Positions 1 to 64,000 of a stretch of DNA of 64,000 nucleotides are shown piece by piece. Positions within the stretch are counted from its first letter, which is position 1. Each line of letters starts with the position of its first letter. Position numbers and translations under genes: made by a program. The DNA is from a virus (taxonomy: Duplodnaviria > Heunggongvirae > Uroviricota > Caudoviricetes). The stretch lies in the IMG/VR virus record IMGVR_UViG_3300028887_000087. One strand, written 5' to 3'. The notes below the pieces were generated by a model. It worked only from the letters and a program-made list of their open reading frames with translations. It did no database searches and was not told the origin of the DNA.

Positions 1-84
1 TTACTATGACTTTACCAACCCTCCCAATGAAGATACTTGCCAAAATTACTTTAGATTGAAAAAGCTAACACCTAGGAAGCACGA

Positions 85-567
85 ATGAGTACAGTAGCAA
101 TTATCGCAATGAAGCTTACAATTGATATTCACAGACAATACCGACAGCGAACAAAGAGTGGGACTGATGAGGTATTTGATGTTGATTTCTTTGCAGGCGA
201 CATAGTTGCTTCAAAAGTATATTACGATGGTTATCCTAAACTTGAAGATGTGTTGCAAGATGACCCAGGGATTCTTAACCATCTTTATAACACTATATTA
301 TCTTGGGAAGCATTTCCACTTCTTGGAAATCGAAGAGATATTAGAGGAGACGAATTTGTTGGCAACCCAGTTCCTTATACATTCAAAGAACGATTGGACT
401 TTGACGTTTGGTGTAAAGAAAATTGGGATGCTGAATACTTATATTGGATTGATGGACCAAAAACATTAAGATATTGTGAGCTTCATCATTGGAACCCAGA
501 GAATCACCAGATTGGGAAAATTGATTATGATTATCCTAATGGGCCGTGGATAAGATTTGCAAAATGA
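85..567 (+). CDS. hypothetical protein (160 aa)
   Basis: ORF with AGGAAG RBS 8 nt upstream; no recognisable motif. Confidence 0.5.
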   Translation: MSTVAIIAMKLTIDIHRQYRQRTKSGTDEVFDVDFFAGDIVASKVYYDGYPKLEDVLQDDPGILNHLYNTILSWEAFPLLGNRRDIRGDEFVGNPVPYTFKERLDFDVWCKENWDAEYLYWIDGPKTLRYCELHHWNPENHQIGKIDYDYPNGPWIRFAK

Positions 568-908
568 CCGAAAAAGAGTTTGTTCAGAGAGTATTTTTAG
601 ATGTTCCTCTTGATAAAATTGGCTGCTGCGGTAACGGTTATTATTATGAGCTTACTCGTGATTGCACAGATTGGGGACTTTGGTGGTATGTGTCTGTACT
701 TTATGATGGTCCTCGAAAAGTTTTGAAATGTGTTTTAAATGCAGGTAAGCTTGATAAGTGGCTCGAGACAGGAGATAGTTATATTAGACGAGATGCTTTC
801 AGTATTATAGTCGACAACACTTTCACAATGCTAACGAATGACATAAGACAATATAATGATCCTGAAGAGTGGGTTATAAAAATTGAAGAGGAGCCTTGGA
901 AAATATGA
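564..908 (+). CDS. hypothetical protein, tandem paralog family member 1 (conserved FL-DV / tWW / DPE-WVIKIEE motifs)
   Basis: ATG at 564 overlaps upstream stop; shares motifs with next 3 ORFs. Confidence 0.5.
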   Translation: MTEKEFVQRVFLDVPLDKIGCCGNGYYYELTRDCTDWGLWWYVSVLYDGPRKVLKCVLNAGKLDKWLETGDSYIRRDAFSIIVDNTFTMLTNDIRQYNDPEEWVIKIEEEPWKI

Positions 909-1258
909 ATGCAAAAGATTTGATATGTACTGCATTTTTAACTGATGTAAATCCTAGTGAACTTATTGACCTTCACAGGCTGTCGGCTCCAAAAGGACTT
1001 ATTTATAAAGTTGTACCTGAAGATATAGAGGGCAATGCAACTTGGTGGCATTTTGACTTTTACTTTGATACACTTGGTCCTGTTTTGAAATGTTGGCTCT
1101 ATGAAGGCAATTATCAGGGTTGGACAGAAAATATATCAAGACCACATTGTAAAGAAAAATTGTTCATCCACGTTCACAACTTCTTTGAAGATGATGATAT
1201 TTATAAAGAAAAAGATCCTTCTCAATGGGTTATAAAAGTTGAGGAACTAAAATGGTGA
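905..1258 (+). CDS. hypothetical protein, tandem paralog family member 2
   Basis: ATGA overlap with upstream gene; paralog motifs (ATWWHF, DPSQWVIKVEE). Confidence 0.5.
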   Translation: MNAKDLICTAFLTDVNPSELIDLHRLSAPKGLIYKVVPEDIEGNATWWHFDFYFDTLGPVLKCWLYEGNYQGWTENISRPHCKEKLFIHVHNFFEDDDIYKEKDPSQWVIKVEELKW

Positions 1259-1605
1259 CAATACAAGAACTTATTTGTAGATACTTTTTAGAAGGCGTTG
1301 CTCCTCAAGATGTACATTCTATAGGTTCAGATTTCTTTTTTATGTTGCGTCCTGACTTTCATAACAAATGTGATATGTGGTGGTTTTTTGACGTCAGCAC
1401 TAGCGGCAAAGATTTAGAAATTTCTTGCAATCTATTTGAAGGTGACTTTATACGATGGAAGAAGTACCCAGCAGATTGGGACTACAGCGATACTTCCGCA
1501 ATTGATAAAGTAAATATTTTTATACGAAATATGTATAGCGTAGGACGAAAGGTTCAAAACCCAGAAGAAGATTGGAAAGTTGAATATGTTTATTACGAGA
1601 TGTGA
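1252..1605 (+). CDS. hypothetical protein, tandem paralog family member 3
   Basis: ATG overlaps upstream stop; paralog motifs (DMWWFF, NPEEDWKVEY). Confidence 0.5.
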   Translation: MVTIQELICRYFLEGVAPQDVHSIGSDFFFMLRPDFHNKCDMWWFFDVSTSGKDLEISCNLFEGDFIRWKKYPADWDYSDTSAIDKVNIFIRNMYSVGRKVQNPEEDWKVEYVYYEM

Positions 1606-1607
1606 CT

Positions 1608-1937
1608 ATGAGAATAAGAGACATTATTGCTAAAGCATTCTTACAAGTTGAAACAGATTATATTCACCCCGTAGAAGACGGCTTTTATTACGAAGTTCAT
1701 ACTGACATTCTTCGTGATACAAAAACTTGGTGGTATATCAATCCCAAGCTCGAGCTTAATCATAACCTAACTTTAATTTGTACTTTACTTGAGTCCCCGA
1801 TGAAAAGTTTTGACTTATGGTTAGAAGATGAAGGCCGACATATTGAAAATGATACAAAAATACTTGATAACATATTTGTGAATATATCAAATTATGATGA
1901 AGATCCTGAAAAGTGGGTTGTAGGTATACAAGATTAA
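1608..1937 (+). CDS. hypothetical protein, tandem paralog family member 4 (alt. GTG start 1602)
   Basis: Coupled to upstream stop; paralog motifs (KTWWYI, DPEKWVVGI). Confidence 0.5.
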   Translation: MRIRDIIAKAFLQVETDYIHPVEDGFYYEVHTDILRDTKTWWYINPKLELNHNLTLICTLLESPMKSFDLWLEDEGRHIENDTKILDNIFVNISNYDEDPEKWVVGIQD

Positions 1938-1972
1938 ACTTTACCTAAAGTCTTTTTATATTATATTGTAAT
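1934..1972 (+). promoter_or_regulatory. class-1 phage promoter-like bipartite motif (AAACTTT-N12-TTTATATTATATTGTAA)
   Basis: ttaaacttt...tctttttatattatattgtaat immediately upstream of ATG 1973; motif recurs ~10x. Confidence 0.5.
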
Positions 1973-2308
1973 ATGGCAGTTATAACAATAAATGAAGCGA
2001 TGAAACGACCGACTCAAGTTCGTACATCGGACATTTCAAAAATCTCTGCAGAAGTTAATAATGCAAAAGATGTTCACGAAGTATGTGTTGCACTTGCAAG
2101 ATATGTTCGTGATAACCCAGATGAATACGCAAGAGAGCTTCTTGTTCGTGTTCGATATTGTAAAACTTTAGAAGCTGCACAATCTATGTTTTATACTTTC
2201 CTCTTATCTGTTGAAGGACAAGGCGTTCTTAGAGAATACGAAACAAAATATGTAAGACATAAAGGCTCAGCAATTGGCGGAATGGAATGTCATTCGCCTA
2301 GGAGTTGA
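1973..2308 (+). CDS. hypothetical protein (111 aa)
   Basis: ORF directly after class-1 motif. Confidence 0.55.
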   Translation: MAVITINEAMKRPTQVRTSDISKISAEVNNAKDVHEVCVALARYVRDNPDEYARELLVRVRYCKTLEAAQSMFYTFLLSVEGQGVLREYETKYVRHKGSAIGGMECHSPRS

Positions 2309-2310
2309 TT

Positions 2311-2766
2311 ATGTTTTTCAAAAAGCGTAAAAGAAACCTTGACTTATATATTCAAAAGCCTGAAACACCCAAAAGAAAAAGATATAAATATGTTGAGCCT
2401 TATTATGTTGTCAAATGTAATAACGGCTATCTTGCACTTGAAGTAAAACGCTATTACAATAAAGCAAAATATTTCCGCGCCTATTGTGAAGAAGTTCAAA
2501 TCAAACATAGAAAGAACGCTGCAGGTGAATGGGAAAGTTATGCTTATTGCAACAACTATTGGGTTGTAAAAAGAAAAAGCAAAGAGTCTGCTGAAAAGCA
2601 GGTTGAAAAAGCATTGAATAATTTTGGTAAGACAAGAATTCCTGATAGGTTTTTAGGCGCAAAGCTTGTGCTTATTGATGTACCTTGGAATGAGTATATC
2701 AAAAAAGAATATAAAGAAGCAGTGGAGGCAGACCAAATTGAAAGAAGAAGGATGTATAATTATTGA
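2311..2766 (+). CDS. hypothetical basic (K/R-rich) protein
   Basis: ATG 2311 with TAGGAG RBS; TTG alt start 2305. Confidence 0.5.
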   Translation: MFFKKRKRNLDLYIQKPETPKRKRYKYVEPYYVVKCNNGYLALEVKRYYNKAKYFRAYCEEVQIKHRKNAAGEWESYAYCNNYWVVKRKSKESAEKQVEKALNNFGKTRIPDRFLGAKLVLIDVPWNEYIKKEYKEAVEADQIERRRMYNY

Positions 2767-3724
2767 TGGAAAAGAATTCAAAAAGTCAGTGTATAAGTAT
2801 TATACACTCGAACAGTATGAAGCAATTAAAGACACATTGAAACATACTTATGTCGAAGATATTAAAAGAGACGTTGAAGGAAAGTTCCGTGTAAGTAATT
2901 GTGATTGCTATTGGGATGCTCCTGCTGAAGTTATTGGTAAAGCTGTTTTCGATTGGTATGCTCCGCTTCCAAGAAATGTTCGTGAAGCAATTGATGCTCT
3001 TGAAAAAGAACCTTGTGAAGAGAACGCTGCTATGTTCCTTGCTGCATTGAAAATTGCTTTAAGAAGCCCAGACAACAATTTATCTGAATACGAGTACCCA
3101 GCTCTTATGATACGCGGACACGAAAACTCTTGGGGCACGGACAGCGCTTGGGCAAAGATTGAACTTTGGAAAAAAGATGATAAGATAGGATTTGCACCAG
3201 TAGCAAAACACGGCCCAGGCAGTTATCACGACACCCACGATCTTCTTATGTATACAGACGAAGAAACAAGAAGTAATTGTTTTGAAATTATCAAACTTGC
3301 ATTACGAAATTCAATGGACCGCGTAAATAGCTGGGAAGTTATGTGCGGCAACTCAGAACATACGTTCTCACACGGCAGTTATGCGCCATCTGAAAAGTCT
3401 TACAAAAGTTTTTGCAAAACTTTTATGAAGATTGACCCAATTGAAATGTTGAATACTTATGAGTTTTATTATAATAAAACTCAGAAAGGTTATAACCCTT
3501 GGCGCAATTGTCATACCTGTAAAGAAGAGACCAAGCATAAAAAGATTCAGGCAAAATCGAAAAAAGAAGCCTATGAAATATTCAAAGAATGGGTTAAAGA
3601 AGAAAATGAACATTACAGCAATATGTGGTTCCCAGGGACTGAAGGAAATCCACACCTAAAAGCATTACCTATGTCAGATGGTCGTTTAACTTTCAAACCT
3701 AAGAAAGGTGAAGTATATTGTTAG
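2678..3724 (+). CDS. hypothetical protein (~349 aa); start uncertain, overlaps upstream gene by ~80-100 nt in +1 frame
   Basis: Long ORF; in-frame starts TTG 2666/ATG 2678/ATG 2690; no RBS evident. Confidence 0.45.
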   Translation: MYLGMSISKKNIKKQWRQTKLKEEGCIIIDGKEFKKSVYKYYTLEQYEAIKDTLKHTYVEDIKRDVEGKFRVSNCDCYWDAPAEVIGKAVFDWYAPLPRNVREAIDALEKEPCEENAAMFLAALKIALRSPDNNLSEYEYPALMIRGHENSWGTDSAWAKIELWKKDDKIGFAPVAKHGPGSYHDTHDLLMYTDEETRSNCFEIIKLALRNSMDRVNSWEVMCGNSEHTFSHGSYAPSEKSYKSFCKTFMKIDPIEMLNTYEFYYNKTQKGYNPWRNCHTCKEETKHKKIQAKSKKEAYEIFKEWVKEENEHYSNMWFPGTEGNPHLKALPMSDGRLTFKPKKGEVYC

Positions 3725-3735
3725 GGGGTTTGAAA

Positions 3736-4071
3736 ATGATTAGTCAAGAATGCCGTGATGCAATAAAGGAAGCCTCAAAATTGTTGGAACCCTTTACAAA
3801 TTATAAGTTTATCGAAAAAGCGTTAACTGATATGAATAGTCCGATTTGGAGAGAAGATCGTAAGATAGCTTATAAAGCTTATGAGGCAAAAAGATTAAAG
3901 GCAGAAGAAGAACTTCTAACCGCACTTAAAGAAGGTAAAACCCTACAGTATTGTTATAGTAGGAATAGAGATAAGAATCCTCCTATATGGGATGACCTCC
4001 CAAAAGAAAAAGCTTATAATTTTATTGAACACGGTCAATGGGAATATATGAGAATAAAGGGTGACAGTTAA
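3736..4071 (+). CDS. hypothetical protein (111 aa)
   Basis: ATG 3736 after AGGGGG RBS. Confidence 0.5.
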   Translation: MISQECRDAIKEASKLLEPFTNYKFIEKALTDMNSPIWREDRKIAYKAYEAKRLKAEEELLTALKEGKTLQYCYSRNRDKNPPIWDDLPKEKAYNFIEHGQWEYMRIKGDS

Positions 4072-4074
4072 TAT
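4067..4074 (+). promoter_or_regulatory. class-2 TTAATAT -10-like box, 6 nt before ATG 4081 (leaderless candidate)
   Basis: gttaatat then aaaatt then ATG; no SD. Confidence 0.4.
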
Positions 4075-4080
4075 AAAATT

Positions 4081-4428
4081 ATGAAGTTATCAGATGTTTT
4101 AAGAAGAGATGCCAAAAAGATTGAATTCGTCTTAAAGGCTGTTTATAATGAAGGTTATAATGAAGGCCTTAAAGATGGCAGCAATCACGAATGGCATTAT
4201 GTATCGGAAAAAGATTATCCTCGCCCAGGTGAATTAGTTTTCTGTCACGGCACATTGACAACAACTTATGGCGGCAAGGCTATTTGTGAAAAGACTTTCA
4301 TTGGATATTACAAAGATGGCGGCTATGGTTGGTTTATCAAAAATGCAGTTGATGGAGAGCCTGACCAAAGTTGGCCTGTCGAAGAATGGAAATATCTTGA
4401 TAAGCCAGTAAAAAAGGTGGATGCGTAA
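4081..4428 (+). CDS. hypothetical protein (115 aa)
   Basis: ORF; no SD, TAATAT box upstream. Confidence 0.5.
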   Translation: MKLSDVLRRDAKKIEFVLKAVYNEGYNEGLKDGSNHEWHYVSEKDYPRPGELVFCHGTLTTTYGGKAICEKTFIGYYKDGGYGWFIKNAVDGEPDQSWPVEEWKYLDKPVKKVDA

Positions 4429-4616
4429 TGGGTGCATTAAATTGGAGACACATAACACTTTGTATTTATGATAGCGAAGGAACTCTTGTTGCTAAACTTT
4501 TTACAACACTGGGTTTACAGTACGAAGATAATATTGATAAGATTGCACAGGAAGCAAGAAACAACGGTTATACTGCAATCACATCAGTAAGAGATATGCT
4601 TCCTATGGGGTTATAA
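4428..4616 (+). CDS. hypothetical protein (62 aa)
   Basis: TAATG-coupled small ORF. Confidence 0.4.
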   Translation: MGALNWRHITLCIYDSEGTLVAKLFTTLGLQYEDNIDKIAQEARNNGYTAITSVRDMLPMGL

Positions 4617-5086
4617 TGTTGGATAGAATTGACCAAAATATTTTTCTTAAAAAGTTTCTTCTTGACTTTGTAAAGAAACACGGAGATGTCACTTGGTCGG
4701 GCAGAAGATATATTATCAACTCTGATGAGTCAGCATCACTTCTTGTTGATAAATTGATTGATGCGATGAAAGAAAATCCACAGTTCTTTACTTTTGTTGT
4801 TGAAGGCACAGGACCTATAGGTGAAGGTGAAATAAAGATACCTATAAAGAACGCTGCAAGTATTCTTCCAATGCTTTCTTACTTCAGAAATAAGAGACGT
4901 GAAATTGAGATGGAACAATTCTTTACACCTCAGGAATTAAAAGATTTAATCGGACTTCTTCAAACAAAATACAATGAACTTGACGAAAAAGAAAAAGAGG
5001 AAGAAGAAAGAAAGCGTCTTATATATCTTGAAAAGAAAGAGCGCGAAGAATACGAAAGACTTAAGAAAAAGTTTGGAGGTCAGTAA
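4616..5086 (+). CDS. hypothetical protein with K/E-rich C-terminal helix
   Basis: ATG overlaps upstream stop; charged coiled-coil-like tail. Confidence 0.5.
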   Translation: MLDRIDQNIFLKKFLLDFVKKHGDVTWSGRRYIINSDESASLLVDKLIDAMKENPQFFTFVVEGTGPIGEGEIKIPIKNAASILPMLSYFRNKRREIEMEQFFTPQELKDLIGLLQTKYNELDEKEKEEEERKRLIYLEKKEREEYERLKKKFGGQ

Positions 5087-5457
5087 TGAGAGACTATACA
5101 GAAGTAGCAAATAAATATGCAAAAGATACAGGAAGAACTGAGCCTGATTGGTTGAGAAAACAAGTAGTTCAAGATTTTACTGCAGGTGCCAATTTTGCAG
5201 ATAAAGCAAATGAAATGACTGGTTTGAAGGAGCAGACTTTTGCAATCGTATCTTCAAGAAACAATAAATTACTTTTCTGGGGCGGTTCAACAAAGCCCAA
5301 GTTTGACAGCTTTACTTCTGTAAAACTTTACAAAACTGAAACTCTTGCAAACAAAACGCTCGAAGACCGAAAAAGACGAATGGTTGACCCACTTTGGCGA
5401 ACAGCCTATGTTATGGAACTTAAAGTCGAATTCGGCAAAATTTGCACATCTAATTAA
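5086..5457 (+). CDS. hypothetical protein (123 aa)
   Basis: ATGA-type coupling with upstream gene. Confidence 0.5.
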   Translation: MRDYTEVANKYAKDTGRTEPDWLRKQVVQDFTAGANFADKANEMTGLKEQTFAIVSSRNNKLLFWGGSTKPKFDSFTSVKLYKTETLANKTLEDRKRRMVDPLWRTAYVMELKVEFGKICTSN

Positions 5458-5492
5458 ACTTTCTCTCCGTCCTCTTTATATTATTATTGTAA
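5452..5492 (+). promoter_or_regulatory. class-1 phage promoter-like bipartite motif
   Basis: attaaacttt...cctctttatattattattgtaa followed by AAAGGAGGA RBS and ATG 5509. Confidence 0.55.
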
Positions 5493-5508
5493 ATTAAAGG
5501 AGGACTTT

Positions 5509-5832
5509 ATGGCAACTGAAAACATTGATATTATTCTTGACAAACTTCAGTCTCGTCTTGACGTTTTGAAGGCAAATAAGAAAAATTTACAGTATTTTGA
5601 AGATCACGGCGACGGCGGTTTTTGGCGTGATCTTACTGAAGAAAAGGCAGCACAGTTTGCAAACGATGACTGGGACCTTTGCGACTTTCAGGTAGGCGAA
5701 TTGTTCTTCCTTGTTGCAACTCCTGATGGAATTAAGATTGTTTCAGAAACTGAAAAGGCTTTGCTTCCTCAGTTCAATGTTTTGTATCAGGGTTCAAAGC
5801 AGGCTTGCAAAAACTTTATAAAGGTGGACTAA
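5509..5832 (+). CDS. hypothetical acidic protein (107 aa)
   Basis: Strong RBS; class-1 motif upstream. Confidence 0.6.
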   Translation: MATENIDIILDKLQSRLDVLKANKKNLQYFEDHGDGGFWRDLTEEKAAQFANDDWDLCDFQVGELFFLVATPDGIKIVSETEKALLPQFNVLYQGSKQACKNFIKVD

Positions 5833-5833
5833 A

Positions 5834-6070
5834 ATGGCAAAAAATCCAAACTTACCAAAAGCACCTGACCACGACATTCGTTGGGGTTGTTTACAACCTG
5901 CCTGTGAAGTTAAGTTCAGAGATTGGATAATCAGCCTCATCGAAGAAGCAATTAAAGACCCTACAAAAAGAGTTGATATTGCCTACACAATTTACGATGA
6001 GGTTCTTGACCTCGGTTATGATTATGGCAGAGATTCAGCTGCGGAAGATCGAGCTTGGGAAGAAGGTTAA
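5834..6070 (+). CDS. hypothetical protein (78 aa)
   Basis: Tightly coupled ORF. Confidence 0.45.
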   Translation: MAKNPNLPKAPDHDIRWGCLQPACEVKFRDWIISLIEEAIKDPTKRVDIAYTIYDEVLDLGYDYGRDSAAEDRAWEEG

Positions 6071-6073
6071 TAT
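6066..6073 (+). promoter_or_regulatory. class-2 TTAATAT box, 8 nt before ATG 6082 (leaderless candidate)
   Basis: ggttaatataaatcaatATG; no SD. Confidence 0.4.
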
Positions 6074-6081
6074 AAATCAAT

Positions 6082-7290
6082 ATGAATAGCAGAATTTATT
6101 TGAGAGACGACTTTGTTGATATTGAAGTGTGCAACACAAAATATTTCAACACTTGTCGTTTTATCGAAGAAAGAGACGAAGATTTCAAAAAAGGAAAAGG
6201 CCATAAAGTTGTTGTGCAAATCTGCAGAGTAGGCGGCCGCGGAAGTCTTCTTCATATCAACGTTTGGTATTGGCGCGGACTTGCAAGAGAAGACGAGAAT
6301 TGCGGCGTTGTAATTGCAAGTTTGGAATTGTGTCTTGAGAAAAATCAAAGACAGGATATAAAAATAAAGTTGCCTAAGACAGGTGATTGGACTCCTGTTT
6401 ATTATTTTATTGCTGCTCGTAGCAATTGTAAAGTTGAAAGATTCAAAGAAGATAAATCTGAAAATATTGAAAAAGTAAGATGTACCTCAATTTGCAGCAA
6501 CGAGCCTATTGCTCTTGAATGGGAACAGTTCCCAAGTCCTGCAGAAGCAAAGAAACAGTTCAATTATATCAAAAGACATAATCTTGTATCAAAATTTTAC
6601 TGGGACCCAGAGTTCCACGAATATGACTGCTATTGCAAAGCTTGTGAAACAAATAATGTAAGAGTTGGACAAACAGTTCACAAGTGGCGTTCTTGGGTAT
6701 CAAATCCTGATATTGGTTATGTAAGACCTGTAGGCTTTAAGTGTGATAGGAATGACGGCGTTTTCAAATACAGTTCTTTTGGAGAAGCAGGAAAACTTTA
6801 TGAGCCTATTGAGGGTTCAGAGTACGACCGCTTGGTATTTTACAACTTAGGTGAATATCGGGAAGAGTGTACAAGAGTCGGCGGCAAACACGAAAAGTTT
6901 GATGCTATCTGGGAAGTTCGACTTCATCAGCAAGATATAGCTGACAATGGCAACATCAAAGGCGGTGCTTGGCGTCATATTGAAACAGGTGAAATAATTA
7001 CAAATGCAGACGATATGAACAATGCTTGTTTGGAAAAAGTTAACGAAAGTAAGCCAACTTTTGAAAAAGTTGTGACACTTGGTTATCATCGAACAAATCC
7101 AAAGAACGCTGTAAGATGTCCTGTATGTGATGACTTGTATCGTATTATGTGTCGTTCAGGTTATAATCCTCGCCCATTTCTTTTAAGGGAGAGAGAAAAA
7201 TCTAGTTACCGAATTCACGATGTGCTCACAAGAATCAAAGTTTGGTTTGCAGATAGAAAATACTTTAAGGAGCATCCTGATGATTGCTAA
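6082..7290 (+). CDS. hypothetical Cys-rich protein (402 aa)
   Basis: Long ORF, >20 Cys incl. CxxC pairs. Confidence 0.55.
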   Translation: MNSRIYLRDDFVDIEVCNTKYFNTCRFIEERDEDFKKGKGHKVVVQICRVGGRGSLLHINVWYWRGLAREDENCGVVIASLELCLEKNQRQDIKIKLPKTGDWTPVYYFIAARSNCKVERFKEDKSENIEKVRCTSICSNEPIALEWEQFPSPAEAKKQFNYIKRHNLVSKFYWDPEFHEYDCYCKACETNNVRVGQTVHKWRSWVSNPDIGYVRPVGFKCDRNDGVFKYSSFGEAGKLYEPIEGSEYDRLVFYNLGEYREECTRVGGKHEKFDAIWEVRLHQQDIADNGNIKGGAWRHIETGEIITNADDMNNACLEKVNESKPTFEKVVTLGYHRTNPKNAVRCPVCDDLYRIMCRSGYNPRPFLLREREKSSYRIHDVLTRIKVWFADRKYFKEHPDDC

Positions 7291-7591
7291 GTTTTTTATT
7301 CTTTGTTTAATTTTATGGCCTGTGTCATACTTTTTATTCATATTCTTTACTTGGATTGATTGCGGGCTTTTTATCGAGCCTTATGGAGAATTCAGTTCAA
7401 TCGGGAAAGTGATGAAGGAATTCTTTTGGAATGAACAGACTGACAAGTACGACTTTTGGTCTGGGTTCCCTTATATTGGAATGGCTCCTTTAGTTTGTGT
7501 ATTGGCTGCAGTTATAACAATCGTTCTTGCAATAATAACGCCTTGCAAAATACTTATTAAAAAGTTTGAGGATAAGCTTAATGAAGATTGA
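7280..7591 (+). CDS. hypothetical membrane protein (~103 aa, 2-3 TM)
   Basis: ATG 7280 after AAGGAG RBS; hydrophobic segments. Confidence 0.45.
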   Translation: MIAKFFILCLILWPVSYFLFIFFTWIDCGLFIEPYGEFSSIGKVMKEFFWNEQTDKYDFWSGFPYIGMAPLVCVLAAVITIVLAIITPCKILIKKFEDKLNED

Positions 7592-7853
7592 AAATGATTG
7601 GTGGGTGAACGGCAATTCAATCCTTAAAAGCAAAATGCAGTGGGTTGTTGAAATATCACCTGACGGTACAGGCGGTTGGAGTATTCGTTTCGGCAAAGGT
7701 GAAAAAGGAGACGGTTCTCCTTGGCTCCCTGGGTTTGCAAGAATAACAATCGAACAGTGTATGGAAATATACGACAAGTACAAAGATATAAAATTCTTTG
7801 AAGACTTGGCTAAACAAATTGAAATTGACCAAAAAGAAGAACCTTTATATTAG
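7581..7853 (+). CDS. hypothetical protein (~90 aa)
   Basis: ATG 7581 after GAGGA RBS. Confidence 0.45.
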   Translation: MKIENDWWVNGNSILKSKMQWVVEISPDGTGGWSIRFGKGEKGDGSPWLPGFARITIEQCMEIYDKYKDIKFFEDLAKQIEIDQKEEPLY

Positions 7854-7862
7854 GAGTTTTAT

Positions 7863-8462
7863 ATGATGGACCCTTTAAGCACAGCTTTAATGTTTGCATT
7901 TTTTACAATGTTTCTTTATTGGATTGCTCTTGGTGGACCTATCCCAAGATTTAGAGTTGTTAGGAAAAAGATTGACCTTTCAAAACTTTCTGATAAAGAA
8001 TTGCGTGCAACTGTTCCGTATGAAAAGTACTTCATTGTAAACACAACAATGGCTTGTGAAAGAATGCAAAAAGAGTTTAAGTCTTTGGTTGGTTTTTTCA
8101 AAGATGAATATAAAAATCTTGACTTAAGGTCACAATTTTTTCTTACTGCAATAATTAAAGCAGAAGACCTTGAAATTGATGCTCTTTTTGAAAAATGTAA
8201 GCACTATAATGAAAACTTAAAAGAAGTTGAAAAGTATTTGAAGGACCACACTTACAATCAAACAGTGATTGATCTTTTTCGTCCTAAGAGAAGTTATTAC
8301 CTTATAAAAGTTTTGCAGGCAACTCGCGATGCGATGAAGAATAAAGAACAAGTACCTCTTCCTGCACCCGTACTTGATAAAATAGGAGATGATCTTAATG
8401 AATGGTTTACAAAAGTTGAAGAAGCACCTAAAGATACTGCAGCAGTTAGCAAGAGCAAATAA
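7863..8462 (+). CDS. hypothetical protein with N-terminal TM helix (199 aa)
   Basis: GGAG RBS; hydrophobic N-terminus. Confidence 0.5.
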   Translation: MMDPLSTALMFAFFTMFLYWIALGGPIPRFRVVRKKIDLSKLSDKELRATVPYEKYFIVNTTMACERMQKEFKSLVGFFKDEYKNLDLRSQFFLTAIIKAEDLEIDALFEKCKHYNENLKEVEKYLKDHTYNQTVIDLFRPKRSYYLIKVLQATRDAMKNKEQVPLPAPVLDKIGDDLNEWFTKVEEAPKDTAAVSKSK

Positions 8463-8700
8463 CTGCGGCTTTTATTGCCCAAACTGTTCAATTGAAAGAC
8501 ACAATGCAACTGCAGGCGCAAATGCAGTTGAAGACGAATTGTATCATAAAACAAAATACTTTATCAGATGTAAGCGTTGCAATTTGACAACTCCTGCTTA
8601 TGAAACTGTAAAAGATGCAGCTGAGTCTTGGGAAAATGTTTGTGCATCTGTTGAAGATAAAATGTTAATATCAATTTATGAGCACAAAAAAGACAACTAA
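8398..8700 (+). CDS. putative zinc-ribbon protein (CPNCS...CKRCN)
   Basis: Two CxxC pairs; start uncertain (8389/8398), overlaps upstream gene. Confidence 0.4.
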   Translation: MNGLQKLKKHLKILQQLARANNCGFYCPNCSIERHNATAGANAVEDELYHKTKYFIRCKRCNLTTPAYETVKDAAESWENVCASVEDKMLISIYEHKKDN

Positions 8701-8911
8701 AGCTGCACCTAAATCAGAGAAAACAAAAACTGCTCCAAAGCCTAAAGGATGTCGACTTTGCAGATACAGAGTTGCGCCTCCTAAACAAAATGGTGAAAGG
8801 GTTCCTTGTTGTTGTTTTGGTTATCCAATCAACGATGAAAAGAAGCCTACGGAATGCGGTGAATTATTTGCAGAAACTGATTATTACATCAAGCACCCAG
8901 AGGAGCCTTAA
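8678..8911 (+). CDS. Lys-rich small protein with Cys cluster (CRLCRY...PCCCFGYP...ECG)
   Basis: ORF; basic N-terminus + Cys-rich C-terminus. Confidence 0.45.
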   Translation: MSTKKTTKAAPKSEKTKTAPKPKGCRLCRYRVAPPKQNGERVPCCCFGYPINDEKKPTECGELFAETDYYIKHPEEP

Positions 8912-8958
8912 AGCTCAATTTTTTATTTTTAAACTAGATTATTGGAGGATTTAATTTA

Positions 8959-10233
8959 ATGTCGAAAAATATCAGATGGCTTGCATATCAGCCTCTTATC
9001 GGCGGAATGGACATCGGAGCTGAAAAGGCTTTTGGCTGCCCACCTACTGCAGTTCTTGACTACGATGGAATTGCAAATTCGGAGTTGTATCTCAACTATA
9101 TGAATGAGGTAAAAGGCAACAAGCTTAAACATTTTTATTTGAATGGCGGAGCCTATTCTCTTGCTGAAGATTTCAAACCGGAAGTTGATGCAGAAGGAAA
9201 CGAAAAGGTTGTTTGGAATTGGGATATGCCTGAGTTTAAGGACCTTGATGTTGTTGTAGGTGTTCCTATTTGTGCAGGACTTTCTTCAGCAAATACTCAG
9301 TCAGGCAGCAACTCAAAGATGGGTCGTGGTTCTGATGCTATGCAGAACAACAATATGTTGGGTATGCTTTCGAATGTTTTGAAATATTTGAAGCCTAAAG
9401 TTTACATTTTTGAAAATGCTTACAAACTTGCAACACCTCTTGGAGCAGGTATCAAAGAAAAGCTTACAAAGATGGCAAACGAGGCAGGTTATGGTGTCAA
9501 CCTTGTAAAAGTAAATACTTTGCATCACGGTCTCCCACAGAACAGAACTCGTACATTTATGATTTGTGTAAAGGACAGCAACGCTCCTTATCTTGAATAT
9601 GATGGTCCTGCTCCTATTCCTGCAATTATGGACATCATTGGTGACTTGCCAAAACAGCAGGGTGCTTGTCAGGTTCGTTCAGCTGATGACGGCTGGATAA
9701 AATGGTTGAAGAGCAAATGGGGTGATAAATATCGCGAAGAGTGGGCAAAGCACAACGCTGCTGCTGACTTCTGTGCTGACGAATGTGGTGAACTTGCAAA
9801 TGTAAAGGACTTCTTCGAAAGACAGAAAGATAAAGACGATATTGATTACTTCATTTCAAAGAAAGCCCAGGGAAAAGGTTGGATGTCAGGTGCTCCACTT
9901 TATTTTGGTACACACAAACTTCCTTCTTTGTACGGTCGTTCAATGGGTCGTATTTGGCACCCAGTTGAAGAGCGTGGTTATTCAATCCGTGAATGTATGA
10001 GATTGATGGCTTTGCCTGATGATTTCCCAGAAGTACCTAAACAGAAGATGGGTATGATTGGTCAGAATGTTCCTGTATGTACAGCACAGTATTACTGTAA
10101 TGAAGTTAAGAAGTTCCTTGAAGGAAAACTTAACATTGCAGAAACACAGAATGTTGACCAAGACTTCTGCTCTGAGGCAAAAACAAAGCCGAAGAAATCA
10201 ATCCCAAGCGGGTTCAACAAGTTTATGAAATAA
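8959..10233 (+). CDS. DNA (cytosine-5)-methyltransferase-like protein with atypical motif IV
   Basis: Motif I LIGGMDIGAEKAFG; ENV-like IFENAYKL; motif VIII LPQNRTRTFMI; motif X GQNVPV; PCQ replaced by VPICAGLS. Confidence 0.6.
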   Translation: MSKNIRWLAYQPLIGGMDIGAEKAFGCPPTAVLDYDGIANSELYLNYMNEVKGNKLKHFYLNGGAYSLAEDFKPEVDAEGNEKVVWNWDMPEFKDLDVVVGVPICAGLSSANTQSGSNSKMGRGSDAMQNNNMLGMLSNVLKYLKPKVYIFENAYKLATPLGAGIKEKLTKMANEAGYGVNLVKVNTLHHGLPQNRTRTFMICVKDSNAPYLEYDGPAPIPAIMDIIGDLPKQQGACQVRSADDGWIKWLKSKWGDKYREEWAKHNAAADFCADECGELANVKDFFERQKDKDDIDYFISKKAQGKGWMSGAPLYFGTHKLPSLYGRSMGRIWHPVEERGYSIRECMRLMALPDDFPEVPKQKMGMIGQNVPVCTAQYYCNEVKKFLEGKLNIAETQNVDQDFCSEAKTKPKKSIPSGFNKFMK

Positions 10234-10238
10234 AATAA

Positions 10239-10268
10239 GGCGGGCTTCGGTCCGCCGTTAATATTTTA
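10239..10268 (+). terminator. Rho-independent terminator-like hairpin (GGCGGGC-TTCG-GTCCGCC)
   Basis: 7-bp GC stem, TTCG tetraloop, T-rich tail interrupted by TTAATAT box. Confidence 0.45.
10257..10264 (+). promoter_or_regulatory. class-2 TTAATAT box (with SD-containing leader to ATG 10283)
   Basis: gttaatattttaaatggaggttcactATG. Confidence 0.35.
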
Positions 10269-10282
10269 AATGGAGGTTCACT

Positions 10283-10549
10283 ATGGATTTGACAAAACTT
10301 AATCTTAAAGGTTTTCATTATAACCCAGACATTGAAAGCAAAATAAAGTGTTGGTCTTATGACCGCGATGGAGATGAAGATTGTTGGATTGAAATAAGTG
10401 AAGACTCTTTCGACAACGAACGTCTTATCGTTACTTTTACAGAAAGATGCTCTCCTGTTGCAATCACAACTTTTCTCGTTCCTGAAATTGATTATCTCGA
10501 GGAATGGCTTAATAAAACAATCGAAACAAAGGCAGTGTTCTCTTACTAA
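10283..10549 (+). CDS. hypothetical acidic protein (88 aa)
   Basis: GGAGG RBS. Confidence 0.5.
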   Translation: MDLTKLNLKGFHYNPDIESKIKCWSYDRDGDEDCWIEISEDSFDNERLIVTFTERCSPVAITTFLVPEIDYLEEWLNKTIETKAVFSY

Positions 10550-10571
10550 TTGATTTAAGAAGGACACCTCA

Positions 10572-10754
10572 ATGCTTGAAAAAGAAGACTATGAAAATGA
10601 CAAACCTATAGAAGTTGCTTATGATGAATTTTCAAAAAAGTATAAGGAACTTTTTGATGTTGCAAACGCTGCAGTTATAAGGTTTGTATTTTCAGAAGGT
10701 TGGAAAGCACACAAGAATTATATTGATGTGTGTTATGGGGATGACGGCAAATAA
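10572..10754 (+). CDS. hypothetical protein (60 aa)
   Basis: ORF. Confidence 0.4.
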   Translation: MLEKEDYENDKPIEVAYDEFSKKYKELFDVANAAVIRFVFSEGWKAHKNYIDVCYGDDGK

Positions 10755-10978
10755 TGTATTTCGCAGTAATAGAAAAGAAAACAAGAACTCGTTTTTATTT
10801 TGCAGGATATGATACCTCGAAGAGAGGCTTGTGTCGTTGGTCTCAATCAAAACTTCAAGCAGTAAATCTGTCAGATGTTAATATAATTGAAAAATTGAGA
10901 AGATTCTTAGTACTTAATTCAATCTTCGACACAAACATCTACCGATTTGAGGCTATTGATGAGCAGCACATATATTAA
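10754..10978 (+). CDS. hypothetical protein (74 aa)
   Basis: TAATG coupling. Confidence 0.4.
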   Translation: MYFAVIEKKTRTRFYFAGYDTSKRGLCRWSQSKLQAVNLSDVNIIEKLRRFLVLNSIFDTNIYRFEAIDEQHIY

Positions 10979-11642
10979 AGATTTATACAAAAAGAACTTC
11001 GTTCCTGAAAATGAAATCCAAAAAAGAATTGAAAATACAGCAGAGTTTTGTTGCTACCTAACACAGAATCCTGATAAGCTTGAGCCTATTTATGATTGGA
11101 TGCTCAACTTATATTTCAATGGTCTTGACGCAAACTCTGAAGTTGTAATGTTTGATGAGGATGTTAAAAGATTTGCAAAATGTGGGTATAAAGTTATTCC
11201 TATTGTGTTTCACGAAGCAATTGGTTCAATCGCAGAAAACAGTCCTTTAGGATTTGTATTAGATGTGTGGGACCAAAACTCACCTGAGTGTCTTGATTTA
11301 AGAGAACAAGAGTACGTTACTGATTTGCTTAAAAAAATAAAATTCAAATGTGATGAATACGCTTTTGTCGATATGAATTGGGACTACTTTTTTGCACAAT
11401 GTTGGAGAACAGTAATTCACGAAGCTTTTGAATTTTATTATGGCACAACATATCAGAGAGCAGTTGATAACATTATCAATCAAAAGATAAATAAAATTAT
11501 GAAAGAAGAAGGCCTTGAATTGACATACATAAAAGAACTTGACCCAAAACAAAAAATGAGTTGTATTGGTTTTGATATGTCAAATGTATGGCCAAAAATT
11601 CCTGCCAAAGATCTTATTATCAGAATGGAAGATTTAAAGTAA
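10959..11642 (+). CDS. hypothetical protein (~227 aa)
   Basis: ATG 10959 (TTG alt 10947). Confidence 0.5.
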   Translation: MSSTYIKDLYKKNFVPENEIQKRIENTAEFCCYLTQNPDKLEPIYDWMLNLYFNGLDANSEVVMFDEDVKRFAKCGYKVIPIVFHEAIGSIAENSPLGFVLDVWDQNSPECLDLREQEYVTDLLKKIKFKCDEYAFVDMNWDYFFAQCWRTVIHEAFEFYYGTTYQRAVDNIINQKINKIMKEEGLELTYIKELDPKQKMSCIGFDMSNVWPKIPAKDLIIRMEDLK

Positions 11643-11678
11643 TCTTCTTGCCGTTTAGTTTAAAAAACTAATTTTATT

Positions 11679-13175
11679 ATGGCAGAAGAGTTTCTTAAAA
11701 AAGTATATGACCGCTACTTGGGTTCTGATTATGAATTCGGTGATTCTGACTTAAACCCAAAAAGAGAAATTTCAAAAACTAATCTTGAAGAGTTGGAGCT
11801 TGAAGAAGATGCAATTATGGAAAAAATTGCAAATCGTCTTCGTGAGCTTCACGCAATGGCGACATCTCTGCCAAAGTACAAAGTTCCTGAAAAGATTGAT
11901 AACGATGACTTCAAGACAGAGTCTTCAGGTGCAGGTTTAGGACCTGACCCAAACCCAGAAGTAAATGCAAACGAACTCGCAATGAAATTGAGTTTGGGTG
12001 GTGACCCAACTGATACTCACTTATTGCTCCCAGGCGGTGGACTTGATTCTCAGGTTGACTTCTTGGTAGGCGAACTTGAAAACATTCTTATAAACGTTCT
12101 TGCAGTTTCTCCTCCTGAGCCTGGGCCTGGGCCATTCCCTGGGGGTGGTGGTGACTTAACACAATTATACAACCCTGGGTGTGATGACTTCGATGACGAT
12201 GGCAATGAAGAGTTTGAAGACCAAAGTAATCTTCTCGACGATTTGAAAAAAGGTATCAACGCATCTCTTAATTCCGATGGAAACGGAGATGACGACAGTG
12301 GCAACGAAGATGATGACGGTGGCAGTGGCGGTGGAGAAGCAAAAAAGAAAAGTGCTGCTGAAGCTGCTGACGATTCTGCAGGTGAAAATAACGCAAATAG
12401 AGACGCTGCCGCTGCTGAAAGAGAAAAAGAAGTTGTTGAATGTATTGCAAAAGAACTTCCTATTCTTTCGGCTATTCTTGCAATCTTAAAAGTTGTAAAT
12501 GTTCTTAAGAAAGTTCTTCTCTTAATTCTCACAATTGTTGTTCCTATTGTAAAGATGATTACTTTTGCTGCTCAGTGTTGGATTAACCCTCCTGCTGCAG
12601 GACAAGTTATTCAAATGGTAGCAGAAAAAATTGCAGCTTTACTTATTTCAGCAATCGGTGAAATTTTGCAAATGCTTTGGAATATGTTGGAACTTGATTG
12701 TAAGACAGAACAAGTACAGTCAGTACTTGACCAAATAAATGAAGTTCTTTCAGGTATTTCAAGTTCAATCAGTTCAACAAAGTCTGCTGCTATCAGTTTT
12801 GCAAATCAAGGTAAAGCTTTGGCAAATGAACTTGCTGATGCGTTTAGTAAAGACAAGTTTGAGCAAGGTGCTGAAAACTGGAAAAATGCAGTTAAGTCTT
12901 GGGCTGAAGAAGATTCTTGGAATCAGGGTAAAGAAGCATTCAATCAACAACTTTTTGGTGGAGAAGGCTTCTCAGGCGCAGGACTTGAAAATCTTATGTC
13001 GAAAGCTCTCCCACAAGATATTAAGAGTAAACTTAATAATGTTATCAACAGTACTAAACAAGTGGTTGATAATACAAAGAACGCAGTTAAAGAAGTTGAT
13101 ACTGAAGATAAGACAGGTGTTCAGCAGAAACTTAACGACCTTGCTTCATTCTTAGGTCCTTTCAGCGTAAAATAA
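11679..13175 (+). CDS. acidic low-complexity (D/G/P-rich) protein with central hydrophobic TM helices; possible internal virion/ejection protein
   Basis: PEPGPGPFPGGGGD, DGNGDDDSGNEDDDGGSGGG then ILSAILAILKVVNVLKKVLLLILTIVVPIV. Confidence 0.55.
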   Translation: MAEEFLKKVYDRYLGSDYEFGDSDLNPKREISKTNLEELELEEDAIMEKIANRLRELHAMATSLPKYKVPEKIDNDDFKTESSGAGLGPDPNPEVNANELAMKLSLGGDPTDTHLLLPGGGLDSQVDFLVGELENILINVLAVSPPEPGPGPFPGGGGDLTQLYNPGCDDFDDDGNEEFEDQSNLLDDLKKGINASLNSDGNGDDDSGNEDDDGGSGGGEAKKKSAAEAADDSAGENNANRDAAAAEREKEVVECIAKELPILSAILAILKVVNVLKKVLLLILTIVVPIVKMITFAAQCWINPPAAGQVIQMVAEKIAALLISAIGEILQMLWNMLELDCKTEQVQSVLDQINEVLSGISSSISSTKSAAISFANQGKALANELADAFSKDKFEQGAENWKNAVKSWAEEDSWNQGKEAFNQQLFGGEGFSGAGLENLMSKALPQDIKSKLNNVINSTKQVVDNTKNAVKEVDTEDKTGVQQKLNDLASFLGPFSVK

Positions 13176-13201
13176 AATATGAGACTAAATTATAGAGGTC
13201 A

Positions 13202-16200
13202 TTGATGAATTTAGATAACTTTTTTGACGGTACCGCAACAGATTGGACATCCCTTACAGGTGCTATTAAACAGAAGAAGTCTGTAAACGAAAGCTTCTTC
13301 AAAAAGATGTACGATGCTGCTGGGAAGACACCTCGATACAACACAGTAAAAGATGCTTATGGAAATTATGTAAATGTTCCTATCTCTGATACAAATGGCA
13401 CAGGCGCAGTTGCAAACGGTAAAAACGAATGGACTTTATCTGAGTTTTTGAATTTGCAAAAAGCTGGCGAAGATAGTGCTGAACTTGCATCTTACCTTGA
13501 CCTCAAAGGTTGGACATTAAGATCACTTGGCGATGACGCAGGTGAAAAGCTCAACAATCAAATAAATACTCAAGCTGCTTTACAAGTTATTCAAAACTTT
13601 TATGATATGTACATATCTCCTGTAGGTGAAACTGATGCAAAGTATCGTCTTGGTGATGTCACAGGTAAAGCAAAGCCGGGGACTGTAAATAATCAGACTG
13701 ATGAGTTCGGCCGTTTAAGAACTCGTGCGCTTTTCAATTCAAAAGTTGATTATAAAGAATGGGAAGGAACTTCTCTTAAAGATAAGACAGAATATTATTC
13801 TGTTATTTGGTTCCCACCTTATTCTCCATTAAATATTAAGCCTACTTCTTGGAAAGGCATCAGTACAAAAAAGTATGATAAAGCCACAGGTCTTGAAGTT
13901 GATAACAACGGCTATCTTCTTGATGCAACAGGTCAGCGTATTAAGTACAGAGGCGAAGACGGTAAATTGTATTACAGAAAGTCACAAGGTGAAACTTCTT
14001 CTGTAAGTACAATGACAATGAAAGATTACCTTGCACAAGCAAAAGATAAAAGACAAAAAGAACTTGATGAAAAGAATCAAGAGTTGCGTGATGACGGAAA
14101 AGAGGTAACTGTTACAGAAGCTGAAGACACTCGCCTTGCAATCAAAAACGAAACAGACAAGTATTACGATACTTATGATATGGAAAGTGGTCTTGCTGCT
14201 CGTTCTTCATTTACATATCGTGCGCCTGGGTTTAAGGCAATCAATGACAATATCAATATGTTGCAGTGGGTTCTTGAAGGTATGTCAGGTATCGTTTCAA
14301 CATATCTTACAGAGTGGGACCTTTCAATATATCTTCAGGAAGGTTTAGTGACTAATACTGAAAGCACTTTGCCTAACATTATTATGTTGACACACCGCTT
14401 GGATAAGGACAATCCTAATCAATACGGATGGAAAGATTCAGAAGGAAATCCTGATGACCGTGCTGCATCTTGGGGTGTTATCAACTGTGCCATTTCAAAA
14501 ATATACGGTGACAATCATAAGTCTTGGATAATCAACGCCTATCCTTATGCACAATGGCATACACTTTATCCCGACCCAACTGCAATGTCAGGTTGGCTTG
14601 ATAAGATTACTGCTGCTGATGGTACAACTGCTTATGTACCAAACTATTATAGAATTGCAAAGGCAGGCTTACGCAATTACTTGGAAGGAAAAGATAATCA
14701 CGGAAGAGTAAGAGGCGATTCAGTTCAGAACAGATTGATGTTCCAAGATTTTGAAGGTGCTGCTCTTTCAGGTTATAAAGAATGGAATTACGGCAACAAA
14801 ATTTGGAAAGCATTGTACACGTCTGCTGACGATGGCTTCTCTGATGTTGATATTCTTTTCTTGCAGACTGCAATCGGTCTTTATCACAAAAGAGATTTAA
14901 TTGAAGATGTTCAGATAATCAATTACCAAGTAGGTGGAAACGGTGAGCCTTATGATGGCTATGATATGATTGTCGGTGGTAACGATGCTTCAGGTAATGG
15001 TCAGAACACAGGTTATTCTTTCAATGACCCAGAAGAAGGTTCGGGTGGTAATAAGTACTGCCCAGGCTCAGTTTTCAAAGGTGCGTTGACATTCTTAAAT
15101 ATGTTCAATAAGAGAGACTCGTCAAAAGAGTCAGCACTTTCAAGAGCAGGCGCAAACGGTGACGGAAGCGTAAGTGAAAACAAAAATGTATATGGTACCA
15201 TTCAGGATTCTCTTGGTGCAACAAAAGCTGCGAGCTCAAACAATGCTATTGATGAAGGTGCTGAACACGCATACTTGTTAGGTACTGATAAAGGTCTTAC
15301 AGATAATTCAAACGGTGTTGGTGTACCTCAGTATAACCCAACACTTTATGGTGGACCTCACTCTTATTACCGTTCACCAAAATCATATCAATCTTACTAT
15401 CAGGAAAACAATATCTTCTTAAGAAATGTTCCTCGTATTGATAAGTGTCCTGACAGCTTTGACCACGATGCAGATAATGGTATTACTTGGCCATCACTTC
15501 CAAACTGGCAGGATAACTATTATTACAAAGGAAACGAAAAATGGTGTTCAAATGTTTCAGCTGTTGTAAACGGTGAAAGACAAGCTTATGAGCAATCTTG
15601 GTCTGCAGGTCTTGCAAGACTTAAAAAAGGACATCATAGTACAGGTGAAGTTCCTGCATATCTTCGTGTAAAAGTTTACAGTGATGTTGAGTTCTATGCA
15701 CAGCTTCAGTGGCACTGGGGTTGGAATTATTGGCACTGGGGTTGGTGGGAATGGAGATGGACTCGTCCAACACATTTCTCAAACGGTGAGCCTTATCATT
15801 ACGAAGGTTATGGTTGGTGGCAATGGTTCCACAAAGACCTCGGCTTGACTTCAAGTTGGTGGTGGTACGGTTGTTGGAATCACGGTTGGTACGATTACTA
15901 TTGGAATAGATATTATAATTACTCTTGGTATTACCGTTGGGAATGGACAGGCAACTGGTGGGGTTGGCGTTTGTCTGTTGCTTATTATGCGCCTTGTCAA
16001 AGAGCTTGGCATTATGAATGGAAATTTACAACATTCAAAAGATATGTACTCCATTCAGAGCCAAATGCGCCTTGGAGAATTGTTCAAACAAGACATTACG
16101 AATCTTATTTGCCAAACAACTCAAGCAGCGTATTTAAGAACGCTTGGAATAATTCTTATAGGGCATTATTCGGCTATTCAAGAGATTATGCGTACCTCTT

Positions 16201-19114
16201 TGCAACACAACCTAATGAGGATTACGAATTATTTGTAGACGGACCTCAAGGCGGCAATTATTCTAATTGGAGCATCCTCAATGAAGCAACAGGACAGGTG
16301 TTGAATGTTTACCAAACTAACGCTGAACACAATATTATGACAAGTATTGTTGACTGGTGGGGCGGTATGATTGGTGCGCACAACAAAGCATTCTTCTTGA
16401 CAAGAGATGGTGCGGGTCGTCCTGATTGTTTGTTCCGTGCGGAAATATTCCACAATCAAAAGCCAGTTTATTACTTCTGTTTACACTCAAGAACATATTC
16501 TTCAAATAAACGAAAGTATTGGTGGGAAAGACACTGTGGTTGGAAAACTTATATGTCTGTTAAGTTGTACTCAACTGACAGATTCTGGGCGGGACTTTCA
16601 AAGCCAACATTTACAAACTATGGTTCAGTAAATAACGGTGAAGAATCTATCGGTGTATCTTCTCCTCCTATTGATGGAAACGTAACTGCAGAAACTGCAA
16701 ACAACTCAATTCTTTCTGTAATGGGCGTAGGCTACACAGGTACAAATTGTTGCGAAACAAGAAAGACACCTTACGACCTTATCACAGGAATTACAGGAAG
16801 AGAAATTCCGTTATTTGATACAACAATCGTAGCAGACGGTATCGTCGGTGCTGACCGTATGATTGCATCTTATAACGGTATCTCAGGTGTAGGTATTATC
16901 GGTGACATCCCAGGCCTTGACTTTGAGGCAGATGACGGCGCGGAAATATATTCAAATAAATGTTGTTCTAAACAAAAAGCAGCTGATATGAACGGCGGCT
17001 CTTGGATGGATGTTGCTTTCAAAAATATAAGATTCCCAATGTGGCAGATTTCAGGTTGGATAAACAAAGGTGAAGTCACAATCAACGGAAACACTTATCG
17101 TCCTGAAGGAAACGGTTTTGCAATTTATAGTGAAATAACACCTCCTGATTGGTGGCACGCAATGATTCTCAATATGGGGTTGAGAAACACATTCTATCGT
17201 GGCGATGCAAACGGTCCTTTAAGAGTTAACTTCAAGGTTCTTCAGTACGGTATTGATGTTGAAGGAAAGAGCTTTGCTGATGCACTTACTTATATTGAGT
17301 CAAGAGGCTGTACAGTACAATCTGCTGCAGGTTCATTCAAGATTAAAGCAAGTGACATCAGAACTTATACAACAGTTAAACGTTTAGTCACATTAAGCAA
17401 AGATGGCGTTGAGTACGTTGAAAATCACGACATCGTAGACACAGTTTACTTAAAGAATGCTTGGTCTGCATTGAAGTATTATTTTACTTCTTTCGACATC
17501 GCACCAAGATTCTTGTATAATATTCTTGCAACACAAGAAGGTTATCTCAACTTTGCAAAAGACTTTATCTGCGGTAAAGATGAACACGGTCAGTACATTG
17601 TTTCATTTGACTTTATTCGTAAAATGATTGAAGGTACTGCAAAATCTCCTGGGCTTATTTCACCAAGAACTTATTATCTTGCTGACCCAAGAAAGAATTA
17701 TATTGCGGACCCTAATGGTGATGTAATTATCAATGAGAAAACAGGTTCTCAAAGTTCTCTTAATAGCAACGGTACTCTTCCTGCAGGTTGTATTAAAGCT
17801 TCTTGGTGTGAAGATATTTATGGCTATAATCCTTGGATTAAGACAGCTCGTGAATGGTTCTGCAACAGCCCTTCAGAAAATCAAAGATTGCACGATGACT
17901 TAGGTTTAGTACTTGACCAAAGAAAGAATACAATTCTTAAAGTACAACGTTTGCTTGAGCCTTATCTTTATATGGATATGGGTTCATATTCATACAACAG
18001 TATGAACACAGCTTGGAAGTCAGTAAATGAATTTATTGATTTGAAAACAAATGAAGAGCCTGAAAGATTCTTACTTGCTTACCTCAACGTATTGTATGAA
18101 GCAAGAAGATACTTTATCAATAAGAGATGTAATAAACAGGACGGTACTTTATGGATGTGTCGTCACCTTGAGAAGATGCTTCCTCAGGTTATCGGTTCCG
18201 CTGTTGCATCTGCAGGTACTGTTGATATGACAGCATTCCAAGGTAAGTCTTCAAAGATTGATGTTTCATTCTATGAAATACAAAATACACTTGCTATGAA
18301 AGCTGATGTTCTTAAGAAGCAGGCACAAGGTTCAAATGCAGAACTTGAGCCTGATAGAATTAAGACAGTTTATGTCAAGGTTAAATATGTTTCTTATGAA
18401 AGATACTTGGCTTGTCAAGCAAAACTCAAAGACGGTACATTAAAGCGCACTGACGAAAGAGTTGTTCCTGTTCAGCCTATTGCTTTCGTTAAGAAAAGAG
18501 ACGGTTCTTTCAAGAATAAAGCAAACGGTGATAAACTTGCTGCTGATGAAACTTGGAATGAAAACGGCTGGGCAATTAGAAAAGGTAAGATTAAGTACGC
18601 AGTTAAACCTGAAGACGGTGTTTATAAATTGTATTCAGTTGAAAAGCACCGTGATGAAGATAACGCTGCAAAGAAACTTCAAAATCCAAACGGTCCATAT
18701 ATCACATACGACTATGATGATGCAAAATGGAATATTGATTGGAGTAAGATGGCTGAAGATAATCAAATCCTTTTCAATTATTATGGCGGCGTTGATACTT
18801 CTGCTCTCAAGGATTTGACTGCAAGTGGTGAGACTGACCCACAGGCACTTCTTTGTGGTGCAAAGCAAGCAGCAGACTATTGGATCATTCCAGTTCAAAG
18901 TGCTTTGCCTAGAGCAATCGGTTATCGTTCTCAACTTACACTTGAAATGATAACAGATGGAAGTATTGGTATGGAAGGCGTATCAACAAAAGACAACCCA
19001 GTTGCTTTGGTTGGTGCTTCTGCTTATGCTATGTGGCCAATCGTTGAAGATCAAACAGACGTTATGCCAAATAACGGTGACTTTGCTAAAATTATGAGCG
19101 GTTTAGGAGCATAA
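13202..19114 (+). CDS. giant protein (1970 aa) with Trp-rich aromatic segment; probable virion structural protein
   Basis: Uninterrupted 5.9 kb ORF, AGAGG RBS; WHWGWNYWHWGWWEWRW... segment; no RNAP DxDGD motif. Confidence 0.7.
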   Translation: MMNLDNFFDGTATDWTSLTGAIKQKKSVNESFFKKMYDAAGKTPRYNTVKDAYGNYVNVPISDTNGTGAVANGKNEWTLSEFLNLQKAGEDSAELASYLDLKGWTLRSLGDDAGEKLNNQINTQAALQVIQNFYDMYISPVGETDAKYRLGDVTGKAKPGTVNNQTDEFGRLRTRALFNSKVDYKEWEGTSLKDKTEYYSVIWFPPYSPLNIKPTSWKGISTKKYDKATGLEVDNNGYLLDATGQRIKYRGEDGKLYYRKSQGETSSVSTMTMKDYLAQAKDKRQKELDEKNQELRDDGKEVTVTEAEDTRLAIKNETDKYYDTYDMESGLAARSSFTYRAPGFKAINDNINMLQWVLEGMSGIVSTYLTEWDLSIYLQEGLVTNTESTLPNIIMLTHRLDKDNPNQYGWKDSEGNPDDRAASWGVINCAISKIYGDNHKSWIINAYPYAQWHTLYPDPTAMSGWLDKITAADGTTAYVPNYYRIAKAGLRNYLEGKDNHGRVRGDSVQNRLMFQDFEGAALSGYKEWNYGNKIWKALYTSADDGFSDVDILFLQTAIGLYHKRDLIEDVQIINYQVGGNGEPYDGYDMIVGGNDASGNGQNTGYSFNDPEEGSGGNKYCPGSVFKGALTFLNMFNKRDSSKESALSRAGANGDGSVSENKNVYGTIQDSLGATKAASSNNAIDEGAEHAYLLGTDKGLTDNSNGVGVPQYNPTLYGGPHSYYRSPKSYQSYYQENNIFLRNVPRIDKCPDSFDHDADNGITWPSLPNWQDNYYYKGNEKWCSNVSAVVNGERQAYEQSWSAGLARLKKGHHSTGEVPAYLRVKVYSDVEFYAQLQWHWGWNYWHWGWWEWRWTRPTHFSNGEPYHYEGYGWWQWFHKDLGLTSSWWWYGCWNHGWYDYYWNRYYNYSWYYRWEWTGNWWGWRLSVAYYAPCQRAWHYEWKFTTFKRYVLHSEPNAPWRIVQTRHYESYLPNNSSSVFKNAWNNSYRALFGYSRDYAYLFATQPNEDYELFVDGPQGGNYSNWSILNEATGQVLNVYQTNAEHNIMTSIVDWWGGMIGAHNKAFFLTRDGAGRPDCLFRAEIFHNQKPVYYFCLHSRTYSSNKRKYWWERHCGWKTYMSVKLYSTDRFWAGLSKPTFTNYGSVNNGEESIGVSSPPIDGNVTAETANNSILSVMGVGYTGTNCCETRKTPYDLITGITGREIPLFDTTIVADGIVGADRMIASYNGISGVGIIGDIPGLDFEADDGAEIYSNKCCSKQKAADMNGGSWMDVAFKNIRFPMWQISGWINKGEVTINGNTYRPEGNGFAIYSEITPPDWWHAMILNMGLRNTFYRGDANGPLRVNFKVLQYGIDVEGKSFADALTYIESRGCTVQSAAGSFKIKASDIRTYTTVKRLVTLSKDGVEYVENHDIVDTVYLKNAWSALKYYFTSFDIAPRFLYNILATQEGYLNFAKDFICGKDEHGQYIVSFDFIRKMIEGTAKSPGLISPRTYYLADPRKNYIADPNGDVIINEKTGSQSSLNSNGTLPAGCIKASWCEDIYGYNPWIKTAREWFCNSPSENQRLHDDLGLVLDQRKNTILKVQRLLEPYLYMDMGSYSYNSMNTAWKSVNEFIDLKTNEEPERFLLAYLNVLYEARRYFINKRCNKQDGTLWMCRHLEKMLPQVIGSAVASAGTVDMTAFQGKSSKIDVSFYEIQNTLAMKADVLKKQAQGSNAELEPDRIKTVYVKVKYVSYERYLACQAKLKDGTLKRTDERVVPVQPIAFVKKRDGSFKNKANGDKLAADETWNENGWAIRKGKIKYAVKPEDGVYKLYSVEKHRDEDNAAKKLQNPNGPYITYDYDDAKWNIDWSKMAEDNQILFNYYGGVDTSALKDLTASGETDPQALLCGAKQAADYWIIPVQSALPRAIGYRSQLTLEMITDGSIGMEGVSTKDNPVALVGASAYAMWPIVEDQTDVMPNNGDFAKIMSGLGA

Positions 19115-19142
19115 ACTAAATAATATAAATGTCGGAGGTTTT

Positions 19143-19580
19143 ATGACAGTTAATTCAAGATTGCCTTATTACAAGGATGAGGCAAAGAAGATTTCAAACG
19201 ATGAATACGTTTCATCAAAAATTGTCAATTTAGCCCAGAGAGCTTTCTCTGATGGCGTTGTTTCAATAATTCAATCAAACGCAAAGAAGAGTGGGAGCAA
19301 GTCTGAAGCGATTGAAAATTTAAATCAAAACATTTCAGACTTCTACGTTGAAAAGAATTATGATACTTTGTATGAATACTTCTTATCTCTTATAGACAAC
19401 ATTACAAGAGACGGCAAACTAATTTTGAGTTATCAGGATGTTGCCAAAGAAGATTTCAAAAGTATCATAAAAGCCATTTATGATATGGGTTTAATAGCGG
19501 GTACACAAATTGCTCAGGACCCAAAGCAACTTTCAATCTTCTTTGAAAATAGGGAGAAAATTGAAAGTGGAACTTACTAA
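19143..19580 (+). CDS. hypothetical protein (145 aa)
   Basis: GGAGG RBS. Confidence 0.5.
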   Translation: MTVNSRLPYYKDEAKKISNDEYVSSKIVNLAQRAFSDGVVSIIQSNAKKSGSKSEAIENLNQNISDFYVEKNYDTLYEYFLSLIDNITRDGKLILSYQDVAKEDFKSIIKAIYDMGLIAGTQIAQDPKQLSIFFENREKIESGTY

Positions 19581-19845
19581 GGATTACTCTTTTACAAAAT
19601 ACTTTTATCAAGTATACGCTGAAAGAGTTGGCGTACCATTGAATGAGGACTCAAGAGCTTACATCTTAAGTGTTTTGAAAACAACAGAACCTCATACAAA
19701 GTATGACAACAAAGGACGGCATTCCGAGTATTTTACTTTAAGAGTTGAAGATAAATTGATTACGATTGTTTGTGATGCTGATACACATAAGATTATTACT
19801 TGTGTTATCGAGACACATCATCGTAAGGAGTTTGAAAACTTATGA
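19561..19845 (+). CDS. hypothetical protein (~94 aa; TTG 19561 or GTG 19567 start)
   Basis: ORF overlapping upstream stop; AGGGAG upstream. Confidence 0.4.
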   Translation: MKVELTKDYSFTKYFYQVYAERVGVPLNEDSRAYILSVLKTTEPHTKYDNKGRHSEYFTLRVEDKLITIVCDADTHKIITCVIETHHRKEFENL

Positions 19846-20084
19846 AATTAGTTTTTAAGGACGTTAAAGGCGACGAAGAAAGAATGCTTTTTATTATCAT
19901 CGTTGATGACGATGGTTTTGAAGTTGCAAAATATCCTATATATTTGACAAAAGAAGCTTCAGAAAAGTTGCCTGTCCTTCAGGAAACATTTACAAAAATC
20001 AAAGACATTTTCGAACTTGTTTATAATTCAGGAAAAAAGAAGGAAGACCTTGAATTTGTACTCGAAAGTGTTAATATAAATTAA
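19842..20084 (+). CDS. hypothetical protein (80 aa)
   Basis: ATGA coupling; AAGGAG RBS. Confidence 0.45.
   Translation: MKLVFKDVKGDEERMLFIIIVDDDGFEVAKYPIYLTKEASEKLPVLQETFTKIKDIFELVYNSGKKKEDLEFVLESVNIN
20070..20077 (+). promoter_or_regulatory. class-2 TTAATAT box adjacent to class-1 motif
   Basis: gttaatataaattaaacttg. Confidence 0.3.
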
Positions 20085-20115
20085 ACTTGTCGGAATTTCC
20101 TTTTATATTATTATT
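20081..20115 (+). promoter_or_regulatory. class-1 phage promoter-like bipartite motif
   Basis: ttaaacttg-N12-ttttatattattattgg. Confidence 0.45.
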
Positions 20116-20155
20116 GGGTAAATGGGAGGAAATCAGAAGACACGGAGGCAGCAAA

Positions 20156-20386
20156 ATGACGGGTACTTGGTTCAAAAGAACAAATGTCAAAGACGTCCTT
20201 AATGCTGTTGAGGACATCCTAACAAAAGAGTTCGTTTACGAAGTCAAGATTGAAAAACTTGGTAGCGGAGACGAAGTTATTTACAAACTTAAAGCGTATG
20301 TTTGTGAGGATGATGTTCGAAAGCTCAATGAGTTCCTTTACGAAAAGGGTTGGGCTAACGACCTAGAAACTTTATCTAAAAGATGA
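20156..20386 (+). CDS. hypothetical protein (~76 aa; TTG alt 20087)
   Basis: ATG 20156 after GGAGG RBS. Confidence 0.45.
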   Translation: MTGTWFKRTNVKDVLNAVEDILTKEFVYEVKIEKLGSGDEVIYKLKAYVCEDDVRKLNEFLYEKGWANDLETLSKR

Positions 20387-21126
20387 ACACAAAAACAATA
20401 AAAATTGAAAAAGAAAAAGACATTAAGAAATGTCGCAAAATCGATGACGTCCTTTATGTAGCAGAAATGATGAGCTACGATGGGAATATTATGCCTAAGA
20501 GTTTTGAAGGTTCGATTGGCTTATCTTGTGTGATATGTGGCGAACAAACAAAAATCATTGGTGAAAGAGCTTTTGCGAATTGCAAAAATTTAATTCGTTT
20601 TGATGGGTTTCCTGAAATTATTGCAAAGGAAGCTTTTTCTTTTTGTTCACGATTAAAGAACTTCAATTTTTCAAATGTTGCAAACTTATCAGAAAGTTCA
20701 TTTGCTTATTCAGGCCTTGAAACAATCGACATCCCAAGTAATATCAAAAACATCCCAAGTAATTGTTTCGCAGGCTGTCTTAATCTGAAATCAATCAACT
20801 TAAATGAAGTTGAACAAATTGAAGATGAAGCTTTTCAAACTTCAAGCTTAAGATATATCAAAATACAAAATCCGTTGGAACAGATTGGCAAAAAAGCTTT
20901 TGAAGGCAGTATGGTTTTGACTGACATTTTTGTTGAAAGAATCTTGCCGCCAAAAATCTTTTCTTCAACTTTCTACGGTTGTCCTATCCGCAATATTTAT
21001 TTTTATTCTGATGTTCAAGTTGACTTCTTTATAAGAGATAAGAATTGGTCTAAGTATCAAGATTACTTCAAAGTCATTTCGCCTAAAGATGCCAAAGTAC
21101 TTATCAATAACTTAAGGAGCCTTTAA
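20383..21126 (+). CDS. BspA-type leucine-rich repeat (LRR_5-like) protein
   Basis: Repeats FANCKNL / FSFCSRL / FAGCLNL / AFEGS every ~22-25 aa. Confidence 0.6.
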   Translation: MNTKTIKIEKEKDIKKCRKIDDVLYVAEMMSYDGNIMPKSFEGSIGLSCVICGEQTKIIGERAFANCKNLIRFDGFPEIIAKEAFSFCSRLKNFNFSNVANLSESSFAYSGLETIDIPSNIKNIPSNCFAGCLNLKSINLNEVEQIEDEAFQTSSLRYIKIQNPLEQIGKKAFEGSMVLTDIFVERILPPKIFSSTFYGCPIRNIYFYSDVQVDFFIRDKNWSKYQDYFKVISPKDAKVLINNLRSL

Positions 21127-21208
21127 TGATACACATCGACAACTATAAGTTATTTAAATTTATAAAAATAATATTCCCAATCAAAATCGTTTGCACTGTT
21201 CTTCTGTT

Positions 21209-21216
21209 GTTAATAT
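21209..21216 (+). promoter_or_regulatory. class-2 TGTTAATAT extended -10-like box, 8 nt before ATG 21225 (leaderless candidate)
   Basis: tgttgttaatattttaaaatATG; no SD. Confidence 0.4.
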
Positions 21217-21224
21217 TTTAAAAT

Positions 21225-22856
21225 ATGATAGACTACAAAAAATATTTCCCGTATGATAATATTCGTCCTGAGCAGGAAAGAGTGTTGTCTGAAATTGTAA
21301 AGAACTGGGATAACAAGAAGTATTTTATTTTGCAATGCGATGTTGGTACAGGTAAGTCGGGTATTGCAAAAACAGCCGCAAATTGGTGTGAGAACTCTTT
21401 TATCATTACAGAAACAAAACAACTTCAGCAGCAGTATGTTGATGACTTTGCTCACGAAAGAAATATGGTTTCTATCAAAGGTAAAGCAAATTACCCTTGT
21501 GATAGAAATGGTCGCCTCAACTGTGAAAATGGTCCTTGTACATTAAGAAAAGCAAGTGCAGAGCCGCCTAAGTGTATGTTCACTTGTAAGTATTATTCTC
21601 TTCGAAAGAAAGCTCTTGCATCTCAAATTGTACTTACATCTTATGCATATATTTTCCGCGCCTTCGATTGCAGTAATTTATGGAAGCCAAGAAAGTTGAT
21701 GGTTTTTGATGAGTGCCATCTTATCGAAGACCAACTTATCAATTTTGCTTCTTTTACAATTGACCCAGAACATCTTGATAAAATGTACGGCTTGTTTGAC
21801 AATCTTCCCGATAGAGATATGCACATTCAGCGTTTCACTGAAGATGGTTGGACAGAAAGTAATAAAGCAAGATTTGCTGTGACTTACGCTGCAGTTGTAA
21901 ACAAAAGAAATGAATTATTTGATATGATGAAAGAGGAACTTGGAGAAGACAACCCTGAGGACCTTGACGAAGATACTCTTGACATCTTATCAAAAACACA
22001 TAAGCTTTATTACGATATTGATAAACTTTACAAAAAGATGGAAGTATTCAACTTTCAGAAGAAAGATGATTGGATTGTTGCTTGCGATACTGAAGGACAT
22101 TTGACATTCACTCCATTAAATGTAAATTCTTTGTTCCATAAGTTCTGTAATAACTGGGCTGAAAAGTTTATCTTTATGTCTGCAACAATTCTTGACACTG
22201 ATGGCTTTATAAAAGAATTAGGTATTGACCCTAATCAGTGTCTTGTCGTAAAAGTTGAATCTTCTTTTGACCCAAGTAAGTCTCCTATTTATTTTATGCC
22301 TTGCGGAAGTATGAGTTATCAAAACATTGAAGAGTCTCTTCCTAAAGCTTGTCAGGCAATCGACTTTATTATGCAAAAGAAGCCAAACGATAAAGGCATT
22401 ATTCATACAGGCAATTATAAAGTTGCTGATAAAATATGGAATAGCATTCTCATACATAAACACAATCACGACCGCTTCTTAATAAAAGCAAGTGAAGATG
22501 TGACAAATCAAAACTTGTTGAAGATACACGAAAGATCACAGAACACTGTTCTCCTTTCGCCTTCAATGACAACGGGTGTTGATTTGAAAGATGACTTATC
22601 AAGATTCCAAATTGTTGTCAAAATGCCATTCTCTTCACTTGGTGACCCAAGAACAAAAAAGAAGTCTGAAATCAATTCTGATTGGTATACCTGTCAGATG
22701 TTGAAGAATTTGGTTCAAGCTTGTGGACGTTCAACTCGTTCAGCGGAAGACCATTCTGCAACTTTCATACTTGACTCTTCATTCCGTTATTGGGTAACGA
22801 AATATGAAAAGTGGCTTCCTAAGCAATTCTTACAAAGGATAAAAGGGTTCGACTAA
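21225..22856 (+). CDS. XPD/DinG/Rad3-family Fe-S ATP-dependent DNA helicase
   Basis: Walker A DVGTGKSG; 4-Cys cluster CDRNGRLNCENGPC...C; DECH box VFDECH; motif VI QACGRSTRS. Confidence 0.8.
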   Translation: MIDYKKYFPYDNIRPEQERVLSEIVKNWDNKKYFILQCDVGTGKSGIAKTAANWCENSFIITETKQLQQQYVDDFAHERNMVSIKGKANYPCDRNGRLNCENGPCTLRKASAEPPKCMFTCKYYSLRKKALASQIVLTSYAYIFRAFDCSNLWKPRKLMVFDECHLIEDQLINFASFTIDPEHLDKMYGLFDNLPDRDMHIQRFTEDGWTESNKARFAVTYAAVVNKRNELFDMMKEELGEDNPEDLDEDTLDILSKTHKLYYDIDKLYKKMEVFNFQKKDDWIVACDTEGHLTFTPLNVNSLFHKFCNNWAEKFIFMSATILDTDGFIKELGIDPNQCLVVKVESSFDPSKSPIYFMPCGSMSYQNIEESLPKACQAIDFIMQKKPNDKGIIHTGNYKVADKIWNSILIHKHNHDRFLIKASEDVTNQNLLKIHERSQNTVLLSPSMTTGVDLKDDLSRFQIVVKMPFSSLGDPRTKKKSEINSDWYTCQMLKNLVQACGRSTRSAEDHSATFILDSSFRYWVTKYEKWLPKQFLQRIKGFD

Positions 22857-22867
22857 ACTAAATTTAT

Positions 22868-23815
22868 ATGTTTAAGTTTAGTGACAACTCTTACATTGAA
22901 GGTCAGCTCGACCTATGTCAAACATTAAACAATAAATATGCCTCAATGGACGATTGTTTCTTCGAGCCTCAAGGCTATGATCTTGAGCGCTATGAAGAAA
23001 ATAGCGCTTTAGGAATTAAAAGAATTGTATTTGAGGCAGGAAAGAATTACGATTATCATAGTGACCGCGACACTGTACTTGCATATTGGAGAGCACGCGG
23101 TCGCCCTAAAGGCAACAATGCCGTACTTCACAAGTTTGAATATACAAACAAAACAAACCAAACCGCACAAGTTTTCGTTACTTATTATGACCACTTTCAA
23201 AATAATGAATTAAGCTATTACGATTGGAACGGAAACTATTGTCCTTATTTTTTTACAAGTTATTCAAGCGGCAGCAGTAGCAGTAGCGGTTCTTATGAGT
23301 ACGACTTCAGTGGTGATGGTGATATTGACGCAAGAATTCATTGCAAAAGAAATTATCGGTACGTAGAAGTAGCTTATTCTTGGACAACAGGTTGGTGGTT
23401 CTGGGAAGAGACACACTGGGGCACAAGAATGGAATGGAGATGGGAAGATGATTACACAACAGACTGCTCTGATAATAACCGTATAACATTTAAGTATTGT
23501 GATTTACCTCCTGGGCAAAATGTTGAAATTTATTTGAGTGGTGAAGATGGCAATTCGATACCTGACCCAGAATGTTATTTGAAAGTTGAAGTTATTTTTG
23601 ATGGCGATCTTCCTGAGGCCTCAGAAAAACCTGCTAATGAGCCAGCTACTGACCCATTCACAAAAGAAAGCTTAAATGGTTGTATAAATAATCTTAATCT
23701 TAAATGGGTTGAAGATAAGACATCTGACTCAAGTATCAATAATATGAACTTTGGTTGGGTTGATGATAAAGTTGATAATGAAGCAACAATTATGAATATG
23801 CATTGGAGAATTTAA
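22868..23815 (+). CDS. hypothetical protein with Trp-rich motif (WTTGWWFWEETHWGTRMEWRWEDD), likely structural
   Basis: ORF; Trp-rich motif resembling giant protein segment. Confidence 0.5.
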   Translation: MFKFSDNSYIEGQLDLCQTLNNKYASMDDCFFEPQGYDLERYEENSALGIKRIVFEAGKNYDYHSDRDTVLAYWRARGRPKGNNAVLHKFEYTNKTNQTAQVFVTYYDHFQNNELSYYDWNGNYCPYFFTSYSSGSSSSSGSYEYDFSGDGDIDARIHCKRNYRYVEVAYSWTTGWWFWEETHWGTRMEWRWEDDYTTDCSDNNRITFKYCDLPPGQNVEIYLSGEDGNSIPDPECYLKVEVIFDGDLPEASEKPANEPATDPFTKESLNGCINNLNLKWVEDKTSDSSINNMNFGWVDDKVDNEATIMNMHWRI

Positions 23816-26619
23816 TGGCTGAGTGTACTATTGTTTATCACGGAAGAGGCATATATAAATTAAACTCAGGTACTATCGTTAGCTTGTATGGCGGTGAGGC
23901 TACTTATAGCTTTAATGTAAGTGACAGCGTTAACATCAGCGATATAGGTACTTATATCAGAAGACTTTCTCCTCTTGATATATTTTACGATGCAGACCCT
24001 TCAATGCCTATGCCTATTTGGGTTAAAGATAACAGTGTTTCAAAAAGTAAATTAAGAAGCTATAATGGGCCTCTTGACTTATACATTGACCATTGTGAAG
24101 ATGGATTTTATAAAGGCGATAATAAAATTCGTTATGTGACAGTAAAGTCAGGTGAAAATGAAAATGCTGTTGAAATGTTTGCAAATTGTAGCAACTTAAA
24201 AGGTGCAAGAATTGAAACAGTAAATGTCTCAGACGCTTCTTCAATGTTTGCAAACTGCGAATCTTTAGAGGACATATCGGGTTTTCAAAGACTTGTAAAT
24301 ACAACAGCTGATTATATTTTCAGTAAAGATAAAAAACTTGCAAAGACTTTAGGTAAGAAAGGCGTTAAAGATACAATCGACGTTTTAGGACACGGACCTG
24401 AATGGTACGACGGCTTAAACAGAACATACTTCTGGGATTGCCCTTATAATGGAACTTTACCTGAATGGCTTGCAAATCAAGCACAAAGCGGCGCTGATTA
24501 TGATTGGCAAAAAAGTCAAGATAATTTCAATCCAAACATTCTTATCTTAAAAGCTATCAATAGTGTACCGTTGAAGAATAGGCTTGATACGCTTAATGAA
24601 ACAAGCACACCTAACCCAGATATAAAATCAGAAATTGACTTTATTGATGACTCAGAAGATAACTTACTTAATCTCCATTTTGATAACACCAATTATAGTG
24701 TGTCTTTTGATACTGAACTGCCTATCAACGGAACTGACCCTTCAAACTGGGTTCGTCAGGACCCTCATATAAGTATGACTGATAATTATGAGGACAAAGT
24801 AAAAGGCATTCAAAATCTTTTATACAACCTTAAAGATATATGGGACTATGGCGCTTTTGAAAATACAAAAGATCCAACACTTGAACTCAATACATCAGTT
24901 GTTCTTAATATGGAACATAATGGTCCAAAGCTTAATGATGTAATATCTCCTATATGGGACCCTGATGATAATTTCAGATTACATCTTAAAGAACTTGATA
25001 TTTCAAATACTATTAAAGAAACTAAAACAATTCAAGAGCATTACTGGGATGGACCTCATACATATAATGATAAAAGAATAAACAATAATAATTGGATTAA
25101 CGCCAATTTATTTATACCTGAAGGCGCTGAAAATACAGAAAGATGGTACAACTGGGTTATAATTGATACTATCACACATCTTGAAGGCAATTATGAAGAA
25201 CTTCGGGGATGGTGGATTGCAACAAAACGGATTCAGACAAAACACGAACCTGTATATGAATATCGTATTACGAATACGCAATATAACACAGGGTCTTACT
25301 TTTGGGTAAAAGATATTGATGAATGGAAAGAAGTCCCATATTTTGTAAGAAGAACTTATAATAATCAAGGACAAGAAATAGGCAACCCACAGCAGTATGA
25401 ATGGCCTTATCAAAAAGTTACTTGGACTCCTACAGGCGCGCCCAACAATAGCGCTTGGTATATCAGAGGAAGTGAAAGAACAGTCAACTATCGTAATTAT
25501 GTTGAAGCTTGGCCTCGCCCATATTATATTGACAAAACGCGTCCTCTTAATATTCAAGTACCTAAGAAAGTTAGATTACAAGACTCTGATTGTCCTGCTC
25601 AAGACATAAGCGGCATTTTCAAAGATGTACCTTATATTAAGACAATTGATTTCTCTATCAATAAAATAACAAAAGCTGATGAACTCTTTATGAATTGTAA
25701 AAATATTGAGTCAGCAATCGGTTCAATAGCAAATCAAGGACGTATTAAAGTTGAAAGTGCAAAACATATTTTTGATGGTGCTTTTATTACAGACCCACAT
25801 ATAGACTTTGTTGTTGATACACTTGATGCTGAAAGTGCTTTTGAAAACTCAGGTGTTGTTGACCCAACATTCTTTACAAGCTGGTCTTCAGTATTGAACG
25901 GTAATAAATTATTTAAGAACTCAAAAGTTGGAAGTCTTAGAAATGCAGTATTCCCAGAAGGAATACAAACAATTGCAGAAGCTTTTGCTGATTGTGAAAA
26001 CCTTGTTGATGTTGAAGGTAATTGGCTGCAGCCTAACTCAAGTATGCATTACCAAAACTATACATATCACTTGGACACAAACTCTTGGACAAAAGACTGG
26101 GTAAATCCTACAAGTAAAGATGGGTACTTCTATTTCCCAGATAGTGTTCAAGATATTCACAGTCTTTTCAAAGATAGCGGACTTCAATCAGTAAAAGAAT
26201 TAGCTTTGTTGCGTTTTGGTAATAACGATAATGTATTTGATGGCTGTCATAATCTTACTGAAATTGAAAATCTTTACTTAAATGAAAATCCTAATTATGG
26301 CAACATCTTCTATGATACACCTAATCAAAATAAAGATTGGAGAATTTGGTTCCCAACAAACATTAAAAGTTCTTACGCAAATGCAGCCGATATTGGTCTC
26401 GACCCTTATAAAGTCCCTAATCTTTATTGTGATGATGGCTTTATTGTTGTTGATAATGAATCACCCGATTCACAGGTTTATAGACGAGTTGCTTATGAGG
26501 CTGTTCTTAATCCTGAAAGAAAGTTTAAGTTTAATTACTTTTCTCATATACATCCTCATACAATTGACAACAATCGTTTCTATCACGAGATACACGATGT
26601 GGACGTTTGGTATAAATAA
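23815..26619 (+). CDS. large putative structural protein (934 aa) containing BspA-type LRR repeats
   Basis: GGAGAA RBS, TAATG coupling; FANCSNL / FANCESL / FMNCKNI / FADCENL repeats. Confidence 0.55.
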   Translation: MAECTIVYHGRGIYKLNSGTIVSLYGGEATYSFNVSDSVNISDIGTYIRRLSPLDIFYDADPSMPMPIWVKDNSVSKSKLRSYNGPLDLYIDHCEDGFYKGDNKIRYVTVKSGENENAVEMFANCSNLKGARIETVNVSDASSMFANCESLEDISGFQRLVNTTADYIFSKDKKLAKTLGKKGVKDTIDVLGHGPEWYDGLNRTYFWDCPYNGTLPEWLANQAQSGADYDWQKSQDNFNPNILILKAINSVPLKNRLDTLNETSTPNPDIKSEIDFIDDSEDNLLNLHFDNTNYSVSFDTELPINGTDPSNWVRQDPHISMTDNYEDKVKGIQNLLYNLKDIWDYGAFENTKDPTLELNTSVVLNMEHNGPKLNDVISPIWDPDDNFRLHLKELDISNTIKETKTIQEHYWDGPHTYNDKRINNNNWINANLFIPEGAENTERWYNWVIIDTITHLEGNYEELRGWWIATKRIQTKHEPVYEYRITNTQYNTGSYFWVKDIDEWKEVPYFVRRTYNNQGQEIGNPQQYEWPYQKVTWTPTGAPNNSAWYIRGSERTVNYRNYVEAWPRPYYIDKTRPLNIQVPKKVRLQDSDCPAQDISGIFKDVPYIKTIDFSINKITKADELFMNCKNIESAIGSIANQGRIKVESAKHIFDGAFITDPHIDFVVDTLDAESAFENSGVVDPTFFTSWSSVLNGNKLFKNSKVGSLRNAVFPEGIQTIAEAFADCENLVDVEGNWLQPNSSMHYQNYTYHLDTNSWTKDWVNPTSKDGYFYFPDSVQDIHSLFKDSGLQSVKELALLRFGNNDNVFDGCHNLTEIENLYLNENPNYGNIFYDTPNQNKDWRIWFPTNIKSSYANAADIGLDPYKVPNLYCDDGFIVVDNESPDSQVYRRVAYEAVLNPERKFKFNYFSHIHPHTIDNNRFYHEIHDVDVWYK

Positions 26620-26681
26620 ATACTAACTAATTATTATAACTTCGTGGGAGCAATATATGCTTCATTATATGGGAGAACAGA

Positions 26682-28754
26682 ATGAGTGAAAGATTTATTG
26701 AGGTAAACGGCCATAAGCTTTATCACATTCGTGAAAGTGCTTTGCGTTTATCAAACAATGATTACAAGCTTCTTAATGAAAATGAAATCCCAACAGAGTT
26801 AAAAGAATCGAGAGCATATAAAGCAAATGTAGGCAAACGCTTTACAGAGTCTGAAACTACAGGTGCTTTGAAAGCTGCTATCAAACTTCGTGAAGGTACA
26901 ACAAATCTTCAGGAAAGAGCAGTTTTCGATAATGTTATCAAGAAACTCCGTGAGGAAGGCATTTCTTCAGAAAGAAAGCTTTGGAAATTTCCAGTATCAA
27001 GATTCGGTAATGTAAACGGCAACGGTCGTATTTATACTGAACAGTTGTGGCGTAATGTTATCAACAATCAAAGAGATACTTGGCAAGGTGGTTGTGGTCT
27101 TGCAGATCACCCAATGGACGACGCTGACCCAGGACAGTTCAAGACATCAGCTATTGTTTGGCTTGATATGATTATTGATACTGCCAACAAACTTATCTGG
27201 GCTATCGGTACATTCGTTGGCGAATATGGTCGTCTTGCTCAGGAAATCATTGAAGCAGGTGGACGTGTAGGTTTCAGTTCATCAGGATTTGGCGAAACAC
27301 TTTCTGATGGTAAAACTGTTGACCCAGATACATATATCATTGAAAGAGTGGCAGACATCGTAACAAATCCGTCACAGTCAGTTTTCGGTGACATTTCTTC
27401 AGAGCAGTCATATAACCCTGGGAATGTTGAATATTCAAAGCAAACTAGGGAGTCTGTTGAAGTCTCACCTAAATCAAAGATTATAGAAGGAAAGGAAAAA
27501 CATATGAAAGTAGATGCAGTAAATATGGACGAAGGCAAGACAGCTGCTCCTGAGACAAAACTCGAGGAAGGCAAAGTTGCTAATGTAGGACCTGCTACAC
27601 TCTCAAAGCTTGAAAGAAAAGTAATTGAGAAGCAGGTTGAGTCGATGTTGAATGAAGCTGACAACTCAGCTAACCCAATGGAAAAGCTCACAGAAGTAAA
27701 CGAGCTTCTCAAACTTGTTAAAGAGTCTAACGACGAAGAACTTATCAACAAAGTTCAGGAAAAACTTGAAAAGACTCACGCCGAACTTACAGCACTTGTT
27801 GAGTCAGCTGCTGCTGCAACAAAAGAGTTTGGTGACCTCAACGAAATGGTTGAAAACACAAAGAAGAATCTTCAGATTGGTGTTCTTCTTAACGAACAGG
27901 TTGCTGATTATAAGGAACTCTGCGAAGGCTTGACAACTCGCAACCGCGAACTTGCAAAGCAGAATGCAATCCTTGAGTCTAAACTTGCACTCAAAGAAAA
28001 CCACATTGCAAAAACTGAAGAAACAGTTAAAAATGAAAAGATGGCTGAGGAAAAGACTGTTGCTGATTTGAAAGCAAAACTTGAAGAATCAGAGTCAAAA
28101 CTTGCTGAAGCTGAAATGAAAGTTGCTTCTCTTACAAAAGGCAACAAAAAGATGGAATCTGATAACGGCGTATTGAGAACTCGTCTCAACCACGTTATGA
28201 GCAACCTCAAGATTGCTAACGAAAATATTGAAAAGCTCACAAAAGAAAACACAACACTTCTCGAAAGCAAGAACACATATCGTCAGAAGGTTATCCGCTT
28301 ACAGACAACTATCAAAGAAAACGAAGCAACACTTGCTGCTGAAAGACAGAAGTTTGAAGAGTATAAACAGATGAACAAGCCAAAGCTTGACTTTGAGCCT
28401 GCACAGGTTGAAGCTGTTTCAAAATATCTCAACATCCGCGAGAGCAAAGGCCTTGCAGTTGAAAATTATTGGAATGACCTCGTATCACAGTACGGCGAAG
28501 CAGTTAAGCCATTCGAGCGCCAGATTCGTGGTGCAAAAACATACCGCGAAGCATTCGATGCATTTATGAAATATTTGCCAAGAATTGACGAATCTGCAGG
28601 ACAGGCTGAAGCAGCTGCTTGGGATGAAGGTGTTGGTACATACCGCGAGAGACAGCAGAATCTCGAAGATGCAGGTATGGAAAAGATGACTGAGGACATC
28701 GATGAAATCAACGCAATCGAGCTCGAAAATATGAGAAAAATGGGATTGATGTAA
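26682..28754 (+). CDS. 690-aa protein: N-terminal globular domain + long E/K/A-rich coiled coil; possible prohead protease/scaffold-like
   Basis: GGGAG RBS; ~300 aa heptad-like EKLxxE repeats; function inferred only from architecture. Confidence 0.55.
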   Translation: MSERFIEVNGHKLYHIRESALRLSNNDYKLLNENEIPTELKESRAYKANVGKRFTESETTGALKAAIKLREGTTNLQERAVFDNVIKKLREEGISSERKLWKFPVSRFGNVNGNGRIYTEQLWRNVINNQRDTWQGGCGLADHPMDDADPGQFKTSAIVWLDMIIDTANKLIWAIGTFVGEYGRLAQEIIEAGGRVGFSSSGFGETLSDGKTVDPDTYIIERVADIVTNPSQSVFGDISSEQSYNPGNVEYSKQTRESVEVSPKSKIIEGKEKHMKVDAVNMDEGKTAAPETKLEEGKVANVGPATLSKLERKVIEKQVESMLNEADNSANPMEKLTEVNELLKLVKESNDEELINKVQEKLEKTHAELTALVESAAAATKEFGDLNEMVENTKKNLQIGVLLNEQVADYKELCEGLTTRNRELAKQNAILESKLALKENHIAKTEETVKNEKMAEEKTVADLKAKLEESESKLAEAEMKVASLTKGNKKMESDNGVLRTRLNHVMSNLKIANENIEKLTKENTTLLESKNTYRQKVIRLQTTIKENEATLAAERQKFEEYKQMNKPKLDFEPAQVEAVSKYLNIRESKGLAVENYWNDLVSQYGEAVKPFERQIRGAKTYREAFDAFMKYLPRIDESAGQAEAAAWDEGVGTYRERQQNLEDAGMEKMTEDIDEINAIELENMRKMGLM

Positions 28755-28774
28755 TCAAACCTTAAATAACCGAA

Positions 28775-28810
28775 AGGACAAATTCGCAAGGATTTGTCCT
28801 TTTTTATTTT
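28775..28810 (+). terminator. Rho-independent terminator (AGGACAAAT-loop-ATTTGTCCT + T5)
   Basis: Perfect 9-bp stem, 8-nt loop, TTTTT tail. Confidence 0.75.
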
Positions 28811-28868
28811 AAATAAATTTACCTTCATATTCTTTTTTTATTCCCTCCATTATAGTTCAAAAATTATA

Positions 28869-28885
28869 TTGACACTTTCTGTCAA
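28869..28885 (+). promoter_or_regulatory. inverted repeat TTGACA-N5-TGTCAA (possible -35/operator)
   Basis: ttgacactttctgtcaa between terminator and class-1 motif. Confidence 0.3.
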
Positions 28886-28897
28886 AATGTCAGGATA

Positions 28898-28940
28898 AAT
28901 TAAACTTTACAGTCGACTTCTTTATATTATATTTGACGTA
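28898..28940 (+). promoter_or_regulatory. class-1 phage promoter-like bipartite motif
   Basis: aattaaacttt-N12-tttatattatatttgacgtaAGGAGGatgttATG. Confidence 0.55.
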
Positions 28941-28951
28941 AGGAGGATGTT

Positions 28952-29266
28952 ATGATTTACGTTGCAGAAGTTAAAACAGCAGCAGGTGTTTATTTCAGAT
29001 TTTACGAAACAACAAAATTGACGAAAAGAACAGAAACAGTTCAGGCAGTCGGTGTAAAGCCTTATAGTAAAATTTCCTCAACAGAGTTTGAAGTTCAGCC
29101 CGATTTGAATAATCACTACGGACCTGAGTTCCGTGTTCAGAAAAACGGTGCAGGACTTTATATTGAAGGCAACGGCAAAAAAGGTCTTCAGAGAACTTAT
29201 CTGACTGAAGGCTACAACGCAAACAAAAAATATATAAATATTTTCGACAAATCTAAACTTCAGTAA
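28952..29266 (+). CDS. hypothetical protein (104 aa)
   Basis: AGGAGG RBS, class-1 motif upstream. Confidence 0.55.
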   Translation: MIYVAEVKTAAGVYFRFYETTKLTKRTETVQAVGVKPYSKISSTEFEVQPDLNNHYGPEFRVQKNGAGLYIEGNGKKGLQRTYLTEGYNANKKYINIFDKSKLQ

Positions 29267-29292
29267 GTTGATCTTTATATTATTATTGTCAG
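29253..29292 (+). promoter_or_regulatory. class-1 phage promoter-like bipartite motif
   Basis: ctaaacttc-N12-tttatattattattgtcag then AAAGGAGGA. Confidence 0.5.
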
Positions 29293-29312
29293 TTCAATTA
29301 AAGGAGGACGTT

Positions 29313-29783
29313 ATGACAAAAGCTGAAAGAGAAGAGAAGTTTGCAGGCCGCGTTCACAAGGAAGCAATTCGTTTGTTTGTTTTTTCAAAGGACTGCCCTT
29401 CTTATCTTAACCCATACAATTATGTTCGCAACGCTCTTATGGATAAGTTTGTAGTTGCTGCAAACGATATTCTTGCAAAGAACGAAAAGAACAATTTCGT
29501 TTCAGGCTTTACAGCTTCAGTTGTTCAGCAGATTGAAACAAAGGGTTATGTTTCAAACAATCAGCTTGCTCAGATACAGCGTATCCTTTCTGAAAACGGT
29601 TTCTTGACTGAGGCTGATCTGTCAGCTCTCGAAAATGACGGTGAAAAAGAAAAGGCAGCTCGTTTTGAATATCTTGAGTCACATTACGAGGAACTTTGTT
29701 CAAAGTTTGAACTTCAGGCAACTGAAAACGTTAAGGCTGCAAACCGTGCTTACGCTGCAGGTTTCCATTACAGGAGATGGTAG
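29313..29783 (+). CDS. hypothetical protein (~156 aa)
   Basis: ATG 29313 after AAAGGAGGA RBS (TTG alt 29268). Confidence 0.55.
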   Translation: MTKAEREEKFAGRVHKEAIRLFVFSKDCPSYLNPYNYVRNALMDKFVVAANDILAKNEKNNFVSGFTASVVQQIETKGYVSNNQLAQIQRILSENGFLTEADLSALENDGEKEKAARFEYLESHYEELCSKFELQATENVKAANRAYAAGFHYRRW

Positions 29784-29785
29784 GA

Positions 29786-30349
29786 ATGGAACAGAAGTTT
29801 TTCAAAAACACAAACTTTTATAACGGCTGCGGACCTAAGGGAATTGCAATAAAGTTTTCTCTCCAAAGCTTGAATGTTGCTCGTGCTTTCATAAAAGGTT
29901 GCGGCGGTGTTATTGACAGCGAAAAGTCAAGAGCAGATGCTTATAAGCACGCTCAGTGGCTTATTGACCAAGGCAACTATACATATTATATTGACAACGA
30001 AAACGGTACACCTTTTGAAGACCTTCCTAAAAAAGAACAGGAAAAGATTCACGCGCCTCAGTGGGGTGATAAAGGTAAATGGACTAAATGGACTCCTGAA
30101 CGTATTCTTGAAAGAGACGGTTGGTATGAAGGCGAAGTTTATTGGTTTTCAATTCAAAAAGACAATACTTATACTTATCAACTTATCTTAAAGGAAGGCG
30201 ATTGGATTTTCCGCGAACTTCTTACTTCTGACCCAGTAAAGTTCAGAAAGGCAGAAGATATTGATGGAAATCCTGCAATCCCTTATATGAGTGATTGGGA
30301 AGAAGTTTCAGAAGAAGACTTCGATAAGATAGAAGTAAATGTAGGTTAA
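29786..30349 (+). CDS. hypothetical protein (~187 aa)
   Basis: ATG 29786, CAGGAG RBS. Confidence 0.5.
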   Translation: MEQKFFKNTNFYNGCGPKGIAIKFSLQSLNVARAFIKGCGGVIDSEKSRADAYKHAQWLIDQGNYTYYIDNENGTPFEDLPKKEQEKIHAPQWGDKGKWTKWTPERILERDGWYEGEVYWFSIQKDNTYTYQLILKEGDWIFRELLTSDPVKFRKAEDIDGNPAIPYMSDWEEVSEEDFDKIEVNVG

Positions 30350-30352
30350 TAT
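30345..30352 (+). promoter_or_regulatory. class-2 TTAATAT box 6 nt before ATG 30359 (leaderless candidate)
   Basis: ggttaatatttgtttATG; no SD. Confidence 0.4.
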
Positions 30353-30358
30353 TTGTTT

Positions 30359-31174
30359 ATGGACAAAAAGATACGATTGGCGAAAAAACATTATATTCAC
30401 ACATCAGAACCTGCAAAGTATATTTTTGATTATACGCAGCAGAAGTTCAAATATGTATCTCACTCTTACTTCAATTCAATTCTTGAAGATTACAAAAATA
30501 AGTTGTACAGTTTACGGGAAGACTATGTTGCTGCAAAATGCGAAGCACATCATAAGCAGATTGAAATCGAAGATGCGAAAAAGCATTTGTCATATTCTTA
30601 TATGGAGTACAAAAGTAATCGTAATGAAACAACTTTGGAAAAACTCCGACTTGCAACAAACTCTTATCACATTATAAGAGACGCTTGGAAAGCTCAGGCA
30701 ACTGAAGTTATTCAAATAAGAAATCATATAAAAGAAGTTGAAAGAAAACTTAATTCAATTTGTGAAGTCGTTCCTGCAGATATTTTGACTAAATGTCTTA
30801 CAAAAGAATGGAAGACAAAGAGCGCAGGCCTTCTTTCTGATAAGAGAATTGAACAAAGATGGAATTATATTATTTCATTAGTTAAAGAAGCAAGACACAA
30901 TTCTTATAGTTATCATAATGGCTTTGTAAGAATTATGGGTGATGCTTTTAAGACCAGAAAGATACCTATGATTGCAGAGACTGCTGACCACAATTTTATC
31001 TTTTATTATATTGACAAGCAGTCACACGAAATGATGCCTGTAAATATCAAAACTTTTAAATCTTTAGGAAAAGCCGTAAACGGTATGTTAATATCATTAA
31101 CACAGGAAGAAGGCTTTTCAGCAGAAGACATTGGAAAGAATTTCAGTTTCAAAGCTGAGATAAAATATTTTTAA
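30359..31174 (+). CDS. hypothetical protein (~271 aa)
   Basis: ORF, no SD. Confidence 0.5.
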   Translation: MDKKIRLAKKHYIHTSEPAKYIFDYTQQKFKYVSHSYFNSILEDYKNKLYSLREDYVAAKCEAHHKQIEIEDAKKHLSYSYMEYKSNRNETTLEKLRLATNSYHIIRDAWKAQATEVIQIRNHIKEVERKLNSICEVVPADILTKCLTKEWKTKSAGLLSDKRIEQRWNYIISLVKEARHNSYSYHNGFVRIMGDAFKTRKIPMIAETADHNFIFYYIDKQSHEMMPVNIKTFKSLGKAVNGMLISLTQEEGFSAEDIGKNFSFKAEIKYF

Positions 31175-31195
31175 ATTATTTTTTGGAGGTTGCAA

Positions 31196-32830
31196 ATGAT
31201 GATGGTATTTGCGATTGCGGGAGGAGCAACACTGTTCGTTCTCCTTTTGATTATGTTCTTTGTTGGTTATTTCAAAGCTCCAACAAACAAGTGTTATGTT
31301 ATTTCAGGTTTGAGAAAGACAGCCCGTAAAGTTATCGGTAAGTCCGGTTTCCGTATTCCGTTCCTTGAACGTAAAGATGAACTTACACTCGATTTGATTT
31401 CAGTCGATGTAAAGACACAGGAAGCTGTTCCTACTGCTGAATGTATCAATATTTCAGTTGATGCTGTTGCAAATATTAAGATTGGTACTTCTGAAGAAGC
31501 CTTGGCAAAAGCTGCACAGCACTTCTTAAATAAAGATGCTCGTGACATCAATGCAACTGCCCGTGAGGTTCTTGAAGGAAACTTGCGTGAAATTGTTGGT
31601 ACAATGTCTTTGAAGGCTATGATGAATGACCGTAAAACTTTTGCGGAAGCCGTTCAGCAGAATGCCGTTCCTGACTTGGACCGTATGGGTCTCGAGATTG
31701 TATCTTTCAATGTTCAGAACTTCAGTGACGAGCAGGGTGTAATCAACAACCTCGGTATTGACAATATCGCAACAATTCAGAAGAATGCTTCTATTGCAAA
31801 GGCAAATGCTAACAAGGAAGTTGCTGTTGCAGAAGCAAAAGCTCGTGAGGAAGCAAACGATGCAAAGGTTGCAGCAGATACAGCAATTGCTGAAAAGAAC
31901 AACGCTCTTGAAGTTCGTAAAGCTGAACTCGAAGCTGCCCGCTTGAAGGAAGTTGCAAAGTCTGAAGCTGCAGGTGCTATCGAAAAGGAAACACAGCGTA
32001 AGACAATCGAAATCACAAAGCAGAATGCCGAAATCGCCCGTCTTGAAAAAGAGACTGAGTTGAAGGAACAGGAAATCGCAATCAAGGAAAAGGCTCTTGA
32101 TGCTGAAATCAAAAAGCAGGCTGATGCTGAAAAGTATGCTGCACAGACAAAGGCTGATGCTGAACTTTATGAAAGAACAAAGGCTGCTGAGGCTGAAAAG
32201 ATTGAACGCGAACGCAATGCGGAAGCAAATCTTATTGCTCTTCAGAAGAAAGCTGAAGCTGAAAAGTACGAACAGGAAAAATCTGCTGAAGCTTTGATTG
32301 CAAAAGCTGATGCTGAAAAGAAAGCAAAGGTTGCAGAAGCCGAAGGTCAGAAAGCTCTTGCTGAAGCAATTCAGGCAAAGGGTGAAGCTGAAGCTGCCGC
32401 TGTAAAGGCAAAGCTCCTTGCTGAAGCAGACGGTATCAAACAGAAGGCCCTTGCTGAGGCTGAAGGTTTGAAGGAAAAAGCTGAAGCTATGAAGCAGTAC
32501 GGTGATGCTGCTAAGATGCAGATGGAACTTGATACTTTGAAAGTTCTCTTTACACAGTTGCCTGAGATGGCAAGAGCTGCAGCAGAACCTTGGAGCAAAG
32601 TTGGAAATGTCACAATCTATGGTGGCGGAAAAGACGGTTCAAGTGGTGAAATGCTTACAGGCAACATCACAAAGACAATCACACAGGTTGCAAGCGGCTT
32701 GAAAGACAGCCTCGGTATCGACCTTGGAAGTGTAGTATCATCAATGCTAGCAGGTAAACTTGCAGGCAAAGAACTCGGCGCTGCTCTCGATGCTGCAACA
32801 AAGTCAACAAAGAATCCAAAAAGTGAATAA
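31196..32830 (+). CDS. flotillin-like SPFH/band-7 family membrane protein
   Basis: N-terminal TM helix, SPFH-like domain (PFLERKDELTLDLISVDV...), ~250 aa EA/K-rich flotillin-type coiled-coil repeats; GGAGG RBS. Confidence 0.75.
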   Translation: MMMVFAIAGGATLFVLLLIMFFVGYFKAPTNKCYVISGLRKTARKVIGKSGFRIPFLERKDELTLDLISVDVKTQEAVPTAECINISVDAVANIKIGTSEEALAKAAQHFLNKDARDINATAREVLEGNLREIVGTMSLKAMMNDRKTFAEAVQQNAVPDLDRMGLEIVSFNVQNFSDEQGVINNLGIDNIATIQKNASIAKANANKEVAVAEAKAREEANDAKVAADTAIAEKNNALEVRKAELEAARLKEVAKSEAAGAIEKETQRKTIEITKQNAEIARLEKETELKEQEIAIKEKALDAEIKKQADAEKYAAQTKADAELYERTKAAEAEKIERERNAEANLIALQKKAEAEKYEQEKSAEALIAKADAEKKAKVAEAEGQKALAEAIQAKGEAEAAAVKAKLLAEADGIKQKALAEAEGLKEKAEAMKQYGDAAKMQMELDTLKVLFTQLPEMARAAAEPWSKVGNVTIYGGGKDGSSGEMLTGNITKTITQVASGLKDSLGIDLGSVVSSMLAGKLAGKELGAALDAATKSTKNPKSE

Positions 32831-32855
32831 CAAAATAAATAGTTAAAAAAGTTTT

Positions 32856-32879
32856 GGCGGGTTTCGGCCCGCCTTTTTT
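32856..32879 (+). terminator. Rho-independent terminator (GGCGGG-TTTCGG-CCCGCC + T6), A6 upstream
   Basis: GC stem-loop followed by TTTTTT. Confidence 0.8.
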
Positions 32880-32887
32880 GTTAATAT
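32880..32887 (+). promoter_or_regulatory. class-2 TGTTAATAT box directly after terminator
   Basis: ttttttgttaatataaaataaagaggtttttATG. Confidence 0.35.
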
Positions 32888-32904
32888 AAAATAAAGAGGT
32901 TTTT

Positions 32905-33144
32905 ATGGCAAACGATGGAACAGCAAAGGGAAGAGTTCAGCAAGAACTTGAAGAACTCCGAACAAGAAATCAAAAACTTGGTTGCCTTCTCGGCAAAATA
33001 AAATCAGATAACTGGGTTGCACATCAGAAGCTTTTGAATTCATTATCAAATGAACAGAAAAAGTTGTTGAAAAAGCAGTATGCCGTTCAGAAAGAATATA
33101 TTCGTATTCTTGAGAAAAGATTGAAAATTTGGGTGGAGGAATAA
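32905..33144 (+). CDS. hypothetical protein (79 aa)
   Basis: AAGAGG RBS. Confidence 0.5.
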   Translation: MANDGTAKGRVQQELEELRTRNQKLGCLLGKIKSDNWVAHQKLLNSLSNEQKKLLKKQYAVQKEYIRILEKRLKIWVEE

Positions 33145-33145
33145 G

Positions 33146-33436
33146 ATGGGAGTTTCTTTCGATTGCACAAAAGAAGAACATATTTTCAGAAAGAAGCCTG
33201 TGACTATTGCAGCGATTGGTTGGAATGGTAAAAACTTTGATGCAGTGAAAAAGTTTGCAGGCGATAATGTTTACCTTGAGAACGGTGAATTGATTATCAA
33301 AACTTTGGAAGACGGGGTTGACGGAAAAGTAAAGCACGCAGCAACTGTTGGTGATTTTGTTATTCGTGGTGTTAAAGGTGAATACTACTTCTGCAAACCT
33401 GACATCTTCGAAGCAACTTATGAGGTTGTTGAGTAA
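33146..33436 (+). CDS. hypothetical protein (96 aa)
   Basis: GGAGGA RBS. Confidence 0.5.
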   Translation: MGVSFDCTKEEHIFRKKPVTIAAIGWNGKNFDAVKKFAGDNVYLENGELIIKTLEDGVDGKVKHAATVGDFVIRGVKGEYYFCKPDIFEATYEVVE

Positions 33437-34146
33437 TGCCAGTTGAAGTTAAAGAATGTACAACAAAAACTCCGCTTCAAATGATTGGCGAGTTTGCAGG
33501 TATTTGCTGGGGTGCAAATATCAATGATGCTGAAAAGAATATTGCTCGGGCAATTGATTGTATCGTCTCAGGACACGAAAGAACTGAAGAGTTTCCTGAT
33601 GTTTATCTTGTTCTTAGCGACCATTCAGCAAAATGTATTCGTGAACTTTATACACATATAGGTGGAGCACCTACAAGATTGCAGGCTTCAACTCGTTATA
33701 TTGATTACGAAAAGAAAGGTGTTGAAGTTGTGACACCGCCTTCAATTGGAAAAAATCAAGAAGCTTTGGCTGTATGGAATTCAACTGTTGATACAATCAG
33801 AAACGCAATGAAAGCTTTGAAGGATTATGGAATTCCAAATGAAGACTTGACAAACTTGCTTCCACTTGCGTATAAAACAAAAATGGTTTGGAAGGTTAAT
33901 CTTCGAACACTTGTTCATTTTATGAATATGCGTTTGTGTTCAAGAGCGTATTGGGAAATCCGTGCCCTTTCATTAGAAATCAAAAATGCTTTGGAAAACT
34001 ATTCAGAGGAATGGGCAATTATCTCTGCACATCTTTTTAGACCAAAGTGTGAGGTTTCAGGTTTCTGTACTGAAACAAAATGCTGCGGAAGAGCACCTCA
34101 AAAACAGATGGAATTCAAATATGAGAAAGCTGACAAGAGCCGATAA
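33436..34146 (+). CDS. thyX: flavin-dependent thymidylate synthase ThyX-family protein with divergent RHR motif
   Basis: SGHERTEEF; ...QASTRY; C-terminal VNLRTLVHFMNMRLCSRAYWEIR matches ThyX xNxRxLxHFxxLRxxxxAQWEIR; RHR replaced by REL..TH. Confidence 0.7.
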   Translation: MPVEVKECTTKTPLQMIGEFAGICWGANINDAEKNIARAIDCIVSGHERTEEFPDVYLVLSDHSAKCIRELYTHIGGAPTRLQASTRYIDYEKKGVEVVTPPSIGKNQEALAVWNSTVDTIRNAMKALKDYGIPNEDLTNLLPLAYKTKMVWKVNLRTLVHFMNMRLCSRAYWEIRALSLEIKNALENYSEEWAIISAHLFRPKCEVSGFCTETKCCGRAPQKQMEFKYEKADKSR

Positions 34147-34642
34147 AAAAGTTTTGATTGCAAATCAAAGACGTATTGAAAAAGAGGCAAGATCAGAAAG
34201 AGCTTCAATCTTTAAGTTATGGTTTTGGTTTCACAAAATAAATAAAGCTGCAAAAAAGTATGACATCAACTTTATTGCAATCAAAAGTGATGACCTACAC
34301 GGTTATTCGTATAAATATAAAAAGCCTAATGAAAACGGAGAATTAGAAGTTAAAGACTATCAGCCGTTATGTCGACTTTCTCCTGGGATATGGCAATTTC
34401 CTGAAAAGCATTATAAAGCTTTAAGGGAGAGAATTGATAATGTAAGGGAACATCCTCATATCGTGGTTTTCTTAACTATCCCTTATGTTGATGTAAATCA
34501 ATTAAAACTTGTTGGCTTTGAAAATAATGACGGAAGTGAACTTCCTCGACTTATTTACACAGCTGATAAGCCGAAATATACAAAACTTAACCCATCTTGT
34601 TATAATGATTGGGTAGTATTTACTAAAGAGGTTGTTTTATGA
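34121..34642 (+). CDS. hypothetical protein (~173 aa)
   Basis: ATG 34121 overlapping thyX end. Confidence 0.45.
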   Translation: MRKLTRADKKVLIANQRRIEKEARSERASIFKLWFWFHKINKAAKKYDINFIAIKSDDLHGYSYKYKKPNENGELEVKDYQPLCRLSPGIWQFPEKHYKALRERIDNVREHPHIVVFLTIPYVDVNQLKLVGFENNDGSELPRLIYTADKPKYTKLNPSCYNDWVVFTKEVVL

Positions 34643-35091
34643 ATGTAAGCTATGTTAAAGGTGATATCTTTACTCAGATTGGTTATGAGTTTGTCTTTGC
34701 ACTCGACTCAACTTTCAAATGTGATGTTGGCATTTGCAAACAGTTTGATGACAAATACGGAATTGAGTCAACTTTGAAAGCAATTCCTGTTGAAGCATCA
34801 AAGTGGCGCGGCAATGGTTATTGTATATCTTTTGAAAAGGGCGGAGAAAAGTTTCACGCCTTGGTTGTAAAAGCTTTACCTCAGCAAATCCCAGAGTACG
34901 TTAATATTGCTAAGGCGCTTGCAACTCTTGCTTCTGAAATTAGAGAAAGCGGTTCTGTTATTACAAGAAAGTTGGCTTTTCCACATATTTGCTGCGGCAG
35001 CTACGACAAAAGAGATTGGGACAAAATTGAAGACATTATAAAAGATGCTTTCAAGGATGTTGATGTAGAACTTTTATTTATCGAAAATTAA
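34639..35091 (+). CDS. macro-domain (ADP-ribose binding/processing) protein
   Basis: VKGDIFTQ...EFVFALDSTF...GICKQFDDKYG and KLAFPHICCGSYD match macro GDIT/AIVNAAN/IAFPAISTG pattern. Confidence 0.6.
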   Translation: MNVSYVKGDIFTQIGYEFVFALDSTFKCDVGICKQFDDKYGIESTLKAIPVEASKWRGNGYCISFEKGGEKFHALVVKALPQQIPEYVNIAKALATLASEIRESGSVITRKLAFPHICCGSYDKRDWDKIEDIIKDAFKDVDVELLFIEN

Positions 35092-35127
35092 ACTTTCCAA
35101 AAGTCCTCTTTATATTATATTTGTAAG
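35087..35127 (+). promoter_or_regulatory. class-1 phage promoter-like bipartite motif
   Basis: attaaacttt-N12-tttatattatatttgtaag then AAGGAGGA. Confidence 0.55.
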
Positions 35128-35146
35128 TCAAAATAAGGAGGACTTT

Positions 35147-35518
35147 ATGGTATTTACTTCAGAAGCACAGCTTATCAATCATATGAAACAGGCTTTAGTT
35201 CGTCACAACGACGAAGATCCTGTTCTTGAGGCAAAATACCGCGCCTATCGTGGAGCCGCTCTGGTTCGTATCTTTGAAAATCAAACACGCGACGAACAGG
35301 TTTCTGAGTCGACAAACCGCTTCAACGGTATCGGCTTTACAGGAAGTGACGCAAAGTTCCTTACTTCTCTTGCAAAGCAGTATCAGAGAAAAGGTTTTAT
35401 TTCCGACAAGCAGGACATTTACCTTCGCCGCAAGATTGTAAAATATGCAGGACAGCTTGTTCGCGGTTCAATCGCTGAAGGCAAAATCAAAAAAGAAAAC
35501 GGCAAGTACGTTTGGTAG
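35147..35518 (+). CDS. hypothetical protein (123 aa)
   Basis: AAGGAGGA RBS. Confidence 0.55.
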   Translation: MVFTSEAQLINHMKQALVRHNDEDPVLEAKYRAYRGAALVRIFENQTRDEQVSESTNRFNGIGFTGSDAKFLTSLAKQYQRKGFISDKQDIYLRRKIVKYAGQLVRGSIAEGKIKKENGKYVW

Positions 35519-35527
35519 GAGAACACA

Positions 35528-36034
35528 GTGACAGAAGCACAAATCTTCGCCGAGATTGAAAAAATCGGCGGAGTAAGAAAAGTATACAAATCGACAAGGG
35601 AGCTTCAGAAGCTTTACGGCGGCACGAAAAAGTTTAGTGTTTTAGCTGAAGCTTTGAAGTATTGCGGAAATCCTTGTCATATTTATGGTGTCTCTTGGCA
35701 AGAAGCACAGAAGAAAGGATATAAACAATATGTTCTTAAAGATGGGCTTATTGATTTCTTTGCAAGTAGTTGGTACTCTGCAAGCCACGCAACTTTTTAT
35801 GCGCCGCCGCTCGTTGAGGTACTTGATGAAGTTGTAGAGTTTTTGAAAACTTTAGGACCTAATTACGAAGATTATATTGGATGGACTTCTTGGGACAATG
35901 GCAAGACTGCGTACTCACACAATCGCGACAAATTGCCAAAAGAAGACTGGTTCAAAAAGAAAAGATATTGTCTTGAAGGTGTACTTAATGTTCTTAAGTC
36001 ACACGATCTTGTTATTGAAAAGGAACTTGATTAA
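35528..36034 (+). CDS. hypothetical protein (168 aa, GTG start)
   Basis: AGGAG RBS before GTG 35528. Confidence 0.5.
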   Translation: MTEAQIFAEIEKIGGVRKVYKSTRELQKLYGGTKKFSVLAEALKYCGNPCHIYGVSWQEAQKKGYKQYVLKDGLIDFFASSWYSASHATFYAPPLVEVLDEVVEFLKTLGPNYEDYIGWTSWDNGKTAYSHNRDKLPKEDWFKKKRYCLEGVLNVLKSHDLVIEKELD

Positions 36035-36162
36035 TGGCTCCACTTGAAATGTTATGTGAACGCTGTGGTTGGAATTACGATGTTGTATGTACAGCTGCTG
36101 TTATCACTGTGGTAGTTTTAAGCTTACTCTTTGAATATCTAATTAACAAAAGGAAAAAATAA
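36034..36162 (+). CDS. possible small hydrophobic peptide (42 aa)
   Basis: TAATG coupling; MAPLEMLCERCGWNYDVVCTAAVITVVVLSLLFEYLINKRKK. Confidence 0.3.
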   Translation: MAPLEMLCERCGWNYDVVCTAAVITVVVLSLLFEYLINKRKK

Positions 36163-36163
36163 A

Positions 36164-37888
36164 ATGGGTGCAACAACTTTCTCTGCGATAAACAAAGTTT
36201 GTATGGTTGTGTATCGCAAAAATAAAATAGAAATTCCTGACTCAAAAGAGATTACTCAGCTTATGGAGTATTTTCATATTGAAAAGGAAGAAGCAATACT
36301 CTTTGCTTATTTTACTTATCGAAAGATTGAAGAAAGTTGTGCTTATTTTACGCTTGAAGACTTAAACCGCGACGTTGATGTTTCAATGACAGAAACACTT
36401 TCTTATATTCCTACAATCGAAAACTTGCTTAAGAAAGGTTTGTTCTGCTTAAGAGACAAAATAAAGTTTGACCCAAATGTTCAGAAAGTTGACAGATGGA
36501 CAGCTTTCACAGTTGATGAAGAACTTATTGACTTGATTACTTATAATAAGCCAATTGAAGATTATAAGCCAACTTATTCAACTAAAGTTTACAATGCGGT
36601 TGACTTCATTTCATCAATTTACAATCTCCCAAAAAGAATGTTGCGTTCAAAATACAGTATGTCTCACCACGTTGCGCCTTATATGAAAGACCCTTGGGTT
36701 AAAAAGCTTGTAAACGATTTGGTTGATATGGGTGACGGAAGAGGCAAGAAATGTGAGGATGCTGATAATAGCGATATTATCATAGTCGACCCAATGGGAT
36801 CTTGGACAAACTTCCTTCACTTTTGTATGCTTGCTCGTGAGTTGTGGACAGAAAAGACAGCATCAGTAAAAGGTGTGTTCTCTGATTACGATGTTTCAAC
36901 AAACGATATTATTTATGAACTTAATCAGATAAAGACAGGAAAGTCTGTTCTTATTCAGAAAGAATATTTTGAATTGGACAAGACTGATATTGCCGATAAT
37001 ATTGAAGTAATATGGGGACCTAGAGTTCTCAAGGCTTTTGAAGGCTACGAAGACTTATTGCTTCAGGAAAGCTCAGGCAAAGAATTGCAGAAAATTGAGT
37101 TTAAGGACATTAAGCCAAAAAACTTATATTATAACGAATCTAATGAAAAAGACATCGAACGTCTTGAAAGTATTATGAAGGAAGAAAATTACCTTCAGTT
37201 GAGAAAGCGTCTTGACGAAAAGGGATTGCCAAAAGGCCTCACAGTACTTTTATACGGAGCACCTGGGACAGGTAAAACTGAAACAGTTATGCAGCTTGCA
37301 AAAAAGACAGGACGCGATGTGTATCATTTGAATATTGAACAAATAAAAAGTTGTTGGGTGGGTGAATCTGAAAAGAACATCAAGGCTATCTTCAAATCTT
37401 ATTACGCATCAAAAGCAAAGATTAAGCCTATACTTCTTTTCAATGAAGCTGATGCCATTATTTCAAAAAGAACATCAGTAGACGGCTCAAATGCAGCAGT
37501 GACAAAGATGGAGAACGCAATTCAAAACTTGCTTCTTGAGGAACTCGAAAAGTTTGACGGTATTTTTATTGCAACGACTAACCGCGCCACTGACATTGAC
37601 TCTGCATTCGACCGAAGACTCCTTTTCAAATTGAAGTTCGAAAATCCGAACGTACCTGTGAAGGTAAAAATTTGGAAGGACCGTTTGGACTGGCTTGACG
37701 ACAATGATGCAAACAAATTAGCAGAACGTTATGACTTATCAGGTGGACAAATTGACAACATTTATCGCAAGTCAGAAATCGACTATCTACTCTACGGCAA
37801 AAAGCCGAGTGTAGATGAATTGCTTGATTTCTGTAAGAAAGAAAAGTTAGGAAATGAAGGCAGTTCTAAAATAGGATTTTGCAACTAA
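36164..37888 (+). CDS. AAA+ family ATPase (SpoVK/CbbX-like AAA domain at C-terminus)
   Basis: Walker A GAPGTGKTE, Walker B LLFNEAD, sensor IFIATTNR, arginine finger FDRRL. Confidence 0.8.
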   Translation: MGATTFSAINKVCMVVYRKNKIEIPDSKEITQLMEYFHIEKEEAILFAYFTYRKIEESCAYFTLEDLNRDVDVSMTETLSYIPTIENLLKKGLFCLRDKIKFDPNVQKVDRWTAFTVDEELIDLITYNKPIEDYKPTYSTKVYNAVDFISSIYNLPKRMLRSKYSMSHHVAPYMKDPWVKKLVNDLVDMGDGRGKKCEDADNSDIIIVDPMGSWTNFLHFCMLARELWTEKTASVKGVFSDYDVSTNDIIYELNQIKTGKSVLIQKEYFELDKTDIADNIEVIWGPRVLKAFEGYEDLLLQESSGKELQKIEFKDIKPKNLYYNESNEKDIERLESIMKEENYLQLRKRLDEKGLPKGLTVLLYGAPGTGKTETVMQLAKKTGRDVYHLNIEQIKSCWVGESEKNIKAIFKSYYASKAKIKPILLFNEADAIISKRTSVDGSNAAVTKMENAIQNLLLEELEKFDGIFIATTNRATDIDSAFDRRLLFKLKFENPNVPVKVKIWKDRLDWLDDNDANKLAERYDLSGGQIDNIYRKSEIDYLLYGKKPSVDELLDFCKKEKLGNEGSSKIGFCN

Positions 37889-37893
37889 CTAAA

Positions 37894-38898
37894 ATGACAG
37901 AGAGGTTAAACAAGTACCTAGCATTTTCCACTTGCGGGGCAGGTATGTTGGCAAACACAATTGGGCTCATCTCAAGGCTGAATTATTTTGACGGCGGTCT
38001 TCTTTATTTTGTAAACATCGCATCTACAGCTTTTTCACTTTTTTGTATTATTGCCTTGGGAGCAATCTTTTTTAGGAGAAAAGAGTATACAAAGTACATA
38101 AGCGCAATCGTTATAATTACCGCAGCAGTAAATTTTCCGATAACTTTTTTGACAAATCAAAGTAATATATTTATGTTCTATCTTCCTATGATGGGAACAG
38201 CAATAGGTTTGCTTTCAATTGAAAATTGGAAAAAGTCAGTTGTTTGGGGTTCGATTGTTTTAGCAGAAGATACAGCAATGATTTTCTTGAAACATTACCT
38301 TGGTTTGTATAATGATTGGTGGGCATCACATTGGATAAATTGTTTCGGAGCAATTATTTCAACTTTCTTATTCTCTGCAATTGTTGTATCACTTACACTT
38401 AAAGCTTTCAGAGATACAAACAAAAGATTGAGTAAAGAAGCTGAACACGACCAACTTACAACAGTTTACAACAGATACAAAATGGACCAAGATATTAAGT
38501 CAAAACTTTATAAGTATGCTGCTATGATTGATATTGACTGGTTCAAAAAAGTTAACGATACTTATGGACACAAAGCAGGTGATAGAGCTTTGCAGCAATT
38601 AAGTCAATCGTTATTAAGATATGTGACAGATGACTTCCGTGTATATCGTTACGGTGGAGAAGAGTTTTTGATACTTTGCCGCAGCGATGAAAAAGATTTT
38701 CTTGAAAGACTTGATATGATTTGGGAAGACCTTGAACTTACATTCTGTTTAAGACAAGGCGAAAAATTGAGTGTTTCAATAGGCGCAGCTTTTTCAGACA
38801 AATCTCATAGGCTTATCAACTTAGCAGACGAAAATCTTTATAAAGCAAAAAATAACGGTCGTCATCAAGTTTGGTACAACAATAATAAACTTTACTAA
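37894..38898 (+). CDS. membrane-anchored GGDEF-domain diguanylate cyclase
   Basis: ~6 N-terminal TM helices; FKKVNDTYGHKAGDRAL; YRYGGEEF; LYKAKNNGRHQV. Confidence 0.8.
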   Translation: MTERLNKYLAFSTCGAGMLANTIGLISRLNYFDGGLLYFVNIASTAFSLFCIIALGAIFFRRKEYTKYISAIVIITAAVNFPITFLTNQSNIFMFYLPMMGTAIGLLSIENWKKSVVWGSIVLAEDTAMIFLKHYLGLYNDWWASHWINCFGAIISTFLFSAIVVSLTLKAFRDTNKRLSKEAEHDQLTTVYNRYKMDQDIKSKLYKYAAMIDIDWFKKVNDTYGHKAGDRALQQLSQSLLRYVTDDFRVYRYGGEEFLILCRSDEKDFLERLDMIWEDLELTFCLRQGEKLSVSIGAAFSDKSHRLINLADENLYKAKNNGRHQVWYNNNKLY

Positions 38899-38923
38899 AA
38901 TCCTCTTTATATTATTGTTGTAA
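38885..38923 (+). promoter_or_regulatory. class-1 phage promoter-like bipartite motif
   Basis: aataaacttt-N12-tttatattattgttgtaAGGAGGattatctATG. Confidence 0.5.
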
Positions 38924-38935
38924 GGAGGATTATCT

Positions 38936-40417
38936 ATGACAATTAAAGATCAGTTCAAAGCAAAAGTCCTCGAGCCTATTGATGAAGCAGGCTTCAAAGC
39001 TTACTTTGTAGGCGGTTGTGTTCGTGACTTTTTGATGGGCGTTGAGCCTCACGATTACGATATTTGCACAACTGCAACCCCTGAAGAATTGCACAAAATC
39101 TTTGATAAGTTTTCAAATGTTTCAGCAAACAGTGAGCCATTCGGTGTTACGATGCCGCTGATTGAAATTGATGGAAAGCTTGAAGAAGTTGAAATTGCAA
39201 CTCTCCGCAAGGATATTACAAAAGGACGACATCCAAAAATCGAGTTTACTCGTGACATCAAAGAAGATGCAGAACGCAGAGATTTTACTGTGAATGCCCT
39301 TTACGAAGATATTGACGGTTTTATTTTTGATATGGTTGGCGGCGCTCAGGACATCAAAAACAGAACATTACGTTTTGTTGGAAATGCTCAGGACCGCATC
39401 GATGAAGACCCATTAAGAATATTCCGTTTTGTTCGTTTCCTTGCTTCAAAAGGTTTCAAGTCAGCTTACACAAAAAGAGAAGTTCTTGATTGGAATTTTT
39501 CTTTTACTGAAGTATCTGCTGAAAGACAGCTGAAAGAGTTAGAGAAAACTTTTGCAGGTAAGTTTTTATTCCCAGATACTTGGGAGTTTGTTTTAGCAGC
39601 AAGAGTTTTAACTCCGTTAGGATTAACTTCGATTATGGTTGACCTGCGAAATATTGTTCAGTCTTGGATGTGGCACGCTGAGGGTTCAACTTGGACAAAA
39701 GACGGAAAGGATTTCAAAGGCGACGAGATAACAGATTTTGACGGTTTTGTTCCTGCAACCCACGGAACTGCTTGGGACCATACACTGTTAGTTATGAAAA
39801 GAATGGCAGAGTTATCAAAAGACTTAGACGAGCACACTCGTTTCGTAATGATGATGGCTGCTTTCTTACACGACATCGGTAAGGCTCATTCAAAGCTGGG
39901 CTTAAAAACAAATACTTTCAAAATTGGAAGCAAAGAGTTTACTGAGACAATTCCTAAGGTTTCTGACCACGATGTTGTTGGCGCTCCTATTGCATACGAT
40001 ATTTGCAAAAGTATCGGTATGACAAACGATGACAGTGAGACAGTTCGCGAGCTGGTTGGCTTACATATGCGAGCTCATCAGTTAGGTGATATGAAATCAA
40101 AGAAGGCAATCTGGGAGATTACTTCAAACCCTATTTTCGATAAACTGGTTATGTTAGCAAAGGCTGATGAGTCAGCTTGTGTTAAGACAGTTGACGATGC
40201 TTGGGTTGGTATTGAGAAATCTTTAGAGAAGCCTATCATTCAGTCAGTTATCGGTAAGCCAATGCCTAAGCCAATTATTACAGGTCAGTTCCTGATTGAC
40301 AAAGGCAGAACTCCTGGGCCAAAGTTTAAGCATATCTTAGATGTTGCATTAAAGATGCAGATTGACAAGGATATGACTGATGCTGAGGCAATTTACAAAA
40401 TTGTGAAAGGATGCTAA
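38936..40417 (+). CDS. cca: CCA-adding enzyme / poly(A)-polymerase-family tRNA nucleotidyltransferase with HD domain
   Basis: GGCVRDFLMG...DYDICT head motif; RRDFTVNAL; HD motif AFLHDIGK. Confidence 0.8.
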   Translation: MTIKDQFKAKVLEPIDEAGFKAYFVGGCVRDFLMGVEPHDYDICTTATPEELHKIFDKFSNVSANSEPFGVTMPLIEIDGKLEEVEIATLRKDITKGRHPKIEFTRDIKEDAERRDFTVNALYEDIDGFIFDMVGGAQDIKNRTLRFVGNAQDRIDEDPLRIFRFVRFLASKGFKSAYTKREVLDWNFSFTEVSAERQLKELEKTFAGKFLFPDTWEFVLAARVLTPLGLTSIMVDLRNIVQSWMWHAEGSTWTKDGKDFKGDEITDFDGFVPATHGTAWDHTLLVMKRMAELSKDLDEHTRFVMMMAAFLHDIGKAHSKLGLKTNTFKIGSKEFTETIPKVSDHDVVGAPIAYDICKSIGMTNDDSETVRELVGLHMRAHQLGDMKSKKAIWEITSNPIFDKLVMLAKADESACVKTVDDAWVGIEKSLEKPIIQSVIGKPMPKPIITGQFLIDKGRTPGPKFKHILDVALKMQIDKDMTDAEAIYKIVKGC

Positions 40418-40421
40418 TCCT

Positions 40422-40453
40422 CTGTCTCCTGCTTCGGTGGGAGACAGCTTTTA
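40422..40453 (+). terminator. Rho-independent terminator (CTGTCTCC-loop-GGAGACAG + TTTT)
   Basis: 8-bp stem with TTCGG-containing loop, T-rich tail. Confidence 0.65.
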
Positions 40454-40456
40454 TAT

Positions 40457-40819
40457 ATGAATATCAGAATACTTGGAACACAAATTTTAGAATCTCTTGG
40501 GTTTAAATATGAAAAAGAGTTTGTAAACTTTACCCAACATCGAACAGGCCACGGTATGATATTTTGGGAAAAAGATCATCGGTGGGTTTTTAGTGTAAGT
40601 GACTTTGGGGCTTTACAGGGTCCTAAGAATAATATTCAAAGGTTTTATTGCTGTTGTAAGTTAGACAGCGGTGAAGATGAAATGGGCTTTATAGGACATT
40701 ATGAAATCGCATATAACAGAACGCTTAATTGGAATTGTAAATTGCTTTCTATGTATGAGATTGATGTTGATGTTGCAAAGCATATGATATTAGCAGCAAA
40801 TGATGCAGCAAAGGGGTAG
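40457..40819 (+). CDS. hypothetical protein (120 aa)
   Basis: ORF. Confidence 0.45.
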   Translation: MNIRILGTQILESLGFKYEKEFVNFTQHRTGHGMIFWEKDHRWVFSVSDFGALQGPKNNIQRFYCCCKLDSGEDEMGFIGHYEIAYNRTLNWNCKLLSMYEIDVDVAKHMILAANDAAKG

Positions 40820-40820
40820 T

Positions 40821-41195
40821 ATGTATATAAATACACGCAATGCAATAATAGGTGATATAGCAGTTCCTGCACTTGATGAACTCGGTTTCGGAGAAACAAC
40901 TCCTGAGATTATTTCAACAAGCGGACACGAGGAAGGGTATGGCGCTCAGATTGTTTTAAGACTGCACACAGGAACTCCTAATGTATCTTGGCTTTGTTAT
41001 ATTGAAACAGACTTTTTAAATTTAGCTTTTCAACCTACAAAGTTGACAATGTATTGCGTTCTTACTGAACAACACGGTATGACATTTAAGGTGCTCGATA
41101 AAGCTGCTTACACAGTTTATGCAAAAGATATGAAGTTTGAAAAAGCTGAGGAGCAGAATCCTGAAATTGCAGCAAAGCTGTTTACGTTAAAGTGA
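40821..41195 (+). CDS. hypothetical protein (~124 aa)
   Basis: ATG 40821 after AAGGGG. Confidence 0.45.
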   Translation: MYINTRNAIIGDIAVPALDELGFGETTPEIISTSGHEEGYGAQIVLRLHTGTPNVSWLCYIETDFLNLAFQPTKLTMYCVLTEQHGMTFKVLDKAAYTVYAKDMKFEKAEEQNPEIAAKLFTLK

Positions 41196-41503
41196 TGTGG
41201 AATAGAAAAGACGCAAAGATGTACTTAACACAAGTTCTCGGTGCAATCGAATGGGATAACCTTGAGGTTGACAAAAAGAACTTTGATTACAGTGCATATT
41301 CATATTATATAACTGCTCGCTTATTGACTGACCAACCCAATATGTATTGGCTTTGTCAGGTGACAACTGTTCAAGCTGCAGGGGAAGTAATTGAAATAAA
41401 TGCGGACTTAACATTGAAGATTGATAGGAAGATAAAAGATAAAGTGTCTTATACAATTTATATTGATAAAGAAGGCGGCGTTGATAGGATAGTACAAAGA
41501 TGA
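41195..41503 (+). CDS. hypothetical protein (~102 aa)
   Basis: coupled ORF. Confidence 0.45.
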   Translation: MWNRKDAKMYLTQVLGAIEWDNLEVDKKNFDYSAYSYYITARLLTDQPNMYWLCQVTTVQAAGEVIEINADLTLKIDRKIKDKVSYTIYIDKEGGVDRIVQR

Positions 41504-41904
41504 TGCATTTAGATGATAAAGAATGGCAAACATTTGCAAAAAAGGCAATAGCGTATGTTGGCTTTCCTTTTGATAATTATACAATACCTCTACACAACAT
41601 CCCTATATTCAGCGACCCAGAAAACGAACAAAAGTTTTGCTGTCTTGTAGTTGATATAGATCATAAATGGTCATTTCATTTTACAAAAAGTTTAAGGTGG
41701 AACTATTCTCTCCCAAGTAATAAGGCTTTAATAGTATTCAAAGGCGTTTTGAAAGAAAAACTTCCTGATGGCAAATGGAAGCCTATTGACTCCTTTAAGT
41801 ATGAATTTATATTTGATGGTAATGACATAACTTTTGTAAGAGAGATACCGACAGATATACATAAAATACAAGAAAGATATTTAATACAAATGGGTAAACT
41901 ATGA
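41500..41904 (+). CDS. hypothetical protein (134 aa)
   Basis: ATGA coupling. Confidence 0.45.
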   Translation: MMHLDDKEWQTFAKKAIAYVGFPFDNYTIPLHNIPIFSDPENEQKFCCLVVDIDHKWSFHFTKSLRWNYSLPSNKALIVFKGVLKEKLPDGKWKPIDSFKYEFIFDGNDITFVREIPTDIHKIQERYLIQMGKL

Positions 41905-42356
41905 CATCAGAAGAATTGCATAATGCTTGGGTTGAACAAGCAAAAAGACGAAAGGAACAAGCTCTCGAAGACGCAAAAAGAGAACAGCTACGACAACAAA
42001 TTAAGATCAAAGCTTTCAATAATCATATCGCGCCAGCACTTACAAAATTTGGTCTTACGATAAATGTAGGTTCAATGACTTGGGAACGTTCATCTCCTTT
42101 TGGAGATTATACAGCGCTTGATGGCAAGTTTATTATGAAGATTGACAACAACCTTAAATGGGTGTTCAAAGTAAATGCTTTACGACCTGAAGCTGTTCGT
42201 TTACATACTTACGATGTTGCTGCTGTATTATATGACAATCATAAATTAAGTGATTGCTTTGAACTTCGTATATCAGAAGATGTTATGTTGAATACTTGCG
42301 AAGTTATAAGAATGAAGGAGTTTAAGAAAAATGACCACACCGCCAAGCCACTCTGA
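41901..42356 (+). CDS. hypothetical protein (151 aa)
   Basis: ATGA coupling. Confidence 0.45.
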   Translation: MTSEELHNAWVEQAKRRKEQALEDAKREQLRQQIKIKAFNNHIAPALTKFGLTINVGSMTWERSSPFGDYTALDGKFIMKIDNNLKWVFKVNALRPEAVRLHTYDVAAVLYDNHKLSDCFELRISEDVMLNTCEVIRMKEFKKNDHTAKPL

Positions 42357-42723
42357 AGATTTGATTTTTGTAAATTATATTCTCCCAGTGATAAAGCTTT
42401 ACGGCTTTGATATACGGCCTCATCAAGTACGCATTTTCAAAGATGGTTGGACAATCAATATCGGAAGAGATCAGAATTGGGTCGCAACACTTGTTGACCC
42501 TAAGAGCCCTGCACAGCACATCCTTATGATGACCTTATATGATGGTGATTTTGCAACTGATGCTTTTTTAGTAAGATATGAACTTGGAGAAGATGATAAG
42601 GTTAAAGTTCTTGATGAAGACAATAATATTGATGTTTCAACTTTCCCTACTTATGATGGGTTAGTTGACCCAGACTTAGGTATATCTTTAGAGGATAAGG
42701 CAGTTTTTAGAAAGAATGACTGA
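42331..42723 (+). CDS. hypothetical protein (130 aa)
   Basis: overlapping ORF. Confidence 0.4.
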   Translation: MTTPPSHSEDLIFVNYILPVIKLYGFDIRPHQVRIFKDGWTINIGRDQNWVATLVDPKSPAQHILMMTLYDGDFATDAFLVRYELGEDDKVKVLDEDNNIDVSTFPTYDGLVDPDLGISLEDKAVFRKND

Positions 42724-43051
42724 AGGCGGACTTTTATTATCAGCAGTATCAAAATTTATGGGAATAGAGTTGCACGCAGGAAGTAAACTTGATATTTGGG
42801 GCAGCGAGAAGTTTAATGATGGCCGTACTGTTATTAAATTCCTATGTGATGATGAATACGAATGGACAATTGTTGCACTCAAGTTTGCAGAAGTTGATAT
42901 TTATTATAATGTATACGGACAACTTCATAGGATAATTCATTCTCCCGACCCGTATGCAGAAAATTGGTATAAGTCAACAAACCGTTTGGACGACTTTAGC
43001 TTTACGGTTTACCCGAAAAATGACTATAAAAGTTATGAAATTGGTGCATAA
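42716..43051 (+). CDS. hypothetical protein (111 aa)
   Basis: coupled ORF. Confidence 0.45.
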   Translation: MTEGGLLLSAVSKFMGIELHAGSKLDIWGSEKFNDGRTVIKFLCDDEYEWTIVALKFAEVDIYYNVYGQLHRIIHSPDPYAENWYKSTNRLDDFSFTVYPKNDYKSYEIGA

Positions 43052-43052
43052 A

Positions 43053-43094
43053 ATTAAACTTTTTGCTTGACTTCTTTATATTATATTTGTAAAA
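43053..43094 (+). promoter_or_regulatory. class-1 phage promoter-like bipartite motif
   Basis: attaaacttt-N12-tttatattatatttgtaaaa then AAAGGAGGA. Confidence 0.55.
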
Positions 43095-43112
43095 ATCCTA
43101 AAGGAGGACGAA

Positions 43113-43583
43113 ATGGATAAACTTGAAGCTATCAAAAAGGAATATGGCCCAGCAGTTGAACTTGATGAGTCATTCAACCCACCACGTTTTACAGTTGACG
43201 GAGAAGTTTTTTCAATCCGCGACGATGACGAACTCGAAGCTGATGCAAAAGAAAATGCAAAGGAAATCTTCGAAGAGTCAACTGACGAAGCCAATTCTGA
43301 ATGGGTAAAAAAGTGGGGCGGAATTTCTGAGTTCTACGATGAAGTTTGGGTAAACGATTTCCGTATCGAAGACAGCGAAACTTTCGGAGACCTCTCTGAT
43401 GAAGAGATTCTTGACAAGCTCGAAAATGAATACTGTTATTTTGAAGACGGCTATCCTCGTGCTGCACTTGACTTTGACAAAATGGCAGACTTTGTTTATG
43501 ACTATGACGGTGCTGTAGGTCTTTCAAGATACGACGGCAATATTAAATACGTTTACGGTTTCCACGTAATCAGGGAGGAATAG
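43113..43583 (+). CDS. hypothetical acidic protein (156 aa)
   Basis: AAAGGAGGA RBS. Confidence 0.55.
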   Translation: MDKLEAIKKEYGPAVELDESFNPPRFTVDGEVFSIRDDDELEADAKENAKEIFEESTDEANSEWVKKWGGISEFYDEVWVNDFRIEDSETFGDLSDEEILDKLENEYCYFEDGYPRAALDFDKMADFVYDYDGAVGLSRYDGNIKYVYGFHVIREE

Positions 43584-43586
43584 AAA

Positions 43587-43865
43587 ATGGATTTCAACGA
43601 TCTTAAGTTCAACCCTGAGTTCAAAGCTGAATATGTTCTTACTTTGAATAACGGAATTGGTCACAAACGCAATCTTGCCTGCTACTGTGAAAAGCATCGC
43701 TGCTTCGTAACACAGAAACAGATTGCAAGCGGCAATCGCCACTGCACAAGCCCTTCAAAAGATGGAACACTTCCTCACTGTTCATATTGTGTATTCATCA
43801 CAGAGGAAAACTTTGAAGAGTTGAAAGCAAAGTCAGCTTTGGAAGAAAAGTTGAAGGAATATTAA
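43587..43865 (+). CDS. Cys/His-rich small protein (putative Zn-binding)
   Basis: GGAGG RBS; CYCEKHRC...HCTSP...HCSYC. Confidence 0.5.
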   Translation: MDFNDLKFNPEFKAEYVLTLNNGIGHKRNLACYCEKHRCFVTQKQIASGNRHCTSPSKDGTLPHCSYCVFITEENFEELKAKSALEEKLKEY

Positions 43866-43866
43866 A

Positions 43867-44211
43867 ATGGCAACATTTTTTGCTCCTGAAAAATACTTTA
43901 TGACAATTGCAATGGATGTGATGAACTTCAACGGAAAGCTCCTTGCAGACGAGTTGCTTAATAACAGGTTTGCTTGGGGCAACAACGGAGAAGATTATTG
44001 CAGCGTGCATTTTGTAATGCAGCAAGATAAGAATGCCAATCTGTGGTGGGAGTTAATTTGTAAAAACGCTTACGAAAATAGTTGGAAGTTTGTTGCAAAT
44101 CTTTACGATGGAGTAAAATTGCTTGATAAGATTGTTTATTATTTCAATGTTGTAAACGGCGATGTTGATAAAAAAACGATAGAAGAAGTCAATCCTTTAC
44201 GGGGAGAATAA
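43867..44211 (+). CDS. hypothetical protein (114 aa)
   Basis: AAGGAA RBS. Confidence 0.5.
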   Translation: MATFFAPEKYFMTIAMDVMNFNGKLLADELLNNRFAWGNNGEDYCSVHFVMQQDKNANLWWELICKNAYENSWKFVANLYDGVKLLDKIVYYFNVVNGDVDKKTIEEVNPLRGE

Positions 44212-44585
44212 TGCGTACACCATTTTCTGACTTTGAAAGATATTGTGTTGACATTTGTAAAAGCATAGGCTTCGACCCTTTAGAGGTAGCGAACGCAATT
44301 GAAAAGGTTAAATCTAAGCCTGAGTTAACTGACCGCTATTCTACAGGCACATATAAAGTAAGTGCAGGAGACGGCTACTTTTGGTTTATTGATTGTTCAA
44401 GACTTTCAACTTTTTTGGGTAGCCCAAATGCTGCACCTGCTAGAATCGTAGTAGATTGTCAGCTTTTTAGAGGAACTGACGGACCTGACGGAGAAGCATT
44501 ACTTGTTGACAGAGCACATTACGATTGCAAAAGAAGTGGTTCAAGCGAGCCGTTCACTATTACTGAAACAAAATGCGACAGTTAA
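44211..44585 (+). CDS. hypothetical protein (124 aa)
   Basis: GGAGAA RBS. Confidence 0.5.
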   Translation: MRTPFSDFERYCVDICKSIGFDPLEVANAIEKVKSKPELTDRYSTGTYKVSAGDGYFWFIDCSRLSTFLGSPNAAPARIVVDCQLFRGTDGPDGEALLVDRAHYDCKRSGSSEPFTITETKCDS

Positions 44586-44588
44586 TAT
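44581..44588 (+). promoter_or_regulatory. class-2 TTAATAT box (SD-containing leader to ATG 44610)
   Basis: gttaatattattaaaaaaggagcttttatATG. Confidence 0.35.
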
Positions 44589-44609
44589 TATTAAAAAAGG
44601 AGCTTTTAT

Positions 44610-45194
44610 ATGAAAGAGTTTTTTGTTAGTGACTTACATATAGGACACGAAAACTGTTTAAGATTTGACAACCGTCCTTTTAAGGACCTTGCAGAACAGA
44701 ATGAAAAAATGGTTGAAATTTGGAACAAAAGAGTAAAGCCTGAAGACCACGTTTGGATGCTTGGTGATATTCTTTGGTTTGCAAATAAAGAAAATGAAGA
44801 TGTACTTAAATCTCTCAACGGCAAAAAGTATCTCGTCACAGGCAATCACGATGGACGAATGCTTAAAGTCGGACATATCAAAAATCTTTTTGAAGAAATC
44901 CACGAAGGCTATCATAAGCTTCACGACAGCAAAGGTCGTACACTTATTCTTTCACATTACCCAATTATTCAGTTTGACGGCGTAATGCGTGGAAACATCC
45001 ATCTTTACGGACACATCCACGTTAACCCAAAAGATAACGCTTTTATTGAAAAGTGGAAGAAAGAATACGAAAAAGAAATGACAGGACAGGCTGGCAATTC
45101 ATTCAAAGTGAATATGTATAATGTAGGTTTTGCTGTTCCTTATATGGAATGGGGGCCAAAAACATTAGATGAAATATTGGAGGCAAACAAATGA
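44610..45194 (+). CDS. calcineurin-like metallophosphoesterase
   Basis: SDLHIGH, WMLGDI, VTGNHD, SHYP, GHIH motifs. Confidence 0.75.
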   Translation: MKEFFVSDLHIGHENCLRFDNRPFKDLAEQNEKMVEIWNKRVKPEDHVWMLGDILWFANKENEDVLKSLNGKKYLVTGNHDGRMLKVGHIKNLFEEIHEGYHKLHDSKGRTLILSHYPIIQFDGVMRGNIHLYGHIHVNPKDNAFIEKWKKEYEKEMTGQAGNSFKVNMYNVGFAVPYMEWGPKTLDEILEANK

Positions 45195-45700
45195 AACACT
45201 TTATCGTAATTGATATGCAGAATGATTTCTGCACAGGCGCTTTGAAAAACGATGCCGCTGTTGCAATTATACCACGCATTAAAGCGGAATTGCAGGCAGC
45301 AAAGGCAGACAGCGCAAACATCATCTTTACTCGTGATACACACTTTGACGGTTATCTTGAAACAGGTGAAGGTAAGCATCTCCCAGTAAAGCACTGTCTT
45401 CAGAATACAGAAGGCTGGGAAATTGTTCCTGAACTTAAAGAAGAGATTGATGACAAAACTACAGTCATTGACAAGCTTCACTTTGGCTACGACAACTGGG
45501 GCAATTACATCAAGCCTAACGATGAAATTACAATCGTAGGAACTTGTACTGACATCTGTGTTGTAAGCAACGCCCTTGCTCTCAAAATGATTGAAGGTGT
45601 TGAAGTAAAAGTAATTGCTGATTGCTGCGCAGGCCTTACTCCTGAAAGCAACGAAGCTGCATTGACAACAATGAAAATGTGTCAGTGCGAAATTGTATAA
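45191..45700 (+). CDS. pncA: nicotinamidase / isochorismatase-family cysteine hydrolase (PncA-like)
   Basis: VIDMQNDFCTGA, FTRDTHFDG, KHC, IVGTCTDICV, VIADCCAG match PncA catalytic D/K/C and metal-site motifs. Confidence 0.8.
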   Translation: MKHFIVIDMQNDFCTGALKNDAAVAIIPRIKAELQAAKADSANIIFTRDTHFDGYLETGEGKHLPVKHCLQNTEGWEIVPELKEEIDDKTTVIDKLHFGYDNWGNYIKPNDEITIVGTCTDICVVSNALALKMIEGVEVKVIADCCAGLTPESNEAALTTMKMCQCEIV

Positions 45701-45712
45701 GAGGTACACATT

Positions 45713-45925
45713 ATGAGCATCACAACTTATGACGACGATTTTATCAACAGAAAAGTTGAACAATATCAGAAGACCCGTTATAAAAGTGATGCTCACGGTG
45801 TTTACGATAACGAAGAAGATATTCGAGCAGAAGAAGAATACGACAACGGTTTTGAACAAGGAAGAGATGAAGGCTTCTTTGATGGTTATCTTCAGTGCTT
45901 AAAAGACTTAGGAATAAGAAAATGA
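45713..45925 (+). CDS. hypothetical acidic protein (70 aa)
   Basis: AGAGG RBS. Confidence 0.45.
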   Translation: MSITTYDDDFINRKVEQYQKTRYKSDAHGVYDNEEDIRAEEEYDNGFEQGRDEGFFDGYLQCLKDLGIRK

Positions 45926-46362
45926 GCGGCGGACATTTTTATAACAACAATCTTTCAATGAATCTTGAGCAACTCGAAAACGAATTGAGATGGCAAGGTG
46001 GAGCTTTCGATGAGAAAACTCAAAAAGCTCTTCGTGAATGCCTTAAAACAATTCGCAAAGCACAGGTTTGTTTGCATCGAGTTGATTATTTGTTCTCAGG
46101 AGACGACGGAGAAGATAACTTTATAGAACGCCTTGAAGAAGACCTTAAAGAGGTTGAAGAAAAACCTATTCCTGAGTTTGGAAAGCCTTGTTGTGAAAAC
46201 TGCAAATACAACGGAAAAGTTCAAGTACGTTATAAACAGTCTTATTACTACCGTGAAGGTGAACATAGTGATTATGTTGAAACGGGTTGTGAAAAGACTG
46301 AAGAAGATTGGCCTAACGGTGAACACTGTTATGGGTTCAAACACGTGGAGGATTGGGATTGA
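45922..46362 (+). CDS. hypothetical Cys-containing protein (~146 aa)
   Basis: ATG 45922. Confidence 0.45.
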   Translation: MSGGHFYNNNLSMNLEQLENELRWQGGAFDEKTQKALRECLKTIRKAQVCLHRVDYLFSGDDGEDNFIERLEEDLKEVEEKPIPEFGKPCCENCKYNGKVQVRYKQSYYYREGEHSDYVETGCEKTEEDWPNGEHCYGFKHVEDWD

Positions 46363-46461
46363 AAAACTTCATAAAGTTTATCAAGGTATCTCTTATATTG
46401 ATTTACCTTAAAATTACAAATGCAATTGACAGATGGAAGAGAAACAGACAGGAGAAGAAAA

Positions 46462-47265
46462 ATGACTAGTTTTGATACTTTTACAAATGAAGAAAGAATG
46501 AAGGACATTCACGATAAGATTATCGTTTGGATTAAGAACTTTTTTAATGACAAGAAAGGTCCTGCAGTAATTGGTATCAGCGGCGGAAAAGATTCAACAA
46601 TCTGTGCTGCTCTTCTTACTGAAGCACTTGGCAAAGACCGTGTAATTGGTGTAATGATGCCAAACGGTGAGCAGAAGGACATCTCTGACTCAAAGAAAGT
46701 TATCAGCACTCTTGGTATTCGTGAAATTGAAATCAACATCAATGGAATGTACAAAGACATCACATCAAGAATTGGTGATTGGTACGAAGGTGATGAAATA
46801 CCAAGTCTTTTCACAACAAACACTCCTGCCCGTCTTCGTATGGTGACTCTTTACGGAATTGCTGCAGTTTACGGCGGACTTGTTTGCAACACTTGTAATA
46901 AGTCTGAAGATTATGTTGGCTACAGTACAAAATACGGCGACGCTGCAGGTGACTTCTCACTTCTCAATCGTTTGACAAAAACTGAAGTTGTTGCACTTGG
47001 CGATTATATGAAATTGCCAAATGAACTTGTACACAAAATACCTTCAGATGGTATGTGCGGCAAGAGTGATGAAGACAATATGGGCTTTACCTATGAAGCA
47101 CTTGATACATTTATCTTGACAGGACTTCCTCCAAAGTCTGAGGAAGTTTTCAGAAAGATTGTCACAATGCATCACAATCCTAACACAAAATACAAACTTA
47201 TTGATATGCCTTCTGCTCTTGAAGAATTCATCCCTGATGCTTTCGACAGAGTAGCAGAATGTTAA
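46462..47265 (+). CDS. nadE: NH3-dependent NAD+ synthetase (PP-loop ATP pyrophosphatase)
   Basis: PP-loop VIGISGGKDST; ATG 46462 after AGGAG RBS. Confidence 0.8.
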   Translation: MTSFDTFTNEERMKDIHDKIIVWIKNFFNDKKGPAVIGISGGKDSTICAALLTEALGKDRVIGVMMPNGEQKDISDSKKVISTLGIREIEININGMYKDITSRIGDWYEGDEIPSLFTTNTPARLRMVTLYGIAAVYGGLVCNTCNKSEDYVGYSTKYGDAAGDFSLLNRLTKTEVVALGDYMKLPNELVHKIPSDGMCGKSDEDNMGFTYEALDTFILTGLPPKSEEVFRKIVTMHHNPNTKYKLIDMPSALEEFIPDAFDRVAEC

Positions 47266-47268
47266 TAT
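47261..47268 (+). promoter_or_regulatory. class-2 TGTTAATAT box 6 nt before ATG 47275 (leaderless candidate)
   Basis: aatgttaatattattttATG; no SD. Confidence 0.4.
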
Positions 47269-47274
47269 TATTTT

Positions 47275-48282
47275 ATGTTGGATTTCAGATTACTGCAAGA
47301 TGTTTTACCTAAAGCTTTTGCAAATATGGGACCCGTGATTGAAATCAATTGCGAGCAACCTACACAAAGTTTTGATTGCTTCAGCGGTCATTTTGAACGA
47401 CCGTTTGGGCAAATGCAGTACCACATAAAGTTTCTTTGTGGTTATATTGAAATGGGTGAAAACGAGCTTTGGGACAAAATAAGTCCTTATATTGAAGAAG
47501 AAAGCGATGACGAGGAAGTTGTCGAAGAAAATACGGAGGTTAATATGGACGTAAATGGAATGTTTGGAAAGTTCCTTAAGCCAATCAAGCCTGGGATGGT
47601 AAGAATTGGCCTTAATGGTGAACTTGCTGTAAAAAGTGGCTCAGGCTATAAAACTTACAACGCTAAAACAAAACAGCTTGTAAATGTTCAGGATTTCTGT
47701 TTCGATATTGGGCAGGATTTGTTTATTTGTGTTCCAACTGCAAAAGTAAAAGTTGGCGACATCATTGTTCTTGATGACCCAGACGCTCCTCAGGGAGTTG
47801 CACCTAAGTGTGTTACTGCTCTCGAAGACGGCAAGACAATCAAGGTTATGGACTACAGAACAAATGAAATTCAAACAATCGTGCCTGAGCGTCATTTCTT
47901 CCTTGGAAAGATGTTCTTCTACAACAAAATCCATTCTCTTATCCCAATCGGAGACCTTGCAGGTTCAAAAGGAACTGACAAGTTCGGTAAGCTTCTTGGA
48001 AAGATGGCTTTGATGAATGCATTTACTGGTAAAGGTTTCAACTTTGGTGGCGGCAGCGGAGACAGTGAAGGTAATGGCGGACTTAACGGTTTGGCTATGA
48101 TGGCTCTTTTCGGCGGCGGACTTTTTGGCGGCGGCGGAGACGATGATTTGTTCGACTTCTCAGGTATGTTCGACCTTGAAATCCCAGACGTTGATGTAAA
48201 CGGCGATGAAACACCTGAAGCAAAGAAAGCTCGCCTCAAGGCAGAACTTGCTGCTCTTGAAGCTGAAGAAGAGAAAAAATAA
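47275..48282 (+). CDS. hypothetical protein with Gly-rich/acidic C-terminus
   Basis: GGGSGDSEGNGG...GGGLFGGGGDDDLFDF tail. Confidence 0.5.
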   Translation: MLDFRLLQDVLPKAFANMGPVIEINCEQPTQSFDCFSGHFERPFGQMQYHIKFLCGYIEMGENELWDKISPYIEEESDDEEVVEENTEVNMDVNGMFGKFLKPIKPGMVRIGLNGELAVKSGSGYKTYNAKTKQLVNVQDFCFDIGQDLFICVPTAKVKVGDIIVLDDPDAPQGVAPKCVTALEDGKTIKVMDYRTNEIQTIVPERHFFLGKMFFYNKIHSLIPIGDLAGSKGTDKFGKLLGKMALMNAFTGKGFNFGGGSGDSEGNGGLNGLAMMALFGGGLFGGGGDDDLFDFSGMFDLEIPDVDVNGDETPEAKKARLKAELAALEAEEEKK

Positions 48283-48303
48283 AATAACATAAACGCCTTC
48301 ACT

Positions 48304-48322
48304 ATAACATCACTGATGTTAT
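48304..48322 (+). repeat. 19-nt perfect palindrome ATAACATCA-C-TGATGTTAT
   Basis: seen directly; intergenic, followed by TTTTG. Confidence 0.4.
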
Positions 48323-48353
48323 TTTGAAGGTTTAAATGTTATGGAGGTACAAT

Positions 48354-49268
48354 ATGGGTGGCGGATGCTACAGTGAAAGTTCTTTCAGCAGCTATGCAAA
48401 ATCAGTTGGCGCTGTAATGGATAATTGTGAAGTTGATGGCGTAAGAACACTTCGTCTCAACAATATGAAATATTCCCAGACATCTTTACATAGCGAACTT
48501 GACCCTAAGAGTCGTGTTCGTGAATGTTGTAATACAGAGGAACATCCTAATACAATGCCTGTTATCCTTGCTCTTGATGTGACAGGTTCAATGGGTTCAG
48601 CTTGTGATGAATGCGCTGCTTCTGTTGCAAACTTGATGAAGGATCTTTATGAAAAGTTTGAAGATGTTGAAGTTTGTGTAATGGGTGTAGGTGACCTTGA
48701 ATGTGATAGCTCGCCTCTTCAGGTTTCTCAGTTTGAGTCTGATGTTCGTGTTGCAAAACAGATGCAGGAAATTTATCTTGAAAAGGGTGGTGGCGGAAAT
48801 AGTTATGAATCATATACAGCTCCTTGGTATTTTGGTCTTTACCATACAAGATTGGATTGTTTCGACAAGCAGGGAAGAAAAGGCGTTATTATTACAATGG
48901 GTGATGAGCCGCTCAATCCTGCATTAAACAGAAGAGATGTTGAGCACTTCTTGGGCGTTGGATTGGAAGAGCAGACTGAAGTAAAAACAGACAAACTTTA
49001 CAAGGCAGCTTCAAAGAAGTTTGACATCTATCACATTTCTGTCGAAGACGACAGAACAAACTATAACAGCGACAGAACTTCTTACGAAGATCAGGTTGAT
49101 AAGTCATTCAAAGATGTTATCGGAGATGACCATTACCTTGTATCTTCAGTAAACGGACTTCAGAAGAACATCGTTAAATGTATTGAAAAATCATACAAGA
49201 AACGCGAAAGACTTACTGAAGAAGCCCCTGCAAAATCAAAGAAAGATAAATCTGAGGTTGAGTGGTAA
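48354..49268 (+). CDS. von Willebrand factor A (vWA)-like protein
   Basis: MIDAS-like LDVTGSMG; GGAGG RBS before ATG 48354. Confidence 0.5.
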   Translation: MGGGCYSESSFSSYAKSVGAVMDNCEVDGVRTLRLNNMKYSQTSLHSELDPKSRVRECCNTEEHPNTMPVILALDVTGSMGSACDECAASVANLMKDLYEKFEDVEVCVMGVGDLECDSSPLQVSQFESDVRVAKQMQEIYLEKGGGGNSYESYTAPWYFGLYHTRLDCFDKQGRKGVIITMGDEPLNPALNRRDVEHFLGVGLEEQTEVKTDKLYKAASKKFDIYHISVEDDRTNYNSDRTSYEDQVDKSFKDVIGDDHYLVSSVNGLQKNIVKCIEKSYKKRERLTEEAPAKSKKDKSEVEW

Positions 49269-49696
49269 TGATTAAAGGAATTCTTTATAAGCATAAACCT
49301 AATTACGTCCGCGCCTTCTATGTTGACAAAGAAGAGGCAAAAAGAAACGAAGATTATGTTTGCAAACTTATACAAGAGTTCCTTGGTCCCGCTTGGAATG
49401 TTTATACAGTAATTACTTCAGGCGGAAGAATGTGGCATATTTATCGAGATAACTGGGAAGGCCCAGGAAGCCGCAACTATTATGAAGACTTTTACAAAAG
49501 TTGGTTGTTGGTGAAAGAAGAATCAGATGCAGAAAGTGCAGATGATGTTTGCTTTACAGATTACCCATCTTTTTACAAACTTTATGAAGATGCTAAAGAA
49601 GATGAAATCGAGTATGTTGATTTGCCACAGCTTGATGATGAAAGTCCAAAAGAAATCTTTTATACACGAGACGGCGTCAAGGAGCTTGAATGGTAA
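49262..49696 (+). CDS. hypothetical protein (144 aa)
   Basis: coupled ORF. Confidence 0.45.
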   Translation: MVMIKGILYKHKPNYVRAFYVDKEEAKRNEDYVCKLIQEFLGPAWNVYTVITSGGRMWHIYRDNWEGPGSRNYYEDFYKSWLLVKEESDAESADDVCFTDYPSFYKLYEDAKEDEIEYVDLPQLDDESPKEIFYTRDGVKELEW

Positions 49697-49992
49697 AGAA
49701 GTATCTTAAAAAGCCTATAATGGTTGAAGCACTTGAATTTGATGGCAGCAATCTTGATGAAGTTAAAAGTTTTATCGAAGAAAGAAAGCGTAAGGCTGAT
49801 AAGTTGACAATTGTAGAATCTGATCTTGCAACATACGAGTATGAATTGATTTTACCAAACGGTCAGGGCATTGGCTTTAAGAAAGGTGACTTTCTTGTTC
49901 AAGGTGTTGATGGTTCAATTTACCCAGTACATAAAAACACTTTTTGGAAAGTTTACGAAACTCTTGATGACGATAATTATATAAGTTGGTAG
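49690..49992 (+). CDS. hypothetical protein (100 aa)
   Basis: coupled ORF. Confidence 0.45.
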   Translation: MVKKYLKKPIMVEALEFDGSNLDEVKSFIEERKRKADKLTIVESDLATYEYELILPNGQGIGFKKGDFLVQGVDGSIYPVHKNTFWKVYETLDDDNYISW

Positions 49993-49995
49993 AAA

Positions 49996-51078
49996 ATGAG
50001 TATTGATGTTGTAATTGGCGCAAATTATGGAGATGAAGGCAAAGGCCTCACAGTTGCTCGTATTGCAAAGCAGTATGACCCAAGACAAACTTTTGTTATT
50101 ATGGGTAATGGCGGTGCGCAAAGAGGACACTCTGTAATACACGATGGAAAACAACATATCTTCAAACATTTCAATTCTGCAACTCCATTAGGTGTTCGAA
50201 CATTCTTCAGCCCAGACTTTATTCTTGACCCTATTCAGTTCAATGTTGAAAAAGAGGAACTTAAAAAAGTTTACGGTATTGAGCCTATAGCAATTCGTTC
50301 TGCATCTTGTAAGTGGGTGACACCTTGGGACATAATGGCAAATCAAATGTTGCAAAAAGAAAATTGGACAGGCTCTTGCGGTATGGGTATCTGGGAAACT
50401 GTACTTCGTTATCGTAACGGCGTGTATATGGACTTTGATAGTTTTGCTGCTCGTCCACACGATGAACAAGTTGAGTTTCTCAAAAAGATTCGCGACTATT
50501 ACGAAGGTGTAAGAAAGATCAAAGTCAACCCAAAATACCGAACACCTTGGTATTCTGATATTCTTATTGAGCATTTCATAAGAGACTTTATGTCAATGTT
50601 TGAATGTTGCAAAGTTAGCCCATCATTCTTAAACTTGGCTTCAAAACTCCAGTCACAACATTTTATTATCGAAAATGGACAAGGACTTCTTTTAGGCGAT
50701 AAAGGATTTGATGATAAGGAAGCAACACCTTCAAATACAGGACTCCCATCATACATCGACTTGAAAGATGCAAATGTTCATTTCGTAACACGACCTTATA
50801 TTACTCGTCACGGCTCTGATACTTTTGTTGGCCACAAACTTGATTGTGACCTTAATAAGTCAACTGAAATCAATCAGTACAACGAATGGCAGCACGACTT
50901 CTTTTACGATTACCTTGACTTGGCTGATTTGAAAAAGAGATGCGATGAAGAAGTCGCAATGCATCATATCAAAAGATATACAGTCGAAGTCACTCATTGT
51001 GATGAACTTGACCGTGAAGTTGAGTTCAAAAATATTTTTCACGGAAATTGTAATTTTTACGATTCAAATAAACTTTAA
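49996..51078 (+). CDS. adenylosuccinate synthetase (PurA)-family protein, divergent (PurZ-like candidate)
   Basis: P-loop GANYGDEGKG; NGGAQRGHS (cf. GGHNAGHT); GSCGMGIWETVLRY (cf. GTTGRGIGPAY); ENGQGLLLGD (cf. EGAQGTLLD); KLD motif. Confidence 0.7.
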   Translation: MSIDVVIGANYGDEGKGLTVARIAKQYDPRQTFVIMGNGGAQRGHSVIHDGKQHIFKHFNSATPLGVRTFFSPDFILDPIQFNVEKEELKKVYGIEPIAIRSASCKWVTPWDIMANQMLQKENWTGSCGMGIWETVLRYRNGVYMDFDSFAARPHDEQVEFLKKIRDYYEGVRKIKVNPKYRTPWYSDILIEHFIRDFMSMFECCKVSPSFLNLASKLQSQHFIIENGQGLLLGDKGFDDKEATPSNTGLPSYIDLKDANVHFVTRPYITRHGSDTFVGHKLDCDLNKSTEINQYNEWQHDFFYDYLDLADLKKRCDEEVAMHHIKRYTVEVTHCDELDREVEFKNIFHGNCNFYDSNKL

Positions 51079-51104
51079 TCAAAACCCTTTTATATTATAA
51101 ACAA
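51067..51104 (+). promoter_or_regulatory. class-1 phage promoter-like bipartite motif
   Basis: aataaacttt-N12-tttatattataaacaaATG. Confidence 0.45.
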
Positions 51105-51701
51105 ATGGAATATATAGACTATAACGTAAGAGACGCCTTTAAAACAAAGGCAACTGAAAACGGCAGAAGCACTGATTACATCAATTTATATATGCTCATA
51201 TATGAATTCAGCGATGACCGCCACGGCTACGATTGGGACAAAAGAGAAAAGTACTTTAACGACCTTCAGGATTTCGTAAAACATTTTGAAGGCGAAGGTA
51301 TTGTAGGCAGTCAAAGTGATTTAAGGGATTGGGACTTTGAAAGTCAGCAACCTTTTTATCAAAAAGGTGATATTGAGTGCGTCAGCATAATGGCTCCCGA
51401 AGATGACTTCTTTGTAAGAAACCTTCTTGATGCATTAAATCCTCTCGATTATGCAATTGAATACAGAAAAATGGCTCCTCGCAAAATTACAAAATTGCCA
51501 AAAGACGCATACGGAACTGAAGTCGAGATTGGCGATATTGTTGTTTGGGAAGGCGCTGCACACAGAGTTAAAAGTATCATTTCCGAAATAACGATAAACA
51601 AGAAAAGAATGTTTACCCGTGATTGTGTTGTTGTAAGAACAAATAACCCAAACAAGAAACTTGGCTGGGTTGAATATATTGATAACGGCAGAAAAGAATA
51701 A
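51105..51701 (+). CDS. hypothetical protein (198 aa)
   Basis: ORF after class-1 motif. Confidence 0.5.
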   Translation: MEYIDYNVRDAFKTKATENGRSTDYINLYMLIYEFSDDRHGYDWDKREKYFNDLQDFVKHFEGEGIVGSQSDLRDWDFESQQPFYQKGDIECVSIMAPEDDFFVRNLLDALNPLDYAIEYRKMAPRKITKLPKDAYGTEVEIGDIVVWEGAAHRVKSIISEITINKKRMFTRDCVVVRTNNPNKKLGWVEYIDNGRKE

Positions 51702-51717
51702 TTGGAGGTTCACTTAT

Positions 51718-53025
51718 ATGTGGTTAATCAATGGTAAATTGACTGATGATGAAAATGTCGTAATGGTGGCTTTTGACTTGAAATACCCGCCTATGGTAAA
51801 ATCACCGCTTGATACTGACCAGTACAAAAAGTCTATGAAACAGACTTATCTGCATCAGTTTAGCGATGCCCACGCAACTTGGGATTTCAAAGCCCGCAAT
51901 GTTGGTGATGGAACAAAACACGAAAAGTATACGGAAGAAGACCGTATTGAAATTAAGAAACAGATTATGGCTTACTGTGCTCTTGTTTACACAGAAGCAG
52001 AACTTGCCTTCCTTGGTGACCCAGTAAAACGTCCTTGGATTCATAACAACTTCATTGAAGTTGAACGCGATTGGCGTCCTCATCTTGAAGACTTTGAAGT
52101 TCTTGAAGATGAAAAGACAGGCCTTGCAATTCACACAAAAGGCGTTCAGTGGAAAATTTCTGATTACGAAATTCCTGTTCTTGAAATTGCTGCAGAAACA
52201 TATTACCGCAATCACTACGATTACGAACAGCTTGTAAAAGACTTCAAGGAAAAAACACTTGAAAAGATTGATTATATCAAGCGCGGCATTTTCCGCCCAG
52301 GTGCTTTCTCTGAGTTTGGTGCTCGTCGTCGTGTAAGTTTTGAACTTCAGGATTGGTTGGTAAAGACTCTTGTTGAAGCTGCAAAGGACCCAGACTTTGC
52401 AAAAAATGCAAAGTTTGTCGGAACTTCAAATATGTTCCTTGCTATGAAGTATGGAATTATGTCAGTAGGTACAATGGCTCACGAGTTTATTATGACTGTG
52501 GGACAGGGTTATCTCAAACACAATCCTGCATTCAGCAATTGGTACGCTCTTGATGCTTGGGTAAAAGAATACGGTACAATGAACGGTATCGCTCTTACAG
52601 ATACAATCGGAACTGATGTGTTCCTCCGCGACTTCAAGAAAACATTTGCAACAGTGTTCAGCGGCGTTCGTCACGACAGTGGTGACCCATACGCTTGGGG
52701 TGATAAAATCATTGCACATTACAAGAGCTTGGGTATTGACCCTATGACAAAAACTTTGATGTTCAGTGATGGTTTGAACTTGAAGAAAGCAACAGAACTT
52801 AACGAATACTTCAAAGGTAAAGCTCAGGTTGCGTTCGGTATCGGAACAGACTGGAGCGGTCCTCAGGGAATTGATGCTTTGAACATCGTATGTAAGGTTG
52901 CAATTGTAAACGGCCTTGATGTTGCAAAACTCAGTGATGCTGAAGGCAAGAATATGTGCCGCAATCCTGCAGCAATCGAACATCTTAAGAATGAGATTGC
53001 TTGGAGAATGGCAACTGACAAATAA
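51718..53025 (+). CDS. nicotinate (or nicotinamide) phosphoribosyltransferase, NAPRT/NAMPT family (PncB-like)
   Basis: FGARRRVS, GTSNMFLA, VGTMAHEF, VRHDSGDP, VAFGIGT family motifs; GGAGG RBS before ATG 51718. Confidence 0.7.
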   Translation: MWLINGKLTDDENVVMVAFDLKYPPMVKSPLDTDQYKKSMKQTYLHQFSDAHATWDFKARNVGDGTKHEKYTEEDRIEIKKQIMAYCALVYTEAELAFLGDPVKRPWIHNNFIEVERDWRPHLEDFEVLEDEKTGLAIHTKGVQWKISDYEIPVLEIAAETYYRNHYDYEQLVKDFKEKTLEKIDYIKRGIFRPGAFSEFGARRRVSFELQDWLVKTLVEAAKDPDFAKNAKFVGTSNMFLAMKYGIMSVGTMAHEFIMTVGQGYLKHNPAFSNWYALDAWVKEYGTMNGIALTDTIGTDVFLRDFKKTFATVFSGVRHDSGDPYAWGDKIIAHYKSLGIDPMTKTLMFSDGLNLKKATELNEYFKGKAQVAFGIGTDWSGPQGIDALNIVCKVAIVNGLDVAKLSDAEGKNMCRNPAAIEHLKNEIAWRMATDK

Positions 53026-53050
53026 AATAATTGGGAGCTTCGGCTCCCAA
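53024..53050 (+). terminator. GC hairpin TTGGGAGC-TTCG-GCTCCCAA overlapping next gene's RBS (attenuator/terminator-like)
   Basis: 8-bp stem, TTCG loop, followed by GGAGTTTTT. Confidence 0.35.
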
Positions 53051-53061
53051 GGAGTTTTTAA

Positions 53062-53748
53062 ATGTTTAAGAAAGAAAAGAAATATGTTGCACTTATCAGA
53101 GAAGCAACAAGTTTTGGTCCTGAAGGCCTCAACAACGAAGAAAGAATTGTAAGAGAATGGGAAATGGACGACTATGATGATGCAATCAATTATGTAAACA
53201 TAAACGGCTTTGGAGTTCAGAATTATCACAATATGTCAGTCCCATATTACCGCCTTGATGTTATTACTGAAAGAGTTGAAAAGGGCAGGGTAAAGAGAGA
53301 ATACGACCATCGTATTCGTAACTTTTCACTCAGAGAAGATACAATCGAAAAGTACAAACTTGCAAGAGTTGATGAGTGGTGTCAGAATAACAATGCTTGG
53401 ATTGCTTACAGAATGCTTTGGGACTTGAAACAGGAAGTTCCTGCTATTGAATGTCGTATGCCTAACGATACTCACTATTACACTGATTTTGAAAAACTCA
53501 AAGCTATGTACGAAGCTGTAAAGAAAGAGCAGCAGCCTTTTGCAATCAAAGGAACTGATTGGCCTTATTGGTTTAAGGTTGCAGGACAGCTTATTCCATC
53601 AACAACATCAAATTGGTTTAAGCATCTTCTTATCAAATACAACTATGTTGCAGAAGCTTCTCTTGAGCCTTACACAGGTGAAGACAAGTATGAAGAACAT
53701 ACAACCAAAAACGCAAGCGGTGTTTCCGTTTGTAGGAGTATAAGCTAA
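53062..53748 (+). CDS. hypothetical protein (228 aa)
   Basis: GGAG RBS. Confidence 0.5.
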   Translation: MFKKEKKYVALIREATSFGPEGLNNEERIVREWEMDDYDDAINYVNINGFGVQNYHNMSVPYYRLDVITERVEKGRVKREYDHRIRNFSLREDTIEKYKLARVDEWCQNNNAWIAYRMLWDLKQEVPAIECRMPNDTHYYTDFEKLKAMYEAVKKEQQPFAIKGTDWPYWFKVAGQLIPSTTSNWFKHLLIKYNYVAEASLEPYTGEDKYEEHTTKNASGVSVCRSIS

Positions 53749-54047
53749 TGCCAGCTGACAATAAACTTGAACATAAAACCGGCGAATATTATGCTTCTTT
53801 GGCAGAAAAAGACAGAGCTGAATTTCATAAACGCATTGAAAACTCTGACCTGCCAAAGGACAAAAAGATTGAATACATCGCCGTTTTTGATAAGGGTTTT
53901 GACTTAGGCTTTGCTTGTGCCAAACAGTATTGTGATAAGGATTTGCAAAACTTGACTGCAGAACTGACTTCAATGACAAAAGAAGAGTTTGACAGTTATG
54001 TAAAACTTCACAAACTTTTGACAGAAACTGAACTTTTACATCCTTAA
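53748..54047 (+). CDS. hypothetical protein (99 aa)
   Basis: TAATG coupling. Confidence 0.45.
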   Translation: MPADNKLEHKTGEYYASLAEKDRAEFHKRIENSDLPKDKKIEYIAVFDKGFDLGFACAKQYCDKDLQNLTAELTSMTKEEFDSYVKLHKLLTETELLHP

Positions 54048-54065
54048 CTTTATATTATTTTTGTA
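54030..54065 (+). promoter_or_regulatory. class-1 phage promoter-like motif (variant)
   Basis: gaactttt-N12-tttatattatttttgtATG. Confidence 0.4.
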
Positions 54066-54265
54066 TGGAAGAATATACAACAGATACAATCTACAATTTT
54101 AAGCTTACCACTTCAAAAGATAACTTAAGAAAGTTTGTTGAAGGCGGCTTGTTTACCTTCAAAACTGGCGGAAAGGAATATACCCGCAGAGTTTATTGGA
54201 GCAACAAGCAGGGCTTACATATCAACTTCCGCGGTTATGCGGTTGCTTACGAAGATTTCAATTAA
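54065..54265 (+). CDS. hypothetical protein (66 aa)
   Basis: ORF. Confidence 0.45.
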   Translation: MEEYTTDTIYNFKLTTSKDNLRKFVEGGLFTFKTGGKEYTRRVYWSNKQGLHINFRGYAVAYEDFN

Positions 54266-54276
54266 GGAGTTTATAA

Positions 54277-54681
54277 ATGAATGAACTTTTGAATGCTCTT
54301 ATCGCATCACTTGCACAGGAGCCTAAACAGGAATCTGCAGAATTCGGACCTCGCAGAAAGGTTAGCCCAGATGTAATGGAAGACCTTGCAAAAGCAATCA
54401 AAGATAAGCGTGAACTCGCAAATCAGTACTTTCAGGCAGCTCTTGCTTTCAAACAGGAAGCTGATAAACTTGAAGCTGCTCAGAAGGCTCAGAAGCTTCA
54501 CTTCGAAGAAGACCTTCGTCCAATTCCTGCAGTAAAATACAACAACAAAGTTGAGCGTTTTGCCCGTGAACAGGATGCAAACAACTATGCTGCATATCTT
54601 ATTGAAAATGGTGCAAAGCCTGAGGATATTGAGACTTTCAATATTGACATCAATATGAACCCAAGATTCTGGAGAGCTTAA
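54277..54681 (+). CDS. hypothetical protein (134 aa)
   Basis: AAGGAG RBS. Confidence 0.5.
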   Translation: MNELLNALIASLAQEPKQESAEFGPRRKVSPDVMEDLAKAIKDKRELANQYFQAALAFKQEADKLEAAQKAQKLHFEEDLRPIPAVKYNNKVERFAREQDANNYAAYLIENGAKPEDIETFNIDINMNPRFWRA

Positions 54682-54828
54682 ATGGAAAAGGCTGTTAACT
54701 GGCTTATTGAAGACGGTGCTTTTACGTGGTTTGATGGCAGCGGATTTGCTTTCATCGTATGTTGTGTTGCAATCGGCTTTTGTGTAGCCTGTGCAGTATC
54801 AAAGAAAGTACGAAGTAAGTTCTTTTAA
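54682..54828 (+). CDS. possible small membrane peptide (48 aa)
   Basis: TAAATG coupling; hydrophobic core FAFIVCCVAIGFCVACAV. Confidence 0.3.
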   Translation: MEKAVNWLIEDGAFTWFDGSGFAFIVCCVAIGFCVACAVSKKVRSKFF

Positions 54829-54836
54829 GAGGTAAT

Positions 54837-55472
54837 ATGAAAAAGATTAAAGAAGAAGAGTTGCTTAAGACTCCCGTATTCACAGTTGTCAAAAAGACTT
54901 TTGACGGCACAAAGTTCAACCCAGTAGGACTTAATTGCCACGATTGGGTTATGGTAATTATAACCGATAAACCTTGTTGGGAAGCTGATGCAAAAGCAGT
55001 TCTTATCAAACAGACTCGCTGGGGTCTTGAAGATAAAACAATTGAATTCCCTTGCGGCACAGTTGATGACGAAGACTTTTTCGCTGCTGCACTTGTAAAA
55101 AACGAAGAAGAGTTTGAAGAACTTTGGAAAAGAATAAGCGATGACGAAAAGCGGGACATCCTTGCAGACGGAAGAATGAAAGCTGCAGCCCGTGAGTTGA
55201 AAGAAGAAACAGGAATGGACGTTGTTGATATTGACTTGAAACATCTTATCACTTTCAACCCAAATCCTGCCTACTTCAACAACACAATGTCAATTTATCG
55301 CTGCGTCGTACCAAACCTTGATGAATTGATTGCAAAGAAAGGCGAACAGAATCTTGACGAAAACGAAGATTGTGAAGTAATTTACGACCGCCTTTTGGAC
55401 CATACTTCTGAAATATCAGAACACGCGATGGGTATTGCGGCACTTTTTGCTGCAGGTTATCATCTTGACTAA
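54837..55472 (+). CDS. Nudix hydrolase (ADP-ribose/NADH pyrophosphatase-like)
   Basis: Nudix box core RELKEETGM (REUxEExGU); AAGAGG RBS. Confidence 0.65.
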   Translation: MKKIKEEELLKTPVFTVVKKTFDGTKFNPVGLNCHDWVMVIITDKPCWEADAKAVLIKQTRWGLEDKTIEFPCGTVDDEDFFAAALVKNEEEFEELWKRISDDEKRDILADGRMKAAARELKEETGMDVVDIDLKHLITFNPNPAYFNNTMSIYRCVVPNLDELIAKKGEQNLDENEDCEVIYDRLLDHTSEISEHAMGIAALFAAGYHLD

Positions 55473-55483
55473 GGAGAAACAAA

Positions 55484-56062
55484 ATGGCAAGAATTGGTAT
55501 TTTTGGTGGCACATTTGACCCGTTCACTCCTGGGCACGCCGCAGTTTCTACAAAAGCTTTCGAACAGCTTAATCTTGATAAGTTGATTATCGTACCTACG
55601 ACAGTCAACTACTACCGTTCCGATAAGCGCTATCTTTTCACTTACGATGAAAAGCTCAAAATTATTCGGGACTTTATGACTGGGTTCAAATACCCAACCG
55701 AAATCGACACAATCGAGCAGGACAAAGATGGCTCTTGGAGAACAATTGATTTGGTTCAGTATTTCCGTCAGAAGTTCCCAAAAGATAAGTTGATTTTGAT
55801 TATTGGTGAAGACTCTTACAACGAGTTCAGAACTTGGACACGCTGGAGAGAAATCCTTGAATATGTTGAACTTGCAGTTGCAAATCGTTGTCAGAAATCA
55901 AACGAATGGAAGCCACAGGAAGAAGTACCTGCTCTCCCAATCAATATGGGAGACCGCTTCGAAGATTGTTCTGCAACAGTTGTAAGAAACAAACTTATTG
56001 AAGAAGTAATGGACTTGTACTTATCTGATAAAGATTGGTACGCTAATCTTGGAGGGCTTTAA
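55484..56062 (+). CDS. nadD: nicotinate/nicotinamide mononucleotide adenylyltransferase (NadD-like)
   Basis: GIFGGTFDPFTPGH (HxGH NT motif), ISAT-like C-terminal motif; AAGGAG RBS. Confidence 0.8.
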   Translation: MARIGIFGGTFDPFTPGHAAVSTKAFEQLNLDKLIIVPTTVNYYRSDKRYLFTYDEKLKIIRDFMTGFKYPTEIDTIEQDKDGSWRTIDLVQYFRQKFPKDKLILIIGEDSYNEFRTWTRWREILEYVELAVANRCQKSNEWKPQEEVPALPINMGDRFEDCSATVVRNKLIEEVMDLYLSDKDWYANLGGL

Positions 56063-56271
56063 TGAAAACTTGGATGCGTTATGTAAACTTCGGTATTTCC
56101 GTTTTGATTGCTATTGGCGGTTTTCTTTATATTATTGACGGAATAAAAGACGGAGATATGGGAAGGCTTGCAGCAGGATGGGTTATGTTGGTCTATTCAA
56201 AACTTTGTAAGATGGACGATGACCTTTACGAAGTCAAAGATGATATTAAACAATTAAAAATAAAGAAGTAA
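56062..56271 (+). CDS. small membrane protein (69 aa)
   Basis: ATGA coupling; one TM helix. Confidence 0.4.
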   Translation: MKTWMRYVNFGISVLIAIGGFLYIIDGIKDGDMGRLAAGWVMLVYSKLCKMDDDLYEVKDDIKQLKIKK

Positions 56272-56280
56272 AAATTGCAA

Positions 56281-56307
56281 GTCGGTCGAAAGGCCGACTA
56301 ATTTTTT
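56281..56307 (+). terminator. Rho-independent terminator (GTCGGTC-GAAAG-GCCGAC + T6)
   Basis: GC stem-loop then ATTTTTT. Confidence 0.7.
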
Positions 56308-56718
56308 ATGGCAAATCAATATTTGAAATTAGACCCAATAGATGACGACCCTCTTCAAGTACACGGCGGAGAAGGCGGACAAGTAAAGCCTAAACAAAAA
56401 TGGCCTGTGACTACTACGACTTTAGCAGGATTGAACAATAAAAGCTTAGCAAAAGAATTGTGGGATGCTTTAGGTAGCGATAAAAAAGCAGCAGGTGTAA
56501 ATGACTCAAACTTCGCTTCCGCTGTAAATATGGTTATGGGTCTTTCAACAAAAGTTTCTATCGGCGATAAGACTTATTGGTTTATCAAAAAGAAAGAAGC
56601 CACCGCTTTTGAAGAAAAACTTGGCGATGATTGCGAAGATTCATCAAAAGCTGATGGCGAATACAATTCAAACAACTTCGTTAAAAAAGTTTCTGATATT
56701 TTCAACGAAATAAAATAA
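56308..56718 (+). CDS. hypothetical protein (136 aa)
   Basis: ORF starting immediately after terminator T-tract. Confidence 0.5.
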   Translation: MANQYLKLDPIDDDPLQVHGGEGGQVKPKQKWPVTTTTLAGLNNKSLAKELWDALGSDKKAAGVNDSNFASAVNMVMGLSTKVSIGDKTYWFIKKKEATAFEEKLGDDCEDSSKADGEYNSNNFVKKVSDIFNEIK

Positions 56719-57036
56719 TTACTTTCCTTCTACATCTTCTTCTTTAGCTTCTGTGTTAGCAATTGAAGGCTTATCATTCTTTTTTGTTTCAAAACCTTGC
56801 AATGCTTTATTTCCACCAATTATACCTGTTATCACTCCAAGCAATAAAGCTACTGAAGCGTAAAACTCATTAGGAATAGGTTTGCCTAAAAAGTGGCCAA
56901 CTATACCTGAGATAATTGTGATAACAACAATATAAAGGTCTGCTTTTACAACTGAAGCGAAAGCCCATCTTGTACTTGAAATTGTTGTGTCGTCGTCTGC
57001 GATTTCGCGTATTGAAATTAAGTCCCTTTTCTTCAT
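56719..57036 (-). CDS. small two-TM membrane protein (only minus-strand gene)
   Basis: rc RBS AGGAG 5 nt before ATG; two hydrophobic helices, charged termini. Confidence 0.55.
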   Translation of the reverse strand: MKKRDLISIREIADDDTTISSTRWAFASVVKADLYIVVITIISGIVGHFLGKPIPNEFYASVALLLGVITGIIGGNKALQGFETKKNDKPSIANTEAKEEDVEGK

Positions 57037-57134
57037 AATAAACTCCTAAAATAATTAGTCATAATTAGTAGGAAATTTTTTCATCAGCCCGCACTATAGC
57101 TTTTTTAAACTCATAAACTAATTATTAAAATTAT

Positions 57135-57149
57135 CCGAAGAGTCTTCGG
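57135..57149 (+). promoter_or_regulatory. perfect 7-bp hairpin CCGAAGA-G-TCTTCGG in 5' leader of 957-aa gene
   Basis: seen directly, 3 nt upstream of AAAGGAG RBS. Confidence 0.4.
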
Positions 57150-57165
57150 GTAAAGGAGATATTCA

Positions 57166-60039
57166 ATGGGTTCAAAAAATTCTTGGCGCTTGCAGTTCAT
57201 TGATATTGATAGTTCATTCACAATCAATACTGAAGCAAGCACAATCAAGGGCTATATGGTTGTAAGAGCTCCTAAGGGTGAAAAGAATCCTTATTATTTT
57301 GAAAAAGGTAATATGGAAGCTATTTACGCTATGGTTGGTGTTCCTACATCAAATTGGCCTGACCTTTATGAGGCAGAAGCTTTCAACCAAGAGTACGGTT
57401 TGTACATCTCTGCTCCTGCAGGTTCTTCAGCTTCATATCCTTCATACTTCGGCGGTTCTTACATCACAAGTAAAGGTCTTATCGACTTCTACAATGTCAC
57501 AGGTAAGGACGTAGTTGACTATACACAAATGGTTCAGGTTGGCTTTGAAAACGCTCAAGGCTACAGAGATTCAAATGTAAACATTATCGTTAACCCAGAA
57601 GGCGTTGGCGGTGAATCAGGTTATCCTACAGGTGCACTTCCTGACGGAACAAAAGACAACCTCGCAGTTTACATCACAGGTATTACTGCAAAAGTTTGGG
57701 CAAATGTTCAGGAAATTGGTCTCAACTATTGGGGAGACGAAAAGTCAGGATTTGAGGAAGGTGTTTACTACTACTCTGTAAACAAAACTGACCACAAACT
57801 TTATGTTGAAAACGCAGACGGAGACGTCGTAACAGACTTCTATTGTGGTGTTTGGTGGAAGGCAGAAGATGGTACATATTCTGTAATGATTGGTGGTAAT
57901 TCTTGGGTTATCAACAACTCATCATTCAAGACAGGACAGGCAACTGCTCTCAATACTCTTGCAGAACTTGGTATCACAGCAACTTCTACAAACGATTACA
58001 ACAATTCAGACGCTCCACTTTTGACTTTGACAGACCTCTTGCCAAATGTTGAATTGGCTTGTGCAATGCAGTCTTCAAAATACTCTTGGAATAATGTTGT
58101 TGCTTACCTCGAAGATGGCAACTCATTCGGTGCTGCAGGTGCTGCAGTTGACCCTAACTTCCTTGGTGTTGAAATTATCGTAGATAGCGAACAGGGCAAG
58201 ACAATGTATGAGACAACTTCTACATACGTTTCTCCAAAGAACCGCTATCAGGGTATTACTTGGTTGCTCAACGTAAAGGCTGATACATACGGATATATCG
58301 TTCAGAAGTCTCCTGCTGAGGTGACAACTGAAGTTACTATTACAGGCATCGGTTATGATAAATGGAAGTACGATTTCGCGGCTCCTCTTATCATTGGTGA
58401 CCTTAAGAAAATTGACCGTTCAGTTCTTGACAATTTGAACTACAACAATGACGACAACTTGTTCTTGAACATTGAAGGTTCTTACTCAAGCAACGCTCTT
58501 ATCGTTCCAGAAAAAGCTGCTGCTGCAAAGAAAATCAAGTTGTATTCTTACAACCCAGATTTGGATAAGACAAAGTATCCTACAGCTGCTAAGGCTTCTG
58601 CAAATGTTGGTGAGTCTTACTTGACACAGTCAATCTTGATTTACGGTGTAAAGGTTTTGAACAACAACGCTGAAACAGCAACTCAGCTTGATGACAACAC
58701 AACAACACTTCAGATTGACCACGAAATCGTTTACGTTGTATCTCCTTCAAACTTCCAGTTTGAAGCAGAGGATGATAAGAATTATCCATTGGTTAAGGAC
58801 ATCAACTTCAACACAATGACATTCAACGTAAAAGAGGAAGTTTACCCAGGTGAAATGATGAGCGGTGGTGAGTTCACTGGTTCGTTCGATGAAAAGGGTA
58901 AAGACGGATTTGGTGCAAACATTTATTGGCCAAACGTACTCAACGATGACGATATGTCATTCATTGAAATCCATCCTGACAAGACTTTTGACGAAGATCT
59001 TGACTCACACGGTATTTATACAAAGAAACGTATCGTTGATGACAAATTGACATACGATGCAGAAGGAAACATTGTTCCTGTGACATACAAACTCAAGCTC
59101 AAAGGTCAGCGTTATGCTACTTATGCAGTTGAGAAAAACCTTGCTGAAGGAACAGTTGGTGGTTCTTGGCGCGATGAGTTTATGATGATTGTTAAGCAGG
59201 GTTGGACTGAAGCATTCGATGCTCAGTACGACGACGTATATGTATTTATGGATCCTACAGGACAGGAATTCGTACATACACAGCACGCTTCACTTGTTGA
59301 AACACACAAGCTTGCAATGGCAATTTCACCTAAGCTTATTACTCAGGGTGAGTTCGCAAATCCTTCAAAACTCACTGTTACTGGTCGTTCTAAACAAACT
59401 GCTCAGTATGCAGGTGAATTCCAGTTCTACGATGCTTACACAGGTAAGTCATTCTGGATGATGCCTATTGGTGATGTTGGTTTGATGTACTGCCGTATCA
59501 TCGAAAAGAAGATGGGTGGTTGGGCTCCTGCTTGGTACAATTACAACAATATGGGTGGTCAGTTGCCTCGTGCAATTCTCAAAGCTCGTTGGAACTTCTC
59601 TGACTCAGCAACAAAGATTATGGATGAAAAGGGTATCAACCCAATCGTTTATAACGCTGATGATGGTTTGATGTGTGTATCATCAAAGACAACTCAGGAC
59701 CCTAACAACGTCACAGACTGGTCTGAAGTAGGTCACGTACTTGCATTCTTGCTCTGTAAGCGTGAAATCCGCGACAACGTAATGCGTCAGCAGATTAAGA
59801 AACCTATTGATGATTACTGGATGGGTGTTCGTCAGGAACAGGTTGAGGCAATCCTCGCAAAGAGAACTGTTGGTTCAAACAAGATTTGGGCAAAAGCAGT
59901 TTGCGATATTGCAGGTGTAAACAACGATACAACAAAAGCTATGAAGAAGTTCTACATTTACGTTAAAGTAAAGGTAAACGTATTCTCAGAATATGTTGTA
60001 CTCGTATTCGAGAACGTTGGGCAGACAACTAACATATAA
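57166..60039 (+). CDS. 957-aa protein, probable major virion structural (capsid-like) protein
   Basis: Own leader with hairpin + strong RBS, strong terminator downstream; composition typical of highly expressed structural protein; no motif match. Confidence 0.55.
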   Translation: MGSKNSWRLQFIDIDSSFTINTEASTIKGYMVVRAPKGEKNPYYFEKGNMEAIYAMVGVPTSNWPDLYEAEAFNQEYGLYISAPAGSSASYPSYFGGSYITSKGLIDFYNVTGKDVVDYTQMVQVGFENAQGYRDSNVNIIVNPEGVGGESGYPTGALPDGTKDNLAVYITGITAKVWANVQEIGLNYWGDEKSGFEEGVYYYSVNKTDHKLYVENADGDVVTDFYCGVWWKAEDGTYSVMIGGNSWVINNSSFKTGQATALNTLAELGITATSTNDYNNSDAPLLTLTDLLPNVELACAMQSSKYSWNNVVAYLEDGNSFGAAGAAVDPNFLGVEIIVDSEQGKTMYETTSTYVSPKNRYQGITWLLNVKADTYGYIVQKSPAEVTTEVTITGIGYDKWKYDFAAPLIIGDLKKIDRSVLDNLNYNNDDNLFLNIEGSYSSNALIVPEKAAAAKKIKLYSYNPDLDKTKYPTAAKASANVGESYLTQSILIYGVKVLNNNAETATQLDDNTTTLQIDHEIVYVVSPSNFQFEAEDDKNYPLVKDINFNTMTFNVKEEVYPGEMMSGGEFTGSFDEKGKDGFGANIYWPNVLNDDDMSFIEIHPDKTFDEDLDSHGIYTKKRIVDDKLTYDAEGNIVPVTYKLKLKGQRYATYAVEKNLAEGTVGGSWRDEFMMIVKQGWTEAFDAQYDDVYVFMDPTGQEFVHTQHASLVETHKLAMAISPKLITQGEFANPSKLTVTGRSKQTAQYAGEFQFYDAYTGKSFWMMPIGDVGLMYCRIIEKKMGGWAPAWYNYNNMGGQLPRAILKARWNFSDSATKIMDEKGINPIVYNADDGLMCVSSKTTQDPNNVTDWSEVGHVLAFLLCKREIRDNVMRQQIKKPIDDYWMGVRQEQVEAILAKRTVGSNKIWAKAVCDIAGVNNDTTKAMKKFYIYVKVKVNVFSEYVVLVFENVGQTTNI

Positions 60040-60060
60040 GTTGATTTGATATAAATGCAA

Positions 60061-60084
60061 AGGTGGACGCAAGTCCACCTTTTT
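60061..60084 (+). terminator. Rho-independent terminator (AGGTGGAC-GCAA-GTCCACCT + T4)
   Basis: perfect 8-bp stem, GCAA loop, TTTT. Confidence 0.8.
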
Positions 60085-60108
60085 ATTACTTAGGTAAACT
60101 AAATATAT

Positions 60109-60522
60109 ATGAAAGAAGAATTATTTGAAAGTATCTTAAAAGAGGCTGACGGTTTTACAATCGGAAACACAACTGTTTTACCAACGCCTGAGCCTTCTTC
60201 ATCACAGGCTAAATTATCATACACAAGACCTAACGTTGATGCAAAGCACGGCTATTATGCAATCATCAAATATATTGTAGAACACCCATTCTGCAAGAGA
60301 CGTGAAATTTTAGATAATCTTTGGCACGAGTATGTTTCTCGTGGTCAGTGGAGTTCAGTATTCAAAGCTTTGCATTACGATGGTTTCTTCCGTATTACAA
60401 ATAAGTGGGAATACATCCCAACAGGAAAGGCTGTTGACTTTATTGCAAAACACGAAGGAAGAGAGATTATAAATCCTTCTGAAGAAGAGATTGAAGATCA
60501 CGAAGCAGACGAGGAAGAATAA
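60109..60522 (+). CDS. hypothetical protein (137 aa)
   Basis: ORF. Confidence 0.45.
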   Translation: MKEELFESILKEADGFTIGNTTVLPTPEPSSSQAKLSYTRPNVDAKHGYYAIIKYIVEHPFCKRREILDNLWHEYVSRGQWSSVFKALHYDGFFRITNKWEYIPTGKAVDFIAKHEGREIINPSEEEIEDHEADEEE

Positions 60523-61769
60523 TGGGAAAGATAGCGGTTCTTGCTTGGGGAAGAATGAATCCTCCAACAATTGGACATCTTAAGTTAGTTGACACTGTAA
60601 AAGATTTGGCAATTGACAATAACGGTGAGCCTTTTGTTTACTTATCTCATTCTGTCGATAAAAAAGGTGAAAACAAAAATCCTCTCCCATACGAATTGAA
60701 AATCAAATATGCACAAAAAGCTTTCGGTGATTGTGTAAAAGCATCAGACGCAAAAACTGTTATCTTTGCTCTTCACGAGATATACGAACAAGGCTTTACT
60801 GATTTGATTTATGTTGGCGGAGAAGATCGTATTGGCGGTGATGGCGACATTACTGAAATGATTGAAAAGTATAATGGATTTGAAGCAAAGAACCCTGCGA
60901 TGTATTACAAGTTTGACACAATCAGATTTGAAAGCGCAGGTGCTCGTGACGACAATTCTGAAGATTTGACAACAAAGGCTTCTGCATCTTATGTACGCAA
61001 ACTTGTTCTTGAAGGCGACCACGAAATGTTTTTGAAAATGGTTCCTCTTGAGAATGATGATGCTGAAGATATGTGGGAAGACTTGAGAAGTATTATGGTA
61101 AGCAAAGAAGCAATGTTTGAAAGTCTTCTTAACCCTAAACTTCAGGAAAGTGTTGACCCAGTAGTTGCAGTTTCTGCAACAGCTTATATTGGCTTAATGG
61201 CAGCTGCACTTGTTGGTTTCGGTCGTTCAGTTTATCAATACCTTAGAGAGCCTATTGATGAAGCTGAAAAAAGTGGAGATGTTGAAGTTGTTAAAACAGA
61301 CTCTTTACTTACAAAGGCAAAAGCGTATCTTAAAGATCTTAAGGACAACTTTTTGAATAATGATGAGTTCAAATTGACCGAAGAGGAAATTGCTCAGCTT
61401 GATAAAATTATCGGTGAAGTTGTTGAAAGTAAATATGTAAATGGCAAAGTTTCTCTTGGTACACTTACTTGGGGTGTACTTGCAAGATTGAAAAGAGAAT
61501 GCCCAGAAGTATTCAATAAGATGAATGATAAGGCTCGTAACAGAATAAGTTTTGAACATCAAGATGATTTCTTCGATTATGTTTACGATAAAACAGATCG
61601 TGCACATAGTGAGAAGTTCCCAAAGTATCATCCATTGTCAGATTCACCAAATGCTAAACGAGCATATTACAATAAACAGTTTAAAGATGAATATGGTATC
61701 AAAAGCTTAGCAGCTCAACACCATAACAGAGATATAGGTCGTAACATAAAAGGGGATATAAATGCTTAA
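60522..61769 (+). CDS. nucleotidyltransferase-superfamily protein (HxGH-type, NadM/cytidylyltransferase-like N-domain) + unknown C-terminal domain
   Basis: VLAWGRMNPPTIGHLKLV (cf. GRFQPFHKGH), SASYVRKL (cf. ISSTxIR); ATGA coupling. Confidence 0.45.
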   Translation: MGKIAVLAWGRMNPPTIGHLKLVDTVKDLAIDNNGEPFVYLSHSVDKKGENKNPLPYELKIKYAQKAFGDCVKASDAKTVIFALHEIYEQGFTDLIYVGGEDRIGGDGDITEMIEKYNGFEAKNPAMYYKFDTIRFESAGARDDNSEDLTTKASASYVRKLVLEGDHEMFLKMVPLENDDAEDMWEDLRSIMVSKEAMFESLLNPKLQESVDPVVAVSATAYIGLMAAALVGFGRSVYQYLREPIDEAEKSGDVEVVKTDSLLTKAKAYLKDLKDNFLNNDEFKLTEEEIAQLDKIIGEVVESKYVNGKVSLGTLTWGVLARLKRECPEVFNKMNDKARNRISFEHQDDFFDYVYDKTDRAHSEKFPKYHPLSDSPNAKRAYYNKQFKDEYGIKSLAAQHHNRDIGRNIKGDINA

Positions 61770-62073
61770 GAATTATTTCAATGATGATAAATTGTTTGAG
61801 TCAGTTTACAACGAAGGCAAATGCGGTGCTCCTAGCGGACACTGTGGCGCAGACAAATTGACTTGCGGTGGCGGTGGTGGCTGCGGATTCAAGGAATCAG
61901 TAATGAAAGAATCAAATGATTATTCTTCTGACTCATACGCAATTGGTGGCTGCGGTGCACTCGGATATGTTAACTATTGTAAAGTAGGTAGGTTTGTTGT
62001 TGTAAAAAGCCGCTTACACGGAGAAGTTATTGGTGAACTTCTTGGTTATGTTCCTAAGGACATTGATGACTAG
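61762..62073 (+). CDS. Cys/Gly-rich small protein, tandem duplicate A
   Basis: MLKNYFNDDKLFESVY...CGGGGGCGFKES...LLGYVPKDIDD. Confidence 0.45.
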   Translation: MLKNYFNDDKLFESVYNEGKCGAPSGHCGADKLTCGGGGGCGFKESVMKESNDYSSDSYAIGGCGALGYVNYCKVGRFVVVKSRLHGEVIGELLGYVPKDIDD

Positions 62074-62082
62074 GAGATAAGA

Positions 62083-62436
62083 ATGCTTAAGAATTATTTT
62101 AATGACGACAAACTTTTTGAGTCAGTATACAAAATGAATGAAGATTGTGGTGGTAATAGCGGTTGCGGAAGATCAGAAGAAAACAACAGCAGCTGCGGTG
62201 GTTCAGGTTGTGGATTCAGGGAATCAATAAAGCTTCACGAATGCGGAAGTAGTGGCTATAGTTATTCAGGTTCATCTTGCGGCGGTTCAGGATATTCTTC
62301 TTCAGGCTGTGGTGGCTGGTCTAGTCATTCTTCTTCACACTCTTGTGAAATTGGAAGAAGAGTTAGGATTATTATAGATGGTAGTTGTGGTGGATTAACT
62401 GAAGTTGGGCGCCTTTTAGGATATGCTGACGACTAA
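62083..62436 (+). CDS. Cys/Gly/Ser-rich small protein, tandem duplicate B
   Basis: Same N-terminus (MLKNYFNDDKLFESVY), CGGSGCGFRES, LLGYADD. Confidence 0.45.
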   Translation: MLKNYFNDDKLFESVYKMNEDCGGNSGCGRSEENNSSCGGSGCGFRESIKLHECGSSGYSYSGSSCGGSGYSSSGCGGWSSHSSSHSCEIGRRVRIIIDGSCGGLTEVGRLLGYADD

Positions 62437-62456
62437 TAATTAAAGTTGACTTTTTC

Positions 62457-62484
62457 AGGACAGGTTTACGCCTGTCCTTTTTTT
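62457..62484 (+). terminator. Rho-independent terminator (AGGACAGG-TTTACG-CCTGTCCT + T7)
   Basis: perfect 8-bp stem then TTTTTTT. Confidence 0.8.
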
Positions 62485-62492
62485 GTTAATAT
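62485..62492 (+). promoter_or_regulatory. class-2 TGTTAATAT box 6 nt before ATG 62499 (leaderless candidate)
   Basis: tttgttaatatacctatATG; no SD. Confidence 0.4.
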
Positions 62493-62498
62493 ACCTAT

Positions 62499-62684
62499 AT
62501 GGAATTAACAAAGTTTGTGAATCAGCTTCAGGACATTGCTCATCAAGGTTATGCTATGTGTGACCTCGAAGTCCATATCGTGACACCTGACTCGGAAGCT
62601 GATGTTATTATCGAAAATCCAACAATAAGACCTCAAATTATCAACAATGAAAAAGTCAGATTAGTTCTTTCAAACGAAGACTAA
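62499..62684 (+). CDS. hypothetical protein (61 aa)
   Basis: ORF. Confidence 0.4.
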   Translation: MELTKFVNQLQDIAHQGYAMCDLEVHIVTPDSEADVIIENPTIRPQIINNEKVRLVLSNED

Positions 62685-62693
62685 TTATGGCAA

Positions 62694-62948
62694 ATGGTTG
62701 AAGCTGATTTTGGTCGTGTTATCACGAAGAAAGAAACAACTGTTGGTACTGCTTACATATTTGATTTAATACCTTCTATGTGGGCAGTTATTGTATTTGA
62801 TGCAAATAGTCAAATCATTCTTTCAAGAAATTTCCCTTACAATGAATTGACTGAAAAAGAAATGTTTGCTACTTGCAAAACTTTTTATAAAAAAGTTAAA
62901 GATGTTCTTTTGAAGAAGGATGTTGATGCCTTAGAAGAAATGCTTTAA
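62694..62948 (+). CDS. hypothetical protein (84 aa)
   Basis: ORF. Confidence 0.4.
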   Translation: MVEADFGRVITKKETTVGTAYIFDLIPSMWAVIVFDANSQIILSRNFPYNELTEKEMFATCKTFYKKVKDVLLKKDVDALEEML

Positions 62949-62961
62949 CGTGGAGGATTAT

Positions 62962-64000
62962 TTGAGTATATCTCTTACATCTTATGGTGCTGCTGGCGAA
63001 GTCACTGGCTCAAAACACTTATTGTCTATCAACGATGAAAAATATTTAATTGATTGCGGCGCTTGGCAAGGCAATCAGGAAGCTAATCAAAGAAACAAAG
63101 AATTCACATTACCTGATACTGATAAATTATCGGGAGTCTTTTTAACACACGCTCACTTTGACCATTCAGGTCTTTTACCAAAATTGGTTAAGGACGGGTA
63201 CAAAGGTAAAATCTATTCAACACCTGCAACTCGTGACCTTGCTTCAATTATTTTACTTGACTCAGCAAAGATTCAAAAATATGAAAAGCCTGCTCCTGCT
63301 TACAATGAACAGGATGTTGTAAATACAATGGACTATTTCCGTTGTCATTATTACCATAAGAAGAAGTATGTAAATGACAACCTTACATTTACTTTTTATG
63401 ATGCAGGACATATCTTAGGCTCTTCAATGATTGATATTGAGATTCCTAAAAAGAAGTCATTGTTGAGAAAACTTCTTAAGAAAGAAAACAAAAAGATGCA
63501 CATTCTTTTTACGGGTGACTTAGGCCGTAAATCAAATCCGATTACAAATGAGCCTGAGACTTGTATGCCCGCGCCTGACTACATCGTAATGGAAAGTACC
63601 TACGGCAACCGTACACATCAGTCATCTGAAGTTTGTTATACACAGCTTGAAGAGATTATCAATAAAACAATCGAAAGAGGCGGAAAGGTTATCATTCCAT
63701 CTTTTGCAATTGAAAGAGCTCAGGAAATTATTTACAACATCAAACTTTTGATGAGAGATAAGAAAATTCCAAAAGTTCCTGTTTATGTTGACTCTCCTAT
63801 GGCAACTGCAGCAACAGGTGTTTTCAATATTCACCCTGAGTGTTTTAATAAAAAGATTGTTGAGCAGTTTGTAAGTCAAGGTAAAAATCCATTCAGTGTT
63901 CGATCTTTGCACTGTATTACTGACTTCAAGGACTCACAAAGAATTGCAAAAACTGATAAGCCTTGTATTGTAATTGCTGCAAACGGTATGTGTGAAGCAG
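62962..64000 (+). CDS. metallo-beta-lactamase-fold nuclease (RNase J / beta-CASP-like), TTG start, 3'-partial
   Basis: GGAGG RBS 5 nt before TTG 62962; EVTGS start, HAHFDHSG (HxHxDH), FTGDLGR, ESTYG motifs; ORF runs off window end. Confidence 0.65.
   Translation, partial: MSISLTSYGAAGEVTGSKHLLSINDEKYLIDCGAWQGNQEANQRNKEFTLPDTDKLSGVFLTHAHFDHSGLLPKLVKDGYKGKIYSTPATRDLASIILLDSAKIQKYEKPAPAYNEQDVVNTMDYFRCHYYHKKKYVNDNLTFTFYDAGHILGSSMIDIEIPKKKSLLRKLLKKENKKMHILFTGDLGRKSNPITNEPETCMPAPDYIVMESTYGNRTHQSSEVCYTQLEEIINKTIERGGKVIIPSFAIERAQEIIYNIKLLMRDKKIPKVPVYVDSPMATAATGVFNIHPECFNKKIVEQFVSQGKNPFSVRSLHCITDFKDSQRIAKTDKPCIVIAANGMCEA

What the first reader, a model, noticed from the sequence alone, without database searches (positions are those of the whole stretch)
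15700..15975. Extraordinary tryptophan-rich segment inside the 1970-aa giant protein, echoed in a second protein
Residues encoded at about 15.70-15.98 kb read YAQLQWHWGWNYWHWGWWEWRWTRP...GYGWWQWFHKDLGLTSSWWWYGCWNHGWYDYYWNRYYNYSWYYRWEWTGNWWGWRL, which is more than 30% Trp over about 90 aa. A shorter related motif, WTTGWWFWEETHWGTRMEWRWEDD, occurs in the 315-aa ORF at 23378-23452. Trp-rich WxW arrays of this kind bind membranes (puroindoline- or indolicidin-like) or carbohydrates. In a virion giant protein this may be a membrane- or cell-wall-engaging module used during genome delivery.
Basis: seen in the sequence. Interest (0 to 1): 0.55.

Follow-up and report, generated by a model that had tools for sequence, protein, structure and literature searches.

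The report
Tryptophan-rich sheet in giant phage protein
A 93-residue stretch that is one-quarter tryptophan is real, is kept by selection and is predicted to be folded, and it lies inside a 1,969-residue protein of an uncultivated jumbo phage; it most likely holds a beta-sheet subdomain together, while the protein's function and any membrane or cell-wall binding remain unproven.

Summary
The Trp-rich segment exists: giant-ORF residues 832-924, nt 15695-15973. It has 24 W in 93 aa (26%, not >30%) and 49% W/Y/F/H. This is far beyond chance (P about 1e-19).

It is not an assembly artefact. Near-identical copies occur in independent metagenome assemblies.

It is the extreme case of a family-wide Trp/Tyr hot spot. 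The hot spot sits 100-250 aa after an invariant GGPH motif in about 90 clusters of 1,000-3,150-aa proteins. These come only from metagenomic, mostly jumbo-phage contigs. None has a Pfam, PHROG, PDB or BFVD relative.

AlphaFold predicts ordered beta-strands with Trp/Tyr at alternate positions and almost no aliphatic residues. Motifs such as WEW-TGN-WWGW resemble tryptophan zippers. In close relatives all 12 substitutions avoid the 38 W/Y.

My best reading is an aromatic zipper or core that stiffens a beta-hairpin subdomain.

The giant gene always follows a ~490-aa gene with transmembrane-like helices and weak tape-measure/hub hits. This gives only moderate support for a tail or ejection role. 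Membrane or cell-wall binding is untested.

The "echo" in the 315-aa ORF is compositional only, not homologous, and is partly deleted in a near-identical phage.

The parts
13205..19114 (+). Giant ORF of 1,969 aa. The ORF list starts it at TTG 13202, but the ATG at 13205 follows an AGAGG ribosome-binding site and matches the homologs' MN... start.
   Evidence: 36 full-length homologs were found. There is no Pfam, PHROG or PDB sequence hit. There is no transmembrane-like stretch: the highest Kyte-Doolittle 19-aa mean is 0.99.
15695..15973 (+). Trp-rich segment, residues 832-924. It has 24 W, 14 Y, 6 H and 2 F, only 5 aliphatic residues, 6 K/R and 6 D/E.
   Evidence: Predicted strands are 832-839, 847-854, 872-883, 906-915 and 920-948. 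Predicted helices are 887-890 and 895-903. All W/Y are invariant in relatives of 93-98% identity.
15710..15760 (+). Lineage-specific Trp hairpin insertion WHWGWNYWHWGWWEWRW (residues 837-853). It contains an exact 15-nt duplication, TGGCACTGGGGTTGG, at 15710-15724 and 15731-15745.
   Evidence: Columns 841-844 are gaps in 15 of 16 distant homologs. The direct repeat is family D2. The segment matches the WxW..WxW pattern.
15938..15967 (+). Tryptophan-zipper-like hairpin WEW-TGN-WWGW (residues 913-922).
   Evidence: Regex match. DSSP strands 906-915 and 920-948 are joined by a 4-residue turn. W920 and W922 are conserved in distant homologs.
15599..16606 (+). Folded part of the central domain (residues ~800-1135). 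It is a beta-rich domain with very long amphipathic strands and hosts the aromatic hot spot.
15326..15439 (+). Highly conserved motif PQYNPTLYGGPHSYYRSP...LRNVPR (residues 709-746) with invariant G-G-P-H. It is predicted unstructured when the domain is modelled alone.
   Evidence: Invariant columns are listed. pLDDT is below 50. The motif served as the positional anchor for the hot spot in 108 family representatives.
11679..13175 (+). Partner gene of 498 aa. It has a conserved N-terminus, an acidic low-complexity region, strongly hydrophobic helices (residues ~258-335) and a helical C-terminus. It lies immediately upstream of the giant gene in every locus examined.
   Evidence: It is adjacent in 21 of 21 loci. 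The Kyte-Doolittle maximum is 2.61. PHROG hits to baseplate hub or tape measure families are weak, in 5 of 13 members, with a best E of 1e-4.
23381..23452 (+). Second Trp-rich motif, WTTGWWFWEETHWGTRMEWRWEDD, inside the 315-aa ORF 22868-23815. This is a compositional echo only.
   Evidence: There is no homology to the giant's segment. The motif lies in a variable insertion site, and 12 residues are deleted in the L001 ortholog.

Best explanation
The segment is the most tryptophan-loaded version of an ancient Trp/Tyr hot spot. The hot spot lies in the central beta-rich domain of a giant protein family found only in uncultivated, mostly jumbo phages. This copy probably belongs to a ~306-kb phage binned with gut Clostridia.

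I propose that the aromatic residues are structural. They occupy every second position of antiparallel strands. With almost no aliphatic residues available, they stack across strands, in the manner of a tryptophan zipper, and against two short aromatic helices. Together these would form the only hydrophobic layer of a rigid beta-hairpin subdomain. The polar residues between them would face solvent and be free to drift.

This lineage added Trp by small in-frame duplications and by replacing surface polar residues.

The following are shown: the composition, its conservation, its fixed position, the predicted order and the selection on W/Y. The following are inferred: the cross-strand Trp packing, and that the giant protein, with its obligatory membrane-helix partner, is a tail or ejection component.

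Whether the aromatic layer also contacts membrane or cell wall is open.
For: - The segment is real and non-random.
- The hot spot is family-wide. In 108 representatives W is 6-7.5% and Y 12-13% in the 100-250 aa after GGPH, against about 2% and 6% elsewhere. The richest 90-aa window falls there in 39 of 43 members that have >=10 W.
- Conserved W columns (846, 872-875, 886-888, 892, 920, 922) extend to homologs of 20-30% identity. Several of this protein's W/Y columns hold I, L, V or F in relatives (853, 865, 907), as buried positions would.
- AF2 predicts strands and helices with pLDDT of about 55-92, not disorder. 14 of the 24 W lie in strands and 4 in helices.
- There are only 5 aliphatic residues against 46 W/Y/F/H.
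- WxW-turn-WxW patterns occur at 837-853 and 913-922. Taking a regular register from the DSSP boundaries pairs W915 with W920 and W913 with W922. The trpzip definition is from PMC10593748.
- In relatives of 93-98% identity the segment changes faster than the rest of the protein (87% against 93%). All 12 substitutions avoid the 38 W/Y; the chance of that is about 0.002.
- TGG enrichment raises local GC to 47% in a 37.5% GC genome. This runs against the mutational bias.
Against: - No model coordinates were available, so burial, cross-strand Trp contacts and hairpin register were not measured.
- The model rests on only 32 sequences and has a mean pLDDT of 70.
- No fold relative exists to anchor it.
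- About 10 of the window's aromatic positions are polar in homologs. These suggest extra surface aromatics that a pure core role does not need.
- Some family members have almost no Trp in this region: 0-3 W in P0034, P0058 and P0032. The domain can therefore fold without a Trp layer.
- A virion role is supported only by weak PHROG hits and by synteny in distant relatives. In this clade the neighbours are replication-type genes.
Confidence: 0.45

Rival explanations
1. The Trp array would be an exposed module that partitions into the membrane interface or binds cell-wall polymers. A virion tail-tip or ejected protein would use it during genome delivery.
For: - The segment has the most favourable Wimley-White interfacial free energy in the protein: about -39 kcal/mol over the segment and -14 kcal/mol for the best 19-aa window.
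- About 10 aromatic positions replace polar surface residues of homologs.
- The obligatory upstream partner has transmembrane-like helices and weak tape-measure/hub hits.
- A tail-tube gene lies two genes upstream in L003, and L010 has a weak sheath hit.
- MAG binning hints at a Gram-positive Clostridia host.
Against: - No membrane-active or carbohydrate-binding family matches, even at relaxed thresholds.
- Net charge is zero, unlike cationic Trp peptides.
- The non-aromatic strand face is polar and variable. The aromatic face is therefore the one most likely packed rather than free.
- The giant protein has no transmembrane segment.
- Virion location is unproven, and the local neighbours are DnaB, a methylase and a helicase.
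Confidence: 0.25
2. The aromatic face would be a protein-protein interface. The long amphipathic strands of the central domain would assemble with other copies, or with the partner protein, into an oligomeric sheet or barrel such as a baseplate or channel component. The Trp/Tyr would line that interface.
For: - The model has very long amphipathic strands of 19-29 residues.
- The GGPH region is highly conserved yet unstructured when modelled alone, which suggests a partner is needed.
- The gene is strictly coupled to the ~490-aa gene.
- W/Y are invariant while the other strand face varies.
Against: No multimer prediction could be run. Sequence in the hot spot is poorly conserved and indel-prone across the family, which is unusual for a specific interface. 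Trp content ranges from 0 to 26 residues.
Confidence: 0.15
3. The giant protein would not be a virion component at all. It would act inside the infected cell, for example in a membrane-associated replication or takeover complex with its transmembrane partner. The Trp cluster would be purely structural.
For: In this clade the gene pair sits among DnaB, an IstB-like ATPase, a C5 methylase, a DEAD-box-type helicase and nucleotide-metabolism genes, all on one strand. No capsid, portal or terminase gene was recognised in the ORFs of the 64-kb window that were scanned. There are many invariant polar or charged residues.
Against: No enzymatic domain or motif was detected. No polymerase-type DxDxD motif is among the invariant columns. 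Distant relatives place the pair beside tail-tube and sheath-like genes. Gene order in jumbo phages is known to be scattered (general knowledge).
Confidence: 0.15
4. The segment would be chance low complexity, a DNA-level TGG repeat, or an assembly or frameshift artefact.
For: Short direct DNA repeats exist in the segment.
Against: Tandem Repeats Finder finds nothing. The reading frame is open for 1,969 codons. The segment is conserved in independent assemblies. The aromatic trait persists in distant homologs as Tyr, which uses different codons. P is about 1e-19.
Confidence: 0.01

Closest known systems
Tryptophan zipper (trpzip) beta-hairpins. These are designed peptides such as SWTWENGKWTWK (Cochran et al. 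2001, as described in PMC10593748).
   Same: Both have a WxW-turn-WxW sequence pattern (WEW-TGN-WWGW; WHWGW-NY-WHWGW). Both have a predicted beta-hairpin at those positions, and neither needs an aliphatic core.
   Different: Trpzips are 12-16-residue designed monomers. Here the motifs are part of a 93-aa region inside a ~340-residue natural domain, mixed with Tyr and short helices. Indole interlocking has not been verified.
Cationic Trp-rich membrane-active peptides and domains: indolicidin, tritrpticin and the puroindoline Trp-rich loop.
   Same: Local Trp density is very high and the calculated affinity for the membrane interface is strong.
   Different: Those are short, strongly cationic and Pro/Arg/Lys-rich. 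Puroindoline carries its loop on a Cys-rich helical scaffold. This segment has net charge 0, is predicted to be beta-sheet, lies inside a 1,969-aa protein and has no Pfam match.
Aromatic-rich membrane-proximal regions of viral class I fusion proteins, such as the HIV-1 gp41 MPER and the coronavirus S2 pre-transmembrane region (from my own knowledge).
   Same: Both are viral proteins with a clustered Trp/Tyr region that, in those cases, perturbs the membrane during entry.
   Different: MPERs are about 20-residue helical segments directly preceding a transmembrane anchor. Here there is no transmembrane helix in the protein, the region is about 90 aa and it is predicted to be beta.
Aromatic cell-wall and choline-binding repeats (CW_binding_1 / YG repeats) of Gram-positive surface proteins and phage lysins.
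   Same: Both are beta-hairpin elements rich in G, W, Y and N. The family-conserved stretch NGE-x-Y-x-Y-x-G-xx-WW-x-W loosely resembles one such repeat. The host may be Gram-positive.
   Different: There is no HMM hit even at E<=10, no tandem ~20-aa periodicity and only one such unit.
Large tail-tip or baseplate-hub proteins encoded just after the tape measure gene in tailed phages, such as Tal/gp27-like hubs and T5 pb3; also the phi29 gp9 pore-forming loops (from my own knowledge).
   Same: The gene lies directly after a helical, hydrophobic-segment protein with weak tape-measure/hub hits. L003 has the order tail tube, unknown gene, partner, giant.

Membership tests
Puroindoline / plant Trp-rich lipid-binding domain (Pfam Tryp_alpha_amyl) | Match to the family HMM: a ten-cysteine helical scaffold carrying a short basic Trp loop. 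| tested here: not met
   There is no Pfam hit for the whole protein at E<=0.01, nor for 32 central-domain sequences at E<=10. The segment has 1 Cys and is predicted to be beta.
Indolicidin/tritrpticin-type Trp-rich antimicrobial peptides | A short, free, strongly cationic peptide with net positive charge, rich in Arg, Lys and Pro. | tested here: not met
   The segment has 6 K/R against 6 D/E, so net charge is 0, and 2 Pro. It is embedded mid-protein with no cleavage evidence and is predicted to form ordered strands.
Tryptophan zipper hairpin | The sequence pattern WxW - short turn - WxW. | tested here: met
   There are five overlapping matches at residues 837-853 and 913-922. Only one other match exists in the six-frame translation of the 64-kb window.
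Tryptophan zipper hairpin | The motif adopts an antiparallel beta-hairpin. | tested here: met
   DSSP on the AF2 model gives strands 906-915 and 920-948 joined by the turn TGNW, and strands 832-839 and 847-854 around the first motif. pLDDT is about 67-90. This is a prediction, not an experiment.
Tryptophan zipper hairpin | Cross-strand Trp pairs with interlocked indole rings at non-hydrogen-bonded positions. | not testable with these tools
   Model coordinates are not returned. The register (W915-W920, W913-W922) is inferred only from the strand boundaries.
Cell-wall / carbohydrate-binding repeats (CW_binding_1, GW, SH3b, LysM, CBMs) | HMM match and/or tandem repeat architecture. | tested here: not met
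   No hits were found. Tandem Repeats Finder found no repeats. No fold match was found.
Viral fusion-protein membrane-proximal aromatic region | An aromatic-rich stretch immediately preceding a transmembrane anchor. | tested here: not met
   The highest 19-aa Kyte-Doolittle mean in the giant protein is 0.99, so there is no transmembrane-like segment.
Tape measure / T4 gp29-like hub protein (claim about the 498-aa partner, not the giant) | Significant match to tape-measure or hub families; helical with hydrophobic segments; located between the tube/chaperone genes and the baseplate genes. | tested here: inconclusive
   PHROG hits are weak (best E=1e-4) and occur in 5 of 13 members. Hydrophobic helices are present. 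The order tube, unknown gene, partner, giant is seen only in L003. A PDB profile search gave only helical-bundle noise.
gp27-like baseplate hub / Tal tail-tip protein (claim about the giant) | An N-terminal hub fold detectable by structure comparison. | tested here: inconclusive
Virion-packaged giant RNA polymerases (crAss-like gp66 / N4 vRNAP) | A conserved catalytic DxDxD (two-barrel enzymes) or the A/B/C motifs of single-subunit polymerases among the invariant residues. | tested here: not met
   The invariant columns of the 37-sequence alignment contain no such motif. There is no Pfam or PDB sequence hit.

The most novel reading that the evidence does not exclude
The central domain is a new fold in which natural arrays of tryptophan zippers build a self-supporting, aromatic-faced beta-ribbon. 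A previously unrecognised two-gene module of jumbo phages, a transmembrane tape-measure-like protein plus this giant protein, uses that ribbon to grip or breach the host envelope, probably that of Gram-positive Clostridia, during DNA ejection.
Probability: 0.12. Interest if true: 0.75.

Novelty: new variant of a known kind. Interest (0 to 1): 0.45.

Why it matters
- **Structural interest.** If the structural reading holds, this would be a natural, evolutionarily maintained counterpart of the designed tryptophan zipper. The aromatic load ranges from 0 to 26 Trp across one protein family, which makes it a useful natural series for protein-folding and design work.
- **A new conserved gene pair.** The analysis flags a strictly conserved two-gene module: a ~490-aa protein with membrane helices plus a 1,450-3,150-aa protein. 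It occurs in uncultivated, mostly jumbo phages. It has no relative in Pfam, PHROGs, PDB, BFVD, 50,697 deposited phage genomes or 72,556 plasmids.
- **Possible entry device.** If the pair proves to be a tail or ejection device, it would be a new solution to envelope penetration.
- **Limits.** As it stands the function is unknown, and un-annotated giant proteins are common in phage dark matter. The finding is therefore unusual rather than paradigm-changing.

Tried and rejected
- **Family assignment by sequence.** PHROGs and Pfam on the giant protein, on five distant homologs and on 32 central-domain sequences at E<=10 gave nothing. A PDB profile search with the 37-sequence alignment gave nothing at E<=1.
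- **Relatives in cultured or deposited phages.** I ran megablast and tblastn with the giant protein, with four distant family members and with two partner proteins against INPHARED, and with the giant against PLSDB plasmids. There were no matches.
- **Homology of the second motif.** Rejected (BLASTP E=1.3).
- **DNA tandem repeat or artefact.** Rejected.
- **RNA polymerase or other polymerase idea.** I considered this from loose motif resemblances (WDLSxYxQE; RRYFINKRCNK). I rejected it because there is no catalytic Asp motif among the invariants and the spacing is incompatible.
- **GDPH-type autoproteolysis at the GGPH motif.** Considered, but the Asp is absent.
- **Neighbour annotation in L002, L003, L008, L010, L012 and L015.** Mostly uninformative.
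- **A possible chaperone upstream.** The 231-aa ORF upstream of the partner shows no similarity to the L003 gene in the equivalent position.
- **Literature search.** A search for Trp-rich phage tail proteins found nothing relevant.
Full report
**Observation**

The ORF at 13202-19114 (+) translates without stops into 1,970 codons. An AGAGG ribosome-binding site precedes the ATG at 13205, and homologs start MN... The real product is therefore probably 1,969 aa.

The segment holds 24 Trp in 93 residues (25.8%), with 14 Tyr, 6 His and 2 Phe. Aromatic residues make up 49% of it. It has only five aliphatic residues and a net charge of zero. The '>30%' figure holds only for windows of 30 aa or less; 9 of 17 residues are W in WHWGWNYWHWGWWEWRW.

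Against a window proteome with 2.06% Trp, the binomial probability is about 1e-19. In 2,000 shuffles of the giant protein the count never exceeded 16.

A six-frame scan of the whole window finds just two places with >=6 W per 30 aa: this one and the motif at 23381-23452 in the 315-aa ORF.

There is no DNA tandem repeat. There is an exact 15-nt duplication, TGGCACTGGGGTTGG, 21 nt apart, encoding WHWGW twice. The segment's GC content (47%) exceeds the genome's 37.5%, so the Trp enrichment runs against the compositional bias.

**The echo motif**

The 315-aa ORF has only four homolog clusters. Its Trp motif lies at an indel-prone site. The ortholog in the phage whose giant protein is 98% identical has lost 12 of these residues, and another homolog carries a ~130-aa insertion there. 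BLASTP between the two Trp regions gives E=1.3. The echo is therefore compositional, not homologous.

**What the giant protein is**

It has no PHROG, Pfam or PDB sequence match. The same holds for five distant homologs.

It has 36 homolog clusters in the 5.8-billion-protein collection, all 1,550-2,115 aa and conserved along the whole length.

A profile of the central domain, searched against 1.84 billion representatives, finds 89 proteins. Nearly all are 1,000-3,150 aa, with the domain at the same relative position. The module is therefore exclusive to this giant family.

Family members sit on IMG/VR viral contigs of 189-329 kb, on a 579-kb scaffold, and on contigs of 301-306 kb for this protein's own 90% cluster. 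One 306-kb contig is binned in a Candidatus Fimenecus (Clostridia) MAG. Another relative is binned in a Bacillota MAG. This is a weak host hint.

The window's helicase is 42% identical to Bacillus jumbo phage G gp73.

Neither the giant, nor four distant relatives, nor the partner protein has any match in 50,697 deposited phage genomes. The giant has none in 72,556 plasmids.

**Context**

In all 21 loci examined, a ~450-520-aa gene lies immediately upstream of the giant gene. In this window it is 11679-13175. It has a conserved N-terminus, an acidic low-complexity stretch and strongly hydrophobic helices (Kyte-Doolittle 19-aa mean 2.61), followed by a helical tail.

Five of 13 members give weak PHROG hits to baseplate hub or tape-measure families, with a best E of 1e-4.

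In the distant locus L003 the order is tail tube (phrog_45, E=4e-15), an unknown gene, the partner, then the giant. In L010 a weak sheath-like hit lies nearby.

In this phage's own clade, however, the pair is flanked by DnaB, an IstB-like ATPase, a C5 methylase, BspA-type LRR proteins and a helicase.

A tail or ejection role is therefore plausible, but only moderately supported.

**Anatomy of the segment**

AlphaFold2 on residues 696-1135, with a 32-sequence alignment, gives a mean pLDDT of 70. The first ~100 residues, including the invariant GGPH motif, are unstructured. Residues ~800-1135 form a confident beta-rich domain with strands up to 29 residues long.

The Trp segment maps to strands 832-839, 847-854, 872-883, 906-915 and 920-948, and to two short helices at 887-890 and 895-903. 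Block pLDDT ranges from 55 to 92. Of the 24 Trp, 14 are in strands and 4 in helices. It is not a disordered linker.

In the strands the aromatic residues alternate with polar ones: WHWGW, WEWRW, WQWF, RWEW. One sheet face is therefore aromatic and the other polar.

The patterns WEW-TGN-WWGW and WHWGW-NY-WHWGW match the WxW-turn-WxW signature of designed tryptophan zippers (definition in PMC10593748). If the register is regular, the DSSP boundaries pair W915 with W920 and W913 with W922.

**Evolution**

I anchored 108 family representatives on the GGPH motif. Trp averages 6-7.5% and Tyr 12-13% in the 100-250 residues that follow, against about 2% and 6% elsewhere. The Trp-richest 90-aa window falls in this interval in 39 of 43 members with >=10 Trp.

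Trp counts in the region range from 0 to 26. The window's protein and its closest relative are the extreme.

Some Trp columns are conserved even at 20-30% identity: 846, 872-875, 886-888, 892, 920 and 922. Some of this protein's aromatic columns hold I, L, V or F in relatives. About ten are polar in relatives. The 837-853 hairpin is a lineage-specific insertion.

Between this protein and relatives of 98% and 93% identity, the segment diverges faster than the whole protein: 93.5% against 98.3%, and 87.1% against 93.3%. Yet all 12 substitutions fall on non-aromatic positions and none on the 38 Trp/Tyr. The chance of that is about 0.002.

This is the signature of purifying selection on the aromatic face and a free, solvent-facing polar face.

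**Interpretation**

The best-supported mechanism is structural. In a region almost devoid of aliphatic residues, the Trp/Tyr ladder is itself the hydrophobic layer. That layer is either a zipper or a core against the aromatic helices, and it stiffens a hairpin subdomain of the central domain. This lineage amplified it by micro-duplication and by aromatic replacement of surface residues.

The segment has by far the most favourable interfacial free energy in the protein, and the partner has membrane helices. But nothing tested here supports membership of any known membrane-active or carbohydrate-binding family. Net charge is zero, and virion location is unproven.

Two further readings remain as rivals: an oligomer-interface reading and a non-virion reading. 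Artefact is excluded.

**Verdict**

The functional interpretation cannot be decided computationally.

The feature is an unusual natural variant of aromatic-zipper beta structure. It sits inside a conserved but entirely uncharacterised two-gene module of (mostly jumbo) phages.

Interest is moderate at 0.45. It would be high only if the envelope-penetration reading were shown.

Noticed in passing
window 11679-13175 (and directly upstream of the giant gene in L001-L020): A ~490-aa gene is adjacent to the giant gene in 21 of 21 loci. It has a conserved N-terminus, an acidic low-complexity region, transmembrane-like helices and weak tape-measure/hub PHROG hits. The pair behaves as an obligatory two-gene module with no relatives in deposited phage genomes.
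   Followed up: partly
window 15326-15439 (giant residues 709-746): The motif PQYNPxLYGGPHxYYRSP...LRNxPR is the most widely conserved piece of the family, with invariant G-G-P-H. AlphaFold nevertheless leaves it unstructured. The most distant profile hits (P0104, P0105, P0110, up to 3,149 aa) share only this motif. It may be a partner-binding or processing site.
   Followed up: partly
P0033, P0026, P0041, P0027, P0056 (family members; central domain downstream of the FKRY motif): Other lineages carry additional Trp-rich or Trp/Arg-rich stretches at different positions of the same domain. Examples are RRRWRWWGWRRWRGWGGWRGWWRR in P0033 and WYWNWWWRGWWSWFGW in P0041. Aromatic enrichment therefore moves around within the domain.
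   Followed up: no
window 49996-51078: An adenylosuccinate-synthetase-like gene. Its PHROG hit (phrog_1211, E=2.5e-28) is to a family annotated with the PurZ-type activity used for 2-aminoadenine genomes. PDB matches are only to ordinary PurA N-termini (E about 1e-8). PurZ versus PurA is not resolved.
   Followed up: partly
window 51661-53025, 60522-61769, 38936-40417: A nicotinamide phosphoribosyltransferase-like gene, a cytidylyl/nucleotidyl-transferase gene and a tRNA nucleotidyltransferase gene. This is an NAD-salvage and tRNA-repair gene set typical of large phages.
   Followed up: no
window 20383-21126 and 23803-26619: Two BspA-type leucine-rich-repeat proteins (Pfam LRR_5, E=2.5e-55 and 2.6e-8) flank the helicase and the 315-aa ORF. 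These may be host-surface or host-protein interaction modules.
   Followed up: no
window 21225-22856: A DEAD/XPD-type helicase (phrog_2488, E=9e-117) that is 42% identical to gp73 of the 497-kb Bacillus phage G. It is the closest link to any cultured phage.
   Followed up: partly
window 1-64000: Essentially all sizeable ORFs lie on the + strand. No tRNA genes were found in the 64 kb. No capsid, portal or terminase gene was recognised among the ORFs that were scanned.
   Followed up: partly
window 22868-23815 versus L001 19664-20572: The 315-aa ORF has a Ser-rich stretch and a hypervariable insertion site between conserved blocks. Its Trp motif is partly deleted in a near-identical phage, and one homolog (P0040) has a ~130-aa insertion at the same place.
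   Followed up: yes
L003 16411-18108: An IS200/IS605-type element (Y1 transposase plus an OrfB/TnpB-like gene) sits just downstream of the giant gene in a distant 166-kb relative.
   Followed up: no

Follow-up and report, generated by a model that had tools for sequence, protein, structure and literature searches.

Bacterial flotillins are widespread, and their physiological role is still debated. The question raised by the present locus is what a bacteriophage gains from encoding one of its own, a subject on which a literature search found no paper. The locus lies in a 64,000-nt stretch of viral DNA from the IMG/VR record IMGVR_UViG_3300028887_000087 (hereafter the window, meaning the whole stretch analysed). 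An initial annotation had read the open reading frame (ORF) at 31196..32830 as a flotillin-like SPFH protein that could reorganise the host membrane or modulate membrane-associated defence, both of which are plausible hypotheses. The gene, its parts and the signals around it are the following.

28772..28803, plus strand: terminator-like hairpin ending the preceding unit (14-pair stem and T-run)
28906..28933, plus strand: sigma-70-like promoter candidate before the first gene of the unit (TTTACA-16-TATATT, 10/12 consensus matches)
28952..31174, plus strand: four upstream genes (104, 156, 190 and 271 aa), putatively of the same unit, with AGGAGG-type ribosome-binding sites (RBS)
31185..31189, plus strand: Shine-Dalgarno GGAGG, 6 nt before the ATG, read from the sequence
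31196..32830, plus strand: flotillin gene (ATG at 31196, stop codon ending at 32830; 544 aa plus stop)
31196..31273, plus strand: predicted N-terminal membrane anchor, aa 1-26 (Kyte-Doolittle; AlphaFold2 helix 2-24)
31283..31813, plus strand: SPFH/Band_7 domain, aa 30-206 (PF01145, E 1.5e-19)
31757..32491, plus strand: long Ala/Glu/Lys-rich helix, aa 188-432, the coiled-coil wall region (AlphaFold2; composition)
32384..32665, plus strand: flotillin C-terminal domain, aa 397-490 (PF15975, E 5.6e-11)
32856..32879, plus strand: intrinsic terminator GGCGGGT/TTCG/GCCCGCC followed by TTTTTT (7-bp stem with 6 G-C pairs at 32856-32873)

The product of 31196..32830 is almost certainly a flotillin. Its first 26 residues are strongly hydrophobic (19-residue Kyte-Doolittle mean of 2.6), are followed by KAPTNK and have an equivalent in every aligned bacterial homologue; AlphaFold2 places a helix at residues 2-24 with a pLDDT of about 88-90, which bears out, as a prediction, the transmembrane helix first proposed. 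By the positive-inside rule, the positive charges of KAPTNK after this helix suggest that the SPFH domain faces the cytoplasm. The SPFH/Band_7 core is recognised by Pfam at 71.2 bits against a cut-off of 23.6, an alpha/beta domain is modelled at aa 25-178 (AlphaFold2, pLDDT 77-88), and the motif PFLERKDELTLDLISVDV, quoted in the initial annotation as part of this core, lies at aa 55-72. The Flot domain, at 43.1 bits, likewise exceeds its cut-off of 27, so that the profile search suggested as a check on the Band_7 assignment returned PF01145 and PF15975, both above their gathering cut-offs. Alanine, glutamate and lysine make up 61% of aa 206-445, and one continuous helix of about 245 aa is modelled over aa 188-432, in agreement with the coiled coil of roughly 250 aa originally described; the last 100 residues of the AlphaFold2 monomer are of low confidence (pLDDT <50).

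Comparisons with whole proteins lead to the same assignment. The NCBIfam FloT model NF058507 matches aa 45-382 at E 5.2e-80, with a score of 269.8 bits that is far under the equivalog cut-off of 700, so the phage protein is a member of the family and no FloT equivalog. In a phmmer search of the PDB, the chains of human flotillin-1 and flotillin-2 were the sole matches at E <= 1e-3, and they are collinear with the phage protein through the SPFH domain, the coiled coil and the C-terminus (E ~1e-45, best 3.5e-45). A Foldseek search with the predicted fold ranks the flotillin complexes 9l3g and 9bq2 first (E 3e-22), ahead of HflK/C, stomatin, prohibitin and erlin, the first two of these four classes at E ~1e-11. 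Alignment with bacterial flotillins spans the full length and keeps all invariant columns. The Pfam domains, PDB sequence matches and fold matches rule out a generic coiled-coil structural protein and, together with the full-length alignment, uphold the flotillin-type SPFH identity claimed at the outset. On the other hand, scans of the protein against PHROGs and PADLOC-DB matched no phage family and no defence family (the latter at E <= 0.1), so that no phage or defence family name can be assigned to it.

The flotillin gene looks like the last of a five-gene unit. The promoter assigned to this unit is a candidate by consensus match alone, the region holding 17 sigma-70-like candidates against 13.1 +/- 3.9 in shuffled sequence, which is no excess. 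The four upstream genes are predicted to be soluble, having no hydrophobic segment, and none of them matched Pfam or PHROGs. At the other end, the terminator, found with a simple pattern scan, folds at -14 kcal/mol (z = -2.05 against shuffles). The earlier description of a gene with its own strong RBS and a strong terminator therefore stands as far as the GGAGG and the terminator go, but the gene seems to close a five-gene unit and not to form a unit of its own. The 190-aa upstream ORF (29777-30349) was considered as a conserved partner of flotillin, which it precedes in three sub-clades, and was rejected because its 22 homologues are without annotation, it has no relative in the PDB and its more distant homologues do not adjoin a flotillin. 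The 271-aa ORF has no relative in the PDB either.

Selection acts on the gene. Its dN/dS is 0.05-0.07 against copies that are 98% identical, and 0.14 and 0.08 against the orthologues at loci L007 and L005, respectively; the orthologues compared have diverged down to 77-78% identity, where synonymous sites are saturated, and the nearby ThyX gene gives 0.18. The phage flotillin is under purifying selection. Its GC content at third codon positions (GC3) is 0.34, the phage sequence overall has a GC content of 0.375, and most of the sampled bacterial flotillin loci range from 0.40 to 0.63. In neighbour-joining trees built on corrected p-distances, phage and bacterial flotillins are interleaved, with several phage lineages; the clade of the window flotillin is monophyletic, and its identity to the nearest bacterial flotillins is no higher than 53-55%, which together indicate long retention of the gene.

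The gene is also found well beyond the window. A profile scan of IMG/VR, which may hold misclassified bacterial contigs just as the "bacterial" set of metagenome-assembled genomes (MAGs) may hold mis-binned phage contigs, placed flotillin relatives on at least 148 contigs; the best 80 of these have a median length of 131 kb, 58 of them reaching 80 kb or more, and the flotillin-bearing loci have a phage-like architecture. Such a spread, mostly over genomes above 80 kb and in several lineages interleaved with bacteria, points to a repeated, selectable benefit of a membrane scaffold. In other phage lineages a homologue of the major vault protein lies one or two genes downstream of flotillin. The gene can also be lost: the close relative L011 keeps an in-frame flotillin remnant without membrane helix or SPFH domain, its deletion having taken the four-gene upstream block together with the N-terminal half of flotillin, from which it follows that flotillin is dispensable. 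Related phages with homologues of the neighbouring genes have no flotillin nearby. Many large phages carry flotillin as an accessory gene of host origin.

These findings lead us to an explanation in which the protein would serve as a membrane scaffold, and to which, taken as a whole, we give a probability of about 0.55. A jumbo phage of about 300 kb that infects gut Clostridia would retain, as an accessory gene, a functional, host-derived flotillin of bacterial type, which would be transcribed last in its five-gene unit, transcription stopping at the strong terminator. The N-terminal helix of the protein would insert into the host cytoplasmic membrane and leave the SPFH domain at its cytoplasmic face. 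By analogy with the solved flotillin and HflK/C cages, we infer that the coiled coil and the C-terminal domain would drive assembly of a large closed SPFH cage enclosing a patch of membrane. The phage may in this way gain extra or replacement scaffold capacity in the infected cell, and the scaffold may preserve the fluidity, integrity and energisation of the membrane, so that scaffolded complexes would stay functional during the lengthy infection cycle of so large a phage. That this particular form of membrane maintenance is the benefit to the phage is put forward tentatively, as a part of the explanation that may well prove wrong.

The strongest competitor, itself rather unlikely, is dedicated counter-defence, in which flotillin would shield the infected cell from membrane-disrupting abortive-infection effectors and so buy time. 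The targets would be, for example, the transmembrane effectors of CBASS, Thoeris, Pycsar or type III CRISPR systems or gasdermin-like pores, which might be caged, or whose damage might be offset by stabilising or repairing the membrane. Several neighbours of the gene speak for it. The next gene downstream (32905-33144) matches the Sequestin family (PF21825, E 6.4e-11), whose ability to sponge the Thoeris signal 3'cADPR has been demonstrated by experiment (bioRxiv 10.1101/2025.07.12.664507), and at a distance of 12-24 kb downstream there is a set of NAD-salvage genes, for isochorismatase, NAD synthase, NAPRTase and an NMNAT-like protein. Among 37 flotillin clades of phage loci, NAD synthase is found nearby in 11, Nampt and isochorismatase in 8 each, and a macro-domain-like family, recognised by a sequence motif only, in 7. 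It also counts in favour that SPFH proteins have been tied to membrane repair via PspA (PMC8581546) and that the host membrane-remodelling protein DynA alters the outcome of phage lysis (PMC8844932). However, the case is one of guilt by association, and the co-location may simply mirror synteny that related large phages have in common. Past the terminator, Sequestin belongs to a different transcription unit and adjoins flotillin in the closest relatives only, and the lack of a PADLOC match weighs against a defence-related role. The broader generalisation, that large gut phages use SPFH-superfamily cage builders as a dedicated infection tool, here flotillin and in other lineages flotillin accompanied by the major-vault-protein homologue, either to neutralise abortive-infection effectors or to make a protected membrane compartment, is still less probable.

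Control over access to the cell or exit from it appears improbable. Flotillin might exclude superinfecting phages by caging or displacing a component of DNA entry, or might time lysis by restraining holin-type lesions, and it is the only predicted membrane protein of its unit. In 19 of 33 phage clades flotillin is followed by a terminator site, which holds for 9.5% of the remaining genes at these loci. Accessory, moron-like cassettes typically occupy this kind of position, closing a unit that has a strong terminator. Flotillin is also dispensable in L011. On the other hand, neither the surroundings of flotillin in the window nor its conserved neighbour families include a recognisable holin, endolysin or spanin gene, and we know of no documented role for flotillins in superinfection exclusion or lysis timing.

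No better placed is regulation of a host membrane protease or another membrane enzyme in the manner of HflK/C-FtsH, with a cage that would protect phage proteins or redirect host proteolysis. Flotillins of Bacillus subtilis are linked to FtsH, and the lysis-lysogeny decision of phage lambda depends on HflK/C-FtsH. HflK/C-FtsH complexes are also among the Foldseek matches (7wi3 and 9cz2, E 1e-9 to 1e-11), but the phage protein is of flotillin type and not of HflK/C type (E 1e-22 against 1e-11, and PF15975 is present), and searches with Pfam and PHROGs found no protease gene in the flotillin unit.

It is very unlikely that the gene does not belong to a phage at all, being an ordinary host gene on a bacterial chromosomal or plasmid segment or on a mis-assembled or mis-binned contig. 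A 99%-identical flotillin copy does lie on a 306,108-bp contig deposited in a MAG bin of Candidatus Fimenecus (Clostridia). Virion hallmarks (major capsid, portal, terminase, tail) were found neither among roughly 40 ORFs of the window, called naively as longest ORFs with greedy non-overlap and searched with PHROGs and Pfam, nor in flanking stretches of 10 kb on related contigs. A tblastn search of phages with the window ORFs of 1970, 957 and 690 aa likewise gave no virion gene, and several large ORFs have no match among the phage sequences. The window spans no more than roughly one fifth of a ~300-kb genome, and its phage origin is inferred from relatives and context.

That context speaks for a phage. 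About 98% of the coding sequence of the window is on one strand and its ORFs are small, whereas the loci of bacterial flotillins carry genes on both strands, with a median ORF length of 250-400 aa; no tRNAs were found in the window. Synteny links it to viral contigs of 300,878 and 188,745 bp in IMG/VR, and the agreement in size between the 301-kb and 306-kb contigs is as expected if both are near-complete genomes. Among the PHROG matches in the window is a helicase (phrog_2488, E 9e-117) whose nearest relatives are gp73 of Bacillus phage G (42% identity, E 4e-127) and proteins of other jumbo phages. Megablast of 24 kb around flotillin matched nothing in the phage and plasmid collections, the null result for plasmids and the mere 53-55% identity to the nearest bacterial flotillins both arguing against a host segment. 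The Sequestin, ThyX, CCA-adding enzyme and NAD-salvage genes of the window are typical phage accessory genes. The 189-301-kb relatives, the jumbo-phage-like helicase and the phage-like gene architecture thus give the original claim of a phage-encoded protein good, if indirect, support: the window is probably part of a jumbo phage of about 300 kb, its host is probably a member of the gut Clostridia, and flotillin is very probably both phage-encoded and functional. Elsewhere in the window, the ORF at 49996-51078 is a divergent PurA/PurZ-like candidate; it matches phrog_1211 and, weakly, the Pfam family Adenylsucc_synt, a PDB search returned only chains labelled adenylosuccinate synthetase, and no MazG or HD neighbour was detected.

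Finally, truncation in L011 and absence beside the homologous neighbour genes of other related phages might suggest a recently captured passenger of no use to the phage, but such a reading is hardly credible and, by the sequence comparisons, largely refuted by the selection analysis (dN/dS 0.05-0.14 over orthologues down to 77-78% identity), the GC3 being already phage-like low and the clade monophyletic and long kept.

The gene belongs to a known protein family but has an unusual setting, encoding a complete flotillin that purifying selection has maintained in a jumbo-phage lineage. Should it serve to maintain the membrane, it would represent an auxiliary gene of a new type among large phages; should it instead guard against abortive infection directed at the membrane, it would represent a new principle of counter-defence. 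Either way, the phage copies provide functional studies with a compact collection of flotillins that vary naturally, among them a natural deletion derivative.

SPFH proteins have been reported from phages before. Xanthomonas jumbo phage X1 encodes an SPFH-domain protein (PMC13384950) and the Schitoviridae phage GIB1 an SPFH superfamily protein (PMC13239085), the function being unclear in both cases according to the authors; these proteins are described as SPFH-domain proteins or lipoprotein only, whereas the present one is a full-length flotillin with PF15975. In a tblastn search of 50,697 phage records, a similar gene was found only in uncultured "Bacteriophage sp." records from human faeces and in a few short unannotated records, and no cultured complete phage genome encoding it was found, so that a model system is lacking.

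Among bacterial proteins, the closest counterparts are the flotillins of Clostridia and their relatives (Oscillospiraceae, Lachnospiraceae, Ruminococcus and Treponema), which are of the same length class (~500-550 aa), share the order of parts (N-terminal anchor, SPFH domain, long EA-rich coiled coil, C-terminal domain) and are 50-55% identical to the phage protein over the full length. Unlike them, the phage flotillin has a phage-like genome around it, low GC3, phage-type neighbours and a clade of its own; the bacterial copies have housekeeping surroundings, e.g., an S6-SSB-S18 operon or glycoside hydrolases. FloT (YuaG) of B. subtilis has the same domain order, and its model NF058507 matches the phage protein, yet below the equivalog cut-off. 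Flotillins of B. subtilis and other SPFH proteins have roles in membrane protection and fluidity (PMC8581546). In contrast to FloT, the phage flotillin has no NfeD-type (YuaF-like) partner gene in its unit. YqiK of Escherichia coli (b3051), an inner-membrane protein of the flotillin family with 553 aa and an N-terminal membrane helix, is collinear over ~500 residues but just 25% identical (E 2e-19), and it has yqiJ before it, which the phage gene does not. BLAST with E. coli YqiJ gave no homologue, either in the window or among the flotillin loci compared with it, and the four upstream and six downstream ORFs show neither an NfeD or DUF1449 Pfam match nor a hydrophobic segment. Membership in an SPFH-NfeD two-gene module (YuaF-FloT, YqiJ-YqiK, QmcA-YbbJ) was accordingly rejected, there being no adjacent NfeD/YqiJ-type gene; at two Clostridia flotillin loci, where the adjoining ORFs were viewed without a profile search, no obvious partner gene was seen either.

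The best solved match, by both sequence and fold, is the human flotillin-1/2 cage (9bq2, 9l3g), at 27-29% identity. The region of aa 397-490 in the phage protein pairs with residues 307-419 of human flotillin-1, and the coiled coils also align, except for some 60 extra coiled-coil residues (aa 333-393) of the phage flotillin. The human proteins attach by lipidation and hydrophobic SPFH1 contacts, whereas the phage flotillin has a true N-terminal hydrophobic helix. The human assembly is a closed truncated cone of 22+22 (44) subunits standing on the membrane (PMC11260169).

The flotillin gene of the window (31196-32830, + strand) encodes a complete flotillin. Its ORF runs, as first described, from an ATG at 31196 to a stop codon ending at 32830 (544 aa), and both strong expression signals claimed for it hold up: the ribosome-binding site (RBS), GGAGG at 31185-31189, lies 6 nt 5′ of the ATG, and the terminator is a G+C-rich hairpin (fold −14 kcal/mol) followed by TTTTTT. 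A strongly hydrophobic stretch (Kyte-Doolittle mean 2.6) occupies residues 1-26, and KAPTNK comes next, in agreement with the proposed N-terminal transmembrane helix, and the Ala/Glu/Lys-rich coiled coil was likewise recovered (61% Ala+Glu+Lys over residues 206-445). The Band_7 profile check suggested in the initial annotation gave a Pfam match spanning aa 30-206 (71.2 bits, cut-off 23.6; E 1.5e-19); since Band_7 is found in the 544-aa protein, the objection that a missing match would raise falls away. The Pfam flotillin domain PF15975 also matches, over aa 397-490 (43.1 bits, cut-off 27; E 5.6e-11).

When all PDB entries were searched by sequence, human and mouse flotillin-1/2 were the only matches (E 3.5e-45), collinear over aa 25-332 (SPFH domain and coiled coil) and again over aa 394-513 (C-terminal region). 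An AlphaFold2 model from 54 homologues comprises a membrane helix (2-24), an alpha/beta SPFH domain (25-178), a single long helix (188-432) and a poorly resolved C-terminus; with it, Foldseek ranked the flotillin cages 9l3g and 9bq2 first (E 3e-22), and HflK/C, stomatin, prohibitin, erlin, QmcA and major vault protein lower. The NCBIfam equivalog model for B. subtilis FloT scored 269.8 bits (E 5e-80), far under its cut-off of 700, and the protein is therefore a member of the family, not a FloT equivalog. PHROG and PADLOC scans of the flotillin matched no family. All testable flotillin-defining features were found, apart from a score at the strict FloT equivalog level and an NfeD partner, which is optional; as a protein, it is an ordinary member of the flotillin family.

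Flotillin is the last of five co-directional genes, the four upstream encoding 104, 156, 190 and 271 aa, and the only one with a hydrophobic segment. The unit is framed by the following elements:

28772-28803, terminator-like hairpin, 5′ bracket of the unit
28906-28933, candidate promoter-like site ahead of the five genes (28952..32830, +)
32856-32873, terminator-like hairpin, 3′ bracket of the unit

The gap to the preceding gene is 21 nt, and flotillin therefore has its own RBS and probably lacks a promoter of its own.

That the gene is encoded by a phage, as initially annotated, is supported by evidence that is indirect but consistent. Virtually every sizeable ORF in the 64-kb window lies on the + strand, GC is 34-41%, and no tRNA was found in these 64 kb. 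Among the window's products recognised by PHROG and Pfam are a helicase (phrog_2488, E 9e-117), a DNA methyltransferase, ThyX, a CCA-adding-type nucleotidyltransferase, an AAA ATPase, a GGDEF protein and NAD-salvage enzymes. In tblastn, the best match of the helicase is Bacillus phage G gp73 (42% identity, E 4e-127), followed by other jumbo/huge phages. The gene order recurs on a 167-kb metagenome contig and, in diverged form, on the IMG/VR viral contigs L007 (300,878 bp; flotillin 78% identical) and L011 (188,745 bp) and the 183-kb contig L005 (flotillin 77% identical). A contig of 306,108 bp, binned into a Clostridia MAG (Candidatus Fimenecus), carries a flotillin 99% identical to the window's, and the strong AGGAGG ribosome-binding sites would fit a Firmicutes-type host. 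The weak spot of this case is the virion genes: neither the window nor the flanks of 10 kb obtained from related contigs showed a capsid, portal or terminase gene, the flanks encoding DnaB, an IstB-like loader and a beta-CASP nuclease. A non-phage origin is nevertheless very improbable given the + strand ORFs, the jumbo-phage-like helicase, the syntenic IMG/VR viral contigs and a megablast of 24 kb around the flotillin gene that matched nothing in the plasmid collection.

Flotillin dN/dS (Nei-Gojobori) was 0.05-0.07 against 98%-identical copies, 0.14 against L007 and 0.08 against L005, compared with 0.18 for the neighbouring ThyX. GC3 is 0.34, matching the AT-rich phage, and the window's flotillin clade is monophyletic, its nearest bacterial sequence being only 55% identical. 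Together, the low dN/dS, the GC3 and the distinct clade indicate that purifying selection has kept the gene for a long time. It is dispensable all the same, since L011, a close relative whose neighbouring genes are 91-96% identical, keeps only a remnant (9960-10580, equivalent to window 29313..32830). One deletion joined the start of the unit's second gene (MTKAEREEKF...HKEA, ~17 codons) in frame to flotillin residue ~220, and another removed window 31977-32375, both with junctions at short motifs that are repeated (HKEA, AKSEA); the membrane helix and the SPFH domain are gone, and what is left is part of the coiled coil plus the C-terminus. Homologues of the upstream 190-aa gene in more distant phages have no flotillin adjoining.

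In large gut phages, flotillin is a solid and recurrent accessory gene that selection can act on. A profile-guided scan found 148 IMG/VR contigs encoding a relative, the best 80 of which have a median length of 131 kb (at least 80 kb in 58, at least 200 kb in 5). In these phage loci, one strand bears 90% or more of the coding sequence and the median ORF is ~130 aa; around bacterial flotillins, genes lie on both strands and median ORFs are 250-400 aa. Further homologues at 54% identity likewise lie in phage-like contexts. L016, at 460,660 bp as long as a megaphage genome, encodes ribosomal protein S21 (916-1128) and, ~5 kb 3′ of it, a flotillin (6001-7494) that shares 54% identity with the window's and has ThyX just 3′; the flotillin-ThyX neighbourhood is common to L016 and the window. 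In a neighbour-joining tree, which is crude and in which some MAG contigs may be mis-binned phage, many phage clades interleave with bacterial ones (closest bacterial identities 88% down to ~50%), a pattern suggesting that phages have repeatedly exchanged flotillins with Clostridia and with other bacteria of the gut. Of the 50,697 deposited phage records, only three, all uncultured human-faecal 'Bacteriophage sp.', hold a near-full-length copy (66-71% of the query covered, 44-50% identity); five other matches are partial, in short or unannotated records. Terminator-like hairpins lie within 150 nt 3′ of flotillin in 19 of 33 phage clade representatives, against 48 of 505 other genes at the same loci (9.5%; Fisher p = 1e-10); the figure for bacterial flotillins is 9/31.

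Near flotillin, two divergent groups of IMG/VR phage contigs encode a homologue of eukaryotic major vault protein that is 833-855 aa long (PDB 2qzv/4hl8, E 1e-15, over aa 313-752):

L133, 10059-12560
L155, 10234-12741
L134, 13705-16272
also on L130, L120 and L164

It lies one or two genes 3′ of flotillin in most of these loci and several genes off in L134 and L164; the window holds no homologue. By homology, it appears to be a second SPFH-superfamily cage-forming protein encoded near phage flotillin.

Several genes downstream of flotillin in the window have predicted links to host immunity or NAD metabolism:

32905-33144, +, 79-aa PF21825 gene (E 6.4e-11; also phrog_3934, phrog_774), directly after the flotillin terminator
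45191-45700, +, isochorismatase-family (nicotinamidase-like) gene
46420-47265, +, NAD synthase
51661-53025, +, phosphoribosyltransferase (nicotinamide PRTase by PHROGs, NAPRTase by Pfam)
54837-55472, +, NUDIX gene
55484-56062, +, NMNAT-like cytidylyltransferase

PF21825 is now named the Sequestin family; experiments have demonstrated that its members sequester 3'cADPR, the signal of Thoeris (bioRxiv 10.1101/2025.07.12.664507), and 32905-33144 is a likely anti-Thoeris gene. The other five appear to make up a full Preiss-Handler-type pathway leading from nicotinamide to NAD+, which may serve as NAD-reconstitution counter-defence against NAD-depleting immunity; homologues of the window's NAD genes occur near flotillin in other large phages. 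Within ~10 genes of flotillin in 37 phage clades, the commonest neighbours were a Metallophos_2 phosphoesterase (15 clades), a second metallophosphatase-like family (13), a P-loop kinase-like family (13), gyrase B-like (12), NAD synthase (11), Nampt (8), isochorismatase (8) and macro-domain-like (7), names that reflect motif reading except for Metallophos_2, NAD synthase, isochorismatase and phosphoribosyltransferase, which were profile-tested in the window. Because of these neighbours, flotillin is placed, by association, in the accessory, host-takeover part of the genome and not among lysis or virion genes.

Other genes of the window include:

23803-26619, +, BspA-type leucine-rich-repeat protein, 938 aa (PF13306, E 2.6e-8)
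33146-33436 and 49690-49992, +, pair of small paralogues (27-31% identity, traced through their relatives)
37879-38898, +, GGDEF-domain protein, possible nucleotide-signal cyclase (PF00990, E 4e-30)
38936-40417, +, CCA-adding/poly(A)-polymerase-type nucleotidyltransferase with HD domain, adjoining the GGDEF gene
49996-51078, +, adenylosuccinate-synthetase-like, short (360 aa) and very divergent

The last matches Pfam (E 4e-14) and phrog_1211, '2-aminooxy adenylosuccinate synthetase' (E 2.5e-28), and may be either a PurZ-type enzyme serving 2-aminoadenine DNA or no more than a divergent PurA; no MazG or HD partner turned up in its neighbourhood. One paralogue adjoins ThyX (33146-33436: phrog_419, E 2.7e-21, with a weak match to a 'nucleotide pyrophosphohydrolase' PHROG), and the other lies directly 5′ of the PurA/PurZ-like gene. 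A related LRR_5 protein also occurs near flotillin in L005. The 1970-aa ORF at 13202-19114 (+) had no Pfam or PHROG match, and tblastn of its residues 1-1000 against the phage collection found nothing; the 957-aa (57166-60039) and 690-aa (26682-28754) ORFs are equally orphan.

As for function, maintenance of the membrane during a long jumbo-phage infection is the best reading, a tentative one with a probability of about 0.3. The phage flotillin would insert with its SPFH domain in the cytoplasm, and cages, formed in the infected cell from the phage protein alone or mixed with host flotillin, would keep membrane function going throughout. Dedicated counter-defence against membrane-targeting abortive infection ranks second and is somewhat less probable; exclusion or control of lysis timing comes after it as a doubtful candidate, and protease regulation is equally doubtful.

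Known SPFH proteins and related membrane systems give the background to this mechanism. Flotillin-1/2 form a closed truncated cone of 44 subunits (19-32 nm), with membrane-seated SPFH domains and a coiled-coil wall (PMC11260169), and HflK/C build the same kind of cage around FtsH (PDB entry titles). The flotillins of B. subtilis, like the SPFH protein YdjI, have a part in protecting the membrane and in its fluidity, with a tie to PspA (PMC8581546), and the membrane-remodelling protein DynA, genetically linked to flotillin, changes phage lysis outcomes (PMC8844932). The literature searched contained nothing on phage flotillins; it only mentions, as annotations in two cultured phages, SPFH-domain proteins whose function is described in both cases as unclear. 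The window protein is collinear with E. coli YqiK (25% identity), aligns end to end with flotillins of Clostridia, Treponema and Kiritimatiellia (50-55% identity), and keeps all invariant columns of the bacterial flotillin alignment; what is unusual is the phage setting, not the protein itself.

Follow-up and report, generated by a model that had tools for sequence, protein, structure and literature searches.

Cyclic di-GMP (c-di-GMP) governs motility, adhesion and surface polysaccharides, and it is these properties that determine how phages adsorb and spread. Some phages are known to rely on the c-di-GMP of their hosts, as in the case of the N4 receptor glycan, and others inhibit host cyclases by small peptides. 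Phage-borne GGDEF genes have been proposed as signalling auxiliary genes (PMC5977210, PMC12484599, PMC7785012), and diguanylate cyclase (DGC) genes in a Mu-like virus from the Cariaco Basin and in Pacific viromes were likewise discussed as auxiliary genes. Bacillus phage SP-15 encodes gp150, a 183-aa stand-alone GGDEF protein located in a carbohydrate-synthesis (sugar-biosynthesis) cluster, and Bacillus phage G encodes gp350, a 254-aa protein annotated as "probable diguanylate cyclase DgcQ". No experimental characterisation of a phage-encoded DGC was found in the literature searched. Two large surveys of animal-gut jumbo phages do not mention DGCs, and in a comparative jumbo-phage review c-di-GMP appears in the reference list only.

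Among the cellular enzymes, PleD, WspR and DgcZ are activated by receiver or zinc-binding domains and not by a TM module. Christen et al. 2006 are said to have described enzymes of this type as carrying an RxxD inhibitory site (I-site) and being product-inhibited. ImcA of Pseudomonas aeruginosa (8wcn) consists of six transmembrane (TM) helices, a short linker and a GGEEF domain. The ImcA TM domain forms a homodimer that is needed for activity, and the enzyme is inhibited by a partner through TM and PAS contacts (PMC10904736). ImcA is chromosomally encoded and is controlled by the iron sensor IsmP.

Here we analysed a 64-kb stretch of viral DNA, referred to as the window, which encodes a predicted membrane-bound DGC. 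As phage DGCs have already been annotated in phage G, SP-15 and marine viromes, the window DGC is not surprising in kind. What the analysis adds is a 6TM-GGDEF family common to phages and Treponema, with probable exchange between them, its recurrence in several jumbo-phage lineages and its missing I-site. The window DGC also lends itself to experiment, and it exemplifies an auxiliary function that is often predicted and for which the literature searched contained no test.

A 6TM-GGDEF gene in the window

The DGC gene is located on the + strand at 37894..38898, where the preliminary description had placed it, and runs from an ATG at 37894 to a stop codon ending at 38898, encoding 334 aa. An in-frame TTG at 37879, upstream of this ATG, overlaps the end of the preceding gene. 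Since MTE(K/R/W)LNKY is the N-terminus in all orthologues, the start was set at 37894. Two parts can be distinguished in the protein. Residues 1-175 (37894..38418, + strand) form an N-terminal six-helix membrane module with short loops, delimited by the helices of an AlphaFold2 (AF2) model and by conserved residues. Residues 176-334 (38419..38895, + strand) comprise a stalk helix and the GGDEF catalytic domain, predicted to be cytoplasmic and delimited by alignments and catalytic motifs.

The match of the protein to the GGDEF family is far beyond chance. Pfam GGDEF (PF00990) aligns over profile positions 1-160 of 161 with an E-value of 4.2e-30 and 105.1 bits (cut-off 23.8), and NCBIfam TIGR00254 scores 106.1 bits (cut-off 37.4). 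The three motifs quoted for it earlier, FKKVNDTYGHKAGDRAL, RYGGEEF and LYKAKNNGRHQV, are all present. A phmmer search against PDB sequences returned diguanylate cyclases only, including DosC, DgcR, WspR, PleD and DgcZ. The AF2 monomer model, built from a 51-sequence alignment, has a mean pLDDT of 90.8, exceeding 90 in the GGDEF domain, and a PDB fold search with this model likewise recovered DGCs only, with more than 100 chains at E ≤1e-3 and target-normalised TM-scores of up to 0.82. Sequence score, active-site (A-site) residues and palm-like fold therefore all place the protein in the GGDEF family. It belongs to none of the named DGC equivalogs (SiaD, DgcN/YfiN, GdpS, AdrA, DgcQ and others), scoring 52-102 bits against NCBIfam cut-offs of 252-500 or more. 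Among viral sequences, it matches seven PHROG families, including 5594 and 14602, and its BFVD fold matches include annotated phage GGDEF proteins.

Catalytic site and expected product

To compare the catalytic residues, full-length homologues with identities as low as 25% were aligned in sets of 17 and 51 sequences, and the catalytic domain was also aligned to the DosC and DgcR structures. In both homologue alignments the metal-binding D213 and D215 (D213-I-D215-x-F-K), N221 and D230 of guanine recognition, R252, the signature G254-G-E-E-F258, K319 and R323 are invariant or nearly so. PleD, WspR and DgcZ have the same catalytic domain with the same A-site residues; we take N221 and D230 of the window DGC to be the equivalents of PleD N335 and D344. 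The GGEEF active site, which the preliminary description regarded as intact, is complete, and the protein is conserved and under purifying selection.

D230, the guanine-specificity position, is Asp in all 51 sequences. Hallberg et al. 2016 are said to have found Ser at the guanine-specifying Asp position (PleD D344) in the cGAMP-making Hypr GGDEF proteins. The window DGC does not show this signature, and a Hypr or cGAMP-synthesising identity is ruled out by its canonical Asp230. Because the specificity position is Asp and not Ser, c-di-GMP rather than cGAMP is the expected product.

An I-site was defined as RxxD five residues upstream of GG(D/E)EF (positions -9 to -6). At these positions the window DGC has TDDF in place of RxxD and therefore falls outside the I-site class. 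Among the 51 sequences RxxD is found, as RKxD, in the clade of P0013, P0016, P0017 and P0024 only. Since the site is missing, the window DGC should be free of product inhibition, by analogy with PleD and WspR.

To estimate selection on the gene, pairwise dN/dS (Nei-Gojobori) was calculated against the orthologues in four related contigs. The whole gene gives values of 0.07-0.23, its catalytic half 0.05-0.12 and its membrane half 0.08-0.38. With ratios low in each half, both domains are being maintained by purifying selection. Judged from its residues, the window DGC is probably catalytically competent. An intact GGEEF is nevertheless necessary and not sufficient for activity; the staphylococcal protein GdpS keeps GGEEF, yet reportedly does not make c-di-GMP.

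Membrane module and topology

The preliminary description counted about six N-terminal TM helices, and the AF2 model contains six, at residues 2-30, 36-61, 65-87, 91-109, 112-135 and 141-183, the last of which runs on as the stalk into a canonical GGDEF fold. By hydropathy, four segments are strongly hydrophobic and the other two helices are weaker. The Arg/Lys-rich N-terminus, the loops RRKEYTK and NWKK and the segment following TM6, KAFRDTNKRLSK, match an N-in/C-in topology, and the sequence fits an arrangement with the GGDEF domain in the cytoplasm and outer loops of ≤10 residues. Residues conserved in the membrane module are G17, N21, G24, F81, P82, F93, Y96, G105 and F160. The module is probably a dimerisation or sensor scaffold, and its conserved polar residues suggest that DGC activity is regulated rather than constitutive. 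As a sequence family the module is narrow: a single-sequence phmmer search with the window copy matched 12 cluster representatives among 1.84 billion.

ImcA is the top Foldseek match to the window DGC (363 columns) and the closest solved full-length structure, with which it shares the six TM helices, the short linker and the GGEEF domain. The identity is ~21%, the rmsd 8.2 Å and the TM-score 0.48. This likeness is architectural and homology of the TM domains is not established; the window DGC was therefore not placed in the ImcA family. Whereas ImcA answers to IsmP, no such partner is encoded at the window DGC.

Probable phage identity of the window

Over 16.2 kb the window shares 97.7% identity with the IMG/VR viral contig UViG_3300028832_000157, and it is 85-87% identical, with indels, to three further contigs, one of which is a 301,281-bp scaffold, scaffold_10 of ENA ERZ28612978, carrying an orthologous locus (L089). 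Record names (SHIW14..., XIEF21...) hint at metagenomes of the ruminant gut. Among the best 120 matches of the window nicotinate phosphoribosyltransferase (NAPRTase), all of them metagenomic, apparently from related phages and giving no pointer to a host, homologues of 80-82% identity lie on independent contigs of 288, 293, 293, 297 and 298 kb. The convergence of independent contigs on 288-301 kb suggests a genome of ~290-300 kb.

All substantial ORFs in the window are on the + strand and tightly packed, with a GC content of 34-41%, and most of them match nothing in Pfam or PHROG. Those that could be recognised are typical jumbo-phage cargo. They include a helicase, matched best by Bacillus phage G (42%), Ralstonia phage RsoM2USA and metagenomic phages of 640-735 kb, as well as ThyX, a C5 methyltransferase, a CCA-adding enzyme, BspA-type LRR proteins, a flotillin/SPFH protein and a Preiss-Handler NAD+ cluster. 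Relatives and gene content together strongly indicate that the window comes from a phage, probably a jumbo phage (>200 kb), in agreement with the phage setting assumed at the outset.

No capsid, portal, terminase or tail genes were recognised in the 64-kb window, which also has no tRNAs. Two large ORFs of 1970 and 957 aa gave no match by tblastn against phages and were for that reason assigned no virion role, and megablast of positions 36000-41000 against GenBank phages returned nothing. No integrase or repressor was recognised in the window, where most ORFs are without annotation, nor did ribosomal or other core cellular genes turn up there.

Neighbouring genes and expression

The DGC gene is preceded by a gene for a 574-aa AAA+ ATPase (36164..37888, + strand; Pfam AAA, E 1.7e-24), whose stop codon lies 5 nt ahead of the DGC start, and is followed by a gene for a CCA-adding tRNA nucleotidyltransferase (38936..40417, + strand). 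No Shine-Dalgarno sequence is found ahead of the DGC start at 37894; the CCA gene has a strong ribosome-binding site, AAGGAGG. There is no terminator-like site between the AAA, DGC and CCA genes on the + strand, and the only convincing terminator-like hairpin at this block, with an 11-bp stem and a T-run (40422..40447, + strand), closes it. The three genes probably form one transcript, and the 5-nt spacing suggests that the AAA+ and DGC genes are co-transcribed and that the DGC is translated by coupling.

The AAA-DGC adjacency is kept within the ~300-kb lineage (L002, L089 and L090) and is lost in more distant phages, so that the AAA+ gene was rejected as a general functional partner of the DGC. 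In relatives, one to three extra genes (DUF488, N6-methyltransferase) lie between the DGC and CCA genes. Given this limited adjacency and these insertions, no obligatory functional partner of the DGC is seen. The HD domain of the downstream protein raised the possibility of an HD-GYP phosphodiesterase, which was discarded, as Pfam (PolyA_pol head with HD) and NCBIfam (PRK13299, E 4e-52) identify a CCA-adding enzyme instead. A six-frame regex and family-HMM scan of the window, together with Pfam on 31 small ORFs, detected no PilZ, EAL, HD-GYP or second GGDEF domain. As the window lacks PilZ, EAL and HD-GYP proteins, the targets of the DGC product are presumably host proteins. The AAA+ neighbour itself shows only generic similarity in PADLOC, to IetA and TRIP13.

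The family in other phage-like contigs and in Treponema

A whole-database search found orthologues of the window DGC at 73-90% identity, followed by homologues at 46%, 38%, 37% and ~30%, all of 330-360 aa and of the same architecture. Large phage-like contigs of at least five distinct types (L001, L085, L087, L091 and L096) carry the family, and the contigs carrying its diverged members are large, mostly without annotation and phage-like. L001 (66.8 kb) has a second GGDEF gene, and a 2121-aa protein encoded there weakly matches the baseplate family Gp10_C. L085 and L086 encode RtcB, Band_7, DUF3310 and DUF2786 proteins, and L087 lies on a 79.5-kb contig. On the 367-kb scaffold of L091 the DGC gene adjoins 15 tRNA genes and a tmRNA, and the 393-kb contig of L096 carries a 3554-aa ORF, Thg1 and an intein-split RecA.

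The GGDEF proteins of the Bacillus phages are of another kind. SP-15 gp150 is 38% identical to the window DGC over the catalytic domain, and both gp150 and phage G gp350 are too short to hold a 175-residue 6TM module together with a GGDEF domain. They look like independent acquisitions.

The only named full-length homologues of the window DGC are from Treponema, WP_338370351.1 of T. bryantii (P0042) and MCH5282235.1 of Treponema sp. (P0022). They resemble it in length, TM module and GGEEF, and likewise have no RxxD I-site. They differ from it in being only 29% identical and in having housekeeping genes, not a phage genome, around them: on the T. bryantii chromosome the gene lies near galactokinase, a Na/Ala symporter and MatE, and in a Treponema MAG near Iso_dh (isocitrate/isopropylmalate dehydrogenase family), peptidyl-tRNA hydrolase and LuxS. 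When the TM modules alone of the phage clade and the T. bryantii clade were compared by hhalign, they matched with 96.9% probability (E 1.6e-10, 173 columns); the phage and Treponema proteins are therefore homologous in their whole architecture and not in the GGDEF domain alone. A scan of reference genomes with the DGC protein gave generic GGDEF matches only, at 28-41% identity in many phyla, and no prophage, close cellular copy or pointer to a host was found in that scan.

In a neighbour-joining tree the window DGC forms one clade with P0001-11, P0013, P0016, P0017 and P0024. Those members whose context was checked are phage-like (P0002, P0007, P0010, P0005 and P0013, the last two judged through their cluster members P0174 and P0176). 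P0043, encoded on the 393-kb phage-like contig of L096, pairs with P0022 from a Treponema chromosome, to which it is 58% identical, and P0021 is placed next to the T. bryantii clade. From this phage copy 58% identical to a Treponema copy and from the tree groupings we infer at least two or three separate exchanges of the 6TM-GGDEF gene between phages and Treponema, and the same evidence points to a spirochaete host for these phages. The best explanation for the window DGC itself is that it descends from a 6TM-GGDEF family whose Treponema members are encoded on the chromosome.

Proposed function and alternative explanations

We think it somewhat more likely than not that the window encodes a host-derived, competent DGC of a ~300-kb ruminant or animal-gut jumbo phage, which raises host c-di-GMP in infection. 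Enzyme activity, TM dimerisation, host identity, all downstream phenotypes and the benefit to the phage are what we infer in the following course of events. Infected cells would produce the DGC, probably in small amounts, through translational coupling to the upstream AAA+ gene, and the protein would insert into the host inner membrane with both termini in the cytoplasm. Dimerisation through the six-helix module would allow the TM6/stalk helix to position two GTP-bound GGDEF domains, which as a pair would condense 2 GTP to c-di-GMP. With the RxxD site missing, synthesis would proceed without product feedback and host c-di-GMP would rise, and host c-di-GMP receptors would move the cell towards lower motility and stronger adherence or matrix production. 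The phage may gain local host density or spread within aggregates, or altered (masked) surface receptors; other possible gains are superinfection exclusion or a host physiology suited to a long jumbo-phage cycle. The roles in motility, biofilm formation and superinfection exclusion are plausible on purely inferential grounds.

A possible refinement, which we hold tentatively and which does not contradict the reading above, is that the protein is a signal-gated sensor DGC. Its 6TM module would respond to a cue in the membrane or envelope, or would bind a partner encoded by host or phage in the manner of ImcA and IsmP, and c-di-GMP synthesis would be confined to a particular state of infection. 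Such gating would account for the purifying selection on the TM module, the conservation of N21, P82, Y96 and G105 inside helices and the straight continuation of TM6 into stalk and GGDEF domain in the AF2 model, and ImcA offers a precedent for regulation through TM and partner contacts (PMC10904736). Against this, outer loops of ≤10 residues leave no periplasmic ligand domain, and no conserved partner gene recurs across lineages. The protein might also be an inactive membrane scaffold or receptor, GdpS-like or resembling degenerate GGDEF proteins, that acts through protein contacts. The GdpS model NF047872 does match it over nearly the full length, at 90 bits and so below the cut-off of 400, and the gene lacks a ribosome-binding site of its own. 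Inactive GGDEF proteins normally lose catalytic residues, whereas here these are invariant in sequences down to 25% identity and the GGDEF half has the lowest dN/dS, and we consider such a scaffold improbable.

The preliminary description had also raised interference with cyclic-nucleotide defence, a suggestion that the analysis did not bear out. In this explanation, to which we give a very low probability, the product would disturb CBASS, type III CRISPR or Panoptes-like decoy sensing, or the enzyme would drain GTP. The second of the DGC fold matches is 6d9m ("T4-Lysozyme fusion to Geobacter GGDEF"), presumably the Hypr GGDEF protein GacA. GGDEF and Cas10-Palm enzymes do serve defence signalling, as in Panoptes mCpol (PMC12657218), and the NAD+ synthesis cluster in the window is another apparent investment in counter-defence (PMC11662467). 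The DGC, however, has no PADLOC match, its specificity residue D230 is the canonical Asp and not the Hypr Ser, its closest relatives are ordinary DGCs encoded on Treponema chromosomes, and neither a sponge nor a nuclease partner is present in the window. To our knowledge, c-di-GMP is not a usual defence signal. Least probable of all is that the window is not from a phage, being instead a bacterial chromosome island, a megaplasmid or misbinned cellular DNA with an ordinary cellular DGC. The lack of recognised virion genes in 64 kb and the giant ORFs without matches in phage databases would fit such an origin. The densely packed, mostly unknown genes on one strand, the near identity to an IMG/VR viral contig, the independent assemblies of similar size, the helicase closest to phage G and other jumbo phages, and the cargo of ThyX, CCA enzyme and NAD cluster where no ribosomal or core cellular genes were seen all speak against it.

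A bolder version of the preferred reading, a competent host-derived DGC that raises c-di-GMP, is that jumbo phages of gut spirochaetes repeatedly captured and kept host 6TM-GGDEF cyclases, in some cases as a pair of genes and in most cases lacking the feedback site, with c-di-GMP takeover as a core infection strategy. We regard this as rather unlikely. Possible uses would be to immobilise the highly motile host, to remodel its envelope against competitors or to blunt nucleotide-based immunity; if true, a virulent phage making c-di-GMP as an effector would be without precedent. The 6TM-GGDEF family is a clean test case, being small, well conserved and without a feedback site; it is present in several abundant gut jumbo phages, and its cellular source can be identified in Treponema. 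If the DGC is active, jumbo phages would be shown to rewrite host second-messenger signalling, and the gene would provide a host-prediction marker for an uncultivated phage group.

A PurA-like gene in the window

The PHROG name of the ORF at 49996-51078 pointed to PurZ. The idea of PurZ and a Z-genome was downgraded, as the NCBIfam PurZ model, with a cut-off of 300 bits, gives it a score of only 19. This ORF has a PurA-like loop, GDEGKG, and its best phage matches are PurA-like genes of Vibrio phages and mycobacteriophages.

Genomic neighbourhood and divergence of the diguanylate cyclase gene

The predicted diguanylate cyclase (DGC) gene lies at window 37894-38898. A gene encoding a flotillin/SPFH (Band_7) membrane protein lies a few kb 5' of the DGC gene both in the lineage of the window (window 31190-32830; 3671-5302 on L089, a contig of the same lineage) and in one distant phage lineage (7822-8730 on L085 and 2183-3091 on L086), the DGC of which is just 37% identical. 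The recurrence of flotillin/SPFH near the DGC in both lineages could reflect a common membrane-microdomain theme, or could be coincidental. Directly upstream of the DGC gene, window 36164-37888 encodes an AAA+ ATPase. Its ATPase domain is similar to the models of the anti-phage ATPase IetA/IteA and of TRIP13, at scores far under the family cut-offs (79 bits vs 510), and no match was found for its 300-aa N-terminal region.

The DGC gene was compared to its orthologue on L002, another contig of the lineage of the window (8709-9713). Synonymous sites are saturated in the half of the gene that encodes the transmembrane helices (pS 0.75), whereas synonymous divergence in the GGDEF half is just 0.33 (dS 0.44). 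This unevenness hints at intragenic recombination or at differing codon constraints.

On L001, one of the diverged phage-like contigs, two genes for GGDEF proteins (10001-11038 and 20557-21038) are separated by about 10 kb. The GGDEF motif is intact in the product of the second, in which KxxD occupies the position of the I-site, the product-inhibition motif. The RxxD form of the I-site is kept only in the DGC clade of L091, a 367-kb phage-like scaffold. In this scaffold the 6TM-GGDEF gene is followed, some 1.8 kb further downstream, by 15 tRNA genes together with a tmRNA that has the tag DDEVYEMRAAA (12777-19149).

Nucleotide metabolism and recombination genes

Genes for NAD+ salvage by the Preiss-Handler route are grouped in window 45191-56062 and 60522-61769. 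They encode an isochorismatase/nicotinamidase (45191-45700), NadE (46420-47265), NAPRTase (51661-53025), the real start of which is probably the ATG that yields 435 aa, a NUDIX protein (54837-55472), an NMNAT-type cytidylyltransferase (55484-56062) and an additional cytidyltransferase-like protein (60522-61769). Preiss-Handler NAD+ clusters of this kind are known from gastrointestinal jumbo phages (PMC11662467).

Window 49996-51078 encodes a PurA-like adenylosuccinate synthetase homologue that matches a PHROG named '2-aminooxy adenylosuccinate synthetase' (PurZ-type). Z-base DNA is unsupported, as the product retains the GDEGKG loop of PurA, reaches only 19 bits vs 300 with the NCBIfam PurZ model, and is closest to PurA-like genes of Vibrio and cluster-C mycobacteriophages.

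On the 393-kb phage-like contig L096, RecA_N is spread across two ORFs (15535-18714) with a faint intein-splicing match, and this RecA may be split or intein-interrupted.

Large ORFs, repeat proteins and small paralogues

Four very large ORFs, of 1970 aa (window 13202-19114), 938 aa (23803-26619), 690 aa (26682-28754) and 957 aa (57166-60039), may encode unrecognised virion or injected proteins. Pfam and PHROG gave no matches for the 1970-, 690- and 957-aa ORFs, and tblastn in 50,697 phage records gave none for the 1970- and 957-aa ORFs.

In Pfam and PHROG, the sole match of the 938-aa ORF is to the BspA-type leucine-rich repeat (LRR_5), also present in the product of window 20383-21126 and in a protein of the distant relative L091 (3811-6255). 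Many gut anaerobes, Treponema among them, have BspA-type surface repeats, and these proteins may help in adhering to or recognising the host.

Window 546-2308 holds small ORFs of about 110-120 aa in tandem. Because several share 22-32% identity with the first one, their sequences suggest a paralogous family that was amplified locally.
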